Shown here: piece by piece, positions 1 to 64,000 of the stretch
How positions within the stretch are numbered: the first letter of the stretch is position 1
How the letters are laid out: each line of letters starts with the position of its first letter
Assembly: GCA_900617105.1 (NCBI GenBank)
Contig: UYFQ01000163.1
Location: 1-64,000, forward strand
Direction: 5' to 3'
Length of the DNA: 64,000 bases
Source of the DNA: Hydrurus foetidus
Taxonomy: Eukaryota
Position numbers and translations under genes: made by a program
Notes under the pieces: model-generated
What the model was told of the DNA's origin: nothing
The model's input: only the letters and a program-made list of their open reading frames with translations
Databases searched by the model: none

Positions 1-398
1 ACTAAATCATAAAGATTCCTCCTAAATTGGATCCTCAGGGATTTTAGGAGGTTTATTCAGTAAGGAACACTCAGTTCTCAGTCTGAAATAATTATTCAAT
101 AAGTTAGTTACTTACTCATAGTTAGTATTTTGATGATGAATTTTGTCATTTAGTACACCCCTTTAGAGAGAGAGGGGCACTGTGACCCGCACACCCGTAC
201 GGGCTGTACGGGTACAGGCGTACGTTCGGACCGGATCGAGGACGATCCGATCCATCCGATTCATTGCCATGATACCTGCTGTGTTTACCTGTAAGCTAAC
301 CACATTGTTTCCATAGCAATAGCTCTCCCAGCTTCCTTTCCCTTGCTCCCGCTCCCAGCCGTCCCGCTCCCAGTGCCCAGATCCTGGCAAGGCCACAA

Positions 399-712
399 TA
401 CAATATACAGTATACTATATAATCAGTTGATACTTTTGATTGATATTGTTACTTATATCCGAAACCAGTGTATTCGTATCTTTCCATATATGATTTCTTA
501 GTCCACAATAATAAAATATACAGTACACAATATATAGATTATACAGAGTATACAATATATAGAATATATTGTATACAGTATATATACAGAATACAGTATA
601 CAATATATTTATACAATATATAGAATATATTGTATACAGTATATATATTATACAGAATACAGTATATATATTATACAGTATACAGTATACAGTATATATA
701 CGGTATACAGAA
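399..712. repeat. AT-rich degenerate minisatellite (TATACAG / TATAGAA units)
   Basis: Repeated tatacagta, atatatag and tatacagaatac units. The ORFs called here are Y/I/T-rich repeat translations. Confidence 0.8.
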
Positions 713-895
713 AAATCATTTTTGAGTATATTTTATCCCCCACCTGGCACGTTGATACGCGCCCCCCCACAATTTATAGGTAGTTTTGAAACGGAGTTCT
801 CCCCTAGCTGTTTCTAGTTTTCGGTCTGTTTCTAGTTTTGGAACCCACTGGGGTCCAAACAAAGGGCACTCGACGGTATAGGAAAATGAAAATAA

Positions 896-1073
896 GGGTC
901 GTATTCCATCACAAAAAAAAAATACGAAAAATACGACGATATCCCGGAAACGAAATACGAAGCCCTTCGAATTTCGTCGAAACTCGTTTTGCAATTTTTT
1001 TGGGTGGTGAAAAAAGTCTCGTATCTCGAAATGTCGTATTTTTCGTATTTTTTTTTGTGATGGAATACGATCC
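896..1073. mobile_element. Tourist-like MITE (PIF/Harbinger non-autonomous), ~178 bp
   Basis: ~45-bp TIRs GGGTCGTATTCCATCACAAAAA... / ...TTTTTGTGATGGAATACGATCC. TAA duplicated at 893-895 and 1074-1076. Confidence 0.8.
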
Positions 1074-1079
1074 TAAAAC

Positions 1080-1285
1080 CAAGGGGGTATAAAGGAAGCT
1101 TGAAGCTTGAAGCTTGAAGTTTGAAGTTGGAAAGATGGTTATCTTCTCTGTGAAAAGAGCAGGTGAACGCTGATACTGCTATCACTTGCCTGTTGGGTAT
1201 TTGAAACTTGAGTGAGGAGGCGGTGAGAAAAAGCTGGGTGGGGGCGGGAGCTTGTAAGTGTCCCCTCTCCTTTTATACCCCCTTG
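1080..1285. mobile_element. P-like MITE, 206 bp
   Basis: Ends CAAGGGGGTATAAAGG / CCTTTTATACCCCCTTG. 7-bp flanks CTAAAAC (1073-1079) and CTAGAAC (1286-1292), one mismatch. Internal GAAGCTT tandem at ~1095-1130. Confidence 0.7.
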
Positions 1286-1332
1286 CTAGAACGAACCCTC
1301 AGAGGAAAACTTAGCAGTTCGCTTTCGCACGC

Positions 1333-3109
1333 CAAGGGAGTATTAAAGGAGAGGGGGCGCTTTAAGGCCTCTGGGTCCCATAAAATTTTCTCACACGCCT
1401 TCCACTTAAAATTTTGAAAAATAAAATACCCGAGATTCGTATTCAGCATCTAATCTTATAACCCTCTGTGCCAGCTGTGCCCCTCCCAATTATATGCTGG
1501 CATGCTGTACAGGCATAGATCAGCAGACGTAGTAGAATAACAACATGTGGTCGATGACTCTTACAGCGAATTATTAATCAAACGGCGCGACCTCCTCAGC
1601 AGCTATAGCCGCTATCCTCCGTCTTGGAAATTCCCTTCGCCAGAGAAATTTAAACTGCCGAAAAGGCGATAAATTGTGGCGCAGCATAATGGATACATCA
1701 GCCTTACGTCATTTCCAACGAACAAATTGTCAAATAGCACGCCCATCTCAGCAGCTATTGCCGCTTTACAATATCTTGGAAATTCTCCTTCTCATTTTAC
1801 TTGCCGAAGACTCGAAATATGCGTTGTTCAATCAACTCGAGGCCTTGCGGAACATCAACCACGGCACGCGAGACACTTTGAAGAGGTGATTCTCGCTCTG
1901 AATTGCAGCAAAATATAGCTGGCGAGAAAAGATTAGCAGATTTTGATTATCGGACATCAAAAGCTTCGACAGATTTGGCGGCACATTATGGGTAAAAAAA
2001 ATGAATCATTAAATCGCGATCCATTCGGTCGATTGCCGTAAGAGTTTGCGGATAGCTAGAAATAACTGTCATCAAGAAGATCTGTTGTTGCTGAGCTGTA
2101 TCTATGCGTGCATTTTTATCTGTGAGTGCTGTAAACGATAAATAAGTTGCAGCTATTCTCACCCACATTTTTACTATTTGCCAGCGAACTATAGACCGCC
2201 GCAATCAATAGCGACCGGTTTCAATGTTGCTGAAGTCCATGAGAAATGCCTGCGGAGTATCATCCTGCGGCCCGCAAATTAAGAGCCGAAATCATATTTT
2301 TATTTAGGTGCATTGCTACCGAAACCAACTCTAAACCATTTTCAGCTAGTCTCATCAAGGATTCAAACGCTGCTTTTGAGACAGGCGCTGGCTTAACTTG
2401 GATCTAAAACTGATTTGAGTTTTCGTCCAACGACGCCAGCCTGATTGCTGATCGACCGTCATTTCCTTCTCCTCCAGGGTACCAGTAAAGGAAGACTTGA
2501 ATTTTGATGTCGAATATTCTGATTAATTTAGAACAAGAGCATCTAAAAAAAGGCAATCTATCTAGTCGCGCTAACTTTATCTAATGAAGTGTCCAGCTGC
2601 GTGATCGGCGATCTCAGTGGGCCTGTGTTGAGAATTCAGCAAAAAGTTAGAAGATGACTATGGGATCGCAAAAAAAATGGCGCAATTATCGATGCACCGT
2701 GCACTAAGGCCGTCATTTGGCATTTTAAGGGAATTTAAGATCGATTAGAAGTGTTTAGTGCACGGCGAATTCACAGCGTACCGCCCATCTCGCGATACCA
2801 CATCGAAATCGATGAAGCAGGTGGCGAGTCAACTCTCATTTCGCTCAGATTTGTTTCCAAATTTACTTACATGAAACTCAGCTGTGAGGAAACGAGAATC
2901 CGAGGATACCTCTGCGGCCTGAGGATGACGATCATTGCGATCGACAGGCAGGATGCCATGCAGAGTATATTAACAAGATGTTGGTCATCACTTTCAATTA
3001 GATGCAATATAAGAATCTCGGGTATAAATGTTTTGAGTGAGAGACATCGGAGAAAATTTTATGGGACCCAGAGGCCTCAAAGCGCCCCCTCTCCTTTTAT
3101 ACCCCCTTG
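1333..3109. mobile_element. P-like non-autonomous DNA transposon, ~1.8 kb
   Basis: ~60-bp TIRs (CAAGGGAGTATTAAAGGAGAGGGGGCGC...CATAAAATTTTCTC and its reverse complement at ~3050-3109) plus a subterminal inverted match TACCCGAGATTC...GCATCTAAT. 7-bp TSD CGCACGC/CGCACGA once the Copia at 3114 is removed. No transposase ORF seen. Confidence 0.75.
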
Positions 3110-3329
3110 CGCATGTTGGAGTATCCGGAGAAAATACACTGCTGTAGTTGTATAGTATATGTGTGGATCCTGACGGTCAGCGGTGTGCATCTCGGGGATG
3201 TGGACTGTGGACCGTTGGTTGTGTGGGCTCATGGAGCCATCCATTCATCTATCTTCAACATGGATAGAACATGTGCAATTGCCTTGATATGTAAAGCTTC
3301 GTTGCCGACTTGATTGATGCCGGTGCACA

Positions 3330-3441
3330 AGTTTAATTATCAAGTAATTATACAACACAAGTCTATTTTACGAGCCTTGGGTCACCGGTAGCACGAGTCA
3401 CTAAGCATCCGGACTTAGAGAAAGCCCAACATAATTAAACT
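3330..3441 (+). promoter_or_regulatory. Putative self-priming pair, element 1: LTR motif AGTTTAATTAT (3330-3340) / PBS ATAATTAAACT (3431-3441)
   Basis: Exact 11-nt reverse complement including the LTR terminal A. No TGG/tRNA-type PBS follows the LTR. Confidence 0.75.
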
Positions 3442-3456
3442 AATCAGCGCATCGAG

Positions 3457-6400
3457 ATGCCGCCGTAGAAACAAGAAGAGCCAAAATCAGGTGCAGAGCA
3501 GTGCATGCTGAAATTTGGGCGTTACAACAACGTGGTGCAGTAAAGGGAAGATATGCAGAACGAGGCATGCGGCCTCTACGGGATGACGGGCACGTTCTTC
3601 ACCACCAACAAGAGTTACGTCCATCCGTATCCTCGCGAGGAGGACTACAATCCCACCTTTCTAACGGTGGAAATCGATACCCCGACAGCGGGTACCGAAA
3701 ACGAAGACGAGGAAGACGAGTCCGTAGACTTCGAAAATGTCATGATCGGGCCACAGCTTCCTCCAGAGCCCCCTGTCGTGTACTCCGAGGCACTTATCGA
3801 CAGGCTGAGAGCCAATGCGTTCGAGGGACGCCGCAAGGCAGTAGAGACTCAAAAAGTCGACGAGCAAAAGCTCTTCCCACTCATGTGGTCGAGAATGTCG
3901 ACGGGGTCCAAATCCAAGGTGCGCGAGGAACCAGGATTCGAAGCGGCCCGTCTCAGACTTGACAGTGTGAAACTGTGGGAGTACATTCGTAGGAGCCACT
4001 TAACTCACATCTACGGAGAAGATGATTCAATGAGAGCAATGAACGTTCACGAGCAAACGATTAGGTACAACTACCTCAGACAAGGTGAACGTGAAATAAT
4101 AGGCGATTTCAAGACACGCTTCGACAATCAGGTACTAGCCAACAGAGGTGTTGGCATGACTGAAGTAGAAGAACCGATTAGAGCAATCGACTTCCTCAGT
4201 AAGTTAGACCCGAAAAGGTATACCGGTATGTTGACACTGATGCGTAACAACGCTGTACAAAACCTGCCGAATAGTTTCCCTTCCACCTTAGCCGGAGCCT
4301 ACAGGGTCGCGTCATCCTGGACCAGCTCGGGCGGCGGAGTCCCCCTCAGAGCCGAGCAACATTCCGCATTCCTCACTGACTCTTTGATAGGCACAAAGGA
4401 AAAAGTCGTGGGAAAAGGATCGAAGGGGAAGACAGCGGGGACGAAGAAGAAAGTATCGTCAGTGATATGTTTCGTATGCGGAAAGACGGGTCATTTCGCC
4501 AGAGATTGTGAGCAACGCAAAGATGGAGAGCACGCTCTACTCACCAGCGTTGAAGAAGATATTGAGGAGGACGACGAGAGCATAGAAGCAGCCTTCGTCG
4601 CGACAGACGAAGTCGTCCTTTTCACTCGCAATCACGTGCTTCTAGACAACCAAGCTTCGGTCAACATCTTTTGCAACCCAAGCCTACTCACGGATATCAG
4701 GAAATCGCAACACGCGATCCTGCTCAATGGAGTACAGTCCGAAGCGCATGGAGTCAGAGTCGACCAAGAAGGAGACTTTGGCGAGATTGGACCTGTCTAC
4801 TTCAGTCGTGGGGTAACGGCCAACATACTGTCCTTCGCCGCGATGGCAGACAGTGGAGCAGACATCAGCTACGACCATGAGGCAGGATGCTTCATGCTAC
4901 GACCAGCAGGCAGCACGACCAAGTACAGCTTCAGCAGGCAAGACTTGCCAGGTTCGACAGGCAGATTCTATGTGTAGGACGCAAGCAGGATGGAAGGACA
5001 GACACATCGACCTGCAGAGCAGGCGATGGTGACGACAGTTCAAGACAATATGGCGAGGTTCACTAAACGAGAGATAGGATCAGCAGCAGCAGCCAGAGAG
5101 CTGTTAGCACGGATGGGTTACCCATCGGTCGAGATGGCAATCGCGATGATCAGGGGAGGCAACAACTTCAACGTCTCGGAAGCGGATTTCAGGAATGCCC
5201 ATTCCATCTGGGGTAAATGTCTCGCCAGCCTCAGAGGCAAGACTCATAAGAAGTCTTCACCTGTGGCAGACATCTCGCTGACACCTGCGCTAGCGCAGCA
5301 GCAACAAGTATTGAGTGTAGACATTATGTATCTGGAGACTACAGCGATACTTATCGCGGTTTCTACCCCTCTGGATATGACACTCGCTGTCAGCCTAATT
5401 CGACTTGATACCGAGAAGACCTCGCGAGCAGCAGAAGTTGTGAAGCCGGCCCTATGTGAGATGATATCCATACTAAAATCCAGGAACTTCTTGGTGCAAG
5501 TCGTCATGTCCGACGGGGAGGGTGCTATCGGCAAAATGAGGCTTGATCTGCTAGCACTAGGAATAGAGGTAGATGTCAGTGCAGCTGGCGGACATGTAGC
5601 CAGAATCGAACGGCGGATTCAGATGGTGAAGGAGCGAGCACGTGCTCACCTCTGCGGTAGGCTCCCATTTGCTCCAACTGAATTGTGTCTAAGCTATCTA
5701 GCACTCTACTGTGTCTCTCGCATCAACTGTCAGCAGTCAGGATCAAGGCCAGGGGGTCTTTCGCCAAGGGAATTATTCTCCGGACGGCGGGTTGACGGGA
5801 ACCTGGACTTCCGTGCCGCCTTTGGAGACTACGCTGTTTGTACCGTACCGAATACCAACAACACTATGCAATCACGAACTGAAGATTGCATTGTCATGCT
5901 GCCTACACACAGTAGGACCGGGTCGTTCAAGATGCTCTCACTGGCAACTGGCAAGATCATCACTCGCGACCAATTCAAGATACTGCCGATGCCGCAGTCG
6001 GTCATCGGGACACTGAATGCCATGGCAGTTAAAGAAGGGAAGAAAATCATTCAAACTCAATTGCATGTGTTTGATGAACTGCTATTCGCAAACAGTCTCG
6101 ACAAGTCTAAAATGCCACATTTCATTACCAACCCCCCCCCCCCCCACTCAGGATGCACTTGTCGATGCCGGATCGGTAGACCAACCCACTATCACTGATC
6201 TACAATCAGCCCACAGCATTTACGAGATTTCACGTTCCAATGTGGGGGGGGAGGTACCAGTCCCATTTGAAGCTACAGCATTATCGCCACCAGATGAAAT
6301 CGGAATTGAGGAACCCGATACAATCGGGGTGCAAGTTCGCGACGTCCTTAAACCACCACCCTCACCAGTACCATCACTCGAACCAGACGACAGTCCAGTC

Positions 6401-8275
6401 GACACAGCTGAACTTCACAGCGCGTCATTCCCACAGCAACCAGCACACACTGTGCAACGGACTGTGAGAGAGCAACGTAGAACACCCGCACCAACGGAAC
6501 GTATGGTGACACGGTCAGTCCGTACGAGCGAGGACGCGTTCGTGACGAACGTTGGGAGTATCACCCCTAGACCAGCAGGCACAGGACCTGGAACACACGA
6601 TGTAGAGGAAGTGATGAAGCGACATAGGGAGGAAATGAGCAAGAGCAGCACAGCCAACATCAGTGTCAAAGAGGTGTTTCGCACTAAAGGGGATGAGGCT
6701 AAGAAGGTCATCGTGTCAGAGCTAAAACAGATGATAGACAAGAGGGTATGGGTGCCGGTGATGGGAGGCAAGCTGTCTGCGATGCAGAGAGCAGCGACCA
6801 TCAGATCGTCCATGTTCCTGAAGCAGAAAAACAACCCAGACGGCAGCTTCCTCAAGCTCAAGGCTAGACTGGTCGCAGGGGGCGACCAACAAGACAAGAG
6901 CCTGTACGAGGACTTATCTTCCCCAACTGTGTCCACCAGTTCTGTATTCACACTACTAGCGATTGCAGCACATGAAAGGCGAAGAGTCGCAGTTGTTGAC
7001 ATCAGTGGGGCTTATCTTAATGCGGACATGTCATCGGGAGTGCCGGTGCATATGCGCCTCGATCGCACCATGACAGACATCATTATCAACATCGACCCAT
7101 CGTACGGTAAGTACACGGATGCAATAGGAGGAGTGACCGTGCATCTGAAGAAGGCGCTATACGGGTGTGTCGAGAGCGCCGGATTGTGGTATGAGAGTTT
7201 GCACGTCACGATGCGGGGACTGGGGTACATACAGAATATCAGCGATAAATGCGTATTCAACCGGACGGGCCCAGATGGGCATCAGTGTACTGCAGCAGTA
7301 CACGTCGATGATCTACTCATTACGAGTAAGAGCAAAGACAATATGCTCCACCTAGTCGATGGACTGCGAAAGAGGTACGGAGCAATCACTTTATCGCATG
7401 GTCCTGTCATAAATTATCTCGGTATGGCAATCGACATGCATATACTAGGACAGGCGATGATAACCACCACAGGATACTGTGACGAGATAGTCAAGGTATC
7501 AGGGGTGAAGGGTGCGGCACGGACACCAGCAACAGAAGGACTATTCGAGACAAGTGAGAGTGCCACAGGAGTGACAGAGCCAGTGCGAGTCTGGTTTCAC
7601 AAAGTGGTCGCAATGGTGCTCTACCTAGCCAAGCGTACCAAGCCGGAGTGCCTAGTGGCGGTGGCCTTCCTGGCGACACGTGTGAATAAGTGCACCTCAG
7701 ACGATGTTGACAAGTTACAGCGATTAGTGCGGTACGTACATGCGACGAGGGACAGCGGCGTAGTGCTGAGGCCGGGTGCAGGGGGGATCTCAGTGCGGCT
7801 ATTTGTGGACGCATCCTACGGTGTACACAGTGATGGGAGATCCCACACGGGCAGCTGCGTTGTGATTGGAGACATCGGGGCCGTTCACTGTCGATCTTCG
7901 AAGCAGACGATAGTCACCAAGTCGAGCACGGAGGCGGAGCTGGTGGGGCTGTCCGACTCAGCTAATCAAGGCATATTCATCCGTATTTTTCTCATTGCAC
8001 AGGGTTACAAAATGGAGCCGGTGACCATCTACCAGGACAACCAGTCATGCATGGCCCTGGTGGAGCGTGGCAGATCAGGGGCGGAGCGCACACGCCATAT
8101 CCAGATTCGTTACCTCTGGGTGAAAGAGCGGGTGGTGACCGGTGAGGTGCGTGTGGAGTACTTACGCAGCGAGGATATGTACGCGAACGTACTGACCAAG
8201 CCGCTTCAAGGTTGCCAGTTCCAAAGAGAGAGAGATGGGCTCACGGGGTGGTCCACGGTGGACGAGAAGAATTAA
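3457..8275 (+). pseudogene. Copia gag-pol polyprotein, disrupted (element 1)
   Basis: Zn knuckle CFVCGKTGHFARDC, PR LLDNQAS, IN VDIM...SDGE...ERRI, RT KARLVAGG...LKKALYG...HVDDLL, RH DASY...STEAE...QDN. In-frame stops at 3466, 3541 and 4975; frameshift at the poly-C run 6132-6145. Confidence 0.93.
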
Positions 8276-9221
8276 GGGTGCCGGCAACAAGGACAGCTCA
8301 CCGTCAAACGATAATTAGTTAGACATTACTGCTTGCAAATCCATTCACATTTATTTTATTGCTGACATGAAAATCCATTGCGTGCCTGGGTACTCAACTA
8401 CTACGTGACTGTTGGGTGTGTTGGAGTATCCGGAGAAAATACACTGCTGTAGTTGTATAGTATATGTGTGGATCCTGACGGTCAGCGGTGTGCATCTCGG
8501 GGATGTGGACTGTGGACCGTTGGTTGTGTGGGCTCATGGAGCCATCCATTCATCTATCTTCAACATGGATAGAACATGTGCAATTGCCTTGATATGTAAA
8601 GCTTCGTTGCCGACTTGATTGATGCCGGTGCACAAGTTTAATTATCAAGTAATTATACAGCACAAGTCTATTTTACGAGCCTTGGGTCACCGGTAGCACG
8701 AGTCACTAAGCATCCGGACTTAGAGAAAGCCCAACAGCGCACGACATACCAAACGGAATGTGAGCCCCTACCGTGTTGAGGATTATTCAATTCCGAGACA
8801 CCGACAACTTCCGCAAAGACTGCCAGTTCACCGATAATGCCCAAGAATCGTAGATATCGAAATATGCTAGAAACTAGATATTAAAACTTGTGCGCTATCA
8901 TTCCCATTGATAGACACGAAGCTACCTGAGTTGCAGTTACAGTACAAATCCTAATCTACGATCCATGACGTATGGATACCGTCATATCTTTCATGCATGA
9001 AATCAATCCGTTGGAGACACTACACATACGGATCCATCCGGTTACAATCCTACATCAAAGTTCCTGATCCCAGAAACTCCAACATACCCCTAGGACTGTA
9101 AATAGGTGGTACTTATGAAGCAAGGCAACCAACAGAATACAAAATGATTATCATAAAATTTACGGCGACTAGACTATATAAAAGCTTATGTCTCATCTCA
9201 AAGGGTGACATACCTTTCACT

Positions 9222-12200
9222 TCATTTGATTTCTGTCACGACAATGGAAGGCACTCCCCATCCTGTGAGACTTGCTTTCTCATAGACGAACTGAGAACCC
9301 TGGAGGGGTTTTGTCAGTACATTCGCATACATCTCCTTTGTGCCTTTATGCATTATTCTCATTTCACCCATGTCGACTCGTTCCTTGGTCCAGAAATACC
9401 GGATAGCGACATGTCTAGTTCGTTCTGCACCTGAACGTCCTCGTGCCAGTAAGGCCATGCATGATAAGTTGTCTTGGTACACTATCAAAGGAACCATCCG
9501 ATATCCTTGCATGGAGGAAATTCCTAATGTATAGGCCTTGGTTAGCTGAATCCGATAGTCCTACAAGCTCTGCCTCAGTGCTGCTTTTCGCTACTATCTG
9601 CTGCTTCATGGAGCGACAGTGCACCGCTCCTATGTCTCCGATAACGACGCATGACCCAGTATGAGATTTCCCGTCCCTATGAACTCCGTATGACGCGTCC
9701 ACATACAGCCTCACAACTATACCTAATACCCCCGGTCTAAGCACCACGCCATGGTCTGAGGTCCACCTGATGTACCGCACCATTCTGTGCAACTTCTCTA
9801 CATCACGTACAGTGCATCTTGTGACTCTGGTTGCCAGGTAAGCTACTCCAGTCAGGCACTCTGGTCTTGTGCGTTTGGCGAGATAGAGGAGCTGCGCAAC
9901 TACTCGATGGAACCAAACTCGCAAATTTTCGCTCACATAGTCTGACTCGTCATCGTCGAACAGGGTGTCCGACGCTGGAGTTCGAGCTGTCCCGGTCACC
10001 CCTGATGTCAATAGAATCTCATTGACAAACCCGCACATAGTAAGTCTGGCTTCACCTGAGTGAGTCAAGTCAATGGACATACCGAGGTAGTTGATCATAT
10101 CATCGTACTTGAGAGAAATGTCTCCGTATATTCTCTTCAGACCATCGGTCAGTTCGTGTATCATGTCTGTGCTCATACTTGTAATTAGCAAGTCATCAAC
10201 ATGAACACAGAGTGTGCACTGCACCCCGTCTTTGCTCGCTTTGTTGTACACACAGATGTCTGTTTCGTTTCTGACGTACCCCAATCCCTTTAGGGATAAT
10301 CTGAGATTCTCGTACCAGAGTGATGCACTCTCTACACACCCATATAGTGTCTTTTTTAATAGCAATATTATGGACCCGTTCCTCTGACGATACCCAGAAT
10401 ACATTGGGTTGATCTTCACCATGTACTCGCTCATCGTGTTATCTAATCGCATATGCACCTGGATACTCTTCGGCATCACCGCATTTAGAAATGCACTTCC
10501 TATGTCCACTACTGCCACGTGCCTCTTCTCATGTGCAGCTATCGCAATAATGGTAAACACTGCACTGGTGGATACGGTGGGTGAGGATAGGTCCTCGTAC
10601 AGGTCCTTGTTCTGCATGTCTCCTCCTGCCACCAGCCTCGCCTTGTATTTATCGAAGGATCCATCAGGATGTATCTTTCTCTTGAGGAACATCGAAGATC
10701 TGATCACTGATGCTCTCTGTGATGCGTCTAGATCTTCAGCGTGCATGGGTTTCCATACCTTCAGCGTATCCATCTGTGTCAGCTCCTTGACAATCACCCT
10801 CTCTGCATCCTCTCCCCTGGTTCTTGACATTCACATTAGAACTTGGGTCTAGTATCCCTTCCCTATTTCGCTTCTCGAGAAATGCAGTGATGGACTCGAC
10901 TGCTGAGCTCGATAGTTTGACCTTTATCGGTGTCACCCCTGATGTGACCAGGGCCGCACCCTCGATGTTGCGGTTGTTCTGCTGCCATCTTGTACGGTAC
11001 CGATGTGGAAGTGGAACTGGTAAGCTGGATGGGTGTGGTGGTGGACGTGATTGGCTAACGGGCGACTCCTCCTGTGACACTGATGTGTCCGCATGGCCAG
11101 TGTCTGTTTCCACTATGTGGTCCTCAGTGACGTGTCGGTCTTCATTGTTGCGTGTATCCTCGTGCACTGGTGTGCCCTCCAGTTGAATTTGATCTGGGGG
11201 ATCTAGTGTGAACTCATTGTCGGGAAGCTCAGGTGACACTGCTTTGACAACTCTGACTCCTCCCTCGACATGCTGCACGTCATCGTCTGTTAGTGCAGGT
11301 ACTGGATCGAGTGTGTCAGCAAGCACCAGTGGCTCAGCATGAGTAGGATTGTCGGTTATAAGAGCTAGTGCACCCATATCCTTGATGGCGGGTTGAAGAG
11401 GAAGAAATGTTGGCATATTATGCTTGCTGACACTTTGATTATATATCAGGTCATACACAGCAGCAGGTAATTTCGACATGTAACGCCCATCGAGTGCTGC
11501 AAGATCATTCATGACTTTGATGATGGCAGTAGTTGTAGGTACGATTCTGATGGTATCTCGTGTGACAATCGACCCGGTGCTGACATTCAGACATTTCACA
11601 CTTCCCGTTCTGTTGCCGGTTGGGAGGTATAGGATCCCCTGCCCGATCCGCGACTTCATATCACTGCTTGTGTATGGTTCTGTATACACAACTGAATCAC
11701 ATAAAGCCCCTCGAAAGTCTTTTCCCGCATCGACCCTCTGGCCTGTGAATGCTTCACGTGGCGTGAGCCCTCCAAGTCGCGTGCTTGAGTGTTGATAGTT
11801 CAGCCGAGAAATGCAGAATAGGATGAGGAAGGATAGGCCAACAATGTTGAGCGCGTACGGAAGTCTCCCACAAATATGTGCGCGAACCCTTTCTTTGATG
11901 ACTCTTATAAGTCGCTCGATACGAGCTACGTGGCCTCCTGCTCCGCTAACGTCAACCTCGATTCCCATGCTGTTGAGCTGAGGTGTAAGTTTCGCGATAG
12001 CACCCTCTCCATCGCTGTAGATCACCAGGGTGAGGAAATTCCTTGACTTCAATGTTGACCGTATGATGTCGAGGGCCTTCTTCACGGACTCTGCTGTTCT
12101 GCTTGCTTTCCCGGAGGTCGTCCTATCAAGTGTGACACCGAATGTCAGGTCAAGTGGATATGCCACTGCGACGAGAGTGCTGACTTGGTCTATGAACATG

Positions 12201-14097
12201 ATATCTATGACTACTGTCTGCTGCTGCTGGAGCACTGGAACACTCAGTGAGGTGTTTGGTGCCATAGATTTGGACCTTGTTGTCTTGCCTCTCATCGACG
12301 CGATATCAGGGCCCCAAATAGCGTCGGCTACCTTGAAGTCGTAGGGTGTGACATCGAATCCAGTTCCATCCCTCAGCATCGCGATCGCATTCTCTACTGA
12401 TGGATAGCCCAGCCTGGCTAGAAGGTCTCTGGCTTTCTTCGCTCCGATCACTGCTCGCTTTGTATATCTGGTCAAGTTGTCAGATACAGTTGTAACGAAG
12501 GCATCATCAGCGCTTTGCCCCATCTTGCAAACGTAGAACTTGCTTTGGCTACCTGGCAATTGTCTCCTACCAAAGCTGTAGATGGTTTGGCTGCCTTTCG
12601 GCTGAACAGTGAATCGATTATCTCTTAAGTGATAATTCACTTTCGCTCCCGAGTCGACCAAAGTTGACATCGAGAGGATGTTTGCGCTGGCGTTTTGGCT
12701 GTAGTACACCATTCCAATGTCGCCAAGTTTTCCTTGTTGACTGACTCGAACTCCGCTGGCATTGGCTTGAACTCCGTTCACGGTAATCGGATGTTTCGAT
12801 TCTTTAATGTCGGTTAGAAGCTTGCTGTTCTTGAAGAGATGAACGGTAGATCCGTTGTCGAAGACAACATCATCCATCGACAAAAGTGTTGTCTCCTCAG
12901 CTGTGAGATAAGCTACTTCATCGTCAATTTCTCCCAGGTATTGGCCGATCTCCTGACTGTCGTGTTCATCATCCAGTTTTGAGACGAGTAAGGCCATGTC
13001 CGGCATCTTTCTAAGCGAGCAGTCCCGGGCAATGTGGCCGAACTTTCCACAGACGAAACAAGCTTGCCCAGGAACTCTTTTCACTTTTTCTTTTTCTTCT
13101 TTATCCACAGGCTTTGGATCTATGATTTCCTTTGAACTTTTCAAATTCTTGCCCTTCCCAGCGATGAATGCTGTATCGGCAAGAAATGCGGAGTGTGAAT
13201 CACTACCCATAGGAACCAGCAACCCATCTCTGGTCCAAGTTGAGGCGGTACGATAGGCGGCTTGTAGGGTGCGTGGGTAAGCACCAGGTACGTTTTGACA
13301 TGCGTTATTACGCATAATCGTAAGCATACCATTGTATCGTTTGTGATCCAATTTACCAATAAAGTCCATTGCGCGTAGTCGATCACTAATTTCAGGTATC
13401 CCAACACCCTCATTGCTCTTGACTTGATGATCGAACCTTATCTTAAAATCCGATATGAACTCTCTTGCTCCTTGTTTAAGATTGTGATATCTCATTGTCT
13501 GGTCATGGACGTTGGCAGCAGACATCTCGTCGTGTCACCGAACATATGGGTACGATGACTTTTACTGATGTATGTCCACAGCTTGATGGAGTCGAGGTTG
13601 AGACAAGCTACCTCGAATCCTGGCTCCTCCCGGACCTTAGACTGAGACTGGGGTGACATTCTTGCCCATGTCTTTCCCCACATTTTCCGTAGTGCTAAGT
13701 GCGCGGCCTCTTCTCGTTTCCTCCTTGCCTCGTACGCTCCCTCACGGAGTTTGTTAACGAGTTTTACTAGGGTTGCCGCAGGTATATCGGGCACCGGTAC
13801 ATGGACCTCTCCAATGTCCTCCTCTTCCTCACCAAGCTCATCATTGGGTGGTGGGACTGGCCCCACTAATACTTCAGCCGCAGGCTCGACGTAGAAAGGA
13901 TTGTATTCCCTTTCATGAGGAAAGGGAAATCTGAACGCGACATTCGTGTAGAAGTAGGTCCCCTCTTCTCCGAACTCCTCAGTGGCGAGATTATACATCG
14001 CCTCACGCCACTGAATCACGTTGTTGTTTTTACCTATTTTCAGGATACACTCCTCAGGAGTTTTTGCACCAGCCTCTGCTGGTTTCGTCTTTGGCAT
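9222..14097 (-). pseudogene. Copia gag-pol polyprotein, frameshifted (element 2)
   Basis: Four consecutive ORFs (13492-14097, 10736-13525, 9415-10830, 9222-9512) carry gag, CFVCGKFGHIARDC, VFDNGS, IN SDGE, RT HVDDLL and RH. Frameshifts near 13530, 10825 and 9515. Confidence 0.93.
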
Positions 14098-14112
14098 ACT
14101 CTTACGCCGAAG

Positions 14113-14235
14113 GTTTTAATATGTTGAGGATTATTCAATTCCGAGACACCGACAACTTCCGCAAAGACTGCCAGTTCACCGATAATGCCCAAGAATCGTA
14201 GATATCGAAATATGCTAGAAACTAGATATTAAAAC
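14113..14235 (-). promoter_or_regulatory. Putative self-priming pair, element 2: LTR motif GTTTTAATAT (minus, 14235-14226) / PBS ATATTAAAAC (minus, 14122-14113)
   Basis: Exact 10-nt reverse complement including the LTR terminal A. No tRNA-type PBS. Confidence 0.72.
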
Positions 14236-15026
14236 TTGTGCGCTATCATTCCCATTGATAGACACGAAGCTACCTGAGTTGCAGTTACAGTACAAATCCT
14301 AATCTACGATCCATGACGTATGGATACCGTCATATCTTTCATGCATGAAATCAATCCGTTGGAGACACTACACATACGGATCCATCCGGTTACAATCCTA
14401 CATCAAAGTTCCTGATCCCAGAAACTCCAACATACCGTACTGTTTCACTTTGGATATTGTGTTATTGTGTTCGGTTAAAACCGTTAAAACACCCTGTATT
14501 CTCTGATGACTGCTACAGTCAACCTTGTGAAGAGAATCTGTGTTTCTTCAATGTTCCTTGCACTTGTAAAATTTACTTGAAGCTCCTCTTGATAAAGTCT
14601 TGCTCGTATAGGCGCGCTTTCCTATACGCTCGAGACTCCGCAGAAAGGAGTTCTAAAGGGGCTCTCTTTTGGGTTATTTACTTGGCAAAGAAATATGCAA
14701 CAAGCATTGCAAATGGTTGCATAAAAGCATGTTTGATGGTTGCACTATTTCCTTTTCGATGGTTGCGTGCAGCAACGTAAATTGTCTACTTAGGTAGTGT
14801 ATTGATTGCATAAATGAAGATTCATACCACAACAAGATACAAGTCACATCACTCGAAGGGATCTCGGATCAGAGAATCCCGAACATACCCCTTGAAGTGT
14901 ATTGTATACATTGGTTGACGGAAGTGAAAATGAAAAAAGAAGAAACGGCAACTTGAAAGTCACTTGCATGAAAGTAGTGTTGGATGCGAATACAGATGTC
15001 GAGTTGAGAACATTTACTCGAATGAA

Positions 15027-18000
15027 TTACACAACTGTTGATTCTCTGTGGCGGCCACAATTCAATCCGACAAGCTTTGACCGAAGCATCTCGAAGAGGG
15101 CGCCATGGAGTGGCTTAGTCAGGATGTCAGCCACCATCTCTCCTGTTGGCAGGTAAACTATGGCAACCTCGTTTGTTTCCACATAATGACTGATGAAGAA
15201 ATACCTTATCTTGAGATGCTTGTTGCGCTCGCTTGTTGACCTTCCTTTATTCGCTAGGCATAACGTTGACTGATTATCTTGATAAATTACTGCAGGTCCA
15301 ACTGGGACGCCTTGGTGGATCAACAACTCGCGAGTCCATAGCACTTGAGAGAGAGCATCCGACAAGCCAACCAGCTCGGCCTCAGTCGATGATCTGGTAA
15401 CAATTTTCTGCTTGACGCTCTTAACGTACACTGTAGCTTCGCCAATTTGAATGACTACTCCAGTGACTGACTTCATATCACCATATGTGCCGAAGGAAGC
15501 GTCAACGTAAGCGTTGATCTGGATTGCTCCTCCAATCCTCAGCAGGAGGACATTTCCTCGAGTTGTCATTAAATACGACAATATGGGATCAAGTTTCTTC
15601 TCGTCATCTTCATCCGGGAATAGCACCCTCGTTGCGCAGTAGGAAACTGCAGTGAGGATATCTCACCTGATGCGCTTCGCCAGGTACATTCTGGATTTGT
15701 AACGAACAGCATATCCGTGGCTGGAGATTTCGCCTTTGTTTTCACGCTGTACTTATTCAAGATGTTTTCTACATATCCACTCATAGATAATGTGGCTTCC
15801 CCTGCAACGCTGAAGTTCCAGTGGATACCCAGGAAATCGTGCTCGTTGCCGACTTTGACGGTAATATCAGTATACTTTTGTCTAAGTGCATCAGCAATTG
15901 ATGTTAGCACCGACTGAACTTTGGATGATATCATGAGATCATCCACGTAGACTAAAATTGAGTCGATTCTTCCGTCTGTCTCTCTGACAAATGAACACTC
16001 ATCATATGGGTTCTTTGTGAATCCTAGGCTGCCCAGAGTGGAAGAGAGCTCCTTGTACCAAAGGACGGCTGATTCAATACAGCCGTAAAGGGCTTTCCGA
16101 AGCTTGACGACGATCGTACCATCTGTTCTCAAATAACGGAGATAGCTTGGTGTCAGTTTGCACAGGAGAGATGAAACTTCTTTTGGGAGTTTTACATGCA
16201 CTGCGCGATCCATCATTGCTGCATTGAGGTACGCAGCTTTGTGATCCAAAGTCATGACATGTTCTCCTCTATGTGCTGCAATCGATGCTGTAATGAGGAC
16301 TGAACTAAGGGCAACTGTTGGTGACGATGTTTCTACTTCTCTGTACAATGATCTGTCTTGCCTATGTCCACCTGCTACCAATCGTGCTTTCATGCGATCG
16401 ATACTGCCATTTGGTAGTTTCTTCGGCGTCAGGAACATTTTCGACGGTATTATTGATTTTGCATTATTTGCTGGATCGAGAAACTCGAAGACCTCTTTCT
16501 TAATCAAATTCCGTAACTCCTCTAGGACGGCCTTGTCCGTCGCTTCGTTGCCGAATTGTGTCGCCGCTTCTCTGATGGTGAGGGTCGCATAGACATGCCG
16601 TTCAACTGTTGATTGTCTGAAATTGTACCCTCGATTCATTTCATTACGTGCTGATCTTAAGGCTTCGACACTCTGCGATATCTGATCCTCTATCTCAGAG
16701 ACATCGTCTTCAACATCGTGAATTTCATTTGCGTCAACTTCATTATCTACCTCTAAGCTGACCATATCATCTGCATTATCATTTCTAGATGTTTCTTGAG
16801 GTGCTGCATTCGCTGGTATGAGAACGGTTCCCGCTTGATCGTGATCCTGGTCCTCATCCTCCAATGGTTGAGCTTCCTCGTAGTTTGGGGTGGTGTTGTT
16901 CTTATCGGGAATTGTGGTGGCATCTTCTGGAGTGGATTCTATATCGTGATCCTTCATCTCTACCCCTCGATCTGAATCGAGTCCATAAGGTGCATTGGGA
17001 TCAGCTAGTGCTGGCTCAGGTGAAAGGACACCAAGGTCATCGGGTTTGAGCGCCCCGGCTAGTTGTTGGAGCCTTGCTATGGCTGCCTGAGTCAACGGTG
17101 CCGGACGAAAAACGTCGCCAGTGACTGTAGCGAGTGTATCCAGATTAAGACACTTATGCGTTCCTTTAATGTTGCGGGTTGTTCCCAACCAGATGCAGTA
17201 GTCAGCTCGGGGCAGACCGGTGTTACTCTGGGTTCCTTGAGCACGCTGCAAAAATCCTGCAATCCCGAATGCGAACGGAGCATCCACTTTGTAGTTGGGA
17301 ATTCGGCCTTTGAAAGCAGTATATGCAGGAAGATGTCCTGGCGAATTCAGTTTTGGTACCATGTTCGAGGTGTGGACGACGAAGGTGATTAATGCCGCAG
17401 CCAATTTGGATGGAAGCGCGAAAGGTAGGCTGTGAAGTGTAGATCTTGCTTTGTTCTTAATGTGTCTTATAGCTGACTCGGCATGAGGGGTGTGGGAACC
17501 ACGGCCGAGTATATTGAGTTCAATTCCTAGTTCTTCCACTTCTTGACGGCTTGATTTAACTGCGCCTTCACCATCTGACGTTACAGATGATACGCGAAAT
17601 CCTTTGGCGTGGTATTGAGCAAGGTGCAAAAGGAGAGCCTTTCCAGCTTTTGCACGAGACTTCTCCGAATGCTTGTCCTTTGACGATGTGGAATCCTGAC
17701 CGGGCCCAAGGGGAGTGACCATAATCAACCCGAGCAGTACGGATATACTGAGGAAGAACGCCTGTCCTAGAAAATAGAAGAGGTCAACCTGCAGTTCCTG
17801 ATTGACAGACTGGTGGAGAGGGATAGGGTCATCCTCGCGGCACTTTGAGTTACGTTGCGTGCCTTGTCCGAGCTGGTAAGCTGCAGGTATACCATATATT
17901 TGTTGTGCGTTTACTAGATCTGATCGTGCAAAACTGATGCCTGCCATGCTTCCTCTTTGAATGATCTCTGCGGCAGCCTTGTAACTAATATATCCCATCC

Positions 18001-19375
18001 TCTGCATAAACTCGTATGCATCACGCGCACCCGTTAGCTGCCGTTTGGTGTACTCTGCCGCTTTGGAACTAACTGATACTACGAATGCCTGCTGGATCGT
18101 CTCGAGGTCCATAATATAATGACCGTTGATACAATGAAAGGTAAGCGTTGGACCGTTGCATGGCACAGCTGTGAACACGTTGCTTACTTCATCATAACTT
18201 AGCGCATGCGTTTCTCGTAGTTTTTGGTAGCTGATGATATTTGCTGTCATTTGGGGACTGTAGTACCCCTTGATGCTAAGATCTCTTATCGTACCCTCTT
18301 TTGTGATTCTTACTCTGTCGCCTGTAATACCTTGTACCGTTACAGGCGAGTCGGCCTGTCGAATATCTGTGGTGATGGTGGAACTGTGTAGAATGTGGAT
18401 GCTGGCTTGAGTGTCTAACAGCAGCAGTGTGTCCTGTCGCCCCGTGATCTTTGACAAATACATGTGATTTGTGTCCTCACAAGCATCAGCAGAGGACCAC
18501 TGTGAGGGAGATTGAAGCTGACACGCGTCCTGGACTGCGCTAAGATAGATCGTCTCATCATCTTCGGCGGCGAAATGAACCCGCTTAACCGGGCATGTCG
18601 TAGACCGATGGCCCTTTTTCCCACACGTCCAACATACGATGTTGTCTGGTGTTGTCGATCCGCCGGAGTTATCTGTAGAAGTAATCTTGGCGATGTCATC
18701 AGTTTCCTTACTTCTTGCTGTCGAACGGCCTCTTCCTCTGCCGCCACGGCCGCCGCGACCGCGACCTCCGCGTCCTCGTCCTCTTCCTCCATCAATTTTG
18801 ATTTCGTCTGCCCTTGAAAGGTAAACACTCTCGAGGTCTCTGATTGTATTTCCTCGGAACCGAATAATCTGAGCATCCTTAATTTCCTTCCATAATGTAG
18901 AGCTTACATCTGGGAGTTCTGCAATCCCACGCCTCTCGTTGTCGAAATAGTCTTTGACCAACGATGCGTATCGCGACATATCTAGGCGGTTAAGGATGCC
19001 GATAACAAGCTCATCTTCTGGGATTATTGGCAAGGCGAGGATTGCTTTGCCCAGGTTGCCAGCAGGAAACTCGTCAGGCATTTCCGGTTCTTCCTCTTCG
19101 TCTCCGTAGGCCGGAGGTGTCGACCAAAACGCCTGGCAAAGGCTGGGCTTGTAGTTTATGGCGACATGTTCACCGATTATTTTGAGGAACTCTATTGGTT
19201 TATTGTCCCTCGCTGGGGCGCCAAAATTCAGGCACGGCAATTCAGCGTTATTGCCCTTGAATTTAGGCTCTCTCTCGGCCTTCGGCTGTGGGCTAGGCCG
19301 CTCGCGGTGGGCATCTCTTCCCTGGCCTCTTTGCCCTTGATCTCTTGATCTTCGACCATGCCCGCGTCCGGACAT
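15027..19375 (-). pseudogene. Copia gag-pol polyprotein with internal deletions (element 3)
   Basis: RGG-rich gag, CWTCGKKGHRSTTC, LLDTQAS, IN SDGE, RT YVDDLM, RH ADILTKPL. Gag is short relative to elements 1 and 2. A deletion/frameshift near 15685 precedes YLAKR. Confidence 0.92.
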
Positions 19376-19456
19376 AATTCTTTTCGACGGATTCTCTCCG
19401 TTACCAGATTCTCTCTGGTTAACTTCGTAGAAAGGATGCTATCCTTCTTGTCTGAT

Positions 19457-19696
19457 ATATTTCTTTGTGTTCGGTTAAAACCGTTAAAACACCCTGTATT
19501 CTCTGATGACTGATGCAGTCAACCTTGTGAAGAGAATCTGTGTTTCTTCAATGTTCCTTGCACTTGTAAAATTAACTTGAAGCTCCTCTTGATAAAGTCT
19601 TGCTCGTATAGGCGCGCTTTCCTATACGCTCGAGACTCCGCAGAAAGGAGTTCTAAAGGGGCTCTCTTTTGGGTTATTTACTTGGCAAAGAAATAT
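19457..19696 (-). promoter_or_regulatory. Putative self-priming pair, element 3: LTR motif ATATTTCTTTG (minus, 19696-19686) / PBS CAAAGAAATAT (minus, 19467-19457)
   Basis: Exact 11-nt reverse complement abutting the LTR end. Confidence 0.78.
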
Positions 19697-20098
19697 GCAA
19701 CAAGCATTGCAAATGGTTGCATAAAAGCATGTTTGATGGTTGCACTATTTCCTTTTCGATGGTTGCGTGCAGCAACGTAAATTGTCTACTTAGGTAGTGT
19801 ATTGATTGCATAAATGAAGATTCATACCACAACAAGATACAAGTCACATCACTCGAAGGGATCTCGGATCAGAGAATCCCGTGTCGGAATAACTAATGAG
19901 CTAAGTAACCGTATAAGTTATTACGTATGTACATTTGATGACGTTTCGTACGTCGTGTGCCGTGTGGTGGTCGCTACTCCACCGGTCCAGGTTCCTTTAA
20001 CCCAGGAACATCAAAAAGATGAAAGTGCACCATGTTTGACTGTGCGGGACAGCGCGATCTTTTCGCCTGTCTCCATGAACGATGTAAGCGATGTTGCA

Positions 20099-20256
20099 TC
20101 GTTAATTACCTTAATACTCACACCAGCAGAGCTTTCGCCTTGAGCCCGGGAAAGTTGCTAGCGCACGTGTTGAACCTGCAGAAGGAGCGCGTACCCAGGA
20201 AGGATATAGTTTTCCATTCAGTGGAAACTGATCCTTAGTTACGACATAATTAACGA
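20099..20256 (+). promoter_or_regulatory. Putative self-priming pair, element 4: LTR motif TCGTTAATTA (20099-20108) / PBS TAATTAACGA (20247-20256)
   Basis: Exact 10-nt reverse complement abutting the LTR end. Confidence 0.75.
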
Positions 20257-20283
20257 GTTGCTTTCGTTGCAACCAGTTGCAAC

Positions 20284-23200
20284 ATGAAAGGCAGAGGCCG
20301 AGGCCGAGAACACAATACCGCAGGCGGTCGAGCAAACCCTGCCAACGGTGGCAGAGGGAATGCTGGCCGCGGTGCGAAGCCTCCACCAAGAACAGGAACG
20401 GTAGCCGCGATCGGCGCATTCCTGGATCTTGGAAGAGAGATGAACCATGGCAGCGTAAGCGCATGGATGAGGAAGTTCCGCGAGTATACTCGCGCGAACT
20501 ATAAGTCCGATATCTCTGAGATATTCGGCAACGAGGGCATACCGGGTGATTACCCGCAATATGTCGCTCCAGCGGACATAGCAGCCGATGCAAATTTATG
20601 GTATCAACAAAATGGAAGCGAGCATTGGAGCTATATGATAGAAATATCCTTACTCTGAGAGAAGACCGAAAGCAAGTCTTCGGACTAATGCTAGGTCAGA
20701 TTAGCGAAGCGTCGAAAGCGACAATTCGAGAAGCTGAAACAGGGCTAGCAGCCATGACTGCGGAGGACCCATTGCTATTGTTGAGAGCAATCATCCTGAC
20801 TCACCTCTCTGATCCGAGGTTGGGAGCCGATCAGAATCTGTTGAGAGTCCGAATGGCCTACGAGACAGTCAAGATGGAGCAGAACGACGTGCTGAAGTAC
20901 TACTATCAACGCTTCAAAGCGTTGAAATCCGGATACGAGGATACGATGCGGGCACTAGGGGTCATGCCCGAGTTCAACGAGGCCATGACCGCACACAATG
21001 AAGTTCTAACAGGGATGAAGTTCATGAACGGCCTGAACTCCGGTTACCGTCACTACGTAGAATACTACGAGCACGGCTCAAGGACTGGCCAGACACGCTC
21101 GAGGACGCGTACCTCGAGATGGCCAAGGTCACGCCGAAGAAATCAGCAGCAGCAACACCACCCAACCAGACCAACGTTTTCGCCACGAAAACGGCTGGCG
21201 GTGAGAAACCACTGATGCTGGTAAAGGGAAGGCTAATGGGAACGGGGACAGAGGGAAGGGTGGGCGTACGTCGTACGGCACCCGTCCCGGAAATTGCAAT
21301 AAGTGCGGTGAAGCCGGACACTACTCCTATGAGTGTACGGCCAAGGATAGCCAAGCGGGTGCATCAGCACCCAGTGGAAAGTCGGTAAACTAAGTAAGAT
21401 ACATTATTCCTCACCTGTACACTCACCCACACTTACATCCACACACACACCTATACATACACTCACCGATCCTCCATGTTTGGCTGATTCCACTAGCGGA
21501 ATTGAAACATGTGATCATATTGTTTTTAGTGCCAATACATGCAATATATATAACATGATTAGAAGTAGACACATTCTGCTTGACACATGTGCTGGTGAGT
21601 CGGTTTTCAACGACTCATCCCTGCTGTATAATGTCGAACACGCACCCACACCTATGATTGTTAGCGGGGTGAATCCGAAAGGAAAACCGCTGATAATCAA
21701 GAAACGTGGGGTGTCGGCGTTCGGCAACGTGTATTATAGCCCTGACTGTGCTGGTAACATATTGTCTTTTGGTAATGCTGTACGTGACTGTACTGATGTT
21801 AAGTACTTACATGACTATGATTGTTACATAGTGCAAGACGTCAGCGGAAAATATTTTTATAGATTCTCACGAGATGAGACTATGAATATATACCAATGTA
21901 ATCTTGACACTATGGTAACAGAATGCATGCCAATGTTAGTTACGACAGTAGAGCAGAATAAGAAGAAGTATACAGTAAGAGAAGTCAGAGACGCGTCGTT
22001 AGCTAGAGACTATCAGCGTAGACTAGGATACGCTAGCGCAGCACAGACTATTAAGTTGATATCCCAAGGGAATTTGACTAATAGCAAAGTGACTGCGCGA
22101 GACGTACATAGAGCCATTGATATATGGGGACCGGACGTGGGATCCCTTAAGGGGAAGACCACTAGTCACCAGGCCAAGTTAGAAGAGAAGCTACCACTGA
22201 TAGGTATTGAGTACAAGACAGAACAGATTATGTACGTAGATATAATGTTTGTCAACCAAGTACCATATCTAGTATCAGTTGTGCAGCCCATCGAGTTCCT
22301 ATACGTTAGCAAGTTAGCTAACCGAGAGCACAAGAGCATATGGAACAGCCTAAAGACTTCATTAGCAAGCATGGTAAAGTACAGATTCAGAGTTAAGATG
22401 ATCCGAGTAGACGGCGAGGGTGCAATCAATACAGAATGGTTTCACAACAAAGTCGGCTTAAGAGGTATAGTACTAGACGTTACCGGAGCCGGAGAAGCCG
22501 TAGCCGTAGTCGAGCGTAAGATACGACACATAAAGGAGAGAGTAAGATCAGTAGTCAATTCTCTACCGTTCTCATTGAATGAGAAATTAGAAGTGTGGTT
22601 AGTTAAGTATGCAGTCAGTAGAATTGTATTAGCACCCACACGTAACTCACTTAATCACATCAGTCCACGAGAGAAATTAACTGGAAGAAAGTTAGACGTA
22701 GATAAGGAGATTAAACATGGTTTTGGTGATTATGTCCAAGTGCATAATGATGTCATTGATAACTCTACCAAACCAAGAACAGCCGGGGCCATAGCACTTA
22801 TGAGCTCCGGTAATCTAGAAGGTTCATGGTACTACATGCTGTTAGCTAACGAACGTATTGTTAAACGTACTAAAGCGACTGTACTACCTATGCCTGATGA
22901 AGTGATATTACACTTGAATGTACTAGCTTCAAAGAGAAAAACTGCCAATGTTAAACAGCCTGTATTTGAGAATAGTAGTCACATTGTATTCGATGATGAT
23001 GACGATGTTGAAGATGATAGTGCTTACATTGGTGATGTTGAATATGAAACTGTCGATGAAAATGCTAACGCAGATTACACCGATGAGATTATTGAAGATA
23101 ACGATCACAATGATAACGAAACACATCTTGAATCACAACTCGATATGTCTGATGAAAATCACCCACCCACATTAGATGAGTATGTAGATGACACACTATA

Positions 23201-25210
23201 TGTGAGTGACACTACATACGACAATGACGAACTATATTATGATGACACACATGATGATACACATGTACCCCAACCTAAATATGATCAAGCACTGATAGAT
23301 GACATATTTGGCATAAGTGATGATGAAGATGACTTTGCTGATGTAACTGTACACACTGAAGTATTCACACCACCTGCCACCATAATTGAAACCGCATATG
23401 ACCCACCTGTTGTAAACTCACCCGTGTTACGTAGAAGTGGTAGAAATCACCAACTTGGTAAATGGGATAAGAAATATGTTGGTAATCTGTTCTACAACCA
23501 CACTCACCTGTACAAAATGACTGTTAATGAAGGAATTAATAAGTTAGGGGTGATAGCTGTTGATTCCATTACATCTGAATTGAAACAAATGTGTGATAAG
23601 AATGTTTGGGAAGGTGTAACTTATGAATCCCTCACCCCACAACAAAAACGCACCATTATACCTAGTAGCATGTTCTTGAAAGAAAAGTATACTGCTGATG
23701 GTATGTTTGAAAAACTGAAATCTAGACTAGTAGCCGGTGGGCACTTACAAGATAGAGATGTTTATAACAATGGCGCCTCACCTACTGCTAGCACATACTG
23801 ACTGCAATTGCTGCTAGACAGAAGCGTGCTGTCGCCACTGTTGACTTCCCCGGTGCATTCCTAAATAGTGATATGCCGCTGACCGTCGACCGTGTTGTAT
23901 ACATGCGTTTGAATAAACAACTGACTGCTGCACTAATTAAGATTGATGCAACATATAACAAATACATGAATAACAATGGAACATGCATTGTTAAAGCTTT
24001 ATATGGATGCGTTGAATCTGCAAAATTATGGTATGATAAACTATCTAATGATTTGATCAAATTCAATTATATAGCTAATGAATATGACATCTGCGTATTC
24101 AACCGAACTGAATCGGATAACACACAAACATCACTCGTAATTCATGTTGATGATATGATAATCACTGCTTCAAGTGAATCTTGCGTTGATGATGTTATAA
24201 AAAAAATTGAAACTACATATCCCGGTTTAACGAAACACAGAGGAAAAGTTTTAAATTACATAGGCATGACTTTCGACTTCAGCAAGGAAGGTTGCGTTAA
24301 GATGACTATGGAGGGCTTCGTGCAAGACCTCATTGAGGGGTGTAAGGATATGCCGGGCACGGCAAACACACCTGCACGAGCCAATCTATTCACTATACCT
24401 GATGAATCTGACTCACCCTTACCTGATAATCTGCGTGAGCGTTTTCACTCTATTACAGCGAAGCTACTCTACCTGAGTAAGAGGACGAGGCCAGACATTC
24501 TGACTGCCGTAGCGTTCCTGACCAAGAGAGTTCTGAGGCCCCAAAGGGACGACTACAACAAACTGACCCGTACGATACAGAACATACGGGGCAGTCAGCA
24601 TACGGGTATGATATTTGAAGGATATGAACCTATTTATGTTATTGCATATATCGATGCATCCTTTACCATACATCCCGATATGAAAAGTCACACAGGCAGC
24701 GTAATCACCCTGGGAAAGGGAGCGATCTACGCCAAGAGCAGTACTCAGCGCCTTATGACAAAGTCCAGCACGGAGGCCGAATTGGTCGCACTCAGTGACG
24801 CCTCCAACCAAGTGCTGCGGACTAGGAACTTCCTAGAGTGCCAGGGACATCTCCAACCTCCCGCCTTAGTGTATCAAGACAATACGATACAGCTGATACG
24901 TAACAGTCGCTCGAACAGCGAACGTACGCGGCACATTGATGTACGGTATTTTTTCTTGCACGACAGAATCAATACAGGCGATGTAGACATTGTGTACCTA
25001 CCTACTACTGACATGATTGCAGACATTCTAACCAAGCCACTGCAGGGTGAATTGTTCAAGAAGCTCAGGAAGGAGCTGCTCAACACTTCACCACCTACCC
25101 TCACGTACGCAGATGGATGCAAGACTGAGGACCGTACGGACTCCGCGCCGACACCCGTACGCACCAAATTCAACCCACGATTTCCATACCCTACGTCCAA
25201 GAAGAACTAA
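20284..25210 (+). pseudogene. Copia gag and pol, frameshifted (element 4)
   Basis: RGG-rich N-terminus, CNKCGEAGHYSYEC (starts 21295), LLDTCAG, IN VDIM...VDGE...ERKI, RT KSRLVAGG...HVDDMI, RH ADILTKPL. Several frameshifts and short deletions. Confidence 0.92.
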
Positions 25211-25289
25211 TACCTACCGACGAAGAATCCATCCGACATGCTACCCCCCTCCATCTTACCCTTCTACAACGCCGCTGTCCGCTTCAGCT

Positions 25290-25465
25290 GAAGACTGAAC
25301 ACTCAAGACCCCAAGACTCCGTCATTCCTACTGCCCCCACATCCGACTCTACTACCCCATCAGCGCGCGTCATGACGAAGACTGACCACTCAAGACACCA
25401 AGACTCCATCATTCCTGCTGCCCCCCTCCATCACTTTTCTTCTACCCCATCAAGTGCGACTCAAG
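25290..25465 (+). repeat. ~87-bp tandem duplication in the 3' UTR of element 4
   Basis: GAAGACTGA.CACTCAAGAC.CCAAGACTCC.TCATTCCT.CTGCCCCC starts at both 25290 and 25377. Confidence 0.8.
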
Positions 25466-26202
25466 AAAACCCTGACAGAGACATAAAGAGCGAGGACCGT
25501 GGACCCAGACCCAAGACCCGATTCCGGAATCAGATAGTATAACAAGTCAGAAAATTATTTTAAGTGTAATCTTTTGCGTGTTACATAAAGTCTTTTTAGA
25601 ATTGTTTAACTCTATGCTCATTCGGATCAGTCAGACCTTATGATACTAATATTACCCTGCATGCAATAAATTATCTAACGTCACAATTAAGGTCAACCCC
25701 ACCATTACCCTACTTCCCTACAATATAAAATCATGTTCTGATACACCATTTGTGAAGCTTCAAGTAAACGGAGCATTTTTGAATTCTATTGCGTTTTCAT
25801 TCGCGTACACCAACCCGACGACTCACGCCATAGGGGTGTGTCGGAATAACTGTGTGCTAAGTAACCGTATAAGTTATTACGTATGTACATTTGATGACGT
25901 TTCGTACGTCGTGTGCTGTGTGGTGGTCGCTACTCCACCGGTCCAGGTTCCTTTAACCCAGGAACATCAAAATGATGAAAGTGCACCATGTTTGACTGTG
26001 CAGGACAGCGCGATCTTTTCGCCTGTCTCCATGAACGATGTAAGCGATGTTGCATCGTTAATTACCTTAATACTCACACCAGCAGAGCTTTCGCCTTGAG
26101 CCCGGGAAAGTTGCTAGCGCACGTGTTGAACCTGCAGAAGGAGCGCGTACCCAGGAAGGATATAGTTGTCCATTCAGTGGAAACTGATCCTTAGTTACGA
26201 CA

Positions 26203-26227
26203 CCCCCTCTCCTTTTGTACCCCCTTG
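26203..26227. mobile_element. Orphan right TIR of a P-like element
   Basis: CCCCCTCTCCTTTTGTACCCCCTTG matches the TIR at 3085-3109 with one mismatch and directly abuts the 3' LTR of element 4. Confidence 0.75.
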
Positions 26228-26578
26228 GTGAGACAGTAGAAGATGCTGCCGAACAGCAGCAATCACGACACGGATGTTCTCAACGGGAGCAATCGCTGCG
26301 CCAGCTCTTTACAATTGATAAGCTGTTGTAATTCGTGGGAAATGATAACACGTAATTATAAACTCTGATGGGATATTTGAGTAATGCAACATGACTCATA
26401 ATGATCGCTGAGTAGGTATCAATTCGCCATAACTTGAATCTTCATTCGGCATGTGCCGCAATTTTAGGTCGAAACTGCTTCATGGTGAGTAAGCCTCTCC
26501 GATACATCAGTGACAGAGACACAGCAACTACCAGGGAACTCCGACTCAATTCATCATAGTTGTTCCTGTCATTTGGCG

Positions 26579-29500
26579 ATGTCGTCATGGAAGACAGTAA
26601 AAGACAAAGATAGCACTGAGACTCCTCCGTTTGACAGAGAATCCGTCGATCCTGAGCCTTCAACAGAGCTCGGAATATTCAAGTTACGAGCTACTTATAA
26701 TCGGGGTCTTAACTCCCTCAATTGCAGTCGAGATCCTCATGATGCACAGTCGATAGAGTCCCGCCATTGTTTCGAGAGCATCATTCAATCAGTTTCTGAA
26801 AAAAATGACGAAACTGCTGCGACTCGGAAAGAGTGCACCTTACTATTGTTCCTGGCATACTCCAACCTGTCAAGAATGGTCGCGAAAACTGATGAGAGAG
26901 GGCTTGCATTAACGTACTCCTTGAATGCTGCAAATACGATGAGCATCGCAGAAAGCAGCTTCTTAGATCCTGGACTTCTTCTTCGAATTGCGAAGCTATC
27001 ATTTGAGGATGGGGACTTGTGGTCATGCTCGCATTTGTTGGGCTACAGAATCAGCAGGGAAAATGGAGTAAAGGGACCGGTCAGTGGTGGCCTCCTAGAT
27101 TCTTATTATCACCTCAGTGAACGTCTGGAGAGGAAACTGTTCTTCTCATCTCAGCGCACTACAACAGCTCCATCTGCTGCAGCTGAGAAGCTTCTGATAT
27201 CCATGAGAGAAAACTCGTCTTCGAGTTGTCTACCGAAATACTCTGCATTTAATGATTTAGCATATCTGCTTGCACTGAGAGACCCGAGTGCAGCTGCGGA
27301 ATTTTCAGTTTGCAAGCAGAAACTATGTCTTGATGTGATGTCAATATCTGGTGCAACACGGAATTTCGATGATACTCTGTGTGTGTCACGGAATATTCCT
27401 TCAGATCTGTGTGACTTAACAGAACTGTCTGACCAAGGTGTGGTTCAGCTTGACAGGACGGCCACAGCAGCAGCAAGTGCACCGCATGCATCGATCAGAA
27501 GACTTACGTCAGAACCGTATAAAGGGAGATCTTCTTCTGCGAGTGAACCGAAGGCGCCTCATGACAATATTGCGCACAGTCTAAGTAGAAGGAAGAAGGA
27601 AGGGACCAATCATGAATCGTTAAGAAACGCCCGATTCACCTCTCTTAAGGTGTGTTCCAATGAGATTATCTTTCTTTTTCTTCTGCAATCCATTGAAATT
27701 ATGATTGTATTTAGCTTATATTCAAATACTAATTTTAAATGTAAAAATCAATGATATTGTCACTCACGCTAGATATTGTTAACACACTTGTTTCTAATTA
27801 ACCAATACCTATTATGTAGGATATACTATTTCCGAAAAAAGGTTTTCCAGATTCAAATCAAAAGTCGTTCTCACATACCGCATCACAAAGTGATCAGGGA
27901 GGGAACCATGACAATGCATCTTCCTCGCATCGATTTTTTGAAAATTTGGAATCATTCCTATGTGATATGATCGAAGACGATTGTCTTGCAGGATCAGAAT
28001 TGACTGCAGAGGTGAATACTAGCAGCAGCAGCAGCAGCAGCATCAGTGAGAGAATGAGTAAGAGCATTCATGAGAGAGCAGTACAACTCGTATATTCTGA
28101 AGAACAAGAAATCAGAGAAAATACGACAGACGTGTCCGTTGTCCTTCCCCCACTTATTCAGACATCTAATTCCAATACCCATTGTTCAAGATGGAAAGAT
28201 CTCGGATCTTTGATTCGTGAATCCTTACAACAGTTTCTCGAAAGAGAAGTCGCTAGCAATGTCAATAGTGTGTCTAATACATGCGATCTTTTGCTGTGTA
28301 ACATACTACCATTAGATGGTGAATCGGATTACATGTCGGATATTACGGTCCACGCGACTTTCATCTCTACCGCAGCAGAGTACGTACATCATAATGTACT
28401 TGCCAATATTTTTCCCAACGATATACTGCTCCTAAACAACCATGTAGCAGGAGGACCTACAAGAGTTAAATCCAGTGAGATATTCTTGTCTGTTTCGTTT
28501 CTGGATATTGGTAATGCCGTACTAGTTTCATGGATGCAAATTATACGGAGTTTGGGCGCCTCTATGATAGACAGTCTACTGCGTAGCCTGAATGCCAGAG
28601 AAGTTTTACTCTTAGCTGAGTGTTGTTTGGATGCTTTGATGAAGATTAAATCAAGTGGAAATCAGTATTTAAAAGGGACAATACTGAGTGGAAATAAATC
28701 TTCCGATGTCATTGGAGAAGGAAATATGATGAATGTGCCGTCTGAAATAAGTGATTCTCGTTCAAGTGTTAAAGATGACACATTCGATTCGCCAAAGGAT
28801 CGTGGATCTGTTCAATTTCATCATGTGCTAAGATGCATATTCCTGATGTGGTCGGAAGGTAGTACACATGTTGGAGCAAAAGAAGACGATGGGGAAGGAC
28901 GGACCCTGGACCGTGATTCCGCAGATATGCCACCTATTGACATAGTGCGAGGAGAAGATTCACTTGACAGTACTGCTATGAGTGACGCATTATACAATGA
29001 CAAAAATGTTGCTGAGGTATCCGATCTCGCTGTTATGTTGCAATTCATACGGAAATCTTGGATTCTGATCGGTTATGCTGAACTGCAGAGCGACAGCGAT
29101 AACAGTTCAATGGAGGGTTCTGGAAAAAGAAAAAGAATGTCAAACGGAAAAGCAAAAAATAAGAAAAAGAAGGATGCTGTTGAGAACAGTGCAGGTGATG
29201 ATAATGAGATTGAAGATGGGCGTGGAGAGAGAGGTGAGGCATATCTGTACGATTTGTACCAAATGTGATGAGTGGCATGAGTGAAGAATAAAATTGCTGT
29301 GAAATTGTGAGTTTTGATTTGATTTGATTTGATCAGATTTGCTGTTATTCCATCATATTTGACGAGATTTAATTGCAATCTCCTTAATTTGATTTTATTT
29401 AACTTCCTGCACGAATATTTCCTTATTTTTACTATATTTTTTCTTTTATTATTACAGATGACGCAACAGTACTGCTTGGTGGAGTGAAGAAGAAAGTTCC

Positions 29501-32500
29501 TAAGAACATTCCAGAAGCTGCCTCAGCCCCAAGGAATGTTCTAAATGTTTCTATTCATTACGACAACCTCCTACGTACATTCTCAGGACATGGTGATCTG
29601 ATGACTGGCAGCGAATTGATCAATGATGCTGATGAAAGTGAAGATGAAAGTGGGTACAAAAATCAGAAGACAACGGTAAATGAAAATGAAAAATGTCGTG
29701 AAAATGAAAATGAAAATGAAAGAGGTGATAGGAATAATTTGGAGAGGAATGCTTGTCTTTGCCCTTTAGGTCTGAGAATAGAACTACCCCATAGGTCACA
29801 AGGGTGGGATGTTATCACAACTAAGAACATTCTTTTTCAGCGGTCTGTGTCAAGTACTAGAGTGCGCATTACTGGGTTTGAGAAGGAGTGGAATAAATTG
29901 AATAGAACGACATTTATTAATCGGAAGAAAAAATGGCTTTCAGAGTGTTTTATATTATTAAATGATTCGTTCAGTGTTATTGTATCGCTGTGCTGTGAGT
30001 TCGCTAAAAATAGAGAAGTAGGGAATCGTAAGTGTATTCTTGACATGATTTTAGAAACTGCTATTGAATTAAAGGACGTTAAGACGTGGTTTAAAATAGC
30101 AGACATCATAGTGTCATCATTACATAATCACTTGAATGAGGGTGACTCGCCAAATAGTGCCAGTGTTGATGACGGAAATAAAGAGAATCCAAAAGATAAT
30201 AAAGAAATTTCCAAAACTAAAGAATCTTCTAGAGTGAACAATGATCTACTATTTTTAATCCGCCTGTTCTCCGCAATACCGTCTCAAGTTACCCGTTTTA
30301 AATCCGATAATGCATCAAATATGACTCCTAATAAAGATCACAGAGCAACTCAAATACAGCTCCAACAATTCATCAAGAAAATATTGAAATTACTTTTGAT
30401 TTCATGCCAGAAAAAAAAATTCCGAATAGTCACCACCGCCTCATCAATGCTGGAAAATCTCATCAAAGAAATAAAAGTGTATTCCAAATTCCAGAATCTA
30501 GGTCCAGTATCTATTGAACTTATTGGAATGGGTGCTTTTGTCAGCCTTGAAAAAATTCTTGGTGGAGAAATTTCCGTGATTTCTACTTCAATAGAAACGG
30601 ATTCTGTGAAGCATTCGGTACTCTCCCTCTCGTCATTACTGAAGTATCTACTGATATCTAAAAATCTTATTTCAAAATTATCTACACTTCCAAATTATGC
30701 TCATATTGGTGCGAAGTTCTACGATTTTAGTCGCACAATAGCAGACGGTTTGTGCTGTCTTTCGCTCGACTGGCAGATGGAACACTTCAAATCTAAAGAG
30801 GAGAAAAACAGCGGTAATAGAGATGATACGAATGTACCTGCATCATCGACTCAAGTCTGGAATTCAAGTTCAAGTTCCAGTGTGATCGCCGATAATGTAG
30901 GTGTGTTGGAACATTCTGATATCACTGCCCCTGTCCCTGTTCCTATCGCAGTACCTCTAGTGGCTTCACTCTGCTACAGTGACGTAGTCGCGCTCAACGC
31001 CGCTGTCCTCTTCAGACACCTTTTTGCCTTAAAGGGAAATTCCGATCATGCTGATGCTGTGGCTGAGACCCGTGATAACTATGCATACAGCAGCAGCACC
31101 AACAGCAGCAGTTCAAATCAATGCAACGACAGCAATATCAATATGAGACGTGCAAGTAGCAGTTCCGATTATAATAAAGATAATAGTGTTAATGACAATG
31201 ATGACGGTGTGCATGGAAATGGAGATTCAGATAGTGAGAATGTGAGTGACAGTGATAGTGATGACAACAATCACAAGTCCAACAATCGCAATAATGATGA
31301 AGGAAAGAATGAGAGTTGTGTACTGAACAAACATGAAAATTCCTCGAAATTGAAATGTAACAGAGCATACAAACACTCCATTCAACAGATATATCAGTGT
31401 TTGCTGCTACTACACGACATCTCAACTGACCAAGCCATATATCGTCCTGATCATGGAGATTTAGGGCTGTATGCGAGTAAATTGATACACGACTGGTTGA
31501 TCGGTAGGAGGAAAAATCAATCGGAGAAACTAAGCACCAAACAGCTCAAAGAATGTCTAGCAGTACTCGGTCAAATATACGGAATATTATTTCATTTTCC
31601 AATAGTGTCCCCCCAAGGGGATGCGACTTCAGGAAATCTCACGCAGCCCTTGCCTCTTGAATCGTTGCATCATATAAATAGGCTTCACTCCTTTGCTCAG
31701 TACTCCGACACACTTGGGAACGTTTTTGGAAAAGCTGAGATAAGGGCGAGTGTCGCGATGATTTTCAAAACTGCTGTCGTGCAGGACGAATCTCACCCTT
31801 CTCTCAGAAGAACCATCAATGATCTAGTATTTTTCAATCCAACAGCCAATTCTTCCTCTTCCTATACTTCTTCTCCCTCCTCTTCTTCTTCCTCCTCCTC
31901 CTCTGTTCCCACGTCAAGCACTCGCATACCCTCCTCCTCTACATCTTCCGTCTCATTATTCTCTTCATCCAATAGCGCTTTATCCTCCTCCTCTTCATCT
32001 TCTGAAGTCCCCACTCAAGGAGGGGAGGACGAATATCCGATCACGTCTAATAGTATCTTTCAAACGAGACTTTCCTCTTTGATTTCCGCTATCACCAGCC
32101 ACACAGCACACACCAAAGTGTCTCATTCTAGCCCCTCTTCTTGTTCCTCTTCTACTCCTTCTTCCTCTTCCTCCTGTCCTCCTTCTCCTAGTAAAGACTC
32201 TAAAGGTATCACTAAACTGTTGTCCACGCTGTACTACGATGTTATCCGTTTGGGCGTACAGAGAACGACCACAAATAGTAACGGTATCAACAACGGTAAT
32301 GACCTCAGTATTAACACAGATACGCACGTGGGTATGGAGGACCACATTTGTTGGACAATTGAAATGACCTTGAGGGACTTGTCTTACTCTCCTATGGTAA
32401 GTATTCTGTATTTAGAATCTATGCACGCGTTTTTTGAATGCTTTTACCGTCATCCATTCCTCTTAGAGATATTTCATATTTGTTTGTTTGATTTTTTAAT

Positions 32501-35500
32501 CGACTCTTATATATCTCATATCTACCTGTCCATTTGTTTCATCCTTCTTAGCCCTTATCTTTTGTGTCTCACCACCACCCCTCTATCCGTCTTTCTAAGT
32601 CTTCTTCTCCCTCTCCCCCCTCTTCCTCTTTCTCTACCTCTTCCTCTTCTTCATTTTTCTATCTTCTCTGCTTCAACAGCGCGTTGAGAGTTGGTTATCC
32701 TTACACACCAAACTCTCTGAGTGGCTTCAGAGGGTGTGTGACGAAGTGGGAGACTTGGCGATACCCAGCGACCTACCCACTGACGTACACAACATTCTTG
32801 TAGAGGGATCCTTGGAGCGGATCTTGGGTGGGAGAAATTCCATCAGTGACGCATTTAGCAGGGGTGTGAGTACTTCTACTAATAGGCCTCCGCCTCAGTT
32901 CGTGGACTCATCGATTCCAAACAGTGCTAGTCTTGTTGCAGATGCTGCACGTACCAACAACGCCAGTACTCATTCTTCCTCCTCTACCTCTCTTTCCGTC
33001 CCTGCAACTACTACACATTCTCCCACACGTACCCCCGTGAGTCACGACACTGTCAATATTACTCCTCTCACATTACAAGGCTTAGAAGTGGTCCACACTT
33101 CCACTACTGCCGATTCACGGACTCTGGATCCATGGTCCAGAATCTATGGGACTCCAAGGGAGTTTTTGAATATCTACAGCAAAGCAGGTGTTGTGCCGAA
33201 AGACGATGACAAAGATGTGGAGAGAGAGAAGGAAAAGGAGAAAGATAAAGGGAAAGATAAGACCAAAGACAAAGACATGGAAAAAGATGAGAAGGAGAAA
33301 GGTACTGGGAAAAGCAGAACAAAAACGGATAGTATTGACGCTATTTCTGAATCCAGAATATGTCGGCTGTGCAACTTTCTGACATTGAAGAATTCGATAG
33401 GAATGGCTCTTGAGAACGTTTTTCATTTAATTACAGCGATATCTGCACCTGCTGGAGAGATGAGTGGAGAGGGCGGTGACGGACAGGAAAGTGTTGGTGA
33501 TGTTATGTGTGTCGATGAAGAAGTTCAAGTGCAGGTTGAGGTCGATGGAGGGCAACTGTCACATGAAGAAGAAATGCTTGGTAAAGCTACAAGAGACAGA
33601 GAAAACAATACTTGCGATGATGACTTCAACTCGAAATGCACCATGAACAAAATGAAATCTGTTCTTCTCTATCCCCTTGAAGATGATCTCGAAATGATGT
33701 ACGAAAATCAAGGACTTGCGTATTATAATATGTCGCAGGAATATTCTAAAATGGAAATGTCAAAAACTTTAAAATTCAAATTGCTAGAGAAAAGTTATTT
33801 TTGTTTTTCGGAAGGTAATAAGTTTTTGTGCGATTTTGTGTTGCACGTACGTACAGCAGTCGTTTGATGCTTGAACTTATCTTCTTTGCTCCTTTATTAC
33901 ATGTAATATCTTACATTTAGTTCGCTCCTCGTATCACTTAGTGCATCTATTACATGATATCTCATCGTTTATACATCAAATACCTGCTATCGTACTCACA
34001 ACACAAATCCATTTATCGTGCTCACATTTTAAACTACTTTTTCTCTATCTATTCTTACAGCATGTCGTATATCGAGTGACGACAGTCCCTTCTTAATCGC
34101 CATGTGCGGTAAACTATCATATCAGCTAAAAAGTGACATAAAAGAGAGCATCGCATTACTGATAAAGGCAAGAGAAATAAACGAAAAAAAAGACAGCTCA
34201 AAATCCGTTAATTCTCAGAAACAGTTACGAGTGTTTATTCTGTACGAATTGAGTGCGTATTGTTCTAAAGTCGCAATCAGCGCACTGCAGAATGGGGAAC
34301 ATTCTTTGAGCGAAGAAATCCTTAGACTTCTCGAGGAATCTTCTTTTTCCCGCGCTCCATTTGAACCATGCGTAGGTGTGTCGAGCAGCGCTGTGGGTGA
34401 GGAGGGGAAGTCCGTCAGTGCAGTGTATCTCAGTTGCGATGACCCTCTCCCTTTAGATGCAGATGGCATGTATGGTACATGTGACATAGAGATCAGTGAG
34501 AGTGAGTGTGAGAGGAAGCAGCTCGTACAAGAGAGACATAGCATCGAGAGAGATGCCCCCACTTCTTCCTTTACGACACAGCACACACCCGCACAGACGC
34601 CCATTGAAGAGAACACCCGTGTCATTCGCATTTGGCATGTGATCAGCAATTGTCTTGCGGGTCTGATAGAGTGTCGCAGGATCGACTCGTACCACTCCCT
34701 CTCGCTGCATAAAGTGTCTAAGTTGCTGAGGACTCTCGCAGACATGGGCCTGCAACCCCCTTTACGGATGCAGAACATCCATCCCCTAGTTCTGAAGGGC
34801 GGGAACGCCAGTAACATCAACTCGCACAGCAAAACCACTGCCCCAATTTCAGCCACCATCACATTTACCACCATAGCAAGCGATTCCACATCCATGCATG
34901 CCATCTCTGCGGATTACAACACAACATCACGCGGTGCATCCATATTGATCAGTGATTTTGGAGGAGGGCTACCGGATCCAACCGTAAGTGACCTAGCCCG
35001 AGGGGTGGGAGGGCCTGTCCCTGGAGGGGAGGAGGGTGTTGGTGCGAAGGAAACAGAGATCCCTGCTGATATTCCTAAGATCCCTCCCGTCCAGGGGATG
35101 GAGATCAGTCTATGCAGCGCCTTCTCCGAGTCGGGCAAGCTATTCGACAAGAAGAGGCCTCAGATAGTGGCCTTGTGGTGCCTCGAAACCGCCACGAATG
35201 GGTGCGAACGTATTCTACAACGTACTTACAAGTTTGACTCACTGCGTAGGAAGATGATTCTGCAGTACTTCGAATTGGCTGTGTCTTGCGACAACGTCAC
35301 GGCTATTGTGGCCGTGTTACAGTCAACTCTGACCGTAAGTTCCCGGCAACTTACAGCCACACTTCGATGGGTTATTCGTTCGGCTGTCGATTGCTGCACA
35401 ACCATTCTAAACAGAAAGTATGAACAGATCTTAGTTGAAGCCGAATCAAGGCGGAGGGAGGCAGAGATAGCAGCACAGCATGTATCTGTTACCGGACCTG

Positions 35501-36237
35501 CTGCTGCCGTCTCAGTGGCGGTTGCGGGTATTGACTCTACGCGGGACACCACAGCCAACACGATCATGACTATCCCGTCAGCTGCAATGGACGTCCAGTC
35601 ACATCACGGGACATTACCAGACAGCAACCAAATGAACGGAGCCGCCAACATAAGCACTAGCAGCAGTATTCTCCAGGGCTGTACCACTCTCGAAACAACC
35701 AATACAGATATTGTGCCCACTCTCAATGCCATTTCCAATACGAACAAAGGTCCCAGAACCGATCATGCACTGACCTTGGAAACGTTGAAGAAAGGATTCG
35801 ACTTGTACAACCTGGTATCGAAGGTCTTGGGACCTTCTGATCTGAAGGGATTGAAGGACGTCATGATTCAACTCCATTCTATGACGGATTTAACCGTGAC
35901 ACGTGCAGTACGTACGGTTGGCACAACCGGTTCAAAGAAATCTCAAGAACCAGATAAGAGTGTAAGAACCCCTGCTAGTAATACGGATCCTTTCCTAGCG
36001 GGAATAGTCGAGTCTTTTCCATCCGTTCTGGCTGACTGCGTGCGTACGTGGTCTGCTAGGGCGTCAAGTAGTGGTAAAAGAAGCCGGACTGTGACTGGGA
36101 CCGGGACCGGGACTGCGTTACCTGTAAGTACGTCCTTACTATCCGTTCCTCCAGCCCTCCCCAGTACGGACAAGGACAGGTCCGTAGAGAGACCCGCAAA
36201 GATATCTAGATCGGATTTTGAACTCAGTAGGAAATGA
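26579..36237 (+). CDS. CABIN1: CABIN1/Hir3-like HIRA-complex subunit, ~2900 aa; exons 26579-27649, 27820-29233, 29458-32396, 32680-33814, 34061-36237
   Basis: The four GT-AG introns join the ORFs in frame. N-terminal TPR-like FKLRATYNRGL...FESII...LFLAYSNL, spliced motif RDLSYSPM|RVESW (recalled CABIN1 motif DLxxNPxRFxSW), MCGKL, and a C-terminal LF...IVALW block. Confidence 0.72.
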
Positions 36238-36667
36238 TGTATCTATTTGTTCTACTATTCGACAATGTTCTGGGGAATTTGATCTAGATAGAAGAAGATC
36301 ATTTTAAATTTTTAACGATGAAGTGGTTATTGCATAATCAACATGACAGCAGAGAGGTGAAGTGGAGTTTACTCGACTTCCAATCTTCCAACGCAGGTAT
36401 AGGGTAGTTCAGAGTCTTCACGTTCCGAACGGTACCAAACTGAACGCGTGTGTGACACGAAACTTTTAACCGTATACAACCGTTTACCGTACTGTTTGGC
36501 GATTCTGGCATGACCACCAGATCCGACATCTTGTTACCTCATGCACTCTCCCCTACTCATTCAGTTCCACTTGGAATACAGCGTTCATTCGAAAAAGGAT
36601 CCCTCCGCCAGCAAAAGTGGTCTCTTCGCAATCAGTGCATATCTGATAATTTTGACGATTCCAAGAT

Positions 36668-38005
36668 ATGAAAATCAAGACAATATCGCGAACGGAGGAA
36701 GACTACACAAGGAAGTCGAAGCATGACATCACTAAAGTGCATCGCAACAGAGATCCTGCTCTGCATCCCTTTGAGAAAGCGAGAGAATACACGAAAGCTG
36801 TTGTGGCGACAAAACTAGACAAGATTTTTGCGAAACCGTTCATAGGAGCTCTTGATGGTCATACTGATGGCGTTTATTGCTCCAGCTCAATACGGAACAA
36901 GAATGTCCCCTTTATATCGGGCGCCTGTGATGGCGAGTTAAAAGTATGGGACTTGTCCAGACGGGTCTGTTTTTGGTCAGCGATCGCTCATGCTGGTTTT
37001 GTACGAGGCATTTCCCCAGATACAACGGGCAGTACTTTCTACACTTGCGGTGACGACAAACTTATCAAACAGTGGGCTCTAGAGCCGCAAGGCTCTAATA
37101 CTGATATTAAGCCGATAAACAGCTTTCTCTCCCCACACTCTTTAACATCCATTGATCACCACTGGGCAGACAAGCAGTTCGCCACAAGTGGGGAGGCCAT
37201 TGTGATTTGGGACACAAACCGACCTGATCCAATCCATACGTACAAATGGGGATCAGATTCTGTGCTTTCGGTCAAATTCAATCCCGCAGAAGCGTCTTTG
37301 CTAGCCTCGACAGCAGCAGATAGGAGCGTCGTCTTGTACGATTTACGTGTATCTGTCCCTATGAGGAAATTTGTTCTTCCTATGGTCTCGAACAAAGTTT
37401 GCTGGAATCCTATGGAACCTTTCAATTTTATCCTAGCGAATGAAGATCACAATATTTATTCATTTGATATGCGTAAGTTAGACAAAGCGATCATGATTCA
37501 CAAGGACCACGTCTCAGCAGTGATGGATGTGGCGTTTAGCCCGACAGGAAGAGAGTTCGTGTCAGGCTCATACGACCGTACAGTACGTATCTTCAAGACT
37601 TCTGTCGGAAGAAGTAGAGACGGCTATCACACTAAGAGAATGCAAAGAATATTCTGCGTGAATTATTCCGCTGATGCTAGATTTGTTCTTTCTGGTAGTG
37701 ATGATACGAACGTGCGTATTTGGAAGGCAGATGCTTCTCAGACTGTCGGCGTCATATCAGGCAGAAAAGAGAGAAGTGAGCGATTCAATACAGCCATCAA
37801 AAAGAGATTCTCACACATGCCTGAGGTCAAGAGAATATCGAACGATAAGAGGGTTCCTAATTCTATCAAGAAGGCGGCTTCCATTAAACACATTCAAGCC
37901 ACATCAGAAAGAAGAAAGCAGGACAACAGAAAGAAGCACAGTAAGCCTGAAGATGTGCATATGGACCCAGAGAGAAAAAGAGTTGTTCTCAAAGAGTTCA
38001 AATAA
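36668..38005 (+). CDS. DCAF13: DDB1- and CUL4-associated factor 13 / Sof1 (WD40, U3 snoRNP / SSU processome)
   Basis: Intronless, 445 aa. MKIKTISR...RNRDPALHPFEKAREYTKA...KLDKIFAKPF, WD repeats, YHTKRMQR, SGSDDTNVRIWKA and a C-terminal Sof1 domain. Confidence 0.97.
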   Translation: MKIKTISRTEEDYTRKSKHDITKVHRNRDPALHPFEKAREYTKAVVATKLDKIFAKPFIGALDGHTDGVYCSSSIRNKNVPFISGACDGELKVWDLSRRVCFWSAIAHAGFVRGISPDTTGSTFYTCGDDKLIKQWALEPQGSNTDIKPINSFLSPHSLTSIDHHWADKQFATSGEAIVIWDTNRPDPIHTYKWGSDSVLSVKFNPAEASLLASTAADRSVVLYDLRVSVPMRKFVLPMVSNKVCWNPMEPFNFILANEDHNIYSFDMRKLDKAIMIHKDHVSAVMDVAFSPTGREFVSGSYDRTVRIFKTSVGRSRDGYHTKRMQRIFCVNYSADARFVLSGSDDTNVRIWKADASQTVGVISGRKERSERFNTAIKKRFSHMPEVKRISNDKRVPNSIKKAASIKHIQATSERRKQDNRKKHSKPEDVHMDPERKRVVLKEFK

Positions 38006-38374
38006 AGCACATTTTATTTTCGAATTTTGATTTATGGTCATGATTTGTATATTGTGTACACTACATTATTTCACACAAAACTGTTATTTACAACGTACGA
38101 AAAATAAACCATAAATTTGTGAAAATATGAAGGACAACATGTAAAAATCAAAAGTAATGATAATGCGTTACATTTTGAAGTAACCAATAACCTGAGATTC
38201 CTGAGGTCGATTCGATGCGGTACACCCGAGAGTAATGACCAGAGGAATTATCAGGTATGACGCAGAATAACCGTCACGTCGAATACAGAGATAAGATAAA
38301 TTGAAGTCAAGTTTGAATCTTCAAAACAACTAAGTAGCCTGATCACATGGAGTGCAGTCTAGTGGAGTAAATTT

Positions 38375-40236
38375 CTAATTGCCGTATGTGTCTGCGAACA
38401 AGGCTTTGTTTTCTCTGACTAGACCGTTACCCGTGATCTGAAGGGGTTTCTCCTTCTCATTGTCGTACAGTCGACCCTTCGCCAGCAACTTGAACACGAG
38501 TTTCCATGCCGCTCCTCCGTCTCTCTCAAGCACACTGACGCTGTCTTTATACTCAGATATAGAGCTGGGTAGGTACAAAATGAAATAGTGTGACATTCAC
38601 AGAAATATCAGTAAAGGGACAGTCATGGCGAAGGAATCCTCCAACATGGCACAAATAAGTAAATTGCGCTATCATCTGCAATGCACGAGAAAGCTGTTTA
38701 TAGAAAGATAAGAAGAATGTGTCGATCATGATAAAAAAATGAAATAAATTTGCACATCATTCTCACCTCATGAATGTCCGAACTGCACCAAAATCTGAGT
38801 CACAGATGTCTTCAAATATCATCTTAATTTCCCTCTGTGACAGCTGCCTCATGTTCCTCTCACCGATAGGAGTGAGAATGTTCAACTTAGGAGCCTTCAC
38901 TCCATCTGTTCAAATGTGGAATAATTGGGTCGGAAGTTATTAGAGATTTAGGATACGGTTACGACTATCAATCACTGACAGGTGATCACTGACAGGCACA
39001 GATAATCCGTCAACGGGGTTTGTAAGATATCTGTAAAAAAAACAAATACGAACGCATACAAAACTTCTGAAATCGGCAATGACAAACACAGGCTGTACAT
39101 TAGTCGTAGTGAAAAATGATGAAACAAAAATGATGATGATGATGATAAAACGAAGCACTGTTACTTAAAATGATGAAAAATGAAAAATGATGAACGAAAC
39201 TCAGTTACTTACTCATTTTCGCTCTGGCCATCTCAGCTCCAGCATTATCATCACTAAAACTGGCAAATACCAATTCTAGGAAGACGAATCCAAGCTGATA
39301 CATGTCCTGTATCATTCCTTCCCTCGCCCCTTGTGGACCTAATTCTGAGAATTTCTGCGACGCACCTAAATCTGTCAGAGTTATTCCTAACTCGTCTAAG
39401 CTCTGCTGATTAGTAGTGCTCATCCACAGAGATTCTGAGCTGACTGCATTGTGGCAATATCCAGTGCGATGAATGAAATCTACGGACTCCAAACTTGTTC
39501 TCACGATCTTGCGGATAAATCTCCATCTTTTCGTAACTCTTTCATCCTTACGGAAATAATCCAAGCCCTCTATAACTTGAGGTAATGGTGGAAATGTTTT
39601 CAAAGATTTAAACGAGGATTTGTCCCACTTATAGATAAGCCATAAATTGCCAGCACCAGGTGGTTTCGTGCTAGGAAACATCATGGTCCACCTGTTTCTG
39701 AAAACAGGATCCTCGACACGTTCATCGGTTTTCAGGGACCCAAGTAATATTGGAAAAGGTGGGATATTCCCTTCGATTGATGTCTCTAACTCGTTCCATC
39801 TAGCAACAAGCTTTCTCGTTGTCAACAGCTCACGTCGTCCAAATGACAGCCCTATCGGCAGAAACTCTTTCAGGAAGCATTTTGTTCCACCAGGGATCCG
39901 AGCTTCGAAGACCCTTACGGATGTTGCCGTGCCCGTGTTGGATAATGCCCCTGTCCATTGATTGAATTCATTCATTTTCTTCTCATTGTTTCCAGATCTC
40001 TCCAATTCTCTCTTCGCATCTTCAATTATCTGTCTGTCGATTTGAACATCAATCTTCCCGATCATGCGAATGATTTCAACTTGACCAGCATCGAACGAAA
40101 TATCCCTAGGCAACGCATCAATTCTATGCAATCTTGCTCTATATTGAGAAAGCAATGAACCTGACGTTGCATAGGAGTTGACATTAATGATAGATGAGAA
40201 ACTCATCCCCAATACGGCGACCATCCAGGAATCCAT
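38375..40236 (-). CDS. STN7/ORG1-like kinase-fold protein, probable pseudokinase; exons 40236-39213, 38905-38767, 38564-38375
   Basis: FLKEF, WLIYKW, RWRFIRKIV...FIHRTGYCHNAV, LTDLG, DMYQLGFVFLELVF, IFEDICDSDF, LERDGGAAWKLVFKLL. Introns are GT-AG and frame-consistent. Hydrophobic N-terminus. Confidence 0.7.
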
Positions 40237-41225
40237 CTCGACGGTAGCTACTTCTCTTTAAAAATTCGACTCTGTCTGAAGGATGCTTCTTCTGAGGCTG
40301 GAGTTCCTTTCACTGCAAGTTGATATTGTTGGTGTTTGCTGTTACGATGCAGTTGAGAGATGTCTTGCAAGAAGACCTTCAACTGAGAGTTGAGAGTTTG
40401 ACGTGATAATAATTCTTGTCGGATTGATTCTTGAGAGGGGGTCCGAGGTCTCCAGTTTCCTAACAGCGAACGAACAGCCAAAAACTTCGATGCGTCTCAG
40501 AAATTGGAAGATTAAAAAAGAATGCAAGTCGAATGCAATCTCTATTTATGTTAGCTGTTAAATGCTGAGTACAAGCTATTTCATGGTATTGTTGAATCGA
40601 AATTACAAGCGAGAGAGTGAATAGTGTACTCTAATCAAATAACAACATTAACTTATCATAAGCGTTGTTACCAATGAGGAATCTCGAACGCGCTAAATTG
40701 TAGGCAAAATAAGTTTGATGGTAAACCTACAATGATGAGTTGACTAAAATATGAGAATTCAAATTAACGTGTGCAACTAAAATACTGTCATAGGATGAGC
40801 ATAAGAATGAGAAATGCTTCTGGGGGATTTATCTAATAAATTGAAGAACTGAAAGAATTGAAAATAACAGGAAAGTGGGGAAAAAATTGGAGAGAAGAAG
40901 GCGATGTAATTTTAAGACAATCGGCCCAAATTCTATAAAATGATGTATGCACTTTATAAATCAAAAATCGACGTGAGATATGTAGGAGTCAGATATGACT
41001 TCGATGGAAATAATCAATACAGTAAACAAGATAAAATGGAGCAAGTTTGGATGATTGTAATTCAAAACCCTGACCCCGATATCCCTCCCTCGTAAACTGT
41101 TTGCTTCATGTTAATCCTTTGAGCTGATTCGATGAATAGATTCCGATGCGACATCTCATCTGTGGAAAATCACGAGTAAACTACAATCTACTGTTGACAG
41201 AAATCGTGATGAATAAACTAATATT

Positions 41226-44200
41226 CTAAAAAAGAAAACCAGGTTCGATAGCCTGTTGGTGAACCTCATTCAGAATAGTATCCATTTCTTTGGTAGAAGA
41301 GTTGCATGCGTTGGAGTTGAACGATGGTTTCTGATAGCCGCTATTGTCCTGAAAATGAAACACTTTGTCATCTTGATATTTCCTTCTGATTGATAGAGTT
41401 ACATCCCTCACTGACGCACTTTTACGACCCTCAGTCGTATTTTTGAAGTTGAACAATTGAGCAAACCGTGTGTGGTCGGTGGCGGGACCTTGGCCGGATT
41501 TACGGCCACCAGCCACGGCTGATTTCGGCTTCGGCATGATGTTCGTCCTGGCCATCTTGGTGATACTAGCGGCTAGTATGACTTTTCTTTTTTGGAATGA
41601 ACCGGAGGTACCAGCAGAAGATACGTCTTGCCATTCTTTGCGTTGGTTCCTTTCGATGGGTACTAGCGCTCTTCTGTCTTTGTCCTGAACACTTCTCATC
41701 AAATCTAGCACACTATCGTCTTTCTTCACCCCTGTTTCTCTGTTCCCGTATCCATGCTGTTCAGGCAGAAGGTCCTTTGACCGATGATTCTTATCCCTCA
41801 GGGGACTCAGAGCTCTGTCTGTGATGACCTTGGACTGATGAGCAGTACCGGAGAGATTATAATAATAATTATTGCTGCTGTTGTTGCTATTGATGTTGCA
41901 GTTTGAGTGTGTGTGTGTGTTGTCAGATGTCGCTTGGCTGCCCAGGCTTGGCCCGGCTGTTGATGGTCTTCTGCCTACCCCTCCCACCACCCCTGATCCT
42001 GTCCCTACCAGCGTCCCAGTCCCTGCACTGGAGGCAATGTGAGAGTTTGATAGCGCACCACTGAGTGTTATAGCTGCTGCTCTGTCTATGCTCACACTCC
42101 TCTTCCTGGTGAACCTGTTTTGACCCTGGCCCTGACCCCCTTCACTACTCCTCCCCCTGCGACTCTGATTCTGACGTACGTCACTGTCACTGTATACGTC
42201 ATCGTGAGAAAATTCTTCTTGGACGCAGTGCTCATTGTCTTCATCCAGATCGGATTCCTCTATGCCTGCAAAATCGCATTATGGAATAAAAAAAAAAAAA
42301 AAATTAAATTGTGAAGTAATTCGCATCAAACGGAAAGAAGAAACAACAGAGAACTCCATAAGATGCACCATACTTTATACGTAATGTCATCAGCAACATC
42401 CATAAATCTCAATGCGTCCTCTTGTCATTCGAAGATGGGAATGAGAATTGATGAGAAGAGAAGGAACCTGGAATCTTACGTGTTTCAGGTCTAGGTTCGT
42501 GTAGTGCAATTTTTATGCCACTTCCTCGTTTCAAGGTGTCAGCTGATCGGGCTCGATTTGTGGACTTTTTGATTCTTCTCGCGCCTGAGAATGACATACG
42601 GTGAAGATTGAGGTTTGATTGGGAGGTTCAGAAATACAGAAAATTTCAGAGATACAGAAAATTTCAGCAATATGATCGAAAGTGAAGCATAGTGAATTGA
42701 AGCAAGTTTGAGTGAAGGAAGTGAAGTGAAGTGAAGTGAAGTGAAAAGAGGTGGGGTGAGGTGAGGAGAGAAGAAAAGTAACGCGTAGTGATCATCATGT
42801 CAAGAGGAAAGGGCATGAGACATCATGCAGACAGACACAGAGCGCTTTGGACTCGCAGAAGAAGTAACGCACATAAATTCATTTCATCTAAAGAGTGACA
42901 CCATGCAGTTGTTCCACACTACACTGCACTGTGGAAGTAAACACCAATAATCAATGCTGAAGATTATAGTAGTGCGTTACCAGTGGTAGATGGGCGACAC
43001 TCATATTCCGATCTGCTCACAGCTCCTCTGAACATCTGTGCCCTATCGTAGCCCACGTCAATATCACCACCCACCAAATGTCTGTTGCTGAATAATGTAC
43101 ACTCTAGAAGATCTTCCGATATTTTCTGGCCCTTTAGGGGGTCGTTGTGACGCAGGTCGATGCGCAGAGGGGGGGATCCTGGGTCAGATTCCTTGGGGGA
43201 TCTGAAAGAGTTAATAGGGTGTGGAGGGGTTGATATTGGGTCGAGTTGTGGTAGATGAGAGAAGGATGGTACATGATGTGGACATTGAAATTAGGAAGTT
43301 CTGGGGTATGGCATGGGACGCGGAGTGGTGTAATAATAATTGCTCTCATTATTCGAAAAGGAGTATTACACTGATACGACTTATCACGAAGTCACTGTAT
43401 GCGTAACATGAAGACAAGCACTGCCATCGCTATCACACACTCGCTACTACCAATGGTACCTTTTCGAATTGCCTCTCATGCCCTCAATCATTATCATCAG
43501 AATGTCCCCCACTCGGTCCGTCTCTTTGGGGACCACGGAAATATCGGGCCGGGCCTTCCTCTGGTTTGTCTGCACCACACTGAGATAAAGGGTGGGCATG
43601 GTGTAGAGTGGATCGAAGTAAGATAGTGTGGGATAGAAGAAGGCAGAGAAAATGAATGGTAACTTCAACTTCAACATCAGAACAACCCAACATAATACTA
43701 TACAGCACAACGCAGTAGAGTACAGCACAACACAGAACAACAAAAAACAATACAGTGCAGTACTCTGAATCTAGATCCAGAGTCCCATTGACTAATTGTC
43801 TCACCTGGCATTACGAGACACCGCGCTCACTAGCACTTTCACCCCCTCTGGGGATATGTAATTGCCCCTCAAGTCAAGCATACGGAGATTGGCAGAGCGC
43901 TCAATTAGAACAGAAAGAGTCTGTAAAAGAAGTGCGTGTCAAGTGGAGGTGAAGTGAGATGCGTACTGGAGAGGGGACGATTGCGGATATCAGTAGGAGC
44001 GATATAAAATAATGAGGGACTCCAGGTGGGAAATAGAATTGCGAAAGAAATGCATGATGCTAGTACACCACCTTGCAGGAAAGATCAGTGAGGGAATTCC
44101 CCTTTAGATTGAGAAGGAGTATCCGGTCTAAATAGTCCCTGCCCCCAGTGACCCCCTTTAACAGAGCAGAGGCGGTCCTGGGGGGCGGGGCTAATGCCCT

Positions 44201-46798
44201 GGGGTCTGACCCCGATCCCAGTCCCGGACCCAGTACTGATACTGGGTGTGCGGCTTGGGTGGAAGGTGCGTCAGTCGATGGGGACTTCTTGAGAATATCT
44301 AGCACTGCGAAGAGAGTCTCATCGTCCACACCGCATTCCGGTAGACACAGCTCGATTGCCCCGGCTAAACCGGTTAAACTTCCGCTACCCACAGTAGTGA
44401 CTGACAATTCCTCACTAGTGCGTACTAGATCTTGGAGAAGGGAAGTCACCTCGGACCCTGGACCTTGATTCTGGATTGTGTTTGTTCTTTCTAGTTGTTT
44501 ACTGGCCCTTTTGCTAACGTCACTGATCACGATTAACATGTCGCTTAGTGCGATCTGATCACGCACTAACTTCAGTATCGCGGTCTAGTATAGTGGTAAA
44601 TGATGGTGGATTGTAATCGTTAATTAAAATTTAAAGAAACAAGTAGAAGAAAAGTATCTTGAAACTGAATCAAGAAAATGAGCAATTCAATGCTTTCGTG
44701 GACTGGTCTTCGCAAAAAGCATTGAACTCATGGTACACGCAATATGGCCCACCTGCTTCATCGCCCTCTCTTTGGTGAACAGAAGTCTCGCAGTATTTGA
44801 CCGTGATTTCAAATTAGCAGCACGGGAAATAAGCGCAGTGCTTTCCATCCTACCGCTGCACAGCTGCTGATGTATTTCTTGAACCTGTGTGCGGTGAAAG
44901 TTCAAGACGCTAGCTAGTTTCTCTGCGAATAAAGGGAGAGTGGACGCATCTTTTTTACTGTGGCTGTGACACAGCTTCATGAACACAGGGAGTTGCAAGG
45001 CGTTGAGCAGTTCATCTGCATCGACTGATGAGCCCTTTTTGTCTTTGTCGCTCATGACTATCTCACACATGCCACTGTCGCACTGACGCACTTCATACAA
45101 CGCAGAATCTGAATGTTGTGTTCTTTTCTTCCTAGATAGCGATGACGCACTTGCAGAGCTGAATGCGCAAATAACATCAAACATCGCTTTTTCAATGGCC
45201 CTCTCCGCCTTGACCAGTGTTCCACCTGAAACAACTCCATCAGCAGTATCGCTAGACCCCTCTACACCATTCTCGAAACAGTCATGTGAAGTGGAGCTCT
45301 CTAAACACTTCAACGCAGAGAACTGCAGCGTTGCACTGCCATCGCTGTTGAAGTTGCGTGCGTCACTGAAGTCCATCGTGCTGAGTGCGGAGGTTGCAGA
45401 ACAACTCTGATAAGACACTCTCTCTTTTCTGAGCAATTTATTGGCCTTATGCAGACCTTGAACTTCTGCTTTAAGAACGCTCTTCTGCTCTACCCATGCA
45501 GCTCTAAAATCGGATGCTTGCTCTAATTGCTCCAGAAGAAAACACACGCGCAAATGCAATGTACGTGCTGACTCTTCTGCTGATCTTCTTAACTTTCTCT
45601 CCGTACTTACGGATTCCAAGGCGAGGTGCTTTTCACGCACTGCTGATGCCGCTGTCTGTTGGAGATATAGGAATTCTTTTTCTTTCAGCAGAGGCGTTCC
45701 TTTTATACGGTCTATTTGTAATTTAAGATCTTGGCTCTCATTCCTCAGCCGTAAAATATCGTTCTTTAGAGACTTTATTTCGGATTTATCAGACACGCCT
45801 CGCTCTTTATATTCCTGTGCAGTGGCAGCGTAGGTAGCAAGCTCTGTTGCTGCTGCTTCTAGTCTAGCTTTCAATTGAATCCGCTCACCATCAGCGTTTA
45901 CTTGAGTCTTCTCGTAGCCCACAACTGTACATGCTAGATCATGCGAGCACTGCTGAAGCTGATCGTGCTCCTGTTCGAGTTTGGTGAAGCTTCTCTTATT
46001 ATCTCTCTCTAGTGTCGCAAATTTGATCCTCATGTCGTCTAATTTCATCTGCAAAACCGTATACAACTCGTTGCTGACGAGTACATCTGATTGAAGTCTC
46101 TCTATCTCCTCCTTAGACGAGGTTATGATCTTATTCTTTTCTATCAGGAGCACATGCTTCTCATCCAGCTGCTCCTCATGAACATGTGAGAGATTTCTGG
46201 AATTGTTTATTCTATTCATGAGATCCTCAATTTCATACTCGAATTGCTTGTTTTTCAGATCGGCGGTTTCAGTCTTCAGTTGTAGAGTCGTCACATCCGT
46301 TTTCAAAGCATCTTCGGAAATCTTACTGCATTTCAGAAGGGCTGTAAGGCGCTTTATCTCCTCTAAAGGCGGGGGAGTTGACTTTTCTTTTAAGCTCTTC
46401 ACTTCTGCTTCTAAACTTTTCACCTTCCTCACTGCTGTACTTGATGCTGACTCACTCTTCTTCAACTTTTCAGTCAACTGAATCGATTCCTCAACTTCCT
46501 TGAGGTCAGCTCTTTGTGATGCTATCGTGGCACTGGCATTTCGAAGAGACTGTTGAAGCTGTTCGTTTAGTTCTTGGCACGACTGTAACTCGGCACATGC
46601 AGATTTATGTTCTTTCTGTGATTTCCTCAACTCGGCTAGATGCCCGGCAGACTCCCGCTCTTTCCACAAAACATCTGTAGTCGCTTTCTCCAACTTTCGT
46701 TTCAAATCAAGAACCTCATTCGCTGTTGCGCTCAGAGATAAAGAAACCCTGGCGGTTTGGCCATCGACATATAAATGATCCATCGATGACTTGATCAT
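41226..46798 (-). CDS. Large coiled-coil protein with RNI-like leucine-rich repeats and a disordered C-terminus (multi-exon, boundaries approximate)
   Basis: Long heptad-rich ORF 44687-46948. LRR motifs LLNLKGNSLTD (ORF 44060-44566) and LRMLDLRGNYISPEG (exon 43920-43806). Terminal exon ~42267-41226. Start codon uncertain. Confidence 0.6.
42705..42770. repeat. (AGTGA)n pentanucleotide microsatellite, probably intronic
   Basis: gtgaagtgaagtgaagtgaagtgaa followed by degenerate gtgag units. Confidence 0.8.
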
Positions 46799-47264
46799 AG
46801 CCGAGACGTGCGGTTGAGCAGCGGTCTCTGATGGCTCCGTGAAGAATACACAGCAACCAGCCAGCAGCGACACACGATCATAATGATTTGGCTTCTGTGT
46901 AGAAACGACTCTGCTGTAACCTATTGGGGGATGATGAAATGTGTCCACCTCTACATAAGTTATCTCATATCTCCGGTTCCAGAATAATTCGAGAGATCTG
47001 ATCTGGGATCCTCATAGATTTGAGCATCTTAAATTTCTTTTGGTATAAGGCCCTTCCTAGTGGAGTACAAATTACAAAATACAAAATTCGGAAATTTTTG
47101 AACTTTTATTTTTGTACTTTGTACCTCTACGGTTGTAGTGGTTGACAAAATACGAAAGCTCTGTTTTGTCTCTTTTTTAAACCTCACGTTCGTAGTGGTT
47201 ATCATTTTACAAAACACAAATTAGCAACCTCTAAAAAATTTTGCCACCACCTCAATTTCGCAAG

Positions 47265-49240
47265 ATGGTCAAAAGTAAGGTTATGCAAGCCAAATCCAAG
47301 TCCGCGAAGAAATTTGTCGAGAAACTCAAAGCTCCCCAGTTGAAGGCGTTGCAGTATCTTCTTGCTGCTAACGCATATGTCTCAATTATTGAGGGATCTG
47401 CTCGGAGAAAGAAGACGCAGAAAGAAGACATGGAAATGTGAGTTGTTTAAACTCTGATTACAGCATTTTAACCTCTCAAGAACTCATCAATTTCATTGTC
47501 ACTTGATAGATTCTACCATGGTGATGGCGGCGACCAGCTTGGTCAAGTCAACCAGCTATTGAATGGGAATAATCGGTACAAAGTCTTATGGGACGGAGAT
47601 AAAATTGGTTCTGGTTTTGGAATTTTGAGCGGTATTAACAAAGATTCTATCAAGGAAATCATCAATATGCCGACCTTGTCTGGACGTAAGAGAATCACTG
47701 GCCGTCAACTGCTGTCTAAAGCAAAGGCGAGCATTAAAGAAGCCAAAGTTTTACTAGCGTATTGTACAGACTACACAAGGAACGGTGGTTTCCCGTCTGG
47801 GAAAAATGAGGAGGACGCTCTAGAATTCTGTAAGGAGTCTGTTACAGCGGAGCATCAACACAACATGGAGAAAGAAGATGACACTGATGACGACGAGGAG
47901 GAGGATGAGCCTCCAGTATCTCAAAGTCGTGTATTAACTCAACCTCTCAAGAACAGACGAGTAGTGGAATCCGATACTGAGGAACCTGAGGCTGAGGACG
48001 AAGGATCGGATGATGAAGACAATGAGAAGGAGTTTGTTTCAAAGAGGATTTACAATCCTCCTGCTCTTGTGACTTTCATGTTGCTTGGTCCTTATGGATG
48101 TGAAGCGTATGGATTCCCTGTATCGGCAGTTTTTAGCATTGATACAGAGTCAATTGAGGAAAACGCCAAGACGGGAATGTATAACACCAAGTCCATGAAA
48201 GAGGAAAAGAAAGCTGCTGCAGACCTTGTTCGGTAAGTCTTTGTCATATCTAATTTTAAATTTCAACCTCTCACTGATACGCTCTTAAATTACATAGTAC
48301 CGAAGGCGAGGGTCGAGGCTTGAGTAATTTCCAGTCTCAGCGTTTGGACTTGCAGAAAACCGAGATCAAGATTATGCAGGACTCTCAAGATCATCACAAG
48401 AAGAGAATGAAGGCGCAAGATGGGTATGCCGCTGCAAACTCCATGCTGGAAAAACATGGGAGTAGGATGAACGAGTCCCAATGTGCATACTGGTTCCAAG
48501 TTGCCAATAAATGGGCCATGGAAATGTCCACGTTCGAAGAAGAGGACACTCAAGCAGACTACGATACTCCTGTCGTCATTTCCAAACCAAAACATACGGT
48601 GCATCAGGATGAAGACACTACCACCGCATTTCGTTTAGATGAGGAATCAGTAGCCCCCAACTCATCCCTACAGAAGAAGAAATCGAAGACTGTGAAAGAC
48701 TCTACTGAGAGGAATTATTCTCTTATCAGCAATTCCCATCCAGTGGGACAGGTTCATCCTCCATTACAACCACCATCCACGGTTGTAACGAGTGTCATAA
48801 TCGAGAGGAGCCTACAACATGAAAATTCTATTCTACGATCTGATTCTACTCATACGGCTGCTGAAACACTGGAGTTTATTCTGGGATCTAATGGAGAACC
48901 AATACCAGAACCAGTCTATCAATCCTCTATTCAGATGTATCAGGCTACCATTGTACCATCAGCATCTTCTCACCTTTTCAGTAAGGAATCATCTGTACCT
49001 GTTGGACTCAAAAGCTCTGCCCCCAGCGAGGTTCGTAAAGTTAAACAGAAGATCGCAGCTGAAGCCCCAGTGAACACACTAGCGGACACCATCAATACCA
49101 ACAGCGGAAACAGCAGCAGACTGACCATCGGGAGTAGCGTAAGCCAAAGGGACAGTAACCCAGAGAAATCCAGCAGCAGCAGCAACAACAACAAGGAAGG
49201 CAAGAGGACTGTAAAGAAGAGAACTATTGATAGTGTTTAA
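47265..49240 (+). CDS. Harbinger accessory protein (expected Myb/SANT-like partner); exons 47265-47437, 47510-48232, 48298-49240
   Basis: Two GT-AG introns join three ORFs in frame. It lies inside the TIRs, convergent to the transposase. Domain identity not recognisable by eye. Confidence 0.7.
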
Positions 49241-49517
49241 TTGATTTATAACATGCCTTGTTTAAAATTGGTTTTGGTATTATGTACTCCACTACAATCG
49301 AGAGGTCCCAAAATGAGGATACAAAAAATAGAAAAATAAATATGTTTCGAAAGTATGATAATATAAGTTAAAACATGCTAATATAATTATGTGAATTGAT
49401 TTTAACGATAAATAAATTATAAAATTTTGTATAATTATTTTGTACTCCACTACAATCGAACGGATACAAAATTTGTATGAGTATATACAATACATGATAT
49501 ACAAGGAGTTAAAAACA

Positions 49518-51110
49518 TTAATCTAGAGCCATTTTACCAGTTCTAGAAGGCCAAATTAATTTTCCTAACTCCCATAATTTATTAAAGTGAGTTACTAATA
49601 TGTTACGAAACTTAAAATTAGAGAGAGTCTGTAAACTTCTTGCTTCTTGAACCTCATTGATAACATCATTATCATCAACACCTACATCCTTGTTAATACG
49701 ATTAATCTCATCACTTTCCAGAGTGGAGCAGTCAAATGCACGTGGATTATTTCCCTGGCGGCCACTACGAAATCTTCGAAATATAATTGGATCACAGTAG
49801 GCTTCTGTATCTCCTGGGGCATGCCATCCCAGTTCGCCCTGGTAGGGACTTATTACCCCCTTATTCCATCTCCTATCCAGTCCATCGCAATTCAGTAACA
49901 TGTTGTGGAATGCACAACAAGTGAACCAAATATCGTCTACCACCTCCAAACCATGCATCCTTACACCGGTCTTAAGAATTCTCCATCGTCCTAAAGTTGA
50001 ATTTAAATTATGGAGTATATGATAAGTATATGCTATGCAATACAGTGAAATTGATTTCTTACCTTTCATTATACCAAAGGTGCACTCAACATCTTTGCGC
50101 ATTGATTCGGCCCATCTTGACCACCTTTGTTCTCTGACGGAAGATGACGCTTTGAAAGGGCATATCAGTGAGGTCCACGATGGATACCCTCCATCAACAA
50201 GAATCCATGCACCTTTATAGTCCTTCTCTACACCCCTTTCATTATACAGAGAGAAAACATTGTCAGCAAGATAATTTCCTCTCTGAATGTCGGTAATGAA
50301 GTCATCAAAACGGACTATAGTAGTATCGTTCCATCGTCCAGGGAAGCCAACAGTTGTTGCAAGTATCTGCCGGCGGTGATTGACAACAAGTTGATATGCA
50401 CGAGTTGTATGAGATTCCTTTCCCCCAAGATTCTGATTCTTTAAGCGCGCATAGCACTTCTCCATTATAATGTGAGTAACATCGGCAGATCCAATACATC
50501 CATTGAACGCCGCCGCCTTAAACTCTGACATATGATCTTTGACTTCATCTTCAGATTCTGGGCGTTTCACCCACATGGGATATAGAAAGTTCCTGCAAGC
50601 TTTGACAAACAAATTGAAGAAAACGCGATGTGACTCCTCAGATACCCCTGTAGCCTCGGCGATATCGTCAAAAGTCCACCCTCTTCCTAGATAGCGCAAA
50701 GCACCCAGAATGAATAAATCCAATGGAATCCCAGGTTGGTTACATGCATTCCGTCGTTCATAGGTGGGAAACCATTTTTGCTCTCTCGCCAGTGCCACTA
50801 GACCTTGAAACTCGGCGTAGGGCATCCTGAATCGTCGCCTGAACTGGGCGTATTGACATTTATTTTTGAACCAACCGACTCCAGATACATATCTTCGGTA
50901 CCATTCCGACTCCACAGCTTGGAATGGATCATACCCTTGATAGTTCCTTGCAGCATATGGTCTTTTTTCTTTAACAACTACTTGTTTCTGTTCTTCTTTA
51001 CCCTCTTCATCCTCCTCGTCATCATTTCTATCTCGTTTCCTTTTATACGCAGCCCATTTATCAAATACGATAATTCCTTCATCATCAAAGATACTAGTGA
51101 ACCTCTCCAT
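49518..51110 (-). CDS. PIF/Harbinger DDE transposase; 72-nt in-frame intron 50062-49991
   Basis: FRRRFRM, ALRYLGRG, GCIGSADVTH, GRWNDTT, ILVDGGY, RKDVECTFGIMKG|RWRILK, CCAFHNML. Confidence 0.93.
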   Translation of the reverse strand: MERFTSIFDDEGIIVFDKWAAYKRKRDRNDDEEDEEGKEEQKQVVVKEKRPYAARNYQGYDPFQAVESEWYRRYVSGVGWFKNKCQYAQFRRRFRMPYAEFQGLVALAREQKWFPTYERRNACNQPGIPLDLFILGALRYLGRGWTFDDIAEATGVSEESHRVFFNLFVKACRNFLYPMWVKRPESEDEVKDHMSEFKAAAFNGCIGSADVTHIIMEKCYARLKNQNLGGKESHTTRAYQLVVNHRRQILATTVGFPGRWNDTTIVRFDDFITDIQRGNYLADNVFSLYNERGVEKDYKGAWILVDGGYPSWTSLICPFKASSSVREQRWSRWAESMRKDVECTFGIMKGKKSISLYCIAYTYHILHNLNSTLGRWRILKTGVRMHGLEVVDDIWFTCCAFHNMLLNCDGLDRRWNKGVISPYQGELGWHAPGDTEAYCDPIIFRRFRSGRQGNNPRAFDCSTLESDEINRINKDVGVDDNDVINEVQEARSLQTLSNFKFRNILVTHFNKLWELGKLIWPSRTGKMALD

Positions 51111-51413
51111 CTCAAATCAACTTTCAGATGTTGAATTGATGTCGATTAGGATGAGTTGTTAGTAATATAAATATTTTTTTCCTAATTATGTACCTGTACA
51201 ATCGAGGTACAAAAAAACTCAAGAATTTTGTCACAAGGGGCCTGTTTTGTACCTTGACAAAAACAGGAAATTCACTTTTTTTTTTGTTTTTTGTTTTTTG
51301 TACTTCACTACAATCGAGAATCCAAGTAAGAGGTACAAAACAGGAATTTTGTATTTTGTATTTTGTACTCCACTGGGACCGACCTAAGGGGGTCTCTTTA
51401 GACCCCTTTTTTC

Positions 51414-54400
51414 AAATCACCTGCACACGGACCGTTTGCACGATCCAGGATCCCCACCCTTCACCCAAAACAATCCCAAGTTCCGTCAAAAGTTTAGGTA
51501 CATTTATCTCACCAAATTCAAGACAGTTTGCACTGGCAAATACGGAAAAAGTCGAGGAACATGCTGGAGTATTTGGCTAGGGTAAAATTTTGGAAAAAAA
51601 TTCGAACTTTCAAATTTCATTTGACTTCAGGTGAAATTATCTACCCTTGCAATGTAAGCAGTACTGCTTCTAGCCATCTAGCCGCATTGGTCGGGCAATT
51701 TTGGTCTAGTTTCATATAGCGTGGTAGGATTGAATCGTCCTGGTTCGTAAGAAAAGTGTACCTGAAGAATCAGCTATGCCACGCTTAGTCAAGTTTGGAC
51801 GACGGGTCCGCAACGATAAAGGAGAGCTCCCTCAAATAGAGGACGAGCGCGACACGAAGAAGAGGAAAACCTCCTCTTCTATCGACGATTCTATCGTCGA
51901 CAATGACAGTGACGAAGATGGAAATTTATCTGCCGCTTTTGTTAGTAATGTCAACAACCGAGGTGACATTGATAGTTAAAGTGATGTGCACCAGCGAAAT
52001 CTTATAACTCCATCAAGAGATTCAATGGTCCATGACTACGAGGGTGTTAAGATTGCTGGAGATGTTTGTGCCGAAGATGCAGGTGTTATGGCTGCGTCTG
52101 TATCTCCTGAAGAGATTGCACCGACTCTTACTGTGGACACCCTTTTCAGCAGAACTGCTCTTTACAAATTAGCTAAACCTTTTCTTGAGAAACTCGAACA
52201 AATGTTAAATATCCTCATTGGAATTGACAACTATGGAACGAGTATCTCGGGCAACAAGTGGGGACAAACCAGAACAGACCAATTCGTAAACCACGTATTC
52301 TCTAGAGTACGGAGTATATTCAAGGTGACTGATGAAGAATCGACAGGACTGATGGACACAAAGATTGTTGATAGTGCTGTAAAGTACTTATCTTCATTAC
52401 AGAGTGGAGGAACAAATTTTACTGAAAATGAATACGTGAGGCAGCATATAGTAGAAGCATTGGTGATTAGTGATGTTTCGATTAGAGCAGTTGCTACGAG
52501 GTTGGGTGTCAATCGGAAAGTGCTACCATCAATCGTGCAGAAAAGAAAAATATATGACAAGATATGCGCTACAAAGTCCAGTTCAAGTAGTACCAGTCCC
52601 CAACACGATGATGATCAAAGCCTTGAGGCCATGCAAGACAGCTTCACAGGAGGGAGAGGATCTGAGGAGCTTGACATGTGTTATTTGTTTGCTTCTCTTC
52701 AAATTGATCCTGATGATGACTTCTTTTACCATGACGATCGTGGTCCTAGAAAGAAAAAAAATCGGAAACAAAATAATTTCAAAGAACATCTTGCAATCAA
52801 ACAGAGGAAACAGAGAAAAGACTGTCCGAATTATATCGAGGTAGTCAGAACATTTGCTCATTGCACATTTAGACCGGACACATTCGCGAAGAGGAAAGTA
52901 ATGATAAAGAATGACGATGGTACTTATGAGTATCATCTGCCCCACATTCAAAACAATTCAATCAAAGACACTCATGATAGTTTTATGGAATCAGAATTAT
53001 ACCATGATTGGCAATATCAAAATCGATGGAACAAAAAAGATAATCATGGGAATGAATTGGCGATCTTACCAACAATATGCTTGAGACTATTCTACTACGC
53101 CATGTGCCCTTGCTGTAAAAATCCGTCCCAAAGAGATTGTGCAGACAGTCTTGTTATCGGTTTCTCACACCTGTTGTGCGGATTGGGTAAAATAAGAAAT
53201 AGTGAAGTTGGCAATAAGAAACAGAGCATTTCAGATTGTAATTGTGTTTACCATTCAAGACAAGAGAACAGAGATCTATGGAGGTCCACAAATGATTTCA
53301 TGCTCGGTATGTTGTGTACACCAATAGAGTACACCGAATTCCAAAATCCAGAAATATCACAATACTCTACTCAGGTAATTAAGATTGTCGTCATTCTTCA
53401 TTCATATTAAATATTGTACATATCATACATTAGTTTGCAATCAGATAATACTTTTATTAATGTAATTAGGAACAGGAAGCAGGTGCTTGTGCAATGAAAA
53501 TAGAAAGAGACGTCGACAACAAAATGAATGCTCACTTCATGTCGGTTTCAAAAGGGCAAAGGGTCCGCGGGAGAGCAGTTAAATCCGAGGTGGCTATCAA
53601 ACCAGGACGGCAAGATGGGAAGCTATTCATTTTCGAGAGAAAATGTGCATATGGTGAGTGCAATAAGTGTGGAACTAAAAAATATTTCACAGATTACAAG
53701 TGTCCTCTTGAGTGGGATGATGATCTTCAAATTAACATCAAGGAATATCAAGATCTAGAAAGAAATAATAGCGATAAAAAACAAAAAGAACTTGTTGTTG
53801 TGACTGTTACAGCAAATGAGTTAATGCAAAAGATAGCAGAAACAGCACACGCAGTTATGAAGCACTTATGGCAATCGTGGTGGGGATCTCATCAAAGGAG
53901 ATATGACTATAACACATTCACGTACGGAATGGTACGCTACAAGGCTGACTTTTCAGCTACATTGGACATAAATCCTCAAGACAAATTGAATTGTGCTATC
54001 AGCGCACACGCCATACAGAATGTTATGATATTTTCATTGGCCCCGCAATTCAGAGATGTCACAAATAAGTGCAATTACACTTACTCAAAAAGATTTATTC
54101 ACAACATTGGTTTCAACTTCTGGGCATGTGGAAATTACTCACTTTCAAACAATTACTACTTCCATTACAAGTGTTTGGCTTGGGCTGTTAAGTACCTGCA
54201 AAGAAAATTTGGTGTAGAAGCAGTGAAATATATGGTTGGTTACACGGATGGTTGTCCAGATCAGTATAAGTCAAGGTTAAATGCAATTATGGTTGGTGGA
54301 TTCTGCGACAAGTTTGGACTGGAAGAATACATTCACCATTTCGCTCCAACAGCGAGTTTCAAAACAAATGTGGATGCTTTCGGAAGTGACACAAAGACTT

Positions 54401-56670
54401 ACATTGCTGATGGGGAGAGAAAAGAGAAATTCCGTTGTCCTACCGCAGAGGATGTGTACAAGCAATGCAGAGATCATATGCCTCCACCTCGAATTGTTAC
54501 TGACGCAAATCGAGAATTGGAAAAATGTGATGAAAGACATCACGTATATCTTGTAGATGCTAAGGACGCAACTGATGAACACCGCATCGATCCAAATGTT
54601 ATCATAACTAACTCAGCAGATGAGTCATGGGATAGCACGAACTTACCTGGGATTAAAGCTTCTTATGCAATTAGAGGTTATCGAGTATGACATACTCGAT
54701 ATCTGATTTAATCATCCTTCAAATCATTCAATACATTTTGTATTTTTTCTCTTCACAATGTTTTTTCCTCGAACTTATTTTATCTTTATCACTATTTACT
54801 TTCATCATCAATAGATGATAATAAGACAGTTGTAGAGATGAGGGACCATCCTTGTTTCTGTTCAAGTTGTAGCACCCGAAACTACAGTGACTGCTCTCAC
54901 AAGGAAACAGTCGGTCAGTGGAAAGCTACAACAATGACGTTAAAAACTATTCCAAAAGTTTATGACGTTGTCCCTGTTAGTGTTCAAAAGGTAACAAAAT
55001 TCTATTACGGAACAATATTGCAAGGTGAGCAAACATCGATTGTTGCGATGATGTTGACAGATAAAGATACTAGTACAAAGCATTTAAAACTAGGAACATT
55101 ATCTGCACCTCCAAAGATTAATAAAAAAGAAGCCATATCGAGAGATATAAAAATTAACAAAGTGAATTTCACAGTATCTGTACCCAAAAATGCTGCATAC
55201 GTTCGCGTGAAATTACTAATTCAGCATCCAAATCTTCAAAACTGTTACTATTTACAACAAAATACCAAAGAAACTAGCGTTCATGTCATTGATCTCATTG
55301 GTCCATCTACTGCAATGTATGACGACACCTCAATTAATAGACAAACGTTCGTCAAGTACAATAGAATAGAAAATGTTTTACAAAATGATATAATACAAGT
55401 TGTATACAAGATAGAAGACTCATGTATAGTCTGGTTTAATAGTCAAGTTTAATTAATACAACATTTGGTTCCTCCTTCTTACGTTGTGATTTATAGCCCA
55501 CAATACTCTTTCGGGAACGTACGAAAATCCGTACAGACTACCCGCCAGAAAATGCCCCATCATACTGTTCATATGATCCGAAGCCATATTGTAGAGCTAC
55601 AGATGTCAATGGGTCTGCACTGAACATTTTACAGCAGAGCGCGACAACTTCTGTTACTGGAGCAAGCTGCATCTAAAAAAGTGGGAGTCTCGTCACCTCC
55701 CTTTTTTAAGCACCAGACTTTAAATAAAATACTCGTCGACTTTTGACAACCCCACGCTCCAAGACGGCAACCATTCTCATCAATATAAAGCTATAGAAGA
55801 CGATGCATCCATACCGGATGTCAATTGTGTGGTACAACATCCGCTGCTACATTGCTGTGCGGCACTTCTGCTACGTAGTCGAGACGGAATAAAAAAAATA
55901 GGACTCTGTTTGATTCTCTTTTATGCGCACCAGACTTTACAAGCGTTAGTGCAGCATACTCGCTCTCACACATCAAATTAAAGATCATTCACGACCGCAC
56001 GAGATCCACAACCAATAGGGCCTCTTGATTCAGATGCACCGTCTGAATGTTCACAAAATGGAGTCAGTTGTTGGAGATAGCCCCTCAATCCAACACAAGA
56101 TGTCTCCCAGAAGGTTAATTCAAGAGATTGCGTTTGTTACGCACCAGATTTTCAAAGCTGAGCCTTGTCACTTCATTTGAAACGATGGAATCGGCTGACG
56201 ATTCCTCAGTCAATTGACCATGCTCCAGTCAGCGAGGCTTTGGTCATCGGATAGCAAAGCTGTAAGGATCATAAATCAAAATTGTTCCATCAGGATGAGA
56301 ATTTAAGAGTCAGCAGTTGCCGCAGAAAATCGTTGTCAGCAATCCCGACAATCTAAGTTGATCATGTATGGTGCTCATTGAAATTCTCGACTCCACCAAA
56401 TAACGCAGGAATTGTCGAAGACGACCAGAAAATTGCTGGCACCTGAGCAAAGTTTGTTGGCATCAAAGCATCCGAGATCCTCTCTGACCATCAATTCATC
56501 GACATATGACGCTCCAATCGGGGAATTATATTGTGATATTGTGGACAGGCGACGCAGTTGACGATTGGTACGGTGAGTACTTTCACTGGTGGAACGCACG
56601 CGGTCTGTACATCCGGCTGGGACGGGATTGGGGATCCTGATCGTGCAAACGGTCCACGTGCAGGTGATTT
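51414..56670 (+). mobile_element. Sola2-like DNA transposon (exact termini uncertain: 51414/51418 to 56666/56670)
   Basis: ~43-bp inverted repeats AAATCACCTGCACACGGACCGTTTGCACGATCCAGGATCCCCA / TGGGGATCCTGATCGTGCAAACGGTCCACGTGCAGGTGATTT enclose a DDD-type transposase gene. Confidence 0.75.
51986..55452 (+). CDS. Sola2-like transposase; introns 53375-53469 and probably 54677-54814; 5' end uncertain (possible exon 51776-~51960)
   Basis: CAYGECNKCG, KADFSA, YTDGCPDQYKS, HHFAPTASFKTNVDAFG and C-terminal RDHPCFCSSC resemble recalled Sola2 motifs (DFxEN, SDGxxxQYK, FFxTSHGKxxCD, RxxSCxCxxC). Introns restore the frame. Confidence 0.7.
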
Positions 56671-56990
56671 TATATTTTACATCGAACGTACGAACGACAT
56701 CATCCTCCATCTGGTACGCTCGGAACGAAGTGCCCTCCCACCATAATGAATAATGGTATCCCTAGTATCACAGTGACGACAGACGACATGACAGTGATTT
56801 TCGGTGAAACGAAACAACGAAACGACAGTCCGAGAGATAGATAGCTCACGTACGTACCGCTACCATACGTTTGATCAAGGCCCTTGGTTTGATCTCGATC
56901 TTGTTACGGTGTTACCGTAGTCAACAGTCAACGGTACAAAATATTAAATATGAGTTAGCATTCTGTGACCCAACTCTATGTGCTATGAGC

Positions 56991-57290
56991 CAAGGGGTAA
57001 TAAAAGGACCAGGGGGCACTAGCTCCCCACAGGCCCACTCAGACGATTCTCACCAACCTCTCACTCAGAGTTGAAATACCATCTCGTCTTGGACATCACC
57101 TAATCAGTGGGAAATTTACCAAATCAAACCACACTTCGATCAAATTGGCACGGTCATTGTTTCCCAATGACTGTGATCGCTGACCGCCGTGGTATTTGGA
57201 TTTTGAAAAAATCAGGCGAGAGGTTGGTGAGAATCGTCTGAGTGGGCCGGTGTGGAGCTAGTGCCCCCTGGTCCTTTTAATACCCCCTTG
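56991..57290. mobile_element. P-like MITE, 300 bp
   Basis: ~70-bp TIRs starting CAAGGGGTAATAAAAGGACC. Perfect 7-bp TSD TATGAGC (56984-56990, 57291-57297). Confidence 0.9.
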
Positions 57291-57591
57291 TATGAGCACT
57301 AGGATTCTCAAATCAGAGAGTTTTTTCAATTCAAACCAATTTTTCTGCTCACGAATGCGGATGAGGGTGTACTACAACAACTCATGGTTTGAATATATTT
57401 TTTAAACGCAGCGTACTTACAATGGCTCGGACGAATGAACAAAAACCGGATTAAAACTTAAAACCCCTTGAGTCTTCAGTTTCGGGTTTGCAGTTCGAGT
57501 TTGCAGTTTGTACCATCGGTAGGGTAGAATCGATCGAGACAACGTTAACATTTCGACATATTGCAGGAACTGAAGGACATCGAAAATCAAG

Positions 57592-59297
57592 ATGCCCTCC
57601 TTCATCGTCGGTGTACTGCTACTGTCAGTTGCCGGAGTGCTAGGTTTTAACCCAGTCGCGAATCAACAATCTCTTCGATCATGTCAATTATCGATGTCTG
57701 GAAAACCCTCAAAGGGCGCCGGATTCAACTACGATCCAGGCAACTATAAGGACTCCAATTCTGGAAATTACCGCCGCCTCTCTGATCAGCTCGCCGCAGC
57801 AAAATACGAGGACGAGGAGCTGAAGAAGGAGAGAGATGAAATCATCAGGAAGGAACAGATGGTGACCATGATGTTGCGAAGAGAGAACGAGACTTTCTGG
57901 GAAACCCCAGCGGACAAGATCATCGCAAGCTCTGATAGATACTTCGTATCTCCATCCGTCCTGCAAGTGATTGATGATTTGGACAACCAACTCATCGGCC
58001 TCAAGCCTGTAAGTTTTGACTAACTGACGTGTTTAATTACGCTAACTTTTCTGGCTGGCGGAATTTCGCGAGTCGTTAATGGTTATTGATTACTCTCACT
58101 GCCGAATTTTAAATTTAGGTGAAGGAGAAGATGAGAAGATACGCTGCTCAGATGCTCTCACACAAAATCAGGGAGTAAGTTCCAAATCTAAGGCAAATAT
58201 TCTCCTGTACGAGTTTTATTTACCTGCTTCGTTCAATTCATACTCTATTAGTGGTGCTGGAATAAAGACTACGATTCCTCCGCTTCACCACGTCTTCACC
58301 GGGAACCCAGGCACCGGTAAGTCCTAGCAAGAAGGTGCTTCCAGAAGCTGTAGTGTCCACTCAACCCCTATCCTAACTTTCGAATTGATCAGGCAAGACC
58401 ACTGTCGCGATGAAGATGGGCCAGCTGTACAAGGAAATGGGGTTCGTTAACACCGGACACACCGTGCAGGCCACTCGTGCCGATCTTGTCGGTCAGTACA
58501 TCGGACACACTGGACCCAAAACGAGAGAGATGATCACCCGCTCTTTCGGAGGAATCCTCTTCATCGATGAGGCCTATGGCCTCTACAAGGAGGACTCCAG
58601 AGATTACGGCTCCGAGGTTATTGAGATGCTTGTCAAGTTCATCGACATGACCGAGAACAAAGACTTCGTGCTCGTGCTTGCCGGTTACAGAAACCTCATG
58701 ACCCGCATGCTTAACGCCAATCTTAACCTCATGTCCAGAATGGGCAACTGGATCGGTGAGTACGACTTCTGACCTGCTCCACTCCCCTCGATAAACTTTA
58801 CATAGCGCCATCGACTGACTATGCACTACTTACAATACTGGTTGTAGATTTCCCTGATTATGATGGCGATGAGCTCAATCAGATCTCCGGCCTGCTCGCC
58901 AGAGATTACGGCTACAACTACCCCCCAGAAGCCAGGTACGTCAACTTCCTTTCTCTTGTCTTGATCTGCTGGATCATCCCTCATGGGCGATGTATGCCGA
59001 GGTAGTTCTGCTGAGATTTTTTAACATCTAAGTTTTTATTCTGAACTATTCCTCCACAGAGCCAAGTTCGTGGAGTTCATGGATCTGCGCAAGGAATTCC
59101 CGTACTTCTCCAACGCCCGTACGGTCAGAAACTGCATGGAGCGCGCCAGACGTGTTGCCGCCACCCGCATCCTCACCGACGCACTTGACAACGGCACGAA
59201 GTACACCATGTCCGAGATCCAGACATTCAACGCCAACGACTTCCAGATCATGATTGACGAGATCTCTCCCCTAGCAAGAACCACCATGTTGCCGTAA
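57592..59297 (+). CDS. cbbX: Nucleus-encoded CbbX, red-type Rubisco activase (AAA+); exons 57592-58008, 58119-58174, 58252-58316, 58393-58755, 58848-58935, 59060-59297
   Basis: LDNQLIGLKP|VKEK, Walker A FTGNPGTG|KT, pore loop LVGQYIGHTGPKT, Walker B GILFIDEAY, RDYGSE, VLAGY, DFPDY, FSNARTVRN. Signal peptide ending VLG-F followed by a transit-like segment. Confidence 0.93.
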
Positions 59298-60402
59298 ACA
59301 ATTAGAGTGCGTCTGTCTGCATGCAATTCATATCTGCATCGCTTTGTCTGCTCTTCAAAGTAGCATTCCTCACTGTTACATTGCCACGGAGTCTGCCATC
59401 CTCCGCAATTAGAGTTGTTAAAACCAATTAAAAAACAGGATATCTATCACTTTGCTATTAGTGGGACTTCTGCAGTTCTGAAAAGTCTCAGACTTGTGCT
59501 GAATATGCATCAAAAAATAGTTATTAGCACTTGTCATGAATGACGCCTAGCAGGTGTGCTCAGACGAAGAGTAAAATTGTCTATCTTTCGTAGGGCTTCA
59601 GTCGATACCATCCCACACGTAACTCTCTTGTCATCCAGGGACATGCGTTGACCAAGAAGGTGTTCAAGGTTAGGGTAACACTTACCTCTCTTACCTTTTT
59701 ACCATGCCCCTCCCCTACAAAATTACAGGACTCACACGGGGTAATCCTGAAGTAACTTTCGCTAAGTCGCTACGTATAGGTGATGGTCCTTCAAAAATAT
59801 GGAAAATTAGACGAGCTGTGCAATGAGATAAGAATAAGTGTTTAGATTATTCAAAATTAACGGAAATGTCGCTAACGTACTGAAAGTCAAAGCTTCGCAT
59901 TTACTGAACGTGCGAAGCGAATAAAAAGGATTTCGAATGTGATAAATGCATCAGTCATTTATATCAAATCTAATAAAATCTACGGCACAAAACACAACTG
60001 TACCGGGGCATTCCATGCCTGATCAAATTAAATAAATCAAGTCAAAATAAGTCAAATCAGCTGTGTGGGTCTTTCCGCAGCAGCTGTGTGCACCTGGGGT
60101 AGGGGGTATTTTTTCCGGACCAAAATCATATACGATACGACATTGCAAAAGTAACAATATGATATGTACCGAAGTATGCCAGGTGAAATAAATAAGAAAT
60201 AGCGTACCGCTCAATACATCGTGATATTGATGAAGTCCTTATCTACAAAATGAATGCTGGGCCACGTCATATAGACGCTGAAGCAGTATGGCGAACTCTG
60301 TTAACATACTAACAGCATCGATCATCTCAGCGGGTGGTCCTTATCGCACTGCAACGCAGTACCAAGCAGTACAGCCCGTGCCATTCTCCACGAATGACCT
60401 CT

Positions 60403-63400
60403 CTATCGCTTGGCGTCATGGCCTACAGCGCTACTTCTCCTTAAGCCGCCTTGACTCGGACCAATGCCTTTGTCTTCAAGTGTCACAGACTGCCTTCTGG
60501 CCAGATCGTTCTGTCTCTCGTGATGGCTGCCCCCCCTGCCATTGTTGTACCCCTCCACGTAATCGGTAGAGTCTTGGTCTGCCTGATCCCCATACAGTCC
60601 GAGTCCTGGAATGCCCTCTTCGCAGAAACAAGGAACGAATGTTCCTAAGCACCACTTACAGGGCACAACGTCATCAGACACTCGCAAGGAGCTCAGTCTT
60701 ACAAGTTGAGCGCTCTGACTTCTCGCTTGAAAAGCATCCCTTACCCCGTTGGGTCCCACCCCCTTCCCCGATTCCGTCCCTATCCCCATAGGGGGTGAGG
60801 ATTCCTGTGCGAGACTAGCTGTGTTACGTCCCTTCTCCGCACACCTGCAGGGGTAGTAGTCCCCGAAGCACCACTTGCACGGTCCGTCCTCTCTGTCGCT
60901 CTCAAATTCCGCGCCGTCATAATTAGGGGATCCGACATTACCGTTTTTAACCGGAGATACGGCTGGACTGCAGTCTCTCGTATGCATCGGTGCTCGGACT
61001 GGAGTGGAAGCACACGTACACACAGAGGTGGAGATATTCAGCATTGAAACTCTGTCGGTAGAATTACGTGTGATGAGGTCGTGTGATTTGGATGTACCTG
61101 GTGTGCCGGTTGTGCTGGGTCTCATTGGTGATGCCTTGGGCGATGTGGGTTTAGATGGAGGCGACATCTTCACCTCAGGTACGCTATCAAGCTGCAGCAA
61201 GGAGACATAAGAAGTGATAAGTTATCAACTCGATTCAATAAATGTCTATTTCTTCCAACTGAACGATATCGTGGAAAGTGGTATGTCATTGAGTGCACAC
61301 ACACCTGAGGGGATTCATCAGCCTTGTCCTTGCTGGCCTCCTTCGCGAATCTCTCTTTAAGCCGCTGTGCACCGCCCCCCACATACATCAAAAGGGACTC
61401 TGATGCCATGGACATTTCTGTGTCCAATTTCTTTTTCTCATTCACCCGGATTAGCTGGGAGTCCGATATGAAGGACGTATCATTCTCCTCCACTTCCTGG
61501 GAGTCGCGTACGTTCGCCCTCTCATGTGCGTACGACAAAGACTCGTACTGTTCGTAGTCCGGATGGGTGTTGCTCTTGCTTCTGCTCTGCCTCATTTGAA
61601 GGGAAGAGCCGTTCATGTTGTCGTGTGGGTAGGCGAATCGACCACTGCCACTTGGGGTGTAAGGGCGCTGCAGGAACTGGGTGGGGAGAAAGAATAGGGA
61701 CATGAACAGGGGTGAGAAGTGTGGGGAAGTGAATGGAGATAGGGATATGAAGTGCAAACTGTCTGCGAAGAGGGGAAAGGAATAGGGACTTGAATTGGAG
61801 GGAATTGAGGAGGCGCGAATTGTATCGCAATGCTGTGAGGCATTGTGAGTCAAAACGAGAAACAGAGACAAACAGGTGGGCAGAATTAAATGAAGCATTG
61901 AGGTGGAGTGTAAAAAAAATGCATCGCAGGATCTTAAGGAGACAGTATCACAGTGCAGCAACAACTGCAACTCACCATCATTGTGTTTTCGTCAGTCATT
62001 TGTGTCTCGCACTCCAAGGCACCACCCGGTGTGGCGGCTCTCCTGTAGTGCGATTGCGATTAGAATGACGCATGAGTGGAATAGGGAGACACATGTGTGT
62101 CTTCAATAGCAGTAGCACCAACTGCAGTGAGTGGCATAGCACTTATTATGATAGTAGTACAAGGTGATGCTCGAAATGTATGGACACATGGCAAAGCGAA
62201 TGCCATGAAGATGAACGTGACAGCGCCCACCTCATGCTCATGCGCTGCATGTTCGGATCGGGTCCATTGCCCATCGCAAAAGGCAGCCGCTCAATGTACG
62301 CAGGCTGATCTCTCGGTCTGTCGATAGTGACAGTGCTCTGCTGTGCCCCTTCAGTGCGCTTCATGTTCATGTCCGTGCTGTCCCCGGAGGGATCGAACTC
62401 GAGATCCCTACAGGGACGCACGCACTGACTGCGCGGTGACACACTGCCTGTATAGGAATTGCCTACTTTGATGTCATTTTTGCTCCCTCGTAATGATCTC
62501 ATGAATGCTATCTCGTCTTGCGTCTCTTTTTCTTTCGCTTCTTCCTTTCTTTTTCTATCTGCAAATATTTGTTCATCTAAAGCTCTTTGGTAATCCAAGG
62601 CAGAAGACTTCTTTGCAGCTTTGTGTCCGTCATATTTACCCCCTCTACTCTCTAACGCTGCCACCGCGTGCATGCCGCTGCCCGCTGGAGACTTTCCGTG
62701 TCTAGTGCCAGCTGACTGTGGGGTTATCGGGGCTTTTCTGGGGGTCATTATTATCTCCCCACCCCTGCCCCGACTCCCTCCTCCGTTCCTTGGGGTAATC
62801 TCCCCTTGATGGGGTGTGAGGTTTCTATTTTTATTTGACACTACAGCTTTACTTTTTGAATTCCGATTATGCCGAGCCAGAGCATCCTCTGAGAACTTTT
62901 CTAAATTTATAAAATATTGTTGTGGCAGTAATTTGATGAGTGATACGACAGCTCATTCATTTTTTACGAATCTGAAGTGTCACAAAGCATCTAACAGATG
63001 CACGAATGCAACAGAATATCTGACAGTAGAAATGAAGATATTCTCACCTTGACTTGTGTTCCTAGCGGCATCTTTCTTCATAGCGATTCTGAGAGCATCT
63101 CTGGCGACCCTCTCTCTTTCCCGATCATCTTCATGCTGCCTTATCATTCTCTGCATCGCTTTGTCATCGCTCTGACGATCTTTTTCTTTCTCCAGTTCTT
63201 TTCTTCTCCTATCCTGAGCTATTTGATCATCTAGGGCTTTTTTATGTTCTAACGCTGCTAGTCTCTTTCTGTCCAGTTCATCACCCTGTCCCATGACACT
63301 CGGTTTCCATCCAGAAGGCGTTATCTGAGAATCCACTATGACTGATGAAACGCCGTACATGTCATTGACAAGTCTCAGTCTAGCTTGTGTTGGGGATGAC

Positions 63401-64000
63401 TTCGATACTGTGGGATTTTCGTAGTTGTCATTATATGATTGTTGAGCTTGAGGTTGAGGAGGAGGCTGATATTCATAACGGTCAGAAGAGCCATAATCAC
63501 TGCTATAAGAATTGTACTGCGGGGGATTTTGATCGTATTGCTGAGGATTGGGATTATATTGCGGTGGATTATATTGAGAAGGATTAGAGTATTGCTGTTG
63601 TGAACCAGCATTATGTTGAGACTGATTCGGGTTGGAGTACTGAGGATTCAGATCGTACGCAGCAGGGTGGTGATTATATTCTTGTCTGCTAAAACTTGGG
63701 CGATGCCCTCCTTGCACTGCGTCCTCTTGACTTTGTCCTCGTTCGCTGGGAATGGGTTGGTTCCCCCTTTCCCTTTCCCTTTCCCTTTCAGATCCAGTAT
63801 AGCTATTGTTATTGTAGTCACTTCGGTCACTTCCAAGTCTCTTCTCAGGCGATTGACTTCTGTTTTGCATTCTACCATTTGCGTCCTTTGTATTATTCCC
63901 GAATGAATCAAGCTGTCTTTTGTATTCAACTTGCTTCGCCCTTTTAAGAGCACGTTCGGTTGCAGGATCTGCTCCAAAACAGCTCTGCAGTTCAGAAGGT
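60403..64000 (-). CDS. Multi-exon low-complexity/coiled-coil protein, 5'-partial (weak CSPP1/CCDC66-like helical repeats)
   Basis: The frame is open from the window end into ORF 62980-63870, with further exons in ORFs 62146-62841, 61170-61970 and 60403-61200. Repeated KQVEYKRQLD / ALEHKKALDDQI / ALDYQRALDEQI motifs and a Q/N/Y/P-rich segment. Confidence 0.55.

What the first reader, a model, noticed from the sequence alone, without database searches (positions are those of the whole stretch)
3114..26202. Four distinct Copia retrotransposons all show a tRNA-independent, self-priming PBS
Seen: none of the four 5' LTRs is followed by a TGG-type tRNA PBS. The adjacent 10-11 nt are instead the exact reverse complement of a motif about 100-230 nt upstream in the same LTR: E1 AGTTTAATTAT (3330-3340) / ATAATTAAACT (3431-3441); E2 GTTTTAATAT / ATATTAAAAC; E3 ATATTTCTTTG / CAAAGAAATAT; E4 TCGTTAATTA / TAATTAACGA. 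In each case the 3' end of the upstream motif pairs at the U5 boundary, which is the geometry needed to prime minus-strand DNA. The four LTRs show no overall alignment by eye, and a 10-mer match in ~400 bp is expected about 4e-4 per element under uniform composition (higher for AT-rich words). Known: S. pombe Tf1 and related Gypsy elements self-prime with the first 11 nt of their RNA, released by RNase H, whereas Copia elements are described as tRNA- or half-tRNA-primed. Inference: this is a self-priming Copia lineage, possibly convergent with Tf1. I do not know of a prior description, but could not check the literature.
Basis: partly seen in the sequence, partly recalled or inferred. Interest (0 to 1): 0.92.

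Follow-up and report, generated by a model that had tools for sequence, protein, structure and literature searches.

The report
Self-priming Copia clade in protists
Four Copia-type jumping genes in an alga-like protist, and most of their distant relatives, have no tRNA-binding site but a short stretch that pairs with their own terminal repeat, so they likely start copying themselves from the front end of their own RNA, as shown for yeast Tf1 and already predicted for one plant Copia group.

Summary
Observation confirmed. In each of four Copia elements the 9-11 nt after the 5' LTR are the exact complement of an LTR motif 92-218 nt upstream (0 of 200 shuffles each). The feature is clade-wide: 28 of 33 testable relatives (median RT identity 41% in the set) have a perfect 9-16 nt match; PBS-to-foreign-LTR controls give 15 of 1122. 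All 34 PBS 10-mers differ, none starts with TGG, and 22 of 22 PBS differences between sister elements are compensated. In 26 of 30 the match begins at a CA initiator-like site (5.4 expected), which predicts exactly 11-nt primers in all four window elements. Best reading: Tf1-like self-priming (0.85); the RNA start and the cleavage are not shown. What appears new is a deep, likely stramenopile Copia clade doing it; independence from TAR was not tested on a tree. This scan noted similar self-priming Copia before on other DNA (31 notes, at least 6 genomes; the listed ones mostly diatoms; unchecked). New variant of a known kind; interest 0.45.

The parts
3114..8736 (+). E1 Copia element: gag(CCHC)-PR-IN-RT-RH, broken by stops and frameshifts; LTRs 318 bp, 317/318 identical; TSD GCGCA
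3329..3339 (+). E1 predicted 11-nt self-primer, starting at the A of a CA; 3330-3339 pairs perfectly with the PBS
3432..3442 (+). E1 PBS directly after the 5' LTR end
8774..14432 (-). E2 Copia element, sister family of E1; LTRs 311 bp, identical; TSD TACCG; frameshifted
14227..14237 (-). E2 predicted 11-nt self-primer; 9 nt pair perfectly with the PBS
14111..14121 (-). E2 PBS
14468..19881 (-). E3 Copia element; 5' LTR lacks its first 4 nt and abuts E4; LTRs 411/414 identical; frameshift and deletion between RT and RH
19686..19696 (-). E3 predicted 11-nt self-primer, 11/11 paired
19457..19467 (-). E3 PBS
19882..26202 (+). E4 Copia element; LTRs 358/364 identical, no matching TSD (TCCCG vs CCCCC); frameshifted
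20098..20108 (+). E4 predicted 11-nt self-primer; 20099-20108 pairs perfectly
20247..20257 (+). E4 PBS
8409..8418 (+). E1 polypurine-tract-like site before the 3' LTR; most relatives show GGGGTG before the LTR's TG

Best explanation
These are four young but broken Copia LTR retrotransposons of one deep clade whose PBS is complementary to their own LTR, and they likely prime minus-strand DNA synthesis with the first ~11 nt of their own RNA, as Tf1 does. Shown: the pairing, its register at the first base after the LTR, its compensated change across families, and a CA initiator-like site at the 5' end of the paired block. Inferred: transcription starts at the A of that CA; the RNA 5' end folds onto the PBS; a cut after the paired block (by the element's RNase H, by analogy with Tf1) frees a 3' OH; RT extends it into U5. 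Also inferred: because plus-strand strong-stop DNA copies the primer, the PBS would be re-templated from the primer at each cycle, which would keep the match perfect and make it end at the RNA start.
For: Window: 4 of 4 elements, 0 of 200 shuffles each. Relatives: 27 of 30 with a perfect match of 9 nt or more, plus 1 of 3 further testable loci: 28 of 33. Own-LTR mean 11.8 nt against 5.3 for foreign LTRs; 31 of 34 against 15 of 1122 at 9 nt or more. Blind rule without hand-set junctions: 22 of 29 reach 10 nt against 52 of 1740 shuffles. 34 of 34 PBS 10-mers distinct, none with TGG in the first 6 nt. 22 of 22 PBS differences compensated in 6 sister pairs. CA at the block's 5' end in 26 of 30, 5.4 expected, mostly TCA(T/C); the CA-defined primer is 11 nt in all four window elements and 10-17 nt in relatives. 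Predicted pairing probability 0.55, 0.93, 0.97, 0.97 for E1-E4 and at least 0.69 for 14 of 17 relatives folded. RNase H motifs D/E/D present in all four. Among E1-like contigs of runs X1-X3 no substitution was listed in primer or PBS, against 17 rows in U5.
Against: No RNA data: start site, cleavage and primer attachment are unobserved. Five of 33 testable relatives miss the 9-nt threshold: L043 (5 nt, though its LTR end fits its inverted repeat), L069 and L077 (8 nt, longer with mismatches), L082 and L090 (nothing of 8 nt or more after a CA at the junction). Three relatives fold the duplex poorly (L029 0.0, L046 0.0, L055 0.11) and E1 only 0.55. The E1-E4 MFE folds show no clear Tf1-type flanking duplexes. 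The 40 nt upstream of the E1 primer are also invariant, so that conservation is not specific, and one low-depth contig has a 1-nt insertion in the PBS. Junctions were set by hand, partly after seeing the pairing. Elements share ancestry, so counts are not independent origins.
Confidence: 0.85

Rival explanations
1. The primer is the element's own sequence but not its 5' end: the copy of the same motif in the 3' R region, or an element-derived small RNA acting in trans, pairs with the PBS.
For: The motif lies in both LTRs, so sequence alone cannot tell which copy pairs; the covariation fits equally.
Against: The paired block begins at a CA initiator-like site in 26 of 30, as expected if its 5' limit is the RNA start; the cis duplex is predicted for most elements.
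Confidence: 0.08
2. The pairing is a structural long-range helix (packaging, dimerisation or translation control), and another primer such as a half-tRNA binds nearby.
For: Half-tRNA priming exists in Copia (Osser, Bryco, Bianca). 12 of 34 PBSs fit a loose anticodon-loop pattern. Host tRNAs could not be tested (no genome).
Against: Those 12 imply many different anticodons and cut sites, and 3 of the 4 window elements do not fit; the PBSs are all different; the helix starts exactly at the first base after the LTR, where minus-strand synthesis must begin.
Confidence: 0.06
3. Chance matches of AT-rich words.
For: PBSs are AT-rich; foreign-LTR matches reach 11 nt in 3 of 1122.
Against: Shuffle, cross and blind controls; matches of 13-16 nt in 17 of 30 relatives; full compensation.
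Confidence: 0.01

Closest known systems
Tf1/Tf2 of Schizosaccharomyces pombe and the Tf1/sushi group (Ty3/gypsy chromoviruses; also Tj1, Tcn1)
   Same: PBS directly after the 5' LTR is complementary to an LTR segment; Tf1's primer is the first 11 nt of its RNA, cut by RNase H between bases 11 and 12 (PMC7175516, passages); the window's predicted primers are also 11 nt.
   Different: Here the order is gag-PR-IN-RT-RH with an RVT_2-type RT, so Copia, not Gypsy; no chromodomain hit; predicted primers run 10-17 nt across the clade; the three-duplex pretzel of Tf1 (PMC10085805, passages) is not evident in the folds; nothing is shown by experiment.
TAR lineage of plant Ty1/copia (includes Houba, Osr-1)
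   Same: Copia with predicted self-priming (89% of 203), detected by the same criterion of at least 10 bp LTR complementarity 0-5 bp after the 5' LTR (PMC6317226, passages and MOESM5); 5-bp TSD.
   Different: TAR is a plant lineage; this host is a stramenopile by its Sof1 gene. These RTs carry LYGC(V/I)ES, score weakly on RVT_2, and their integrase region hits neither rve nor gag_pre-integrs; that plant Copia normally hit those models is recalled, not tested. No TAR sequence could be put on the tree.
Fungal GalEa Copia with a Conserved Hairpin Site
   Same: Copia without a tRNA PBS, with an AT-rich word after the LTR (PMC5445492, passages).
   Different: There the partner lies 12-41 nt downstream and the authors found no LTR complement; here the partner is in the LTR and the word is not conserved.
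Diatom CoDiI / CoDiII Copia lineages
   Same: Divergent stramenopile Copia outside the main Copia lineage (PMC2806351, passages).
   Different: That paper's main text has no mention of tRNA or primer binding; whether this clade is one of the CoDi groups could not be tested without reference sequences.

Membership tests
Ty1/copia superfamily | LTRs with TG..CA ends and 5-bp TSD | tested here: met
   E1 and E2 complete with TSD; E3 and E4 have lost one flank
Ty1/copia superfamily | Order gag-PR-IN-RT-RH with RVT_2-type RT | tested here: met
   RVT_2 E 1e-13 to 8e-25; integrase recognised only by D, DGEG and E motifs upstream of RT, no Pfam rve hit
Self-primed LTR retrotransposons (Tf1-like mechanism) | PBS complementary to own LTR, no tRNA PBS | tested here: met
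Self-primed LTR retrotransposons (Tf1-like mechanism) | The complementary segment is the 5' end of the RNA | tested here: inconclusive
   CA initiator-like site in 26 of 30; no RNA run was available
Self-primed LTR retrotransposons (Tf1-like mechanism) | RNase H-dependent cleavage releases the primer | not testable with these tools
   catalytic motifs present; needs an assay
Self-primed LTR retrotransposons (Tf1-like mechanism) | Three-duplex pretzel around the PBS | tested here: inconclusive
   central duplex predicted; flanking duplexes not clear in the E1-E4 MFE folds
Tf1/sushi group | Ty3/gypsy domain order and chromodomain | tested here: not met
   IN precedes RT; no chromodomain hit
TAR lineage | RT/RH/INT phylogeny within plant TAR | not testable with these tools
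   REXdb FASTA supplement not readable; motifs and host argue against
CoDiI / CoDiII | RT phylogeny with diatom CoDi references | not testable with these tools
   no reference sequences available from any tool
tRNA-primed Copia | PBS beginning TGG, complementary to a tRNA 3' end | tested here: not met
   0 of 34

The most novel reading that the evidence does not exclude
A large, old and undescribed Copia clade of stramenopiles and other aquatic protists evolved self-priming independently of both Tf1/sushi and plant TAR, with the primer length set by the distance from a TCA(C/T) initiator and free to vary from 10 to 17 nt: a third origin of tRNA-free LTR priming, or a remnant of an ancestral self-primed state.
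Probability: 0.6. Interest if true: 0.6.

Novelty: new variant of a known kind. Interest (0 to 1): 0.45.

Why it matters
Self-priming has been shown by experiment only in Tf1, a Gypsy element, and for Copia only predicted in plant TAR (in the papers read). A whole clade with compensated primer/PBS pairs shows that a Copia RT/RNase H can likely work without tRNA, gives natural variants of primer length for testing the cleavage rule, and bears on the proposal that LTR ancestors were self-priming (PMC3601003, passage). Annotation tools that require a tRNA PBS would miss or misjudge these elements. The match also predicts the RNA start of each family.

Tried and rejected
No whole genome is held, so host tRNAs and other full copies could not be scanned; ARAGORN found 0 tRNAs in the window and 1 in all loci (best PBS match 7 nt). 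No RNA holder listed. Viral contigs: nothing in three scans. Gag-alignment scan of metagenome contigs: 61 stretches, none confirmed. No solved structure matched the RT alignment. The listing of cluster members gave no host names. The neighbouring clade's only locus with a 5' end, L015, showed no LTR complement at a plausible junction (junction uncertain, one locus). The RT tree is rooted on a 57-residue fragment (L021) with weak deep support, so it is not used for the order of events. The E3/E4 junction was not shown to be bridged by an independent contig in the listed rows. Literature searches found no description of self-priming in stramenopile Copia; the library lacks most subscription papers, Repbase reports and GyDB pages.

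Full report
Anatomy. Window 3114-26202 is a cluster of four LTR elements, each with near-identical LTRs (317/318, 311/311, 411/414, 358/364). E1 and E2 have 5-bp TSDs; E3 has lost the first 4 nt of its 5' LTR where E4 begins, and E4 has no matching TSD. All carry a CCHC knuckle, a protease-like motif (regex hit in E1, E3, E4), integrase-like D/DGEG motifs, then RT and RNase H motifs, in Copia order, with RVT_2 hits. All four are broken by stops or frameshifts. The nearby Sof1 gene has stramenopile named hits, with Mallomonas at the highest identity among them (74% over 73% of the query), so the host is likely a chrysophyte-like ochrophyte (inference).

The observation. From the first base after the 5' LTR, E1-E4 pair perfectly over 10, 9, 11 and 10 nt with an LTR motif ending 92, 105, 218 and 138 nt upstream; 0 of 200 shuffles reached this in each (0, 6, 8, 3 of 1000 in the looser). 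E1 and E2 are sisters and share a 21-nt LTR segment at the motif, so they are not independent, though their PBSs differ at two compensated positions.

Relatives. An RT alignment found 22 loci among contigs of genome contigs, evidently eukaryotic elements binned with prokaryote genomes (inference). A clade-specific RT pattern found 122 stretches in about half of metagenome contigs. All 135 motif matches in the loci were confirmed by tblastn. 39 loci had at least 3200 nt upstream of the motif. I dropped three duplicates (L002, L006, L061) and three without a 5' junction (L059, L066, L075), leaving 33. Thirty were scored: 27 have a perfect match of 9-16 nt (L067's 9-nt hit is at a wrong place; its true partner pairs 15 of 16); L069 and L077 reach 8 and L043 only 5. 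Three set aside at first proved testable through their 3' parts: L039 passes (13 nt), L082 and L090 do not. Total 28 of 33. Controls: PBS against foreign LTRs, 15 of 1122 at 9 nt or more. Because junctions were set by hand, partly after seeing the pairing, I ran a blind rule (any CA within 400 nt of the gag ATG): 22 of 29 reached 10 nt against 52 of 1740 shuffles; its misses include three elements whose LTR does not end in CA. For 14 of 30 the LTR end was also recovered automatically as the inverted repeat of the PPT-defined LTR start at 4-5 of 5 nt. The 34 elements have a median RT-RH identity of 41% and are spread over the whole clade (FastTree, deep nodes weak).

Not a tRNA site. All 34 PBS 10-mers differ (mean identity 0.40) and none has TGG in its first six bases. 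In six sister pairs, 22 of 22 PBS differences are matched by a change in the LTR motif. Twelve of 34 fit a loose half-tRNA loop pattern, with scattered anticodons; host tRNAs could not be tested.

The motif is likely the RNA start. In 26 of 30 elements a CA lies within 2 nt of the block's 5' end (5.4 expected), with consensus TCA(T/C). That this resembles a stramenopile initiator is recalled, not tested. Taking the A as +1, the primer is 11 nt in all four window elements and 10-17 nt in relatives. Folding from +1 through the PBS gives pairing probabilities 0.55-0.97 for E1-E4, at least 0.69 for 14 of 17 relatives and near zero for three. Among contigs of runs X1-X3 (one study, possibly the source sample) laid on 3290-3500, no substitution was listed in E1's primer or PBS while U5 had 17 rows; the upstream 40 nt were also invariant and one low-depth contig had an insertion in the PBS.

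Mechanism. By analogy with Tf1, whose first 11 bases pair with the PBS and are cut off by RNase H (PMC7175516, passages), the RNA 5' end would fold onto the PBS, be cut after the paired block and prime minus-strand DNA flush with the LTR end. Start site, cut and priming are inferred. A primer from the 3' R copy or a trans small RNA cannot be excluded by sequence.

What is known. PMC6317226 (passages; supplement MOESM5) predicts self-priming for 89% of 203 plant TAR Copia and cites the proposal for Houba and Osr-1, so self-priming Copia is not new as such. Its MOESM1 and MOESM3 files were too large to read and hold the TAR sequences needed for a tree. PMC5445492 (passages) describes PBS-less fungal GalEa with a different, downstream hairpin. 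PMC2806351 (passages) defines diatom CoDi lineages without discussing priming in its main text; its supplements were not read. PMC10085805, PMC4600332 and PMC3601003 were read as passages. Eight searches found no report of self-priming in stramenopile Copia. Earlier AI notes of this scan describe the same signature in other genomes (31 notes, at least 6 genomes; 8 shown, mostly diatoms); a sequence look-up with a close RT relative found no look-alike, so whether they concern this clade is unknown. They were read after my own result and are not counted as support.

Verdict. Real and well supported by comparative evidence; works like Tf1 but is a Copia; a new variant of a known kind. Interest 0.45, and 0.6 if independence from TAR and the RNA start are shown.

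Noticed in passing
window 1262-1286, 1332-1356, 3086-3110, 26204-26228: A 25-nt terminal-inverted-repeat-like word occurs four times; 1333-3109 looks like a ~1.8-kb non-autonomous DNA element with ~120-nt inverted ends. E1 starts 3 nt after one copy and E4 ends 1 nt before another, so the cluster is bracketed by this word. A Plant_tran/DDE_Tnp_4 transposase lies at 49518-51116.
   Followed up: partly
window 19878-19890 and 26198-26210: E4 abuts E3's truncated 5' LTR, has no TSD and the most divergent LTR pair; possibly a recombinant of two E4-family copies, a deletion or an assembly join.
   Followed up: partly
L002:62-5950: The intact single-ORF polyprotein has a weak SET-domain hit in its first third (E 6e-4, below the Pfam cut-off); its close relatives L093 and L024 were not scanned.
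   Followed up: no
L084 and L101, LTR ends: LTRs end in CG instead of CA, yet the primer/PBS match is kept.
   Followed up: partly
L058, 3' end: A tRNA-Ala(AGC) gene lies on the opposite strand shortly after the RNase H end.
   Followed up: no
L060:1-10776: Two copies of one element in tandem at a 5261-nt period, apparently sharing an LTR.
   Followed up: no
L001-L022: Eukaryote-type Copia elements sit in contigs assigned to bacterial and archaeal MAGs, likely contamination.
   Followed up: no
L015:930-1345: An element of the neighbouring RT clade shows no LTR complement but a local hairpin near the presumed PBS (by eye).
   Followed up: partly
window 501-731: AT-rich degenerate tandem repeat.
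   Followed up: no

Follow-up and report, generated by a model that had tools for sequence, protein, structure and literature searches.

Ty1/copia retrotransposons on a Hydrurus foetidus contig are likely to prime reverse transcription with the 5' end of their own RNA

RESULTS

Four Ty1/copia elements lie side by side

We analyzed a 64,000-nucleotide stretch of DNA from Hydrurus foetidus (contig UYFQ01000163.1 of GenBank assembly GCA_900617105.1, positions 1 to 64,000 of the forward strand), referred to here as the window. It holds four Ty1/copia elements, E1 to E4, all within 3114–26202. The elements and their borders are as follows.

3114..8736, plus strand: element 1 (E1), Ty1/copia, polyprotein in several pieces
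3114–3431 and 8419–8736, plus strand: E1 LTRs, 318 bp each, 1 mismatch; target site duplication (TSD) GCGCA, 5 bp
8405..8418, plus strand: E1 polypurine-tract (PPT) position, ending TTGGGTG
8774..14432, minus strand: element 2 (E2), Ty1/copia, sister of E1
14122–14432 (5') and 8774–9084 (3'), minus strand: E2 LTRs, 311 bp, identical; TSD TACCG
14468..19881, minus strand: element 3 (E3), Ty1/copia
14468–14885, minus strand: E3 3' LTR, 418 bp
19468–19881, minus strand: E3 5' LTR, first 4 nt missing, adjoining E4
19882..26202, plus strand: element 4 (E4), Ty1/copia, with LTRs at 19882–20246 and 25839–26202

Pfam searches matched RVT_2 in all four elements (E values of 1e-13 to 1e-24) and zf-CCHC in E1–E3; no chromodomain was matched in E1–E4. 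The order is gag-PR-IN-RT-RH, with an integrase-like region upstream of RT, as is typical of copia. All four have TG…CA LTRs and a PPT, and 5-bp TSDs were seen at E1 and E2; a TSD was also looked for at E4, and none was found. On these sequence features, E1–E4 are Ty1/copia LTR retrotransposons. E1 and E2 are 63% identical over RT-RH, compared to 42–43% against E4 and 37–39% against E3, which bears out an earlier note that described the E1 and E2 polyproteins as clearly related. The RT motifs of these elements (…ARLVAGG…, KALYGCVES…LWY, HVDD, and DASYGVH) presumably differ from those typical of plant copia elements, and we take the protease and RT motifs to resemble those of the diatom group CoDi-I.

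The sequence behind each 5' LTR pairs with a motif inside the same LTR

In all four window elements, the 9–11 nt right behind the 5' LTR pair perfectly with a motif within the element's own LTR. We call the former the primer-binding site (PBS), the latter the predicted self-primer.

3325..3329, plus strand: E1 GCACA context, common to E2, holding the CA step of a putative initiator (likely transcription start)
3330–3340, plus strand: E1 motif as first read, AGTTTAATTAT
3431–3441, plus strand: E1 PBS region as first read, ATAATTAAACT, including the last LTR base
3330..3339, plus strand: E1 predicted self-primer, AGTTTAATTA
3432..3441, plus strand: E1 PBS, TAATTAAACT, its first base adjoining the LTR
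14235..14226, minus strand: E2 motif as first read, GTTTTAATAT
14122..14113, minus strand: E2 PBS region as first read, ATATTAAAAC, including the last LTR base
14227..14235, minus strand: E2 predicted self-primer core, GTTTTAATA, with GCACAA in front of it
14113..14121, minus strand: E2 PBS, TATTAAAAC
19686..19696, minus strand: E3 predicted self-primer, ATATTTCTTTG, its first base being the A of a CA step
19457..19467, minus strand: E3 PBS, CAAAGAAATAT, 11 bp with the motif
20099..20108, plus strand: E4 predicted self-primer, TCGTTAATTA, directly behind CA
20247..20256, plus strand: E4 PBS, TAATTAACGA

The pairing spans 10 bp in E1, 9 bp in E2 (one more with the last A of the LTR), 11 bp in E3, and 10 bp in E4. 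When each LTR was shuffled, a complement to the element's own PBS reappeared in 15, 89, 3, and 10 of 20,000 trials for E1, E2, E3, and E4, respectively. E3, absent from the earlier note, has the same arrangement. The PBS borders given there needed correction, as their first A still belongs to the LTR and closes it (…CA). The GCACAA reported there to precede both the E1 and E2 motifs was recovered in the four E1 and E2 LTR copies and nowhere else (4 matches, 0.13 expected).

Contigs of the E1 family carry 16 substituted positions within 3346–3424 (U5) and none in the motif or PBS, although the motif lies 25–35 nt from the edge of the compared stretch and variants may be hidden there. In a single X3 contig of low depth, the E1 PBS carries 1 inserted nt. 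This pattern of a changed U5 with an unchanged motif and PBS hints at selection.

Pairing with the element's own LTR recurs among relatives

Relatives were gathered by RT-RH alignment; integrase sequences had diverged too far to serve in locus scans. Of 122 environmental loci, 44 have a closed RH-LTR-gag stretch; leaving out L084, a duplicate of L083, gave 43 testable relatives. The remaining loci were too short or open-ended. Median RT-RH identity in this set is 43%. The 120 best RT homology matches listed include no named relative and no named CoDi or TAR reference; one of the matches bears a bacterial-bin label. A scan of viral contigs found no relatives.

For each locus, complements whose first base is +1 behind a CA were scored at every CA, and the best was compared with dinucleotide shuffles. 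The shuffles were beaten (p ≤ 0.05) in 34/43 relatives, in a test that is not fully blind because LTR starts were picked by eye among PPT candidates. The complement reached at least 9 bp (9–20 bp) in 36/43 and at least 10 bp in 29/43. The site of the best complement shows a terminal inverted repeat (TIR) of at least 5/6 in 28/43 relatives, compared to 76/898 CA sites; it is therefore the LTR end.

We then compared own and foreign LTRs in an accepted set of 36 elements (32 relatives and the four window elements). Pairing averaged 12.0 bp with the element's own LTR and 4.85 bp over 1260 cross pairs, of which six reached at least 9 bp and two equaled the own value. The PBS thus follows the element's own LTR rather than a fixed external primer, and that part of the earlier note's inference is supported. 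The predicted primers have a median length of 11 nt (range 9–20 nt), and 34 distinct first PBS 9-mers occur among the 36 elements. Pairing reaches into the LTR by 0 nt in 23/36, by 1 nt in 13/36, and by 2 nt in none. In 30/36, the motif begins no more than 2 nt from a CA, against a background of 0.165 (binomial p of about 2e-18, uncorrected for relatedness).

Eleven of the 43 relatives failed our strict rule. L030 pairs over 15 bp with 2 G-U, and L001, L002, and L005 have only 7 Watson-Crick pairs plus a partial extension. TIRs are weak in L088 and L052 (14 bp) and in L013 (10 bp). L059 has its best match at a doubtful site, and no clear pairing was resolved in L015, L046, and L083. Nine open loci were examined separately: three were clear, L022 was doubtful, and five held too little LTR. 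Outside the 43, complements were seen in the linear loci L025 (14 bp), L086 (15 bp), and L085 (10 bp).

Changes in the motif are mirrored in the PBS

The earlier note singled out two differences between the E1 and E2 motifs, both mirrored in the PBSs. We observed the same at positions 3 and 5, with the motifs placed in register by a global LTR alignment made independently of the PBS. The mirroring stands, but the two differences can also be read as a single 1-nt slip; MAFFT gaps the PBS in this way, and there may have been one event. E4, proposed as a third compensated variant, does pair its own motif and PBS, but its compensation is judged by register, not by an LTR alignment with E1. A covariation test of the R-scape type would be circular here: most of the LTRs cannot be aligned, and complementarity was what revealed the helix.

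Alignments independent of the PBS also gave mirrored changes in L001/L002 (G-C to C-G), L001/L005, and L088/L052 (A-T to G-C). Over the seven closest sister pairs, three of them register-based, 8/13 mirrored changes are transversions. Among 26 elements re-examined with G-U allowed, G-U occurs inside the duplex of just L030, L001, and L002.

These may be mutation pairs kept by selection, as the earlier note held. It is also quite possible that the mirroring is mechanical: a self-primer copied into the plus-strand PBS would template a single motif mutation there (concerted evolution), which is compatible with self-priming. Retroviruses copy their primer into the plus-strand PBS in this way, according to the account in PMC7472051, and in Tf1, PMC11042837 reports, about 50% of cDNAs retain the PBS as a DNA copy at their 3' end. 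The many transversions, which have no G-U intermediate, and the scarcity of G-U fit such copying. However, Ty1 (itself copia) and Ty3 are reported to inherit the PBS strictly (PMC7472051), and the pattern would look no different if perfect pairing were strictly required, as PMC5445492 states for Tf1. Our pairing search also favored Watson-Crick pairs, and in the duplexes of L001 and L002 the outer half still holds mismatches.

The predicted primer:PBS helix is short and AU-rich

The primer:PBS helix had an ensemble probability of at least 0.5 in 32 of the 34 elements folded; L004 (0.0) and L017 (0.19) fold otherwise. The duplexes are weak and AU-rich, with 18% GC and energies of −6.2 to −10.3 kcal/mol in E1–E4. 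In E1 there is competition from a local hairpin (P of 0.34 with a 45-nt leader and 0.56 with a 30-nt leader). The two flanking helices that Tf1 requires are not general here: their mean z is −0.2 and −0.1, and 2 and 4 elements, respectively, of the 36 have z ≤ −2, by a simple duplex-energy test that could miss short helices. TATA was not enriched upstream of the motifs (5 matches in 36). An Rfam scan of 1–27000 found no ribozyme in the LTRs; it returned one sub-threshold miRNA-like match at 915–1055.

DISCUSSION

A model for self-priming

E1–E4 and their relatives likely prime reverse transcription with the first 9–20 bases of their own RNA, in the manner of Tf1 and with no tRNA. We infer three steps from the sequences: a transcript start at the motif, a cleavage, and priming. 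Transcription would start at the CA initiator at the 5' end of the motif, and the RNA 5' end would fold onto the PBS just beyond the LTR. A cut behind the motif would free a 3' OH exactly at the LTR boundary, from which minus-strand DNA would be made across U5-R; if Tf1 is a guide, the element's own RNase H makes this cut. The primer sequence would be free to drift between families, with the PBS following, because no fixed tRNA constrains it. Selection would uphold the pairing, possibly along with primer copying into the plus-strand PBS.

The helix may instead be real without being the primer. The 5' end and PBS could fold for packaging, dimerization, or translation control, or the primer could be a short trans-acting transcript or the copy of the motif in the 3' end of the RNA. 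The motif does sit in both LTR copies, and PMC5445492 describes fungal GalEa copia elements that lack a U5 complement and in which a conserved hairpin, bearing a similar TAATTA palindrome, occupies the PBS position. We consider this unlikely, since the helix stops exactly at the LTR boundary, the required place of a primer 3' end; no other primer site is evident, and a CA step lies at the motif's 5' end.

It is very unlikely that the primer is a host tRNA, be it the 3' end or a half-molecule, or some other RNA of the cell, with the LTR complement secondary, for example, as a structural switch. PBS starts are biased to YAATT, and half-tRNA priming has been described in several copia lineages. 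Against this, no PBS of the 36 has TGG in its first 6 nt, the 9-mers are nearly all distinct, and PBS changes between sisters follow the own LTR. A tRNA anticodon arm follows the rule Y32 U33 R37. Under four registers, 13/36 PBSs agree with this rule, E1, E3, and E4 not among them, and in 8 of these 13, E2 included, a matching register has a stop-codon anticodon (TTA, CTA, or TCA). Judged by the TGG and anticodon-arm rules rather than by the host tRNA set, no tRNA- or half-tRNA-type PBS was recognized; none of the loci showed a canonical Met-type PBS, and no tRNA genes were found in the window.

Chance complementarity in AT-rich sequence has a negligible probability: the duplexes are 82% AT, and E2 alone is matched in 89/20,000 shuffles, but it is rejected by the shuffles that preserve composition, by the cross-LTR control, and by the coincidence with TIRs and the initiator signal. 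Nine loci of a distant copia group (L093–L121) reach best values of only 5–9 bp, none at least 10 bp, though their LTR ends are undefined.

Significance

If self-priming is confirmed, finding variable and covarying primer:PBS helices throughout a large group of algal copia elements would mean that independence from tRNA arose repeatedly and that the Tf1 "pretzel" is not needed. The natural series of variants (sister pairs, 9–20-nt primers), together with relatives that have single long ORFs, could be used to probe whether a copia RT and RNase H cut and use their own RNA, and to ask whether the PBS is inherited from template or primer. With the tRNA primer gone, the tRNA-fragment silencing known for endogenous retroviruses would likewise lose its target, as we extrapolate from the account in PMC7472051. 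LTR annotation based on the PBS would miss or misclassify such elements.

Comparison with known self-priming and tRNA-independent elements

Self-priming in itself is not categorically new, having been proven in Tf1 and predicted in the TAR copia of plants. In the accessible literature, proof is confined to the gypsy-class Tf1 of fission yeast, and for copia there is a prediction in one plant lineage. A search of largely open-access literature turned up no account of self-priming in the copia elements of stramenopiles or diatoms. New here are the probable chrysophyte host, the initiator signal, the compensation between sisters, and the lack of general Tf1-type flanking helices.

Tf1 pairs the first 11 bases of its RNA with the PBS, and cleavage by RNase H falls between base 11 and base 12 (PMC7175516). 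The three-duplex "pretzel" RNA structure of Tf1 is described in bioRxiv 2022.12.06.519325. The elements here are like Tf1 in that the PBS adjoins the 5' LTR and is complementary to the predicted RNA 5' end, with a primer of about 11 nt (median 11). Unlike Tf1, primer length ranges over 9–20 nt, and the flanking duplexes of the pretzel are in most of the 36 no better than shuffles. Tf1 and Tf2 of Schizosaccharomyces pombe and the wider Tf1/sushi group (also Tj1, Tosmo1-3, and Tcn1) are Ty3/gypsy chromoviruses with IN after RT-RH, whereas our elements are copia, with RVT_2 and IN before RT. Self-priming of Tf1 was proven by experiment, whereas that of the present elements is predicted from sequence.

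The TAR lineage (Houba, Osr-1) is copia and predicted to self-prime, as here. According to PMC6317226, 89% of 203 plant TAR elements are predicted to do so, with a complement of at least 10 bp starting 0–5 bp after the 5' LTR. E1, E3, and E4 show such a complement, and E2 reaches 10 bp only with the last base of its LTR. TAR hosts are plants, whereas the host here is a stramenopile, and an origin of self-priming independent of TAR is our inference.

Diatom CoDi elements (Maumus et al. 2009, PMC2806351) are stramenopile Ty1/copia of 5–6 kb with TG…CA ends, like those described here; no priming mechanism was found there, and its main text has no occurrence of "tRNA." Fungal GalEa copia elements, with their "conserved hairpin site" (Donnart et al. 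2017, PMC5445492), likewise have no tRNA PBS and carry a TAATTA-type sequence right behind the LTR. In GalEa, as described there, the pairing partner lies 12–41 bp downstream, with a near-fixed sequence and no U5 complement, whereas here it lies upstream in the LTR and varies freely.

More speculatively, these elements may represent a broad stramenopile copia lineage in which self-priming evolved independently of both Tf1/sushi and plant TAR. Such a system might use a minimal single helix of the capped RNA start and the PBS, with a cut behind a conserved …AATTR end fixing the LTR boundary. Its own primer might be copied into the PBS, unlike in Ty1, so that primer and PBS would evolve in concert, free in sequence and in length (9–20 nt).

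Copia elements in the window

Pairing between the PBS, the stretch directly after the 5′ LTR, and a predicted self-primer motif in the element's own LTR is a real, well-supported feature of the copia elements described here. The window holds four of them, E1 to E4.

3114-8736, forward strand, E1, LTR pair
8774-14432, reverse strand, E2, LTR pair
14468-19881, reverse strand, E3, LTR pair
19882-26202, forward strand, E4, LTR pair

All four contain RVT_2 and have the domain order gag-PR-IN-RT-RH, and we therefore assign them to Ty1/copia; a zinc knuckle was found in E1-E3. Their reading frames are all broken in this assembly. E1 and E2 have 5-bp TSDs, with one mismatch between the paired LTRs of E1 and none in E2. 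Judged by RT-RH sequence, they are sister elements, sharing 63% identity and forming a clade with relatives L079 and L082 (FastTree support 0.998).

The elements represent four distinct families, adjacent in 3114-26202 and none nested, with gaps of 37 bp (8737-8773), 35 bp (14433-14467), and 0 bp. This cluster is possibly an insertion hot spot or targeted site. The 5′ LTR of E3 lacks its first 4 nt and adjoins E4 at 19881/19882. E4 lacks a TSD (at 26203), and its LTRs differ at five sites and one indel. These features suggest a recombinant or deletion junction.

A recurrent TIR-like sequence, CCCCCTCTCCTTTT(A/G)TACCCCCTTG, and its inverse occur at 1078-1286, 1333-3109, and 26203-26228. A 79-nt inverted repeat encloses 1333-3109, and the same end borders the copia cluster on either side; the TIR-like repeats are probably non-autonomous DNA transposons. 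The window also contains nested long inverted repeats (895-1074), a weak, sub-threshold miRNA-like Rfam match (915-1055), a degenerate AT-rich tandem repeat of TATACAG-like units (398-737), and two coding features.

36656-38005, Sof1/DCAF13 gene
49518-51116, reverse strand, Harbinger-type DDE transposase ORF (Plant_tran, DDE_Tnp_4)

Among named matches, Sof1/DCAF13 is closest to Mallomonas (74% over 74% of its length); EukProt entries reach 72%, and brown algae and oomycetes 54-70%. The window is thus from a eukaryote, probably a stramenopile resembling chrysophytes.

Pairing of motif and PBS

Perfect complementarity, counted from the base directly following the LTR, extends over 10, 9, 11, and 10 bp in E1 to E4, a length matched by 15, 89, 3, and 10 of 20,000 shuffled LTRs, respectively. 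In a 4x4 PBS-LTR matrix, every PBS pairs best with its own LTR (own 9-11, cross 3-7). The earlier note had the letters of motif and PBS right, except that the first A it gave to the PBSs is the LTR end.

We then turned to relatives fetched by RT-RH alignment: 78 metagenome loci, from the best 80 of at least 402 confirmed, and 44 genome-bin loci. Of these, 43 distinct loci could be read from RNase H to gag across a single LTR, with LTR starts placed by eye from the polypurine tract. The longest perfect complement starting directly after any CA was compared with 100 dinucleotide shuffles, which it beat (p<=0.05) in 34/43 relatives. It reached at least 9 bp in 36/43 and at least 10 bp in 29/43, with a maximum of 20 bp. 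A terminal inverted repeat of at least 5/6 was present at the chosen site in 28/43 relatives versus 76/898 CA sites. When ends were chosen by inverted repeat only, at least 9 bp was found at 27/70 sites versus 12/617 poor-TIR sites. Under the strict rule, eleven of the 43 failed; for L015, L046, and L083, no reason was found. The trait occurs throughout the ingroup tree, at a median RT-RH identity of 43%.

Copia contigs L079-L122 lie within prokaryote genome bins (GTDB); their origin is probably eukaryotic and their placement likely bin contamination. L007 (1-10776) and L061 (1-9843) are either tandem near-identical copies with one LTR in common or collapsed circular assemblies.

Covariation of proposed primer and PBS

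Across the accepted set (32 relatives plus E1-E4, n=36), the mean PBS complement is 12.0 bp with the own LTR versus 4.85 bp with other LTRs. Only 6/1260 cross pairs reach 9 bp, and 34/36 first 9-mers of the PBS are distinct. A column covariation test would be circular, since the helix is found by complementarity. The circularity is avoided in pairs of sister elements with independently alignable LTRs (E1/E2, L001/L002, L001/L005, L088/L052), all of which show mirrored changes. In the global E1/E2 LTR alignment (62%), made without the PBS, the motifs end in register, and the two mirrored differences reported earlier are recovered at position 3 (A-T to T-A) and position 5 (T-A to A-T). A single slip would account for them equally well.

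The earlier note took such changes as selection maintaining pairing. This is probably part of the explanation. Mirroring could also come by templating, with the primer copied into the PBS. Many mirrored changes are transversions, which fits templating without proving it. Retroviruses copy their primer into the PBS, whereas Ty1 and Ty3 do not (PMC7472051); for Tf1, a self-priming gypsy-class element of fission yeast, about half of cDNAs still carry at their 3′ end a copy of the PBS (PMC11042837).

As for selection on pairing, three DNA runs of one study gave 16 variable positions for the E1 family in 3346-3424 and none in 3325-3340 or 3432-3441, apart from one low-depth PBS insertion. This constancy is suggestive only (p about 0.02 by a rough count, with an edge effect present). 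In these runs, the E1 family (3000-8800) appears as many divergent contigs with hundreds of variable sites, and a few long contigs cover the E2 internal region.

Proposed primer role and comparison with known systems

Several features argue for the motif as primer. The helix stops at the LTR boundary: it stays outside the LTR in 23 of the 36 and overlaps it by just 1 nt in the other 13. A CA step, often TCA, coincides with the motif 5′ end in 20/36 and lies within 2 nt of it in 30/36 (background 0.165). None of the 36 PBSs has TGG in its first 6 nt or a plausible half-tRNA match. The primer:PBS helix is the favoured fold in 32/34 predicted RNAs, with E1 marginal. The primer length so derived is 9-20 nt (median 11).

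We read the CA step, by the Pol II initiator consensus, as a putative initiator; the GCACAA common to E1 and E2 is therefore the likely, predicted transcription start site. The first four PBS positions favour Y-A-A-T (31, 31, 29, and 30 of 36), perhaps owing to a preference in cleavage or initiation.

Taken together, E1-E4 and their relatives probably use Tf1-like self-priming. Transcript start, cleavage, and priming would then proceed by analogy with Tf1 (PMC7175516, PMC4600332). We found no report of self-priming in stramenopile copia in the open-access literature searched. The window elements and relatives do not, in general, show the flanking helices of the Tf1 pretzel. The fungal GalEa copia elements have a non-tRNA hairpin that differs from the pairing here (PMC5445492). 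For copia, self-priming has already been predicted in the plant TAR lineage (PMC6317226).
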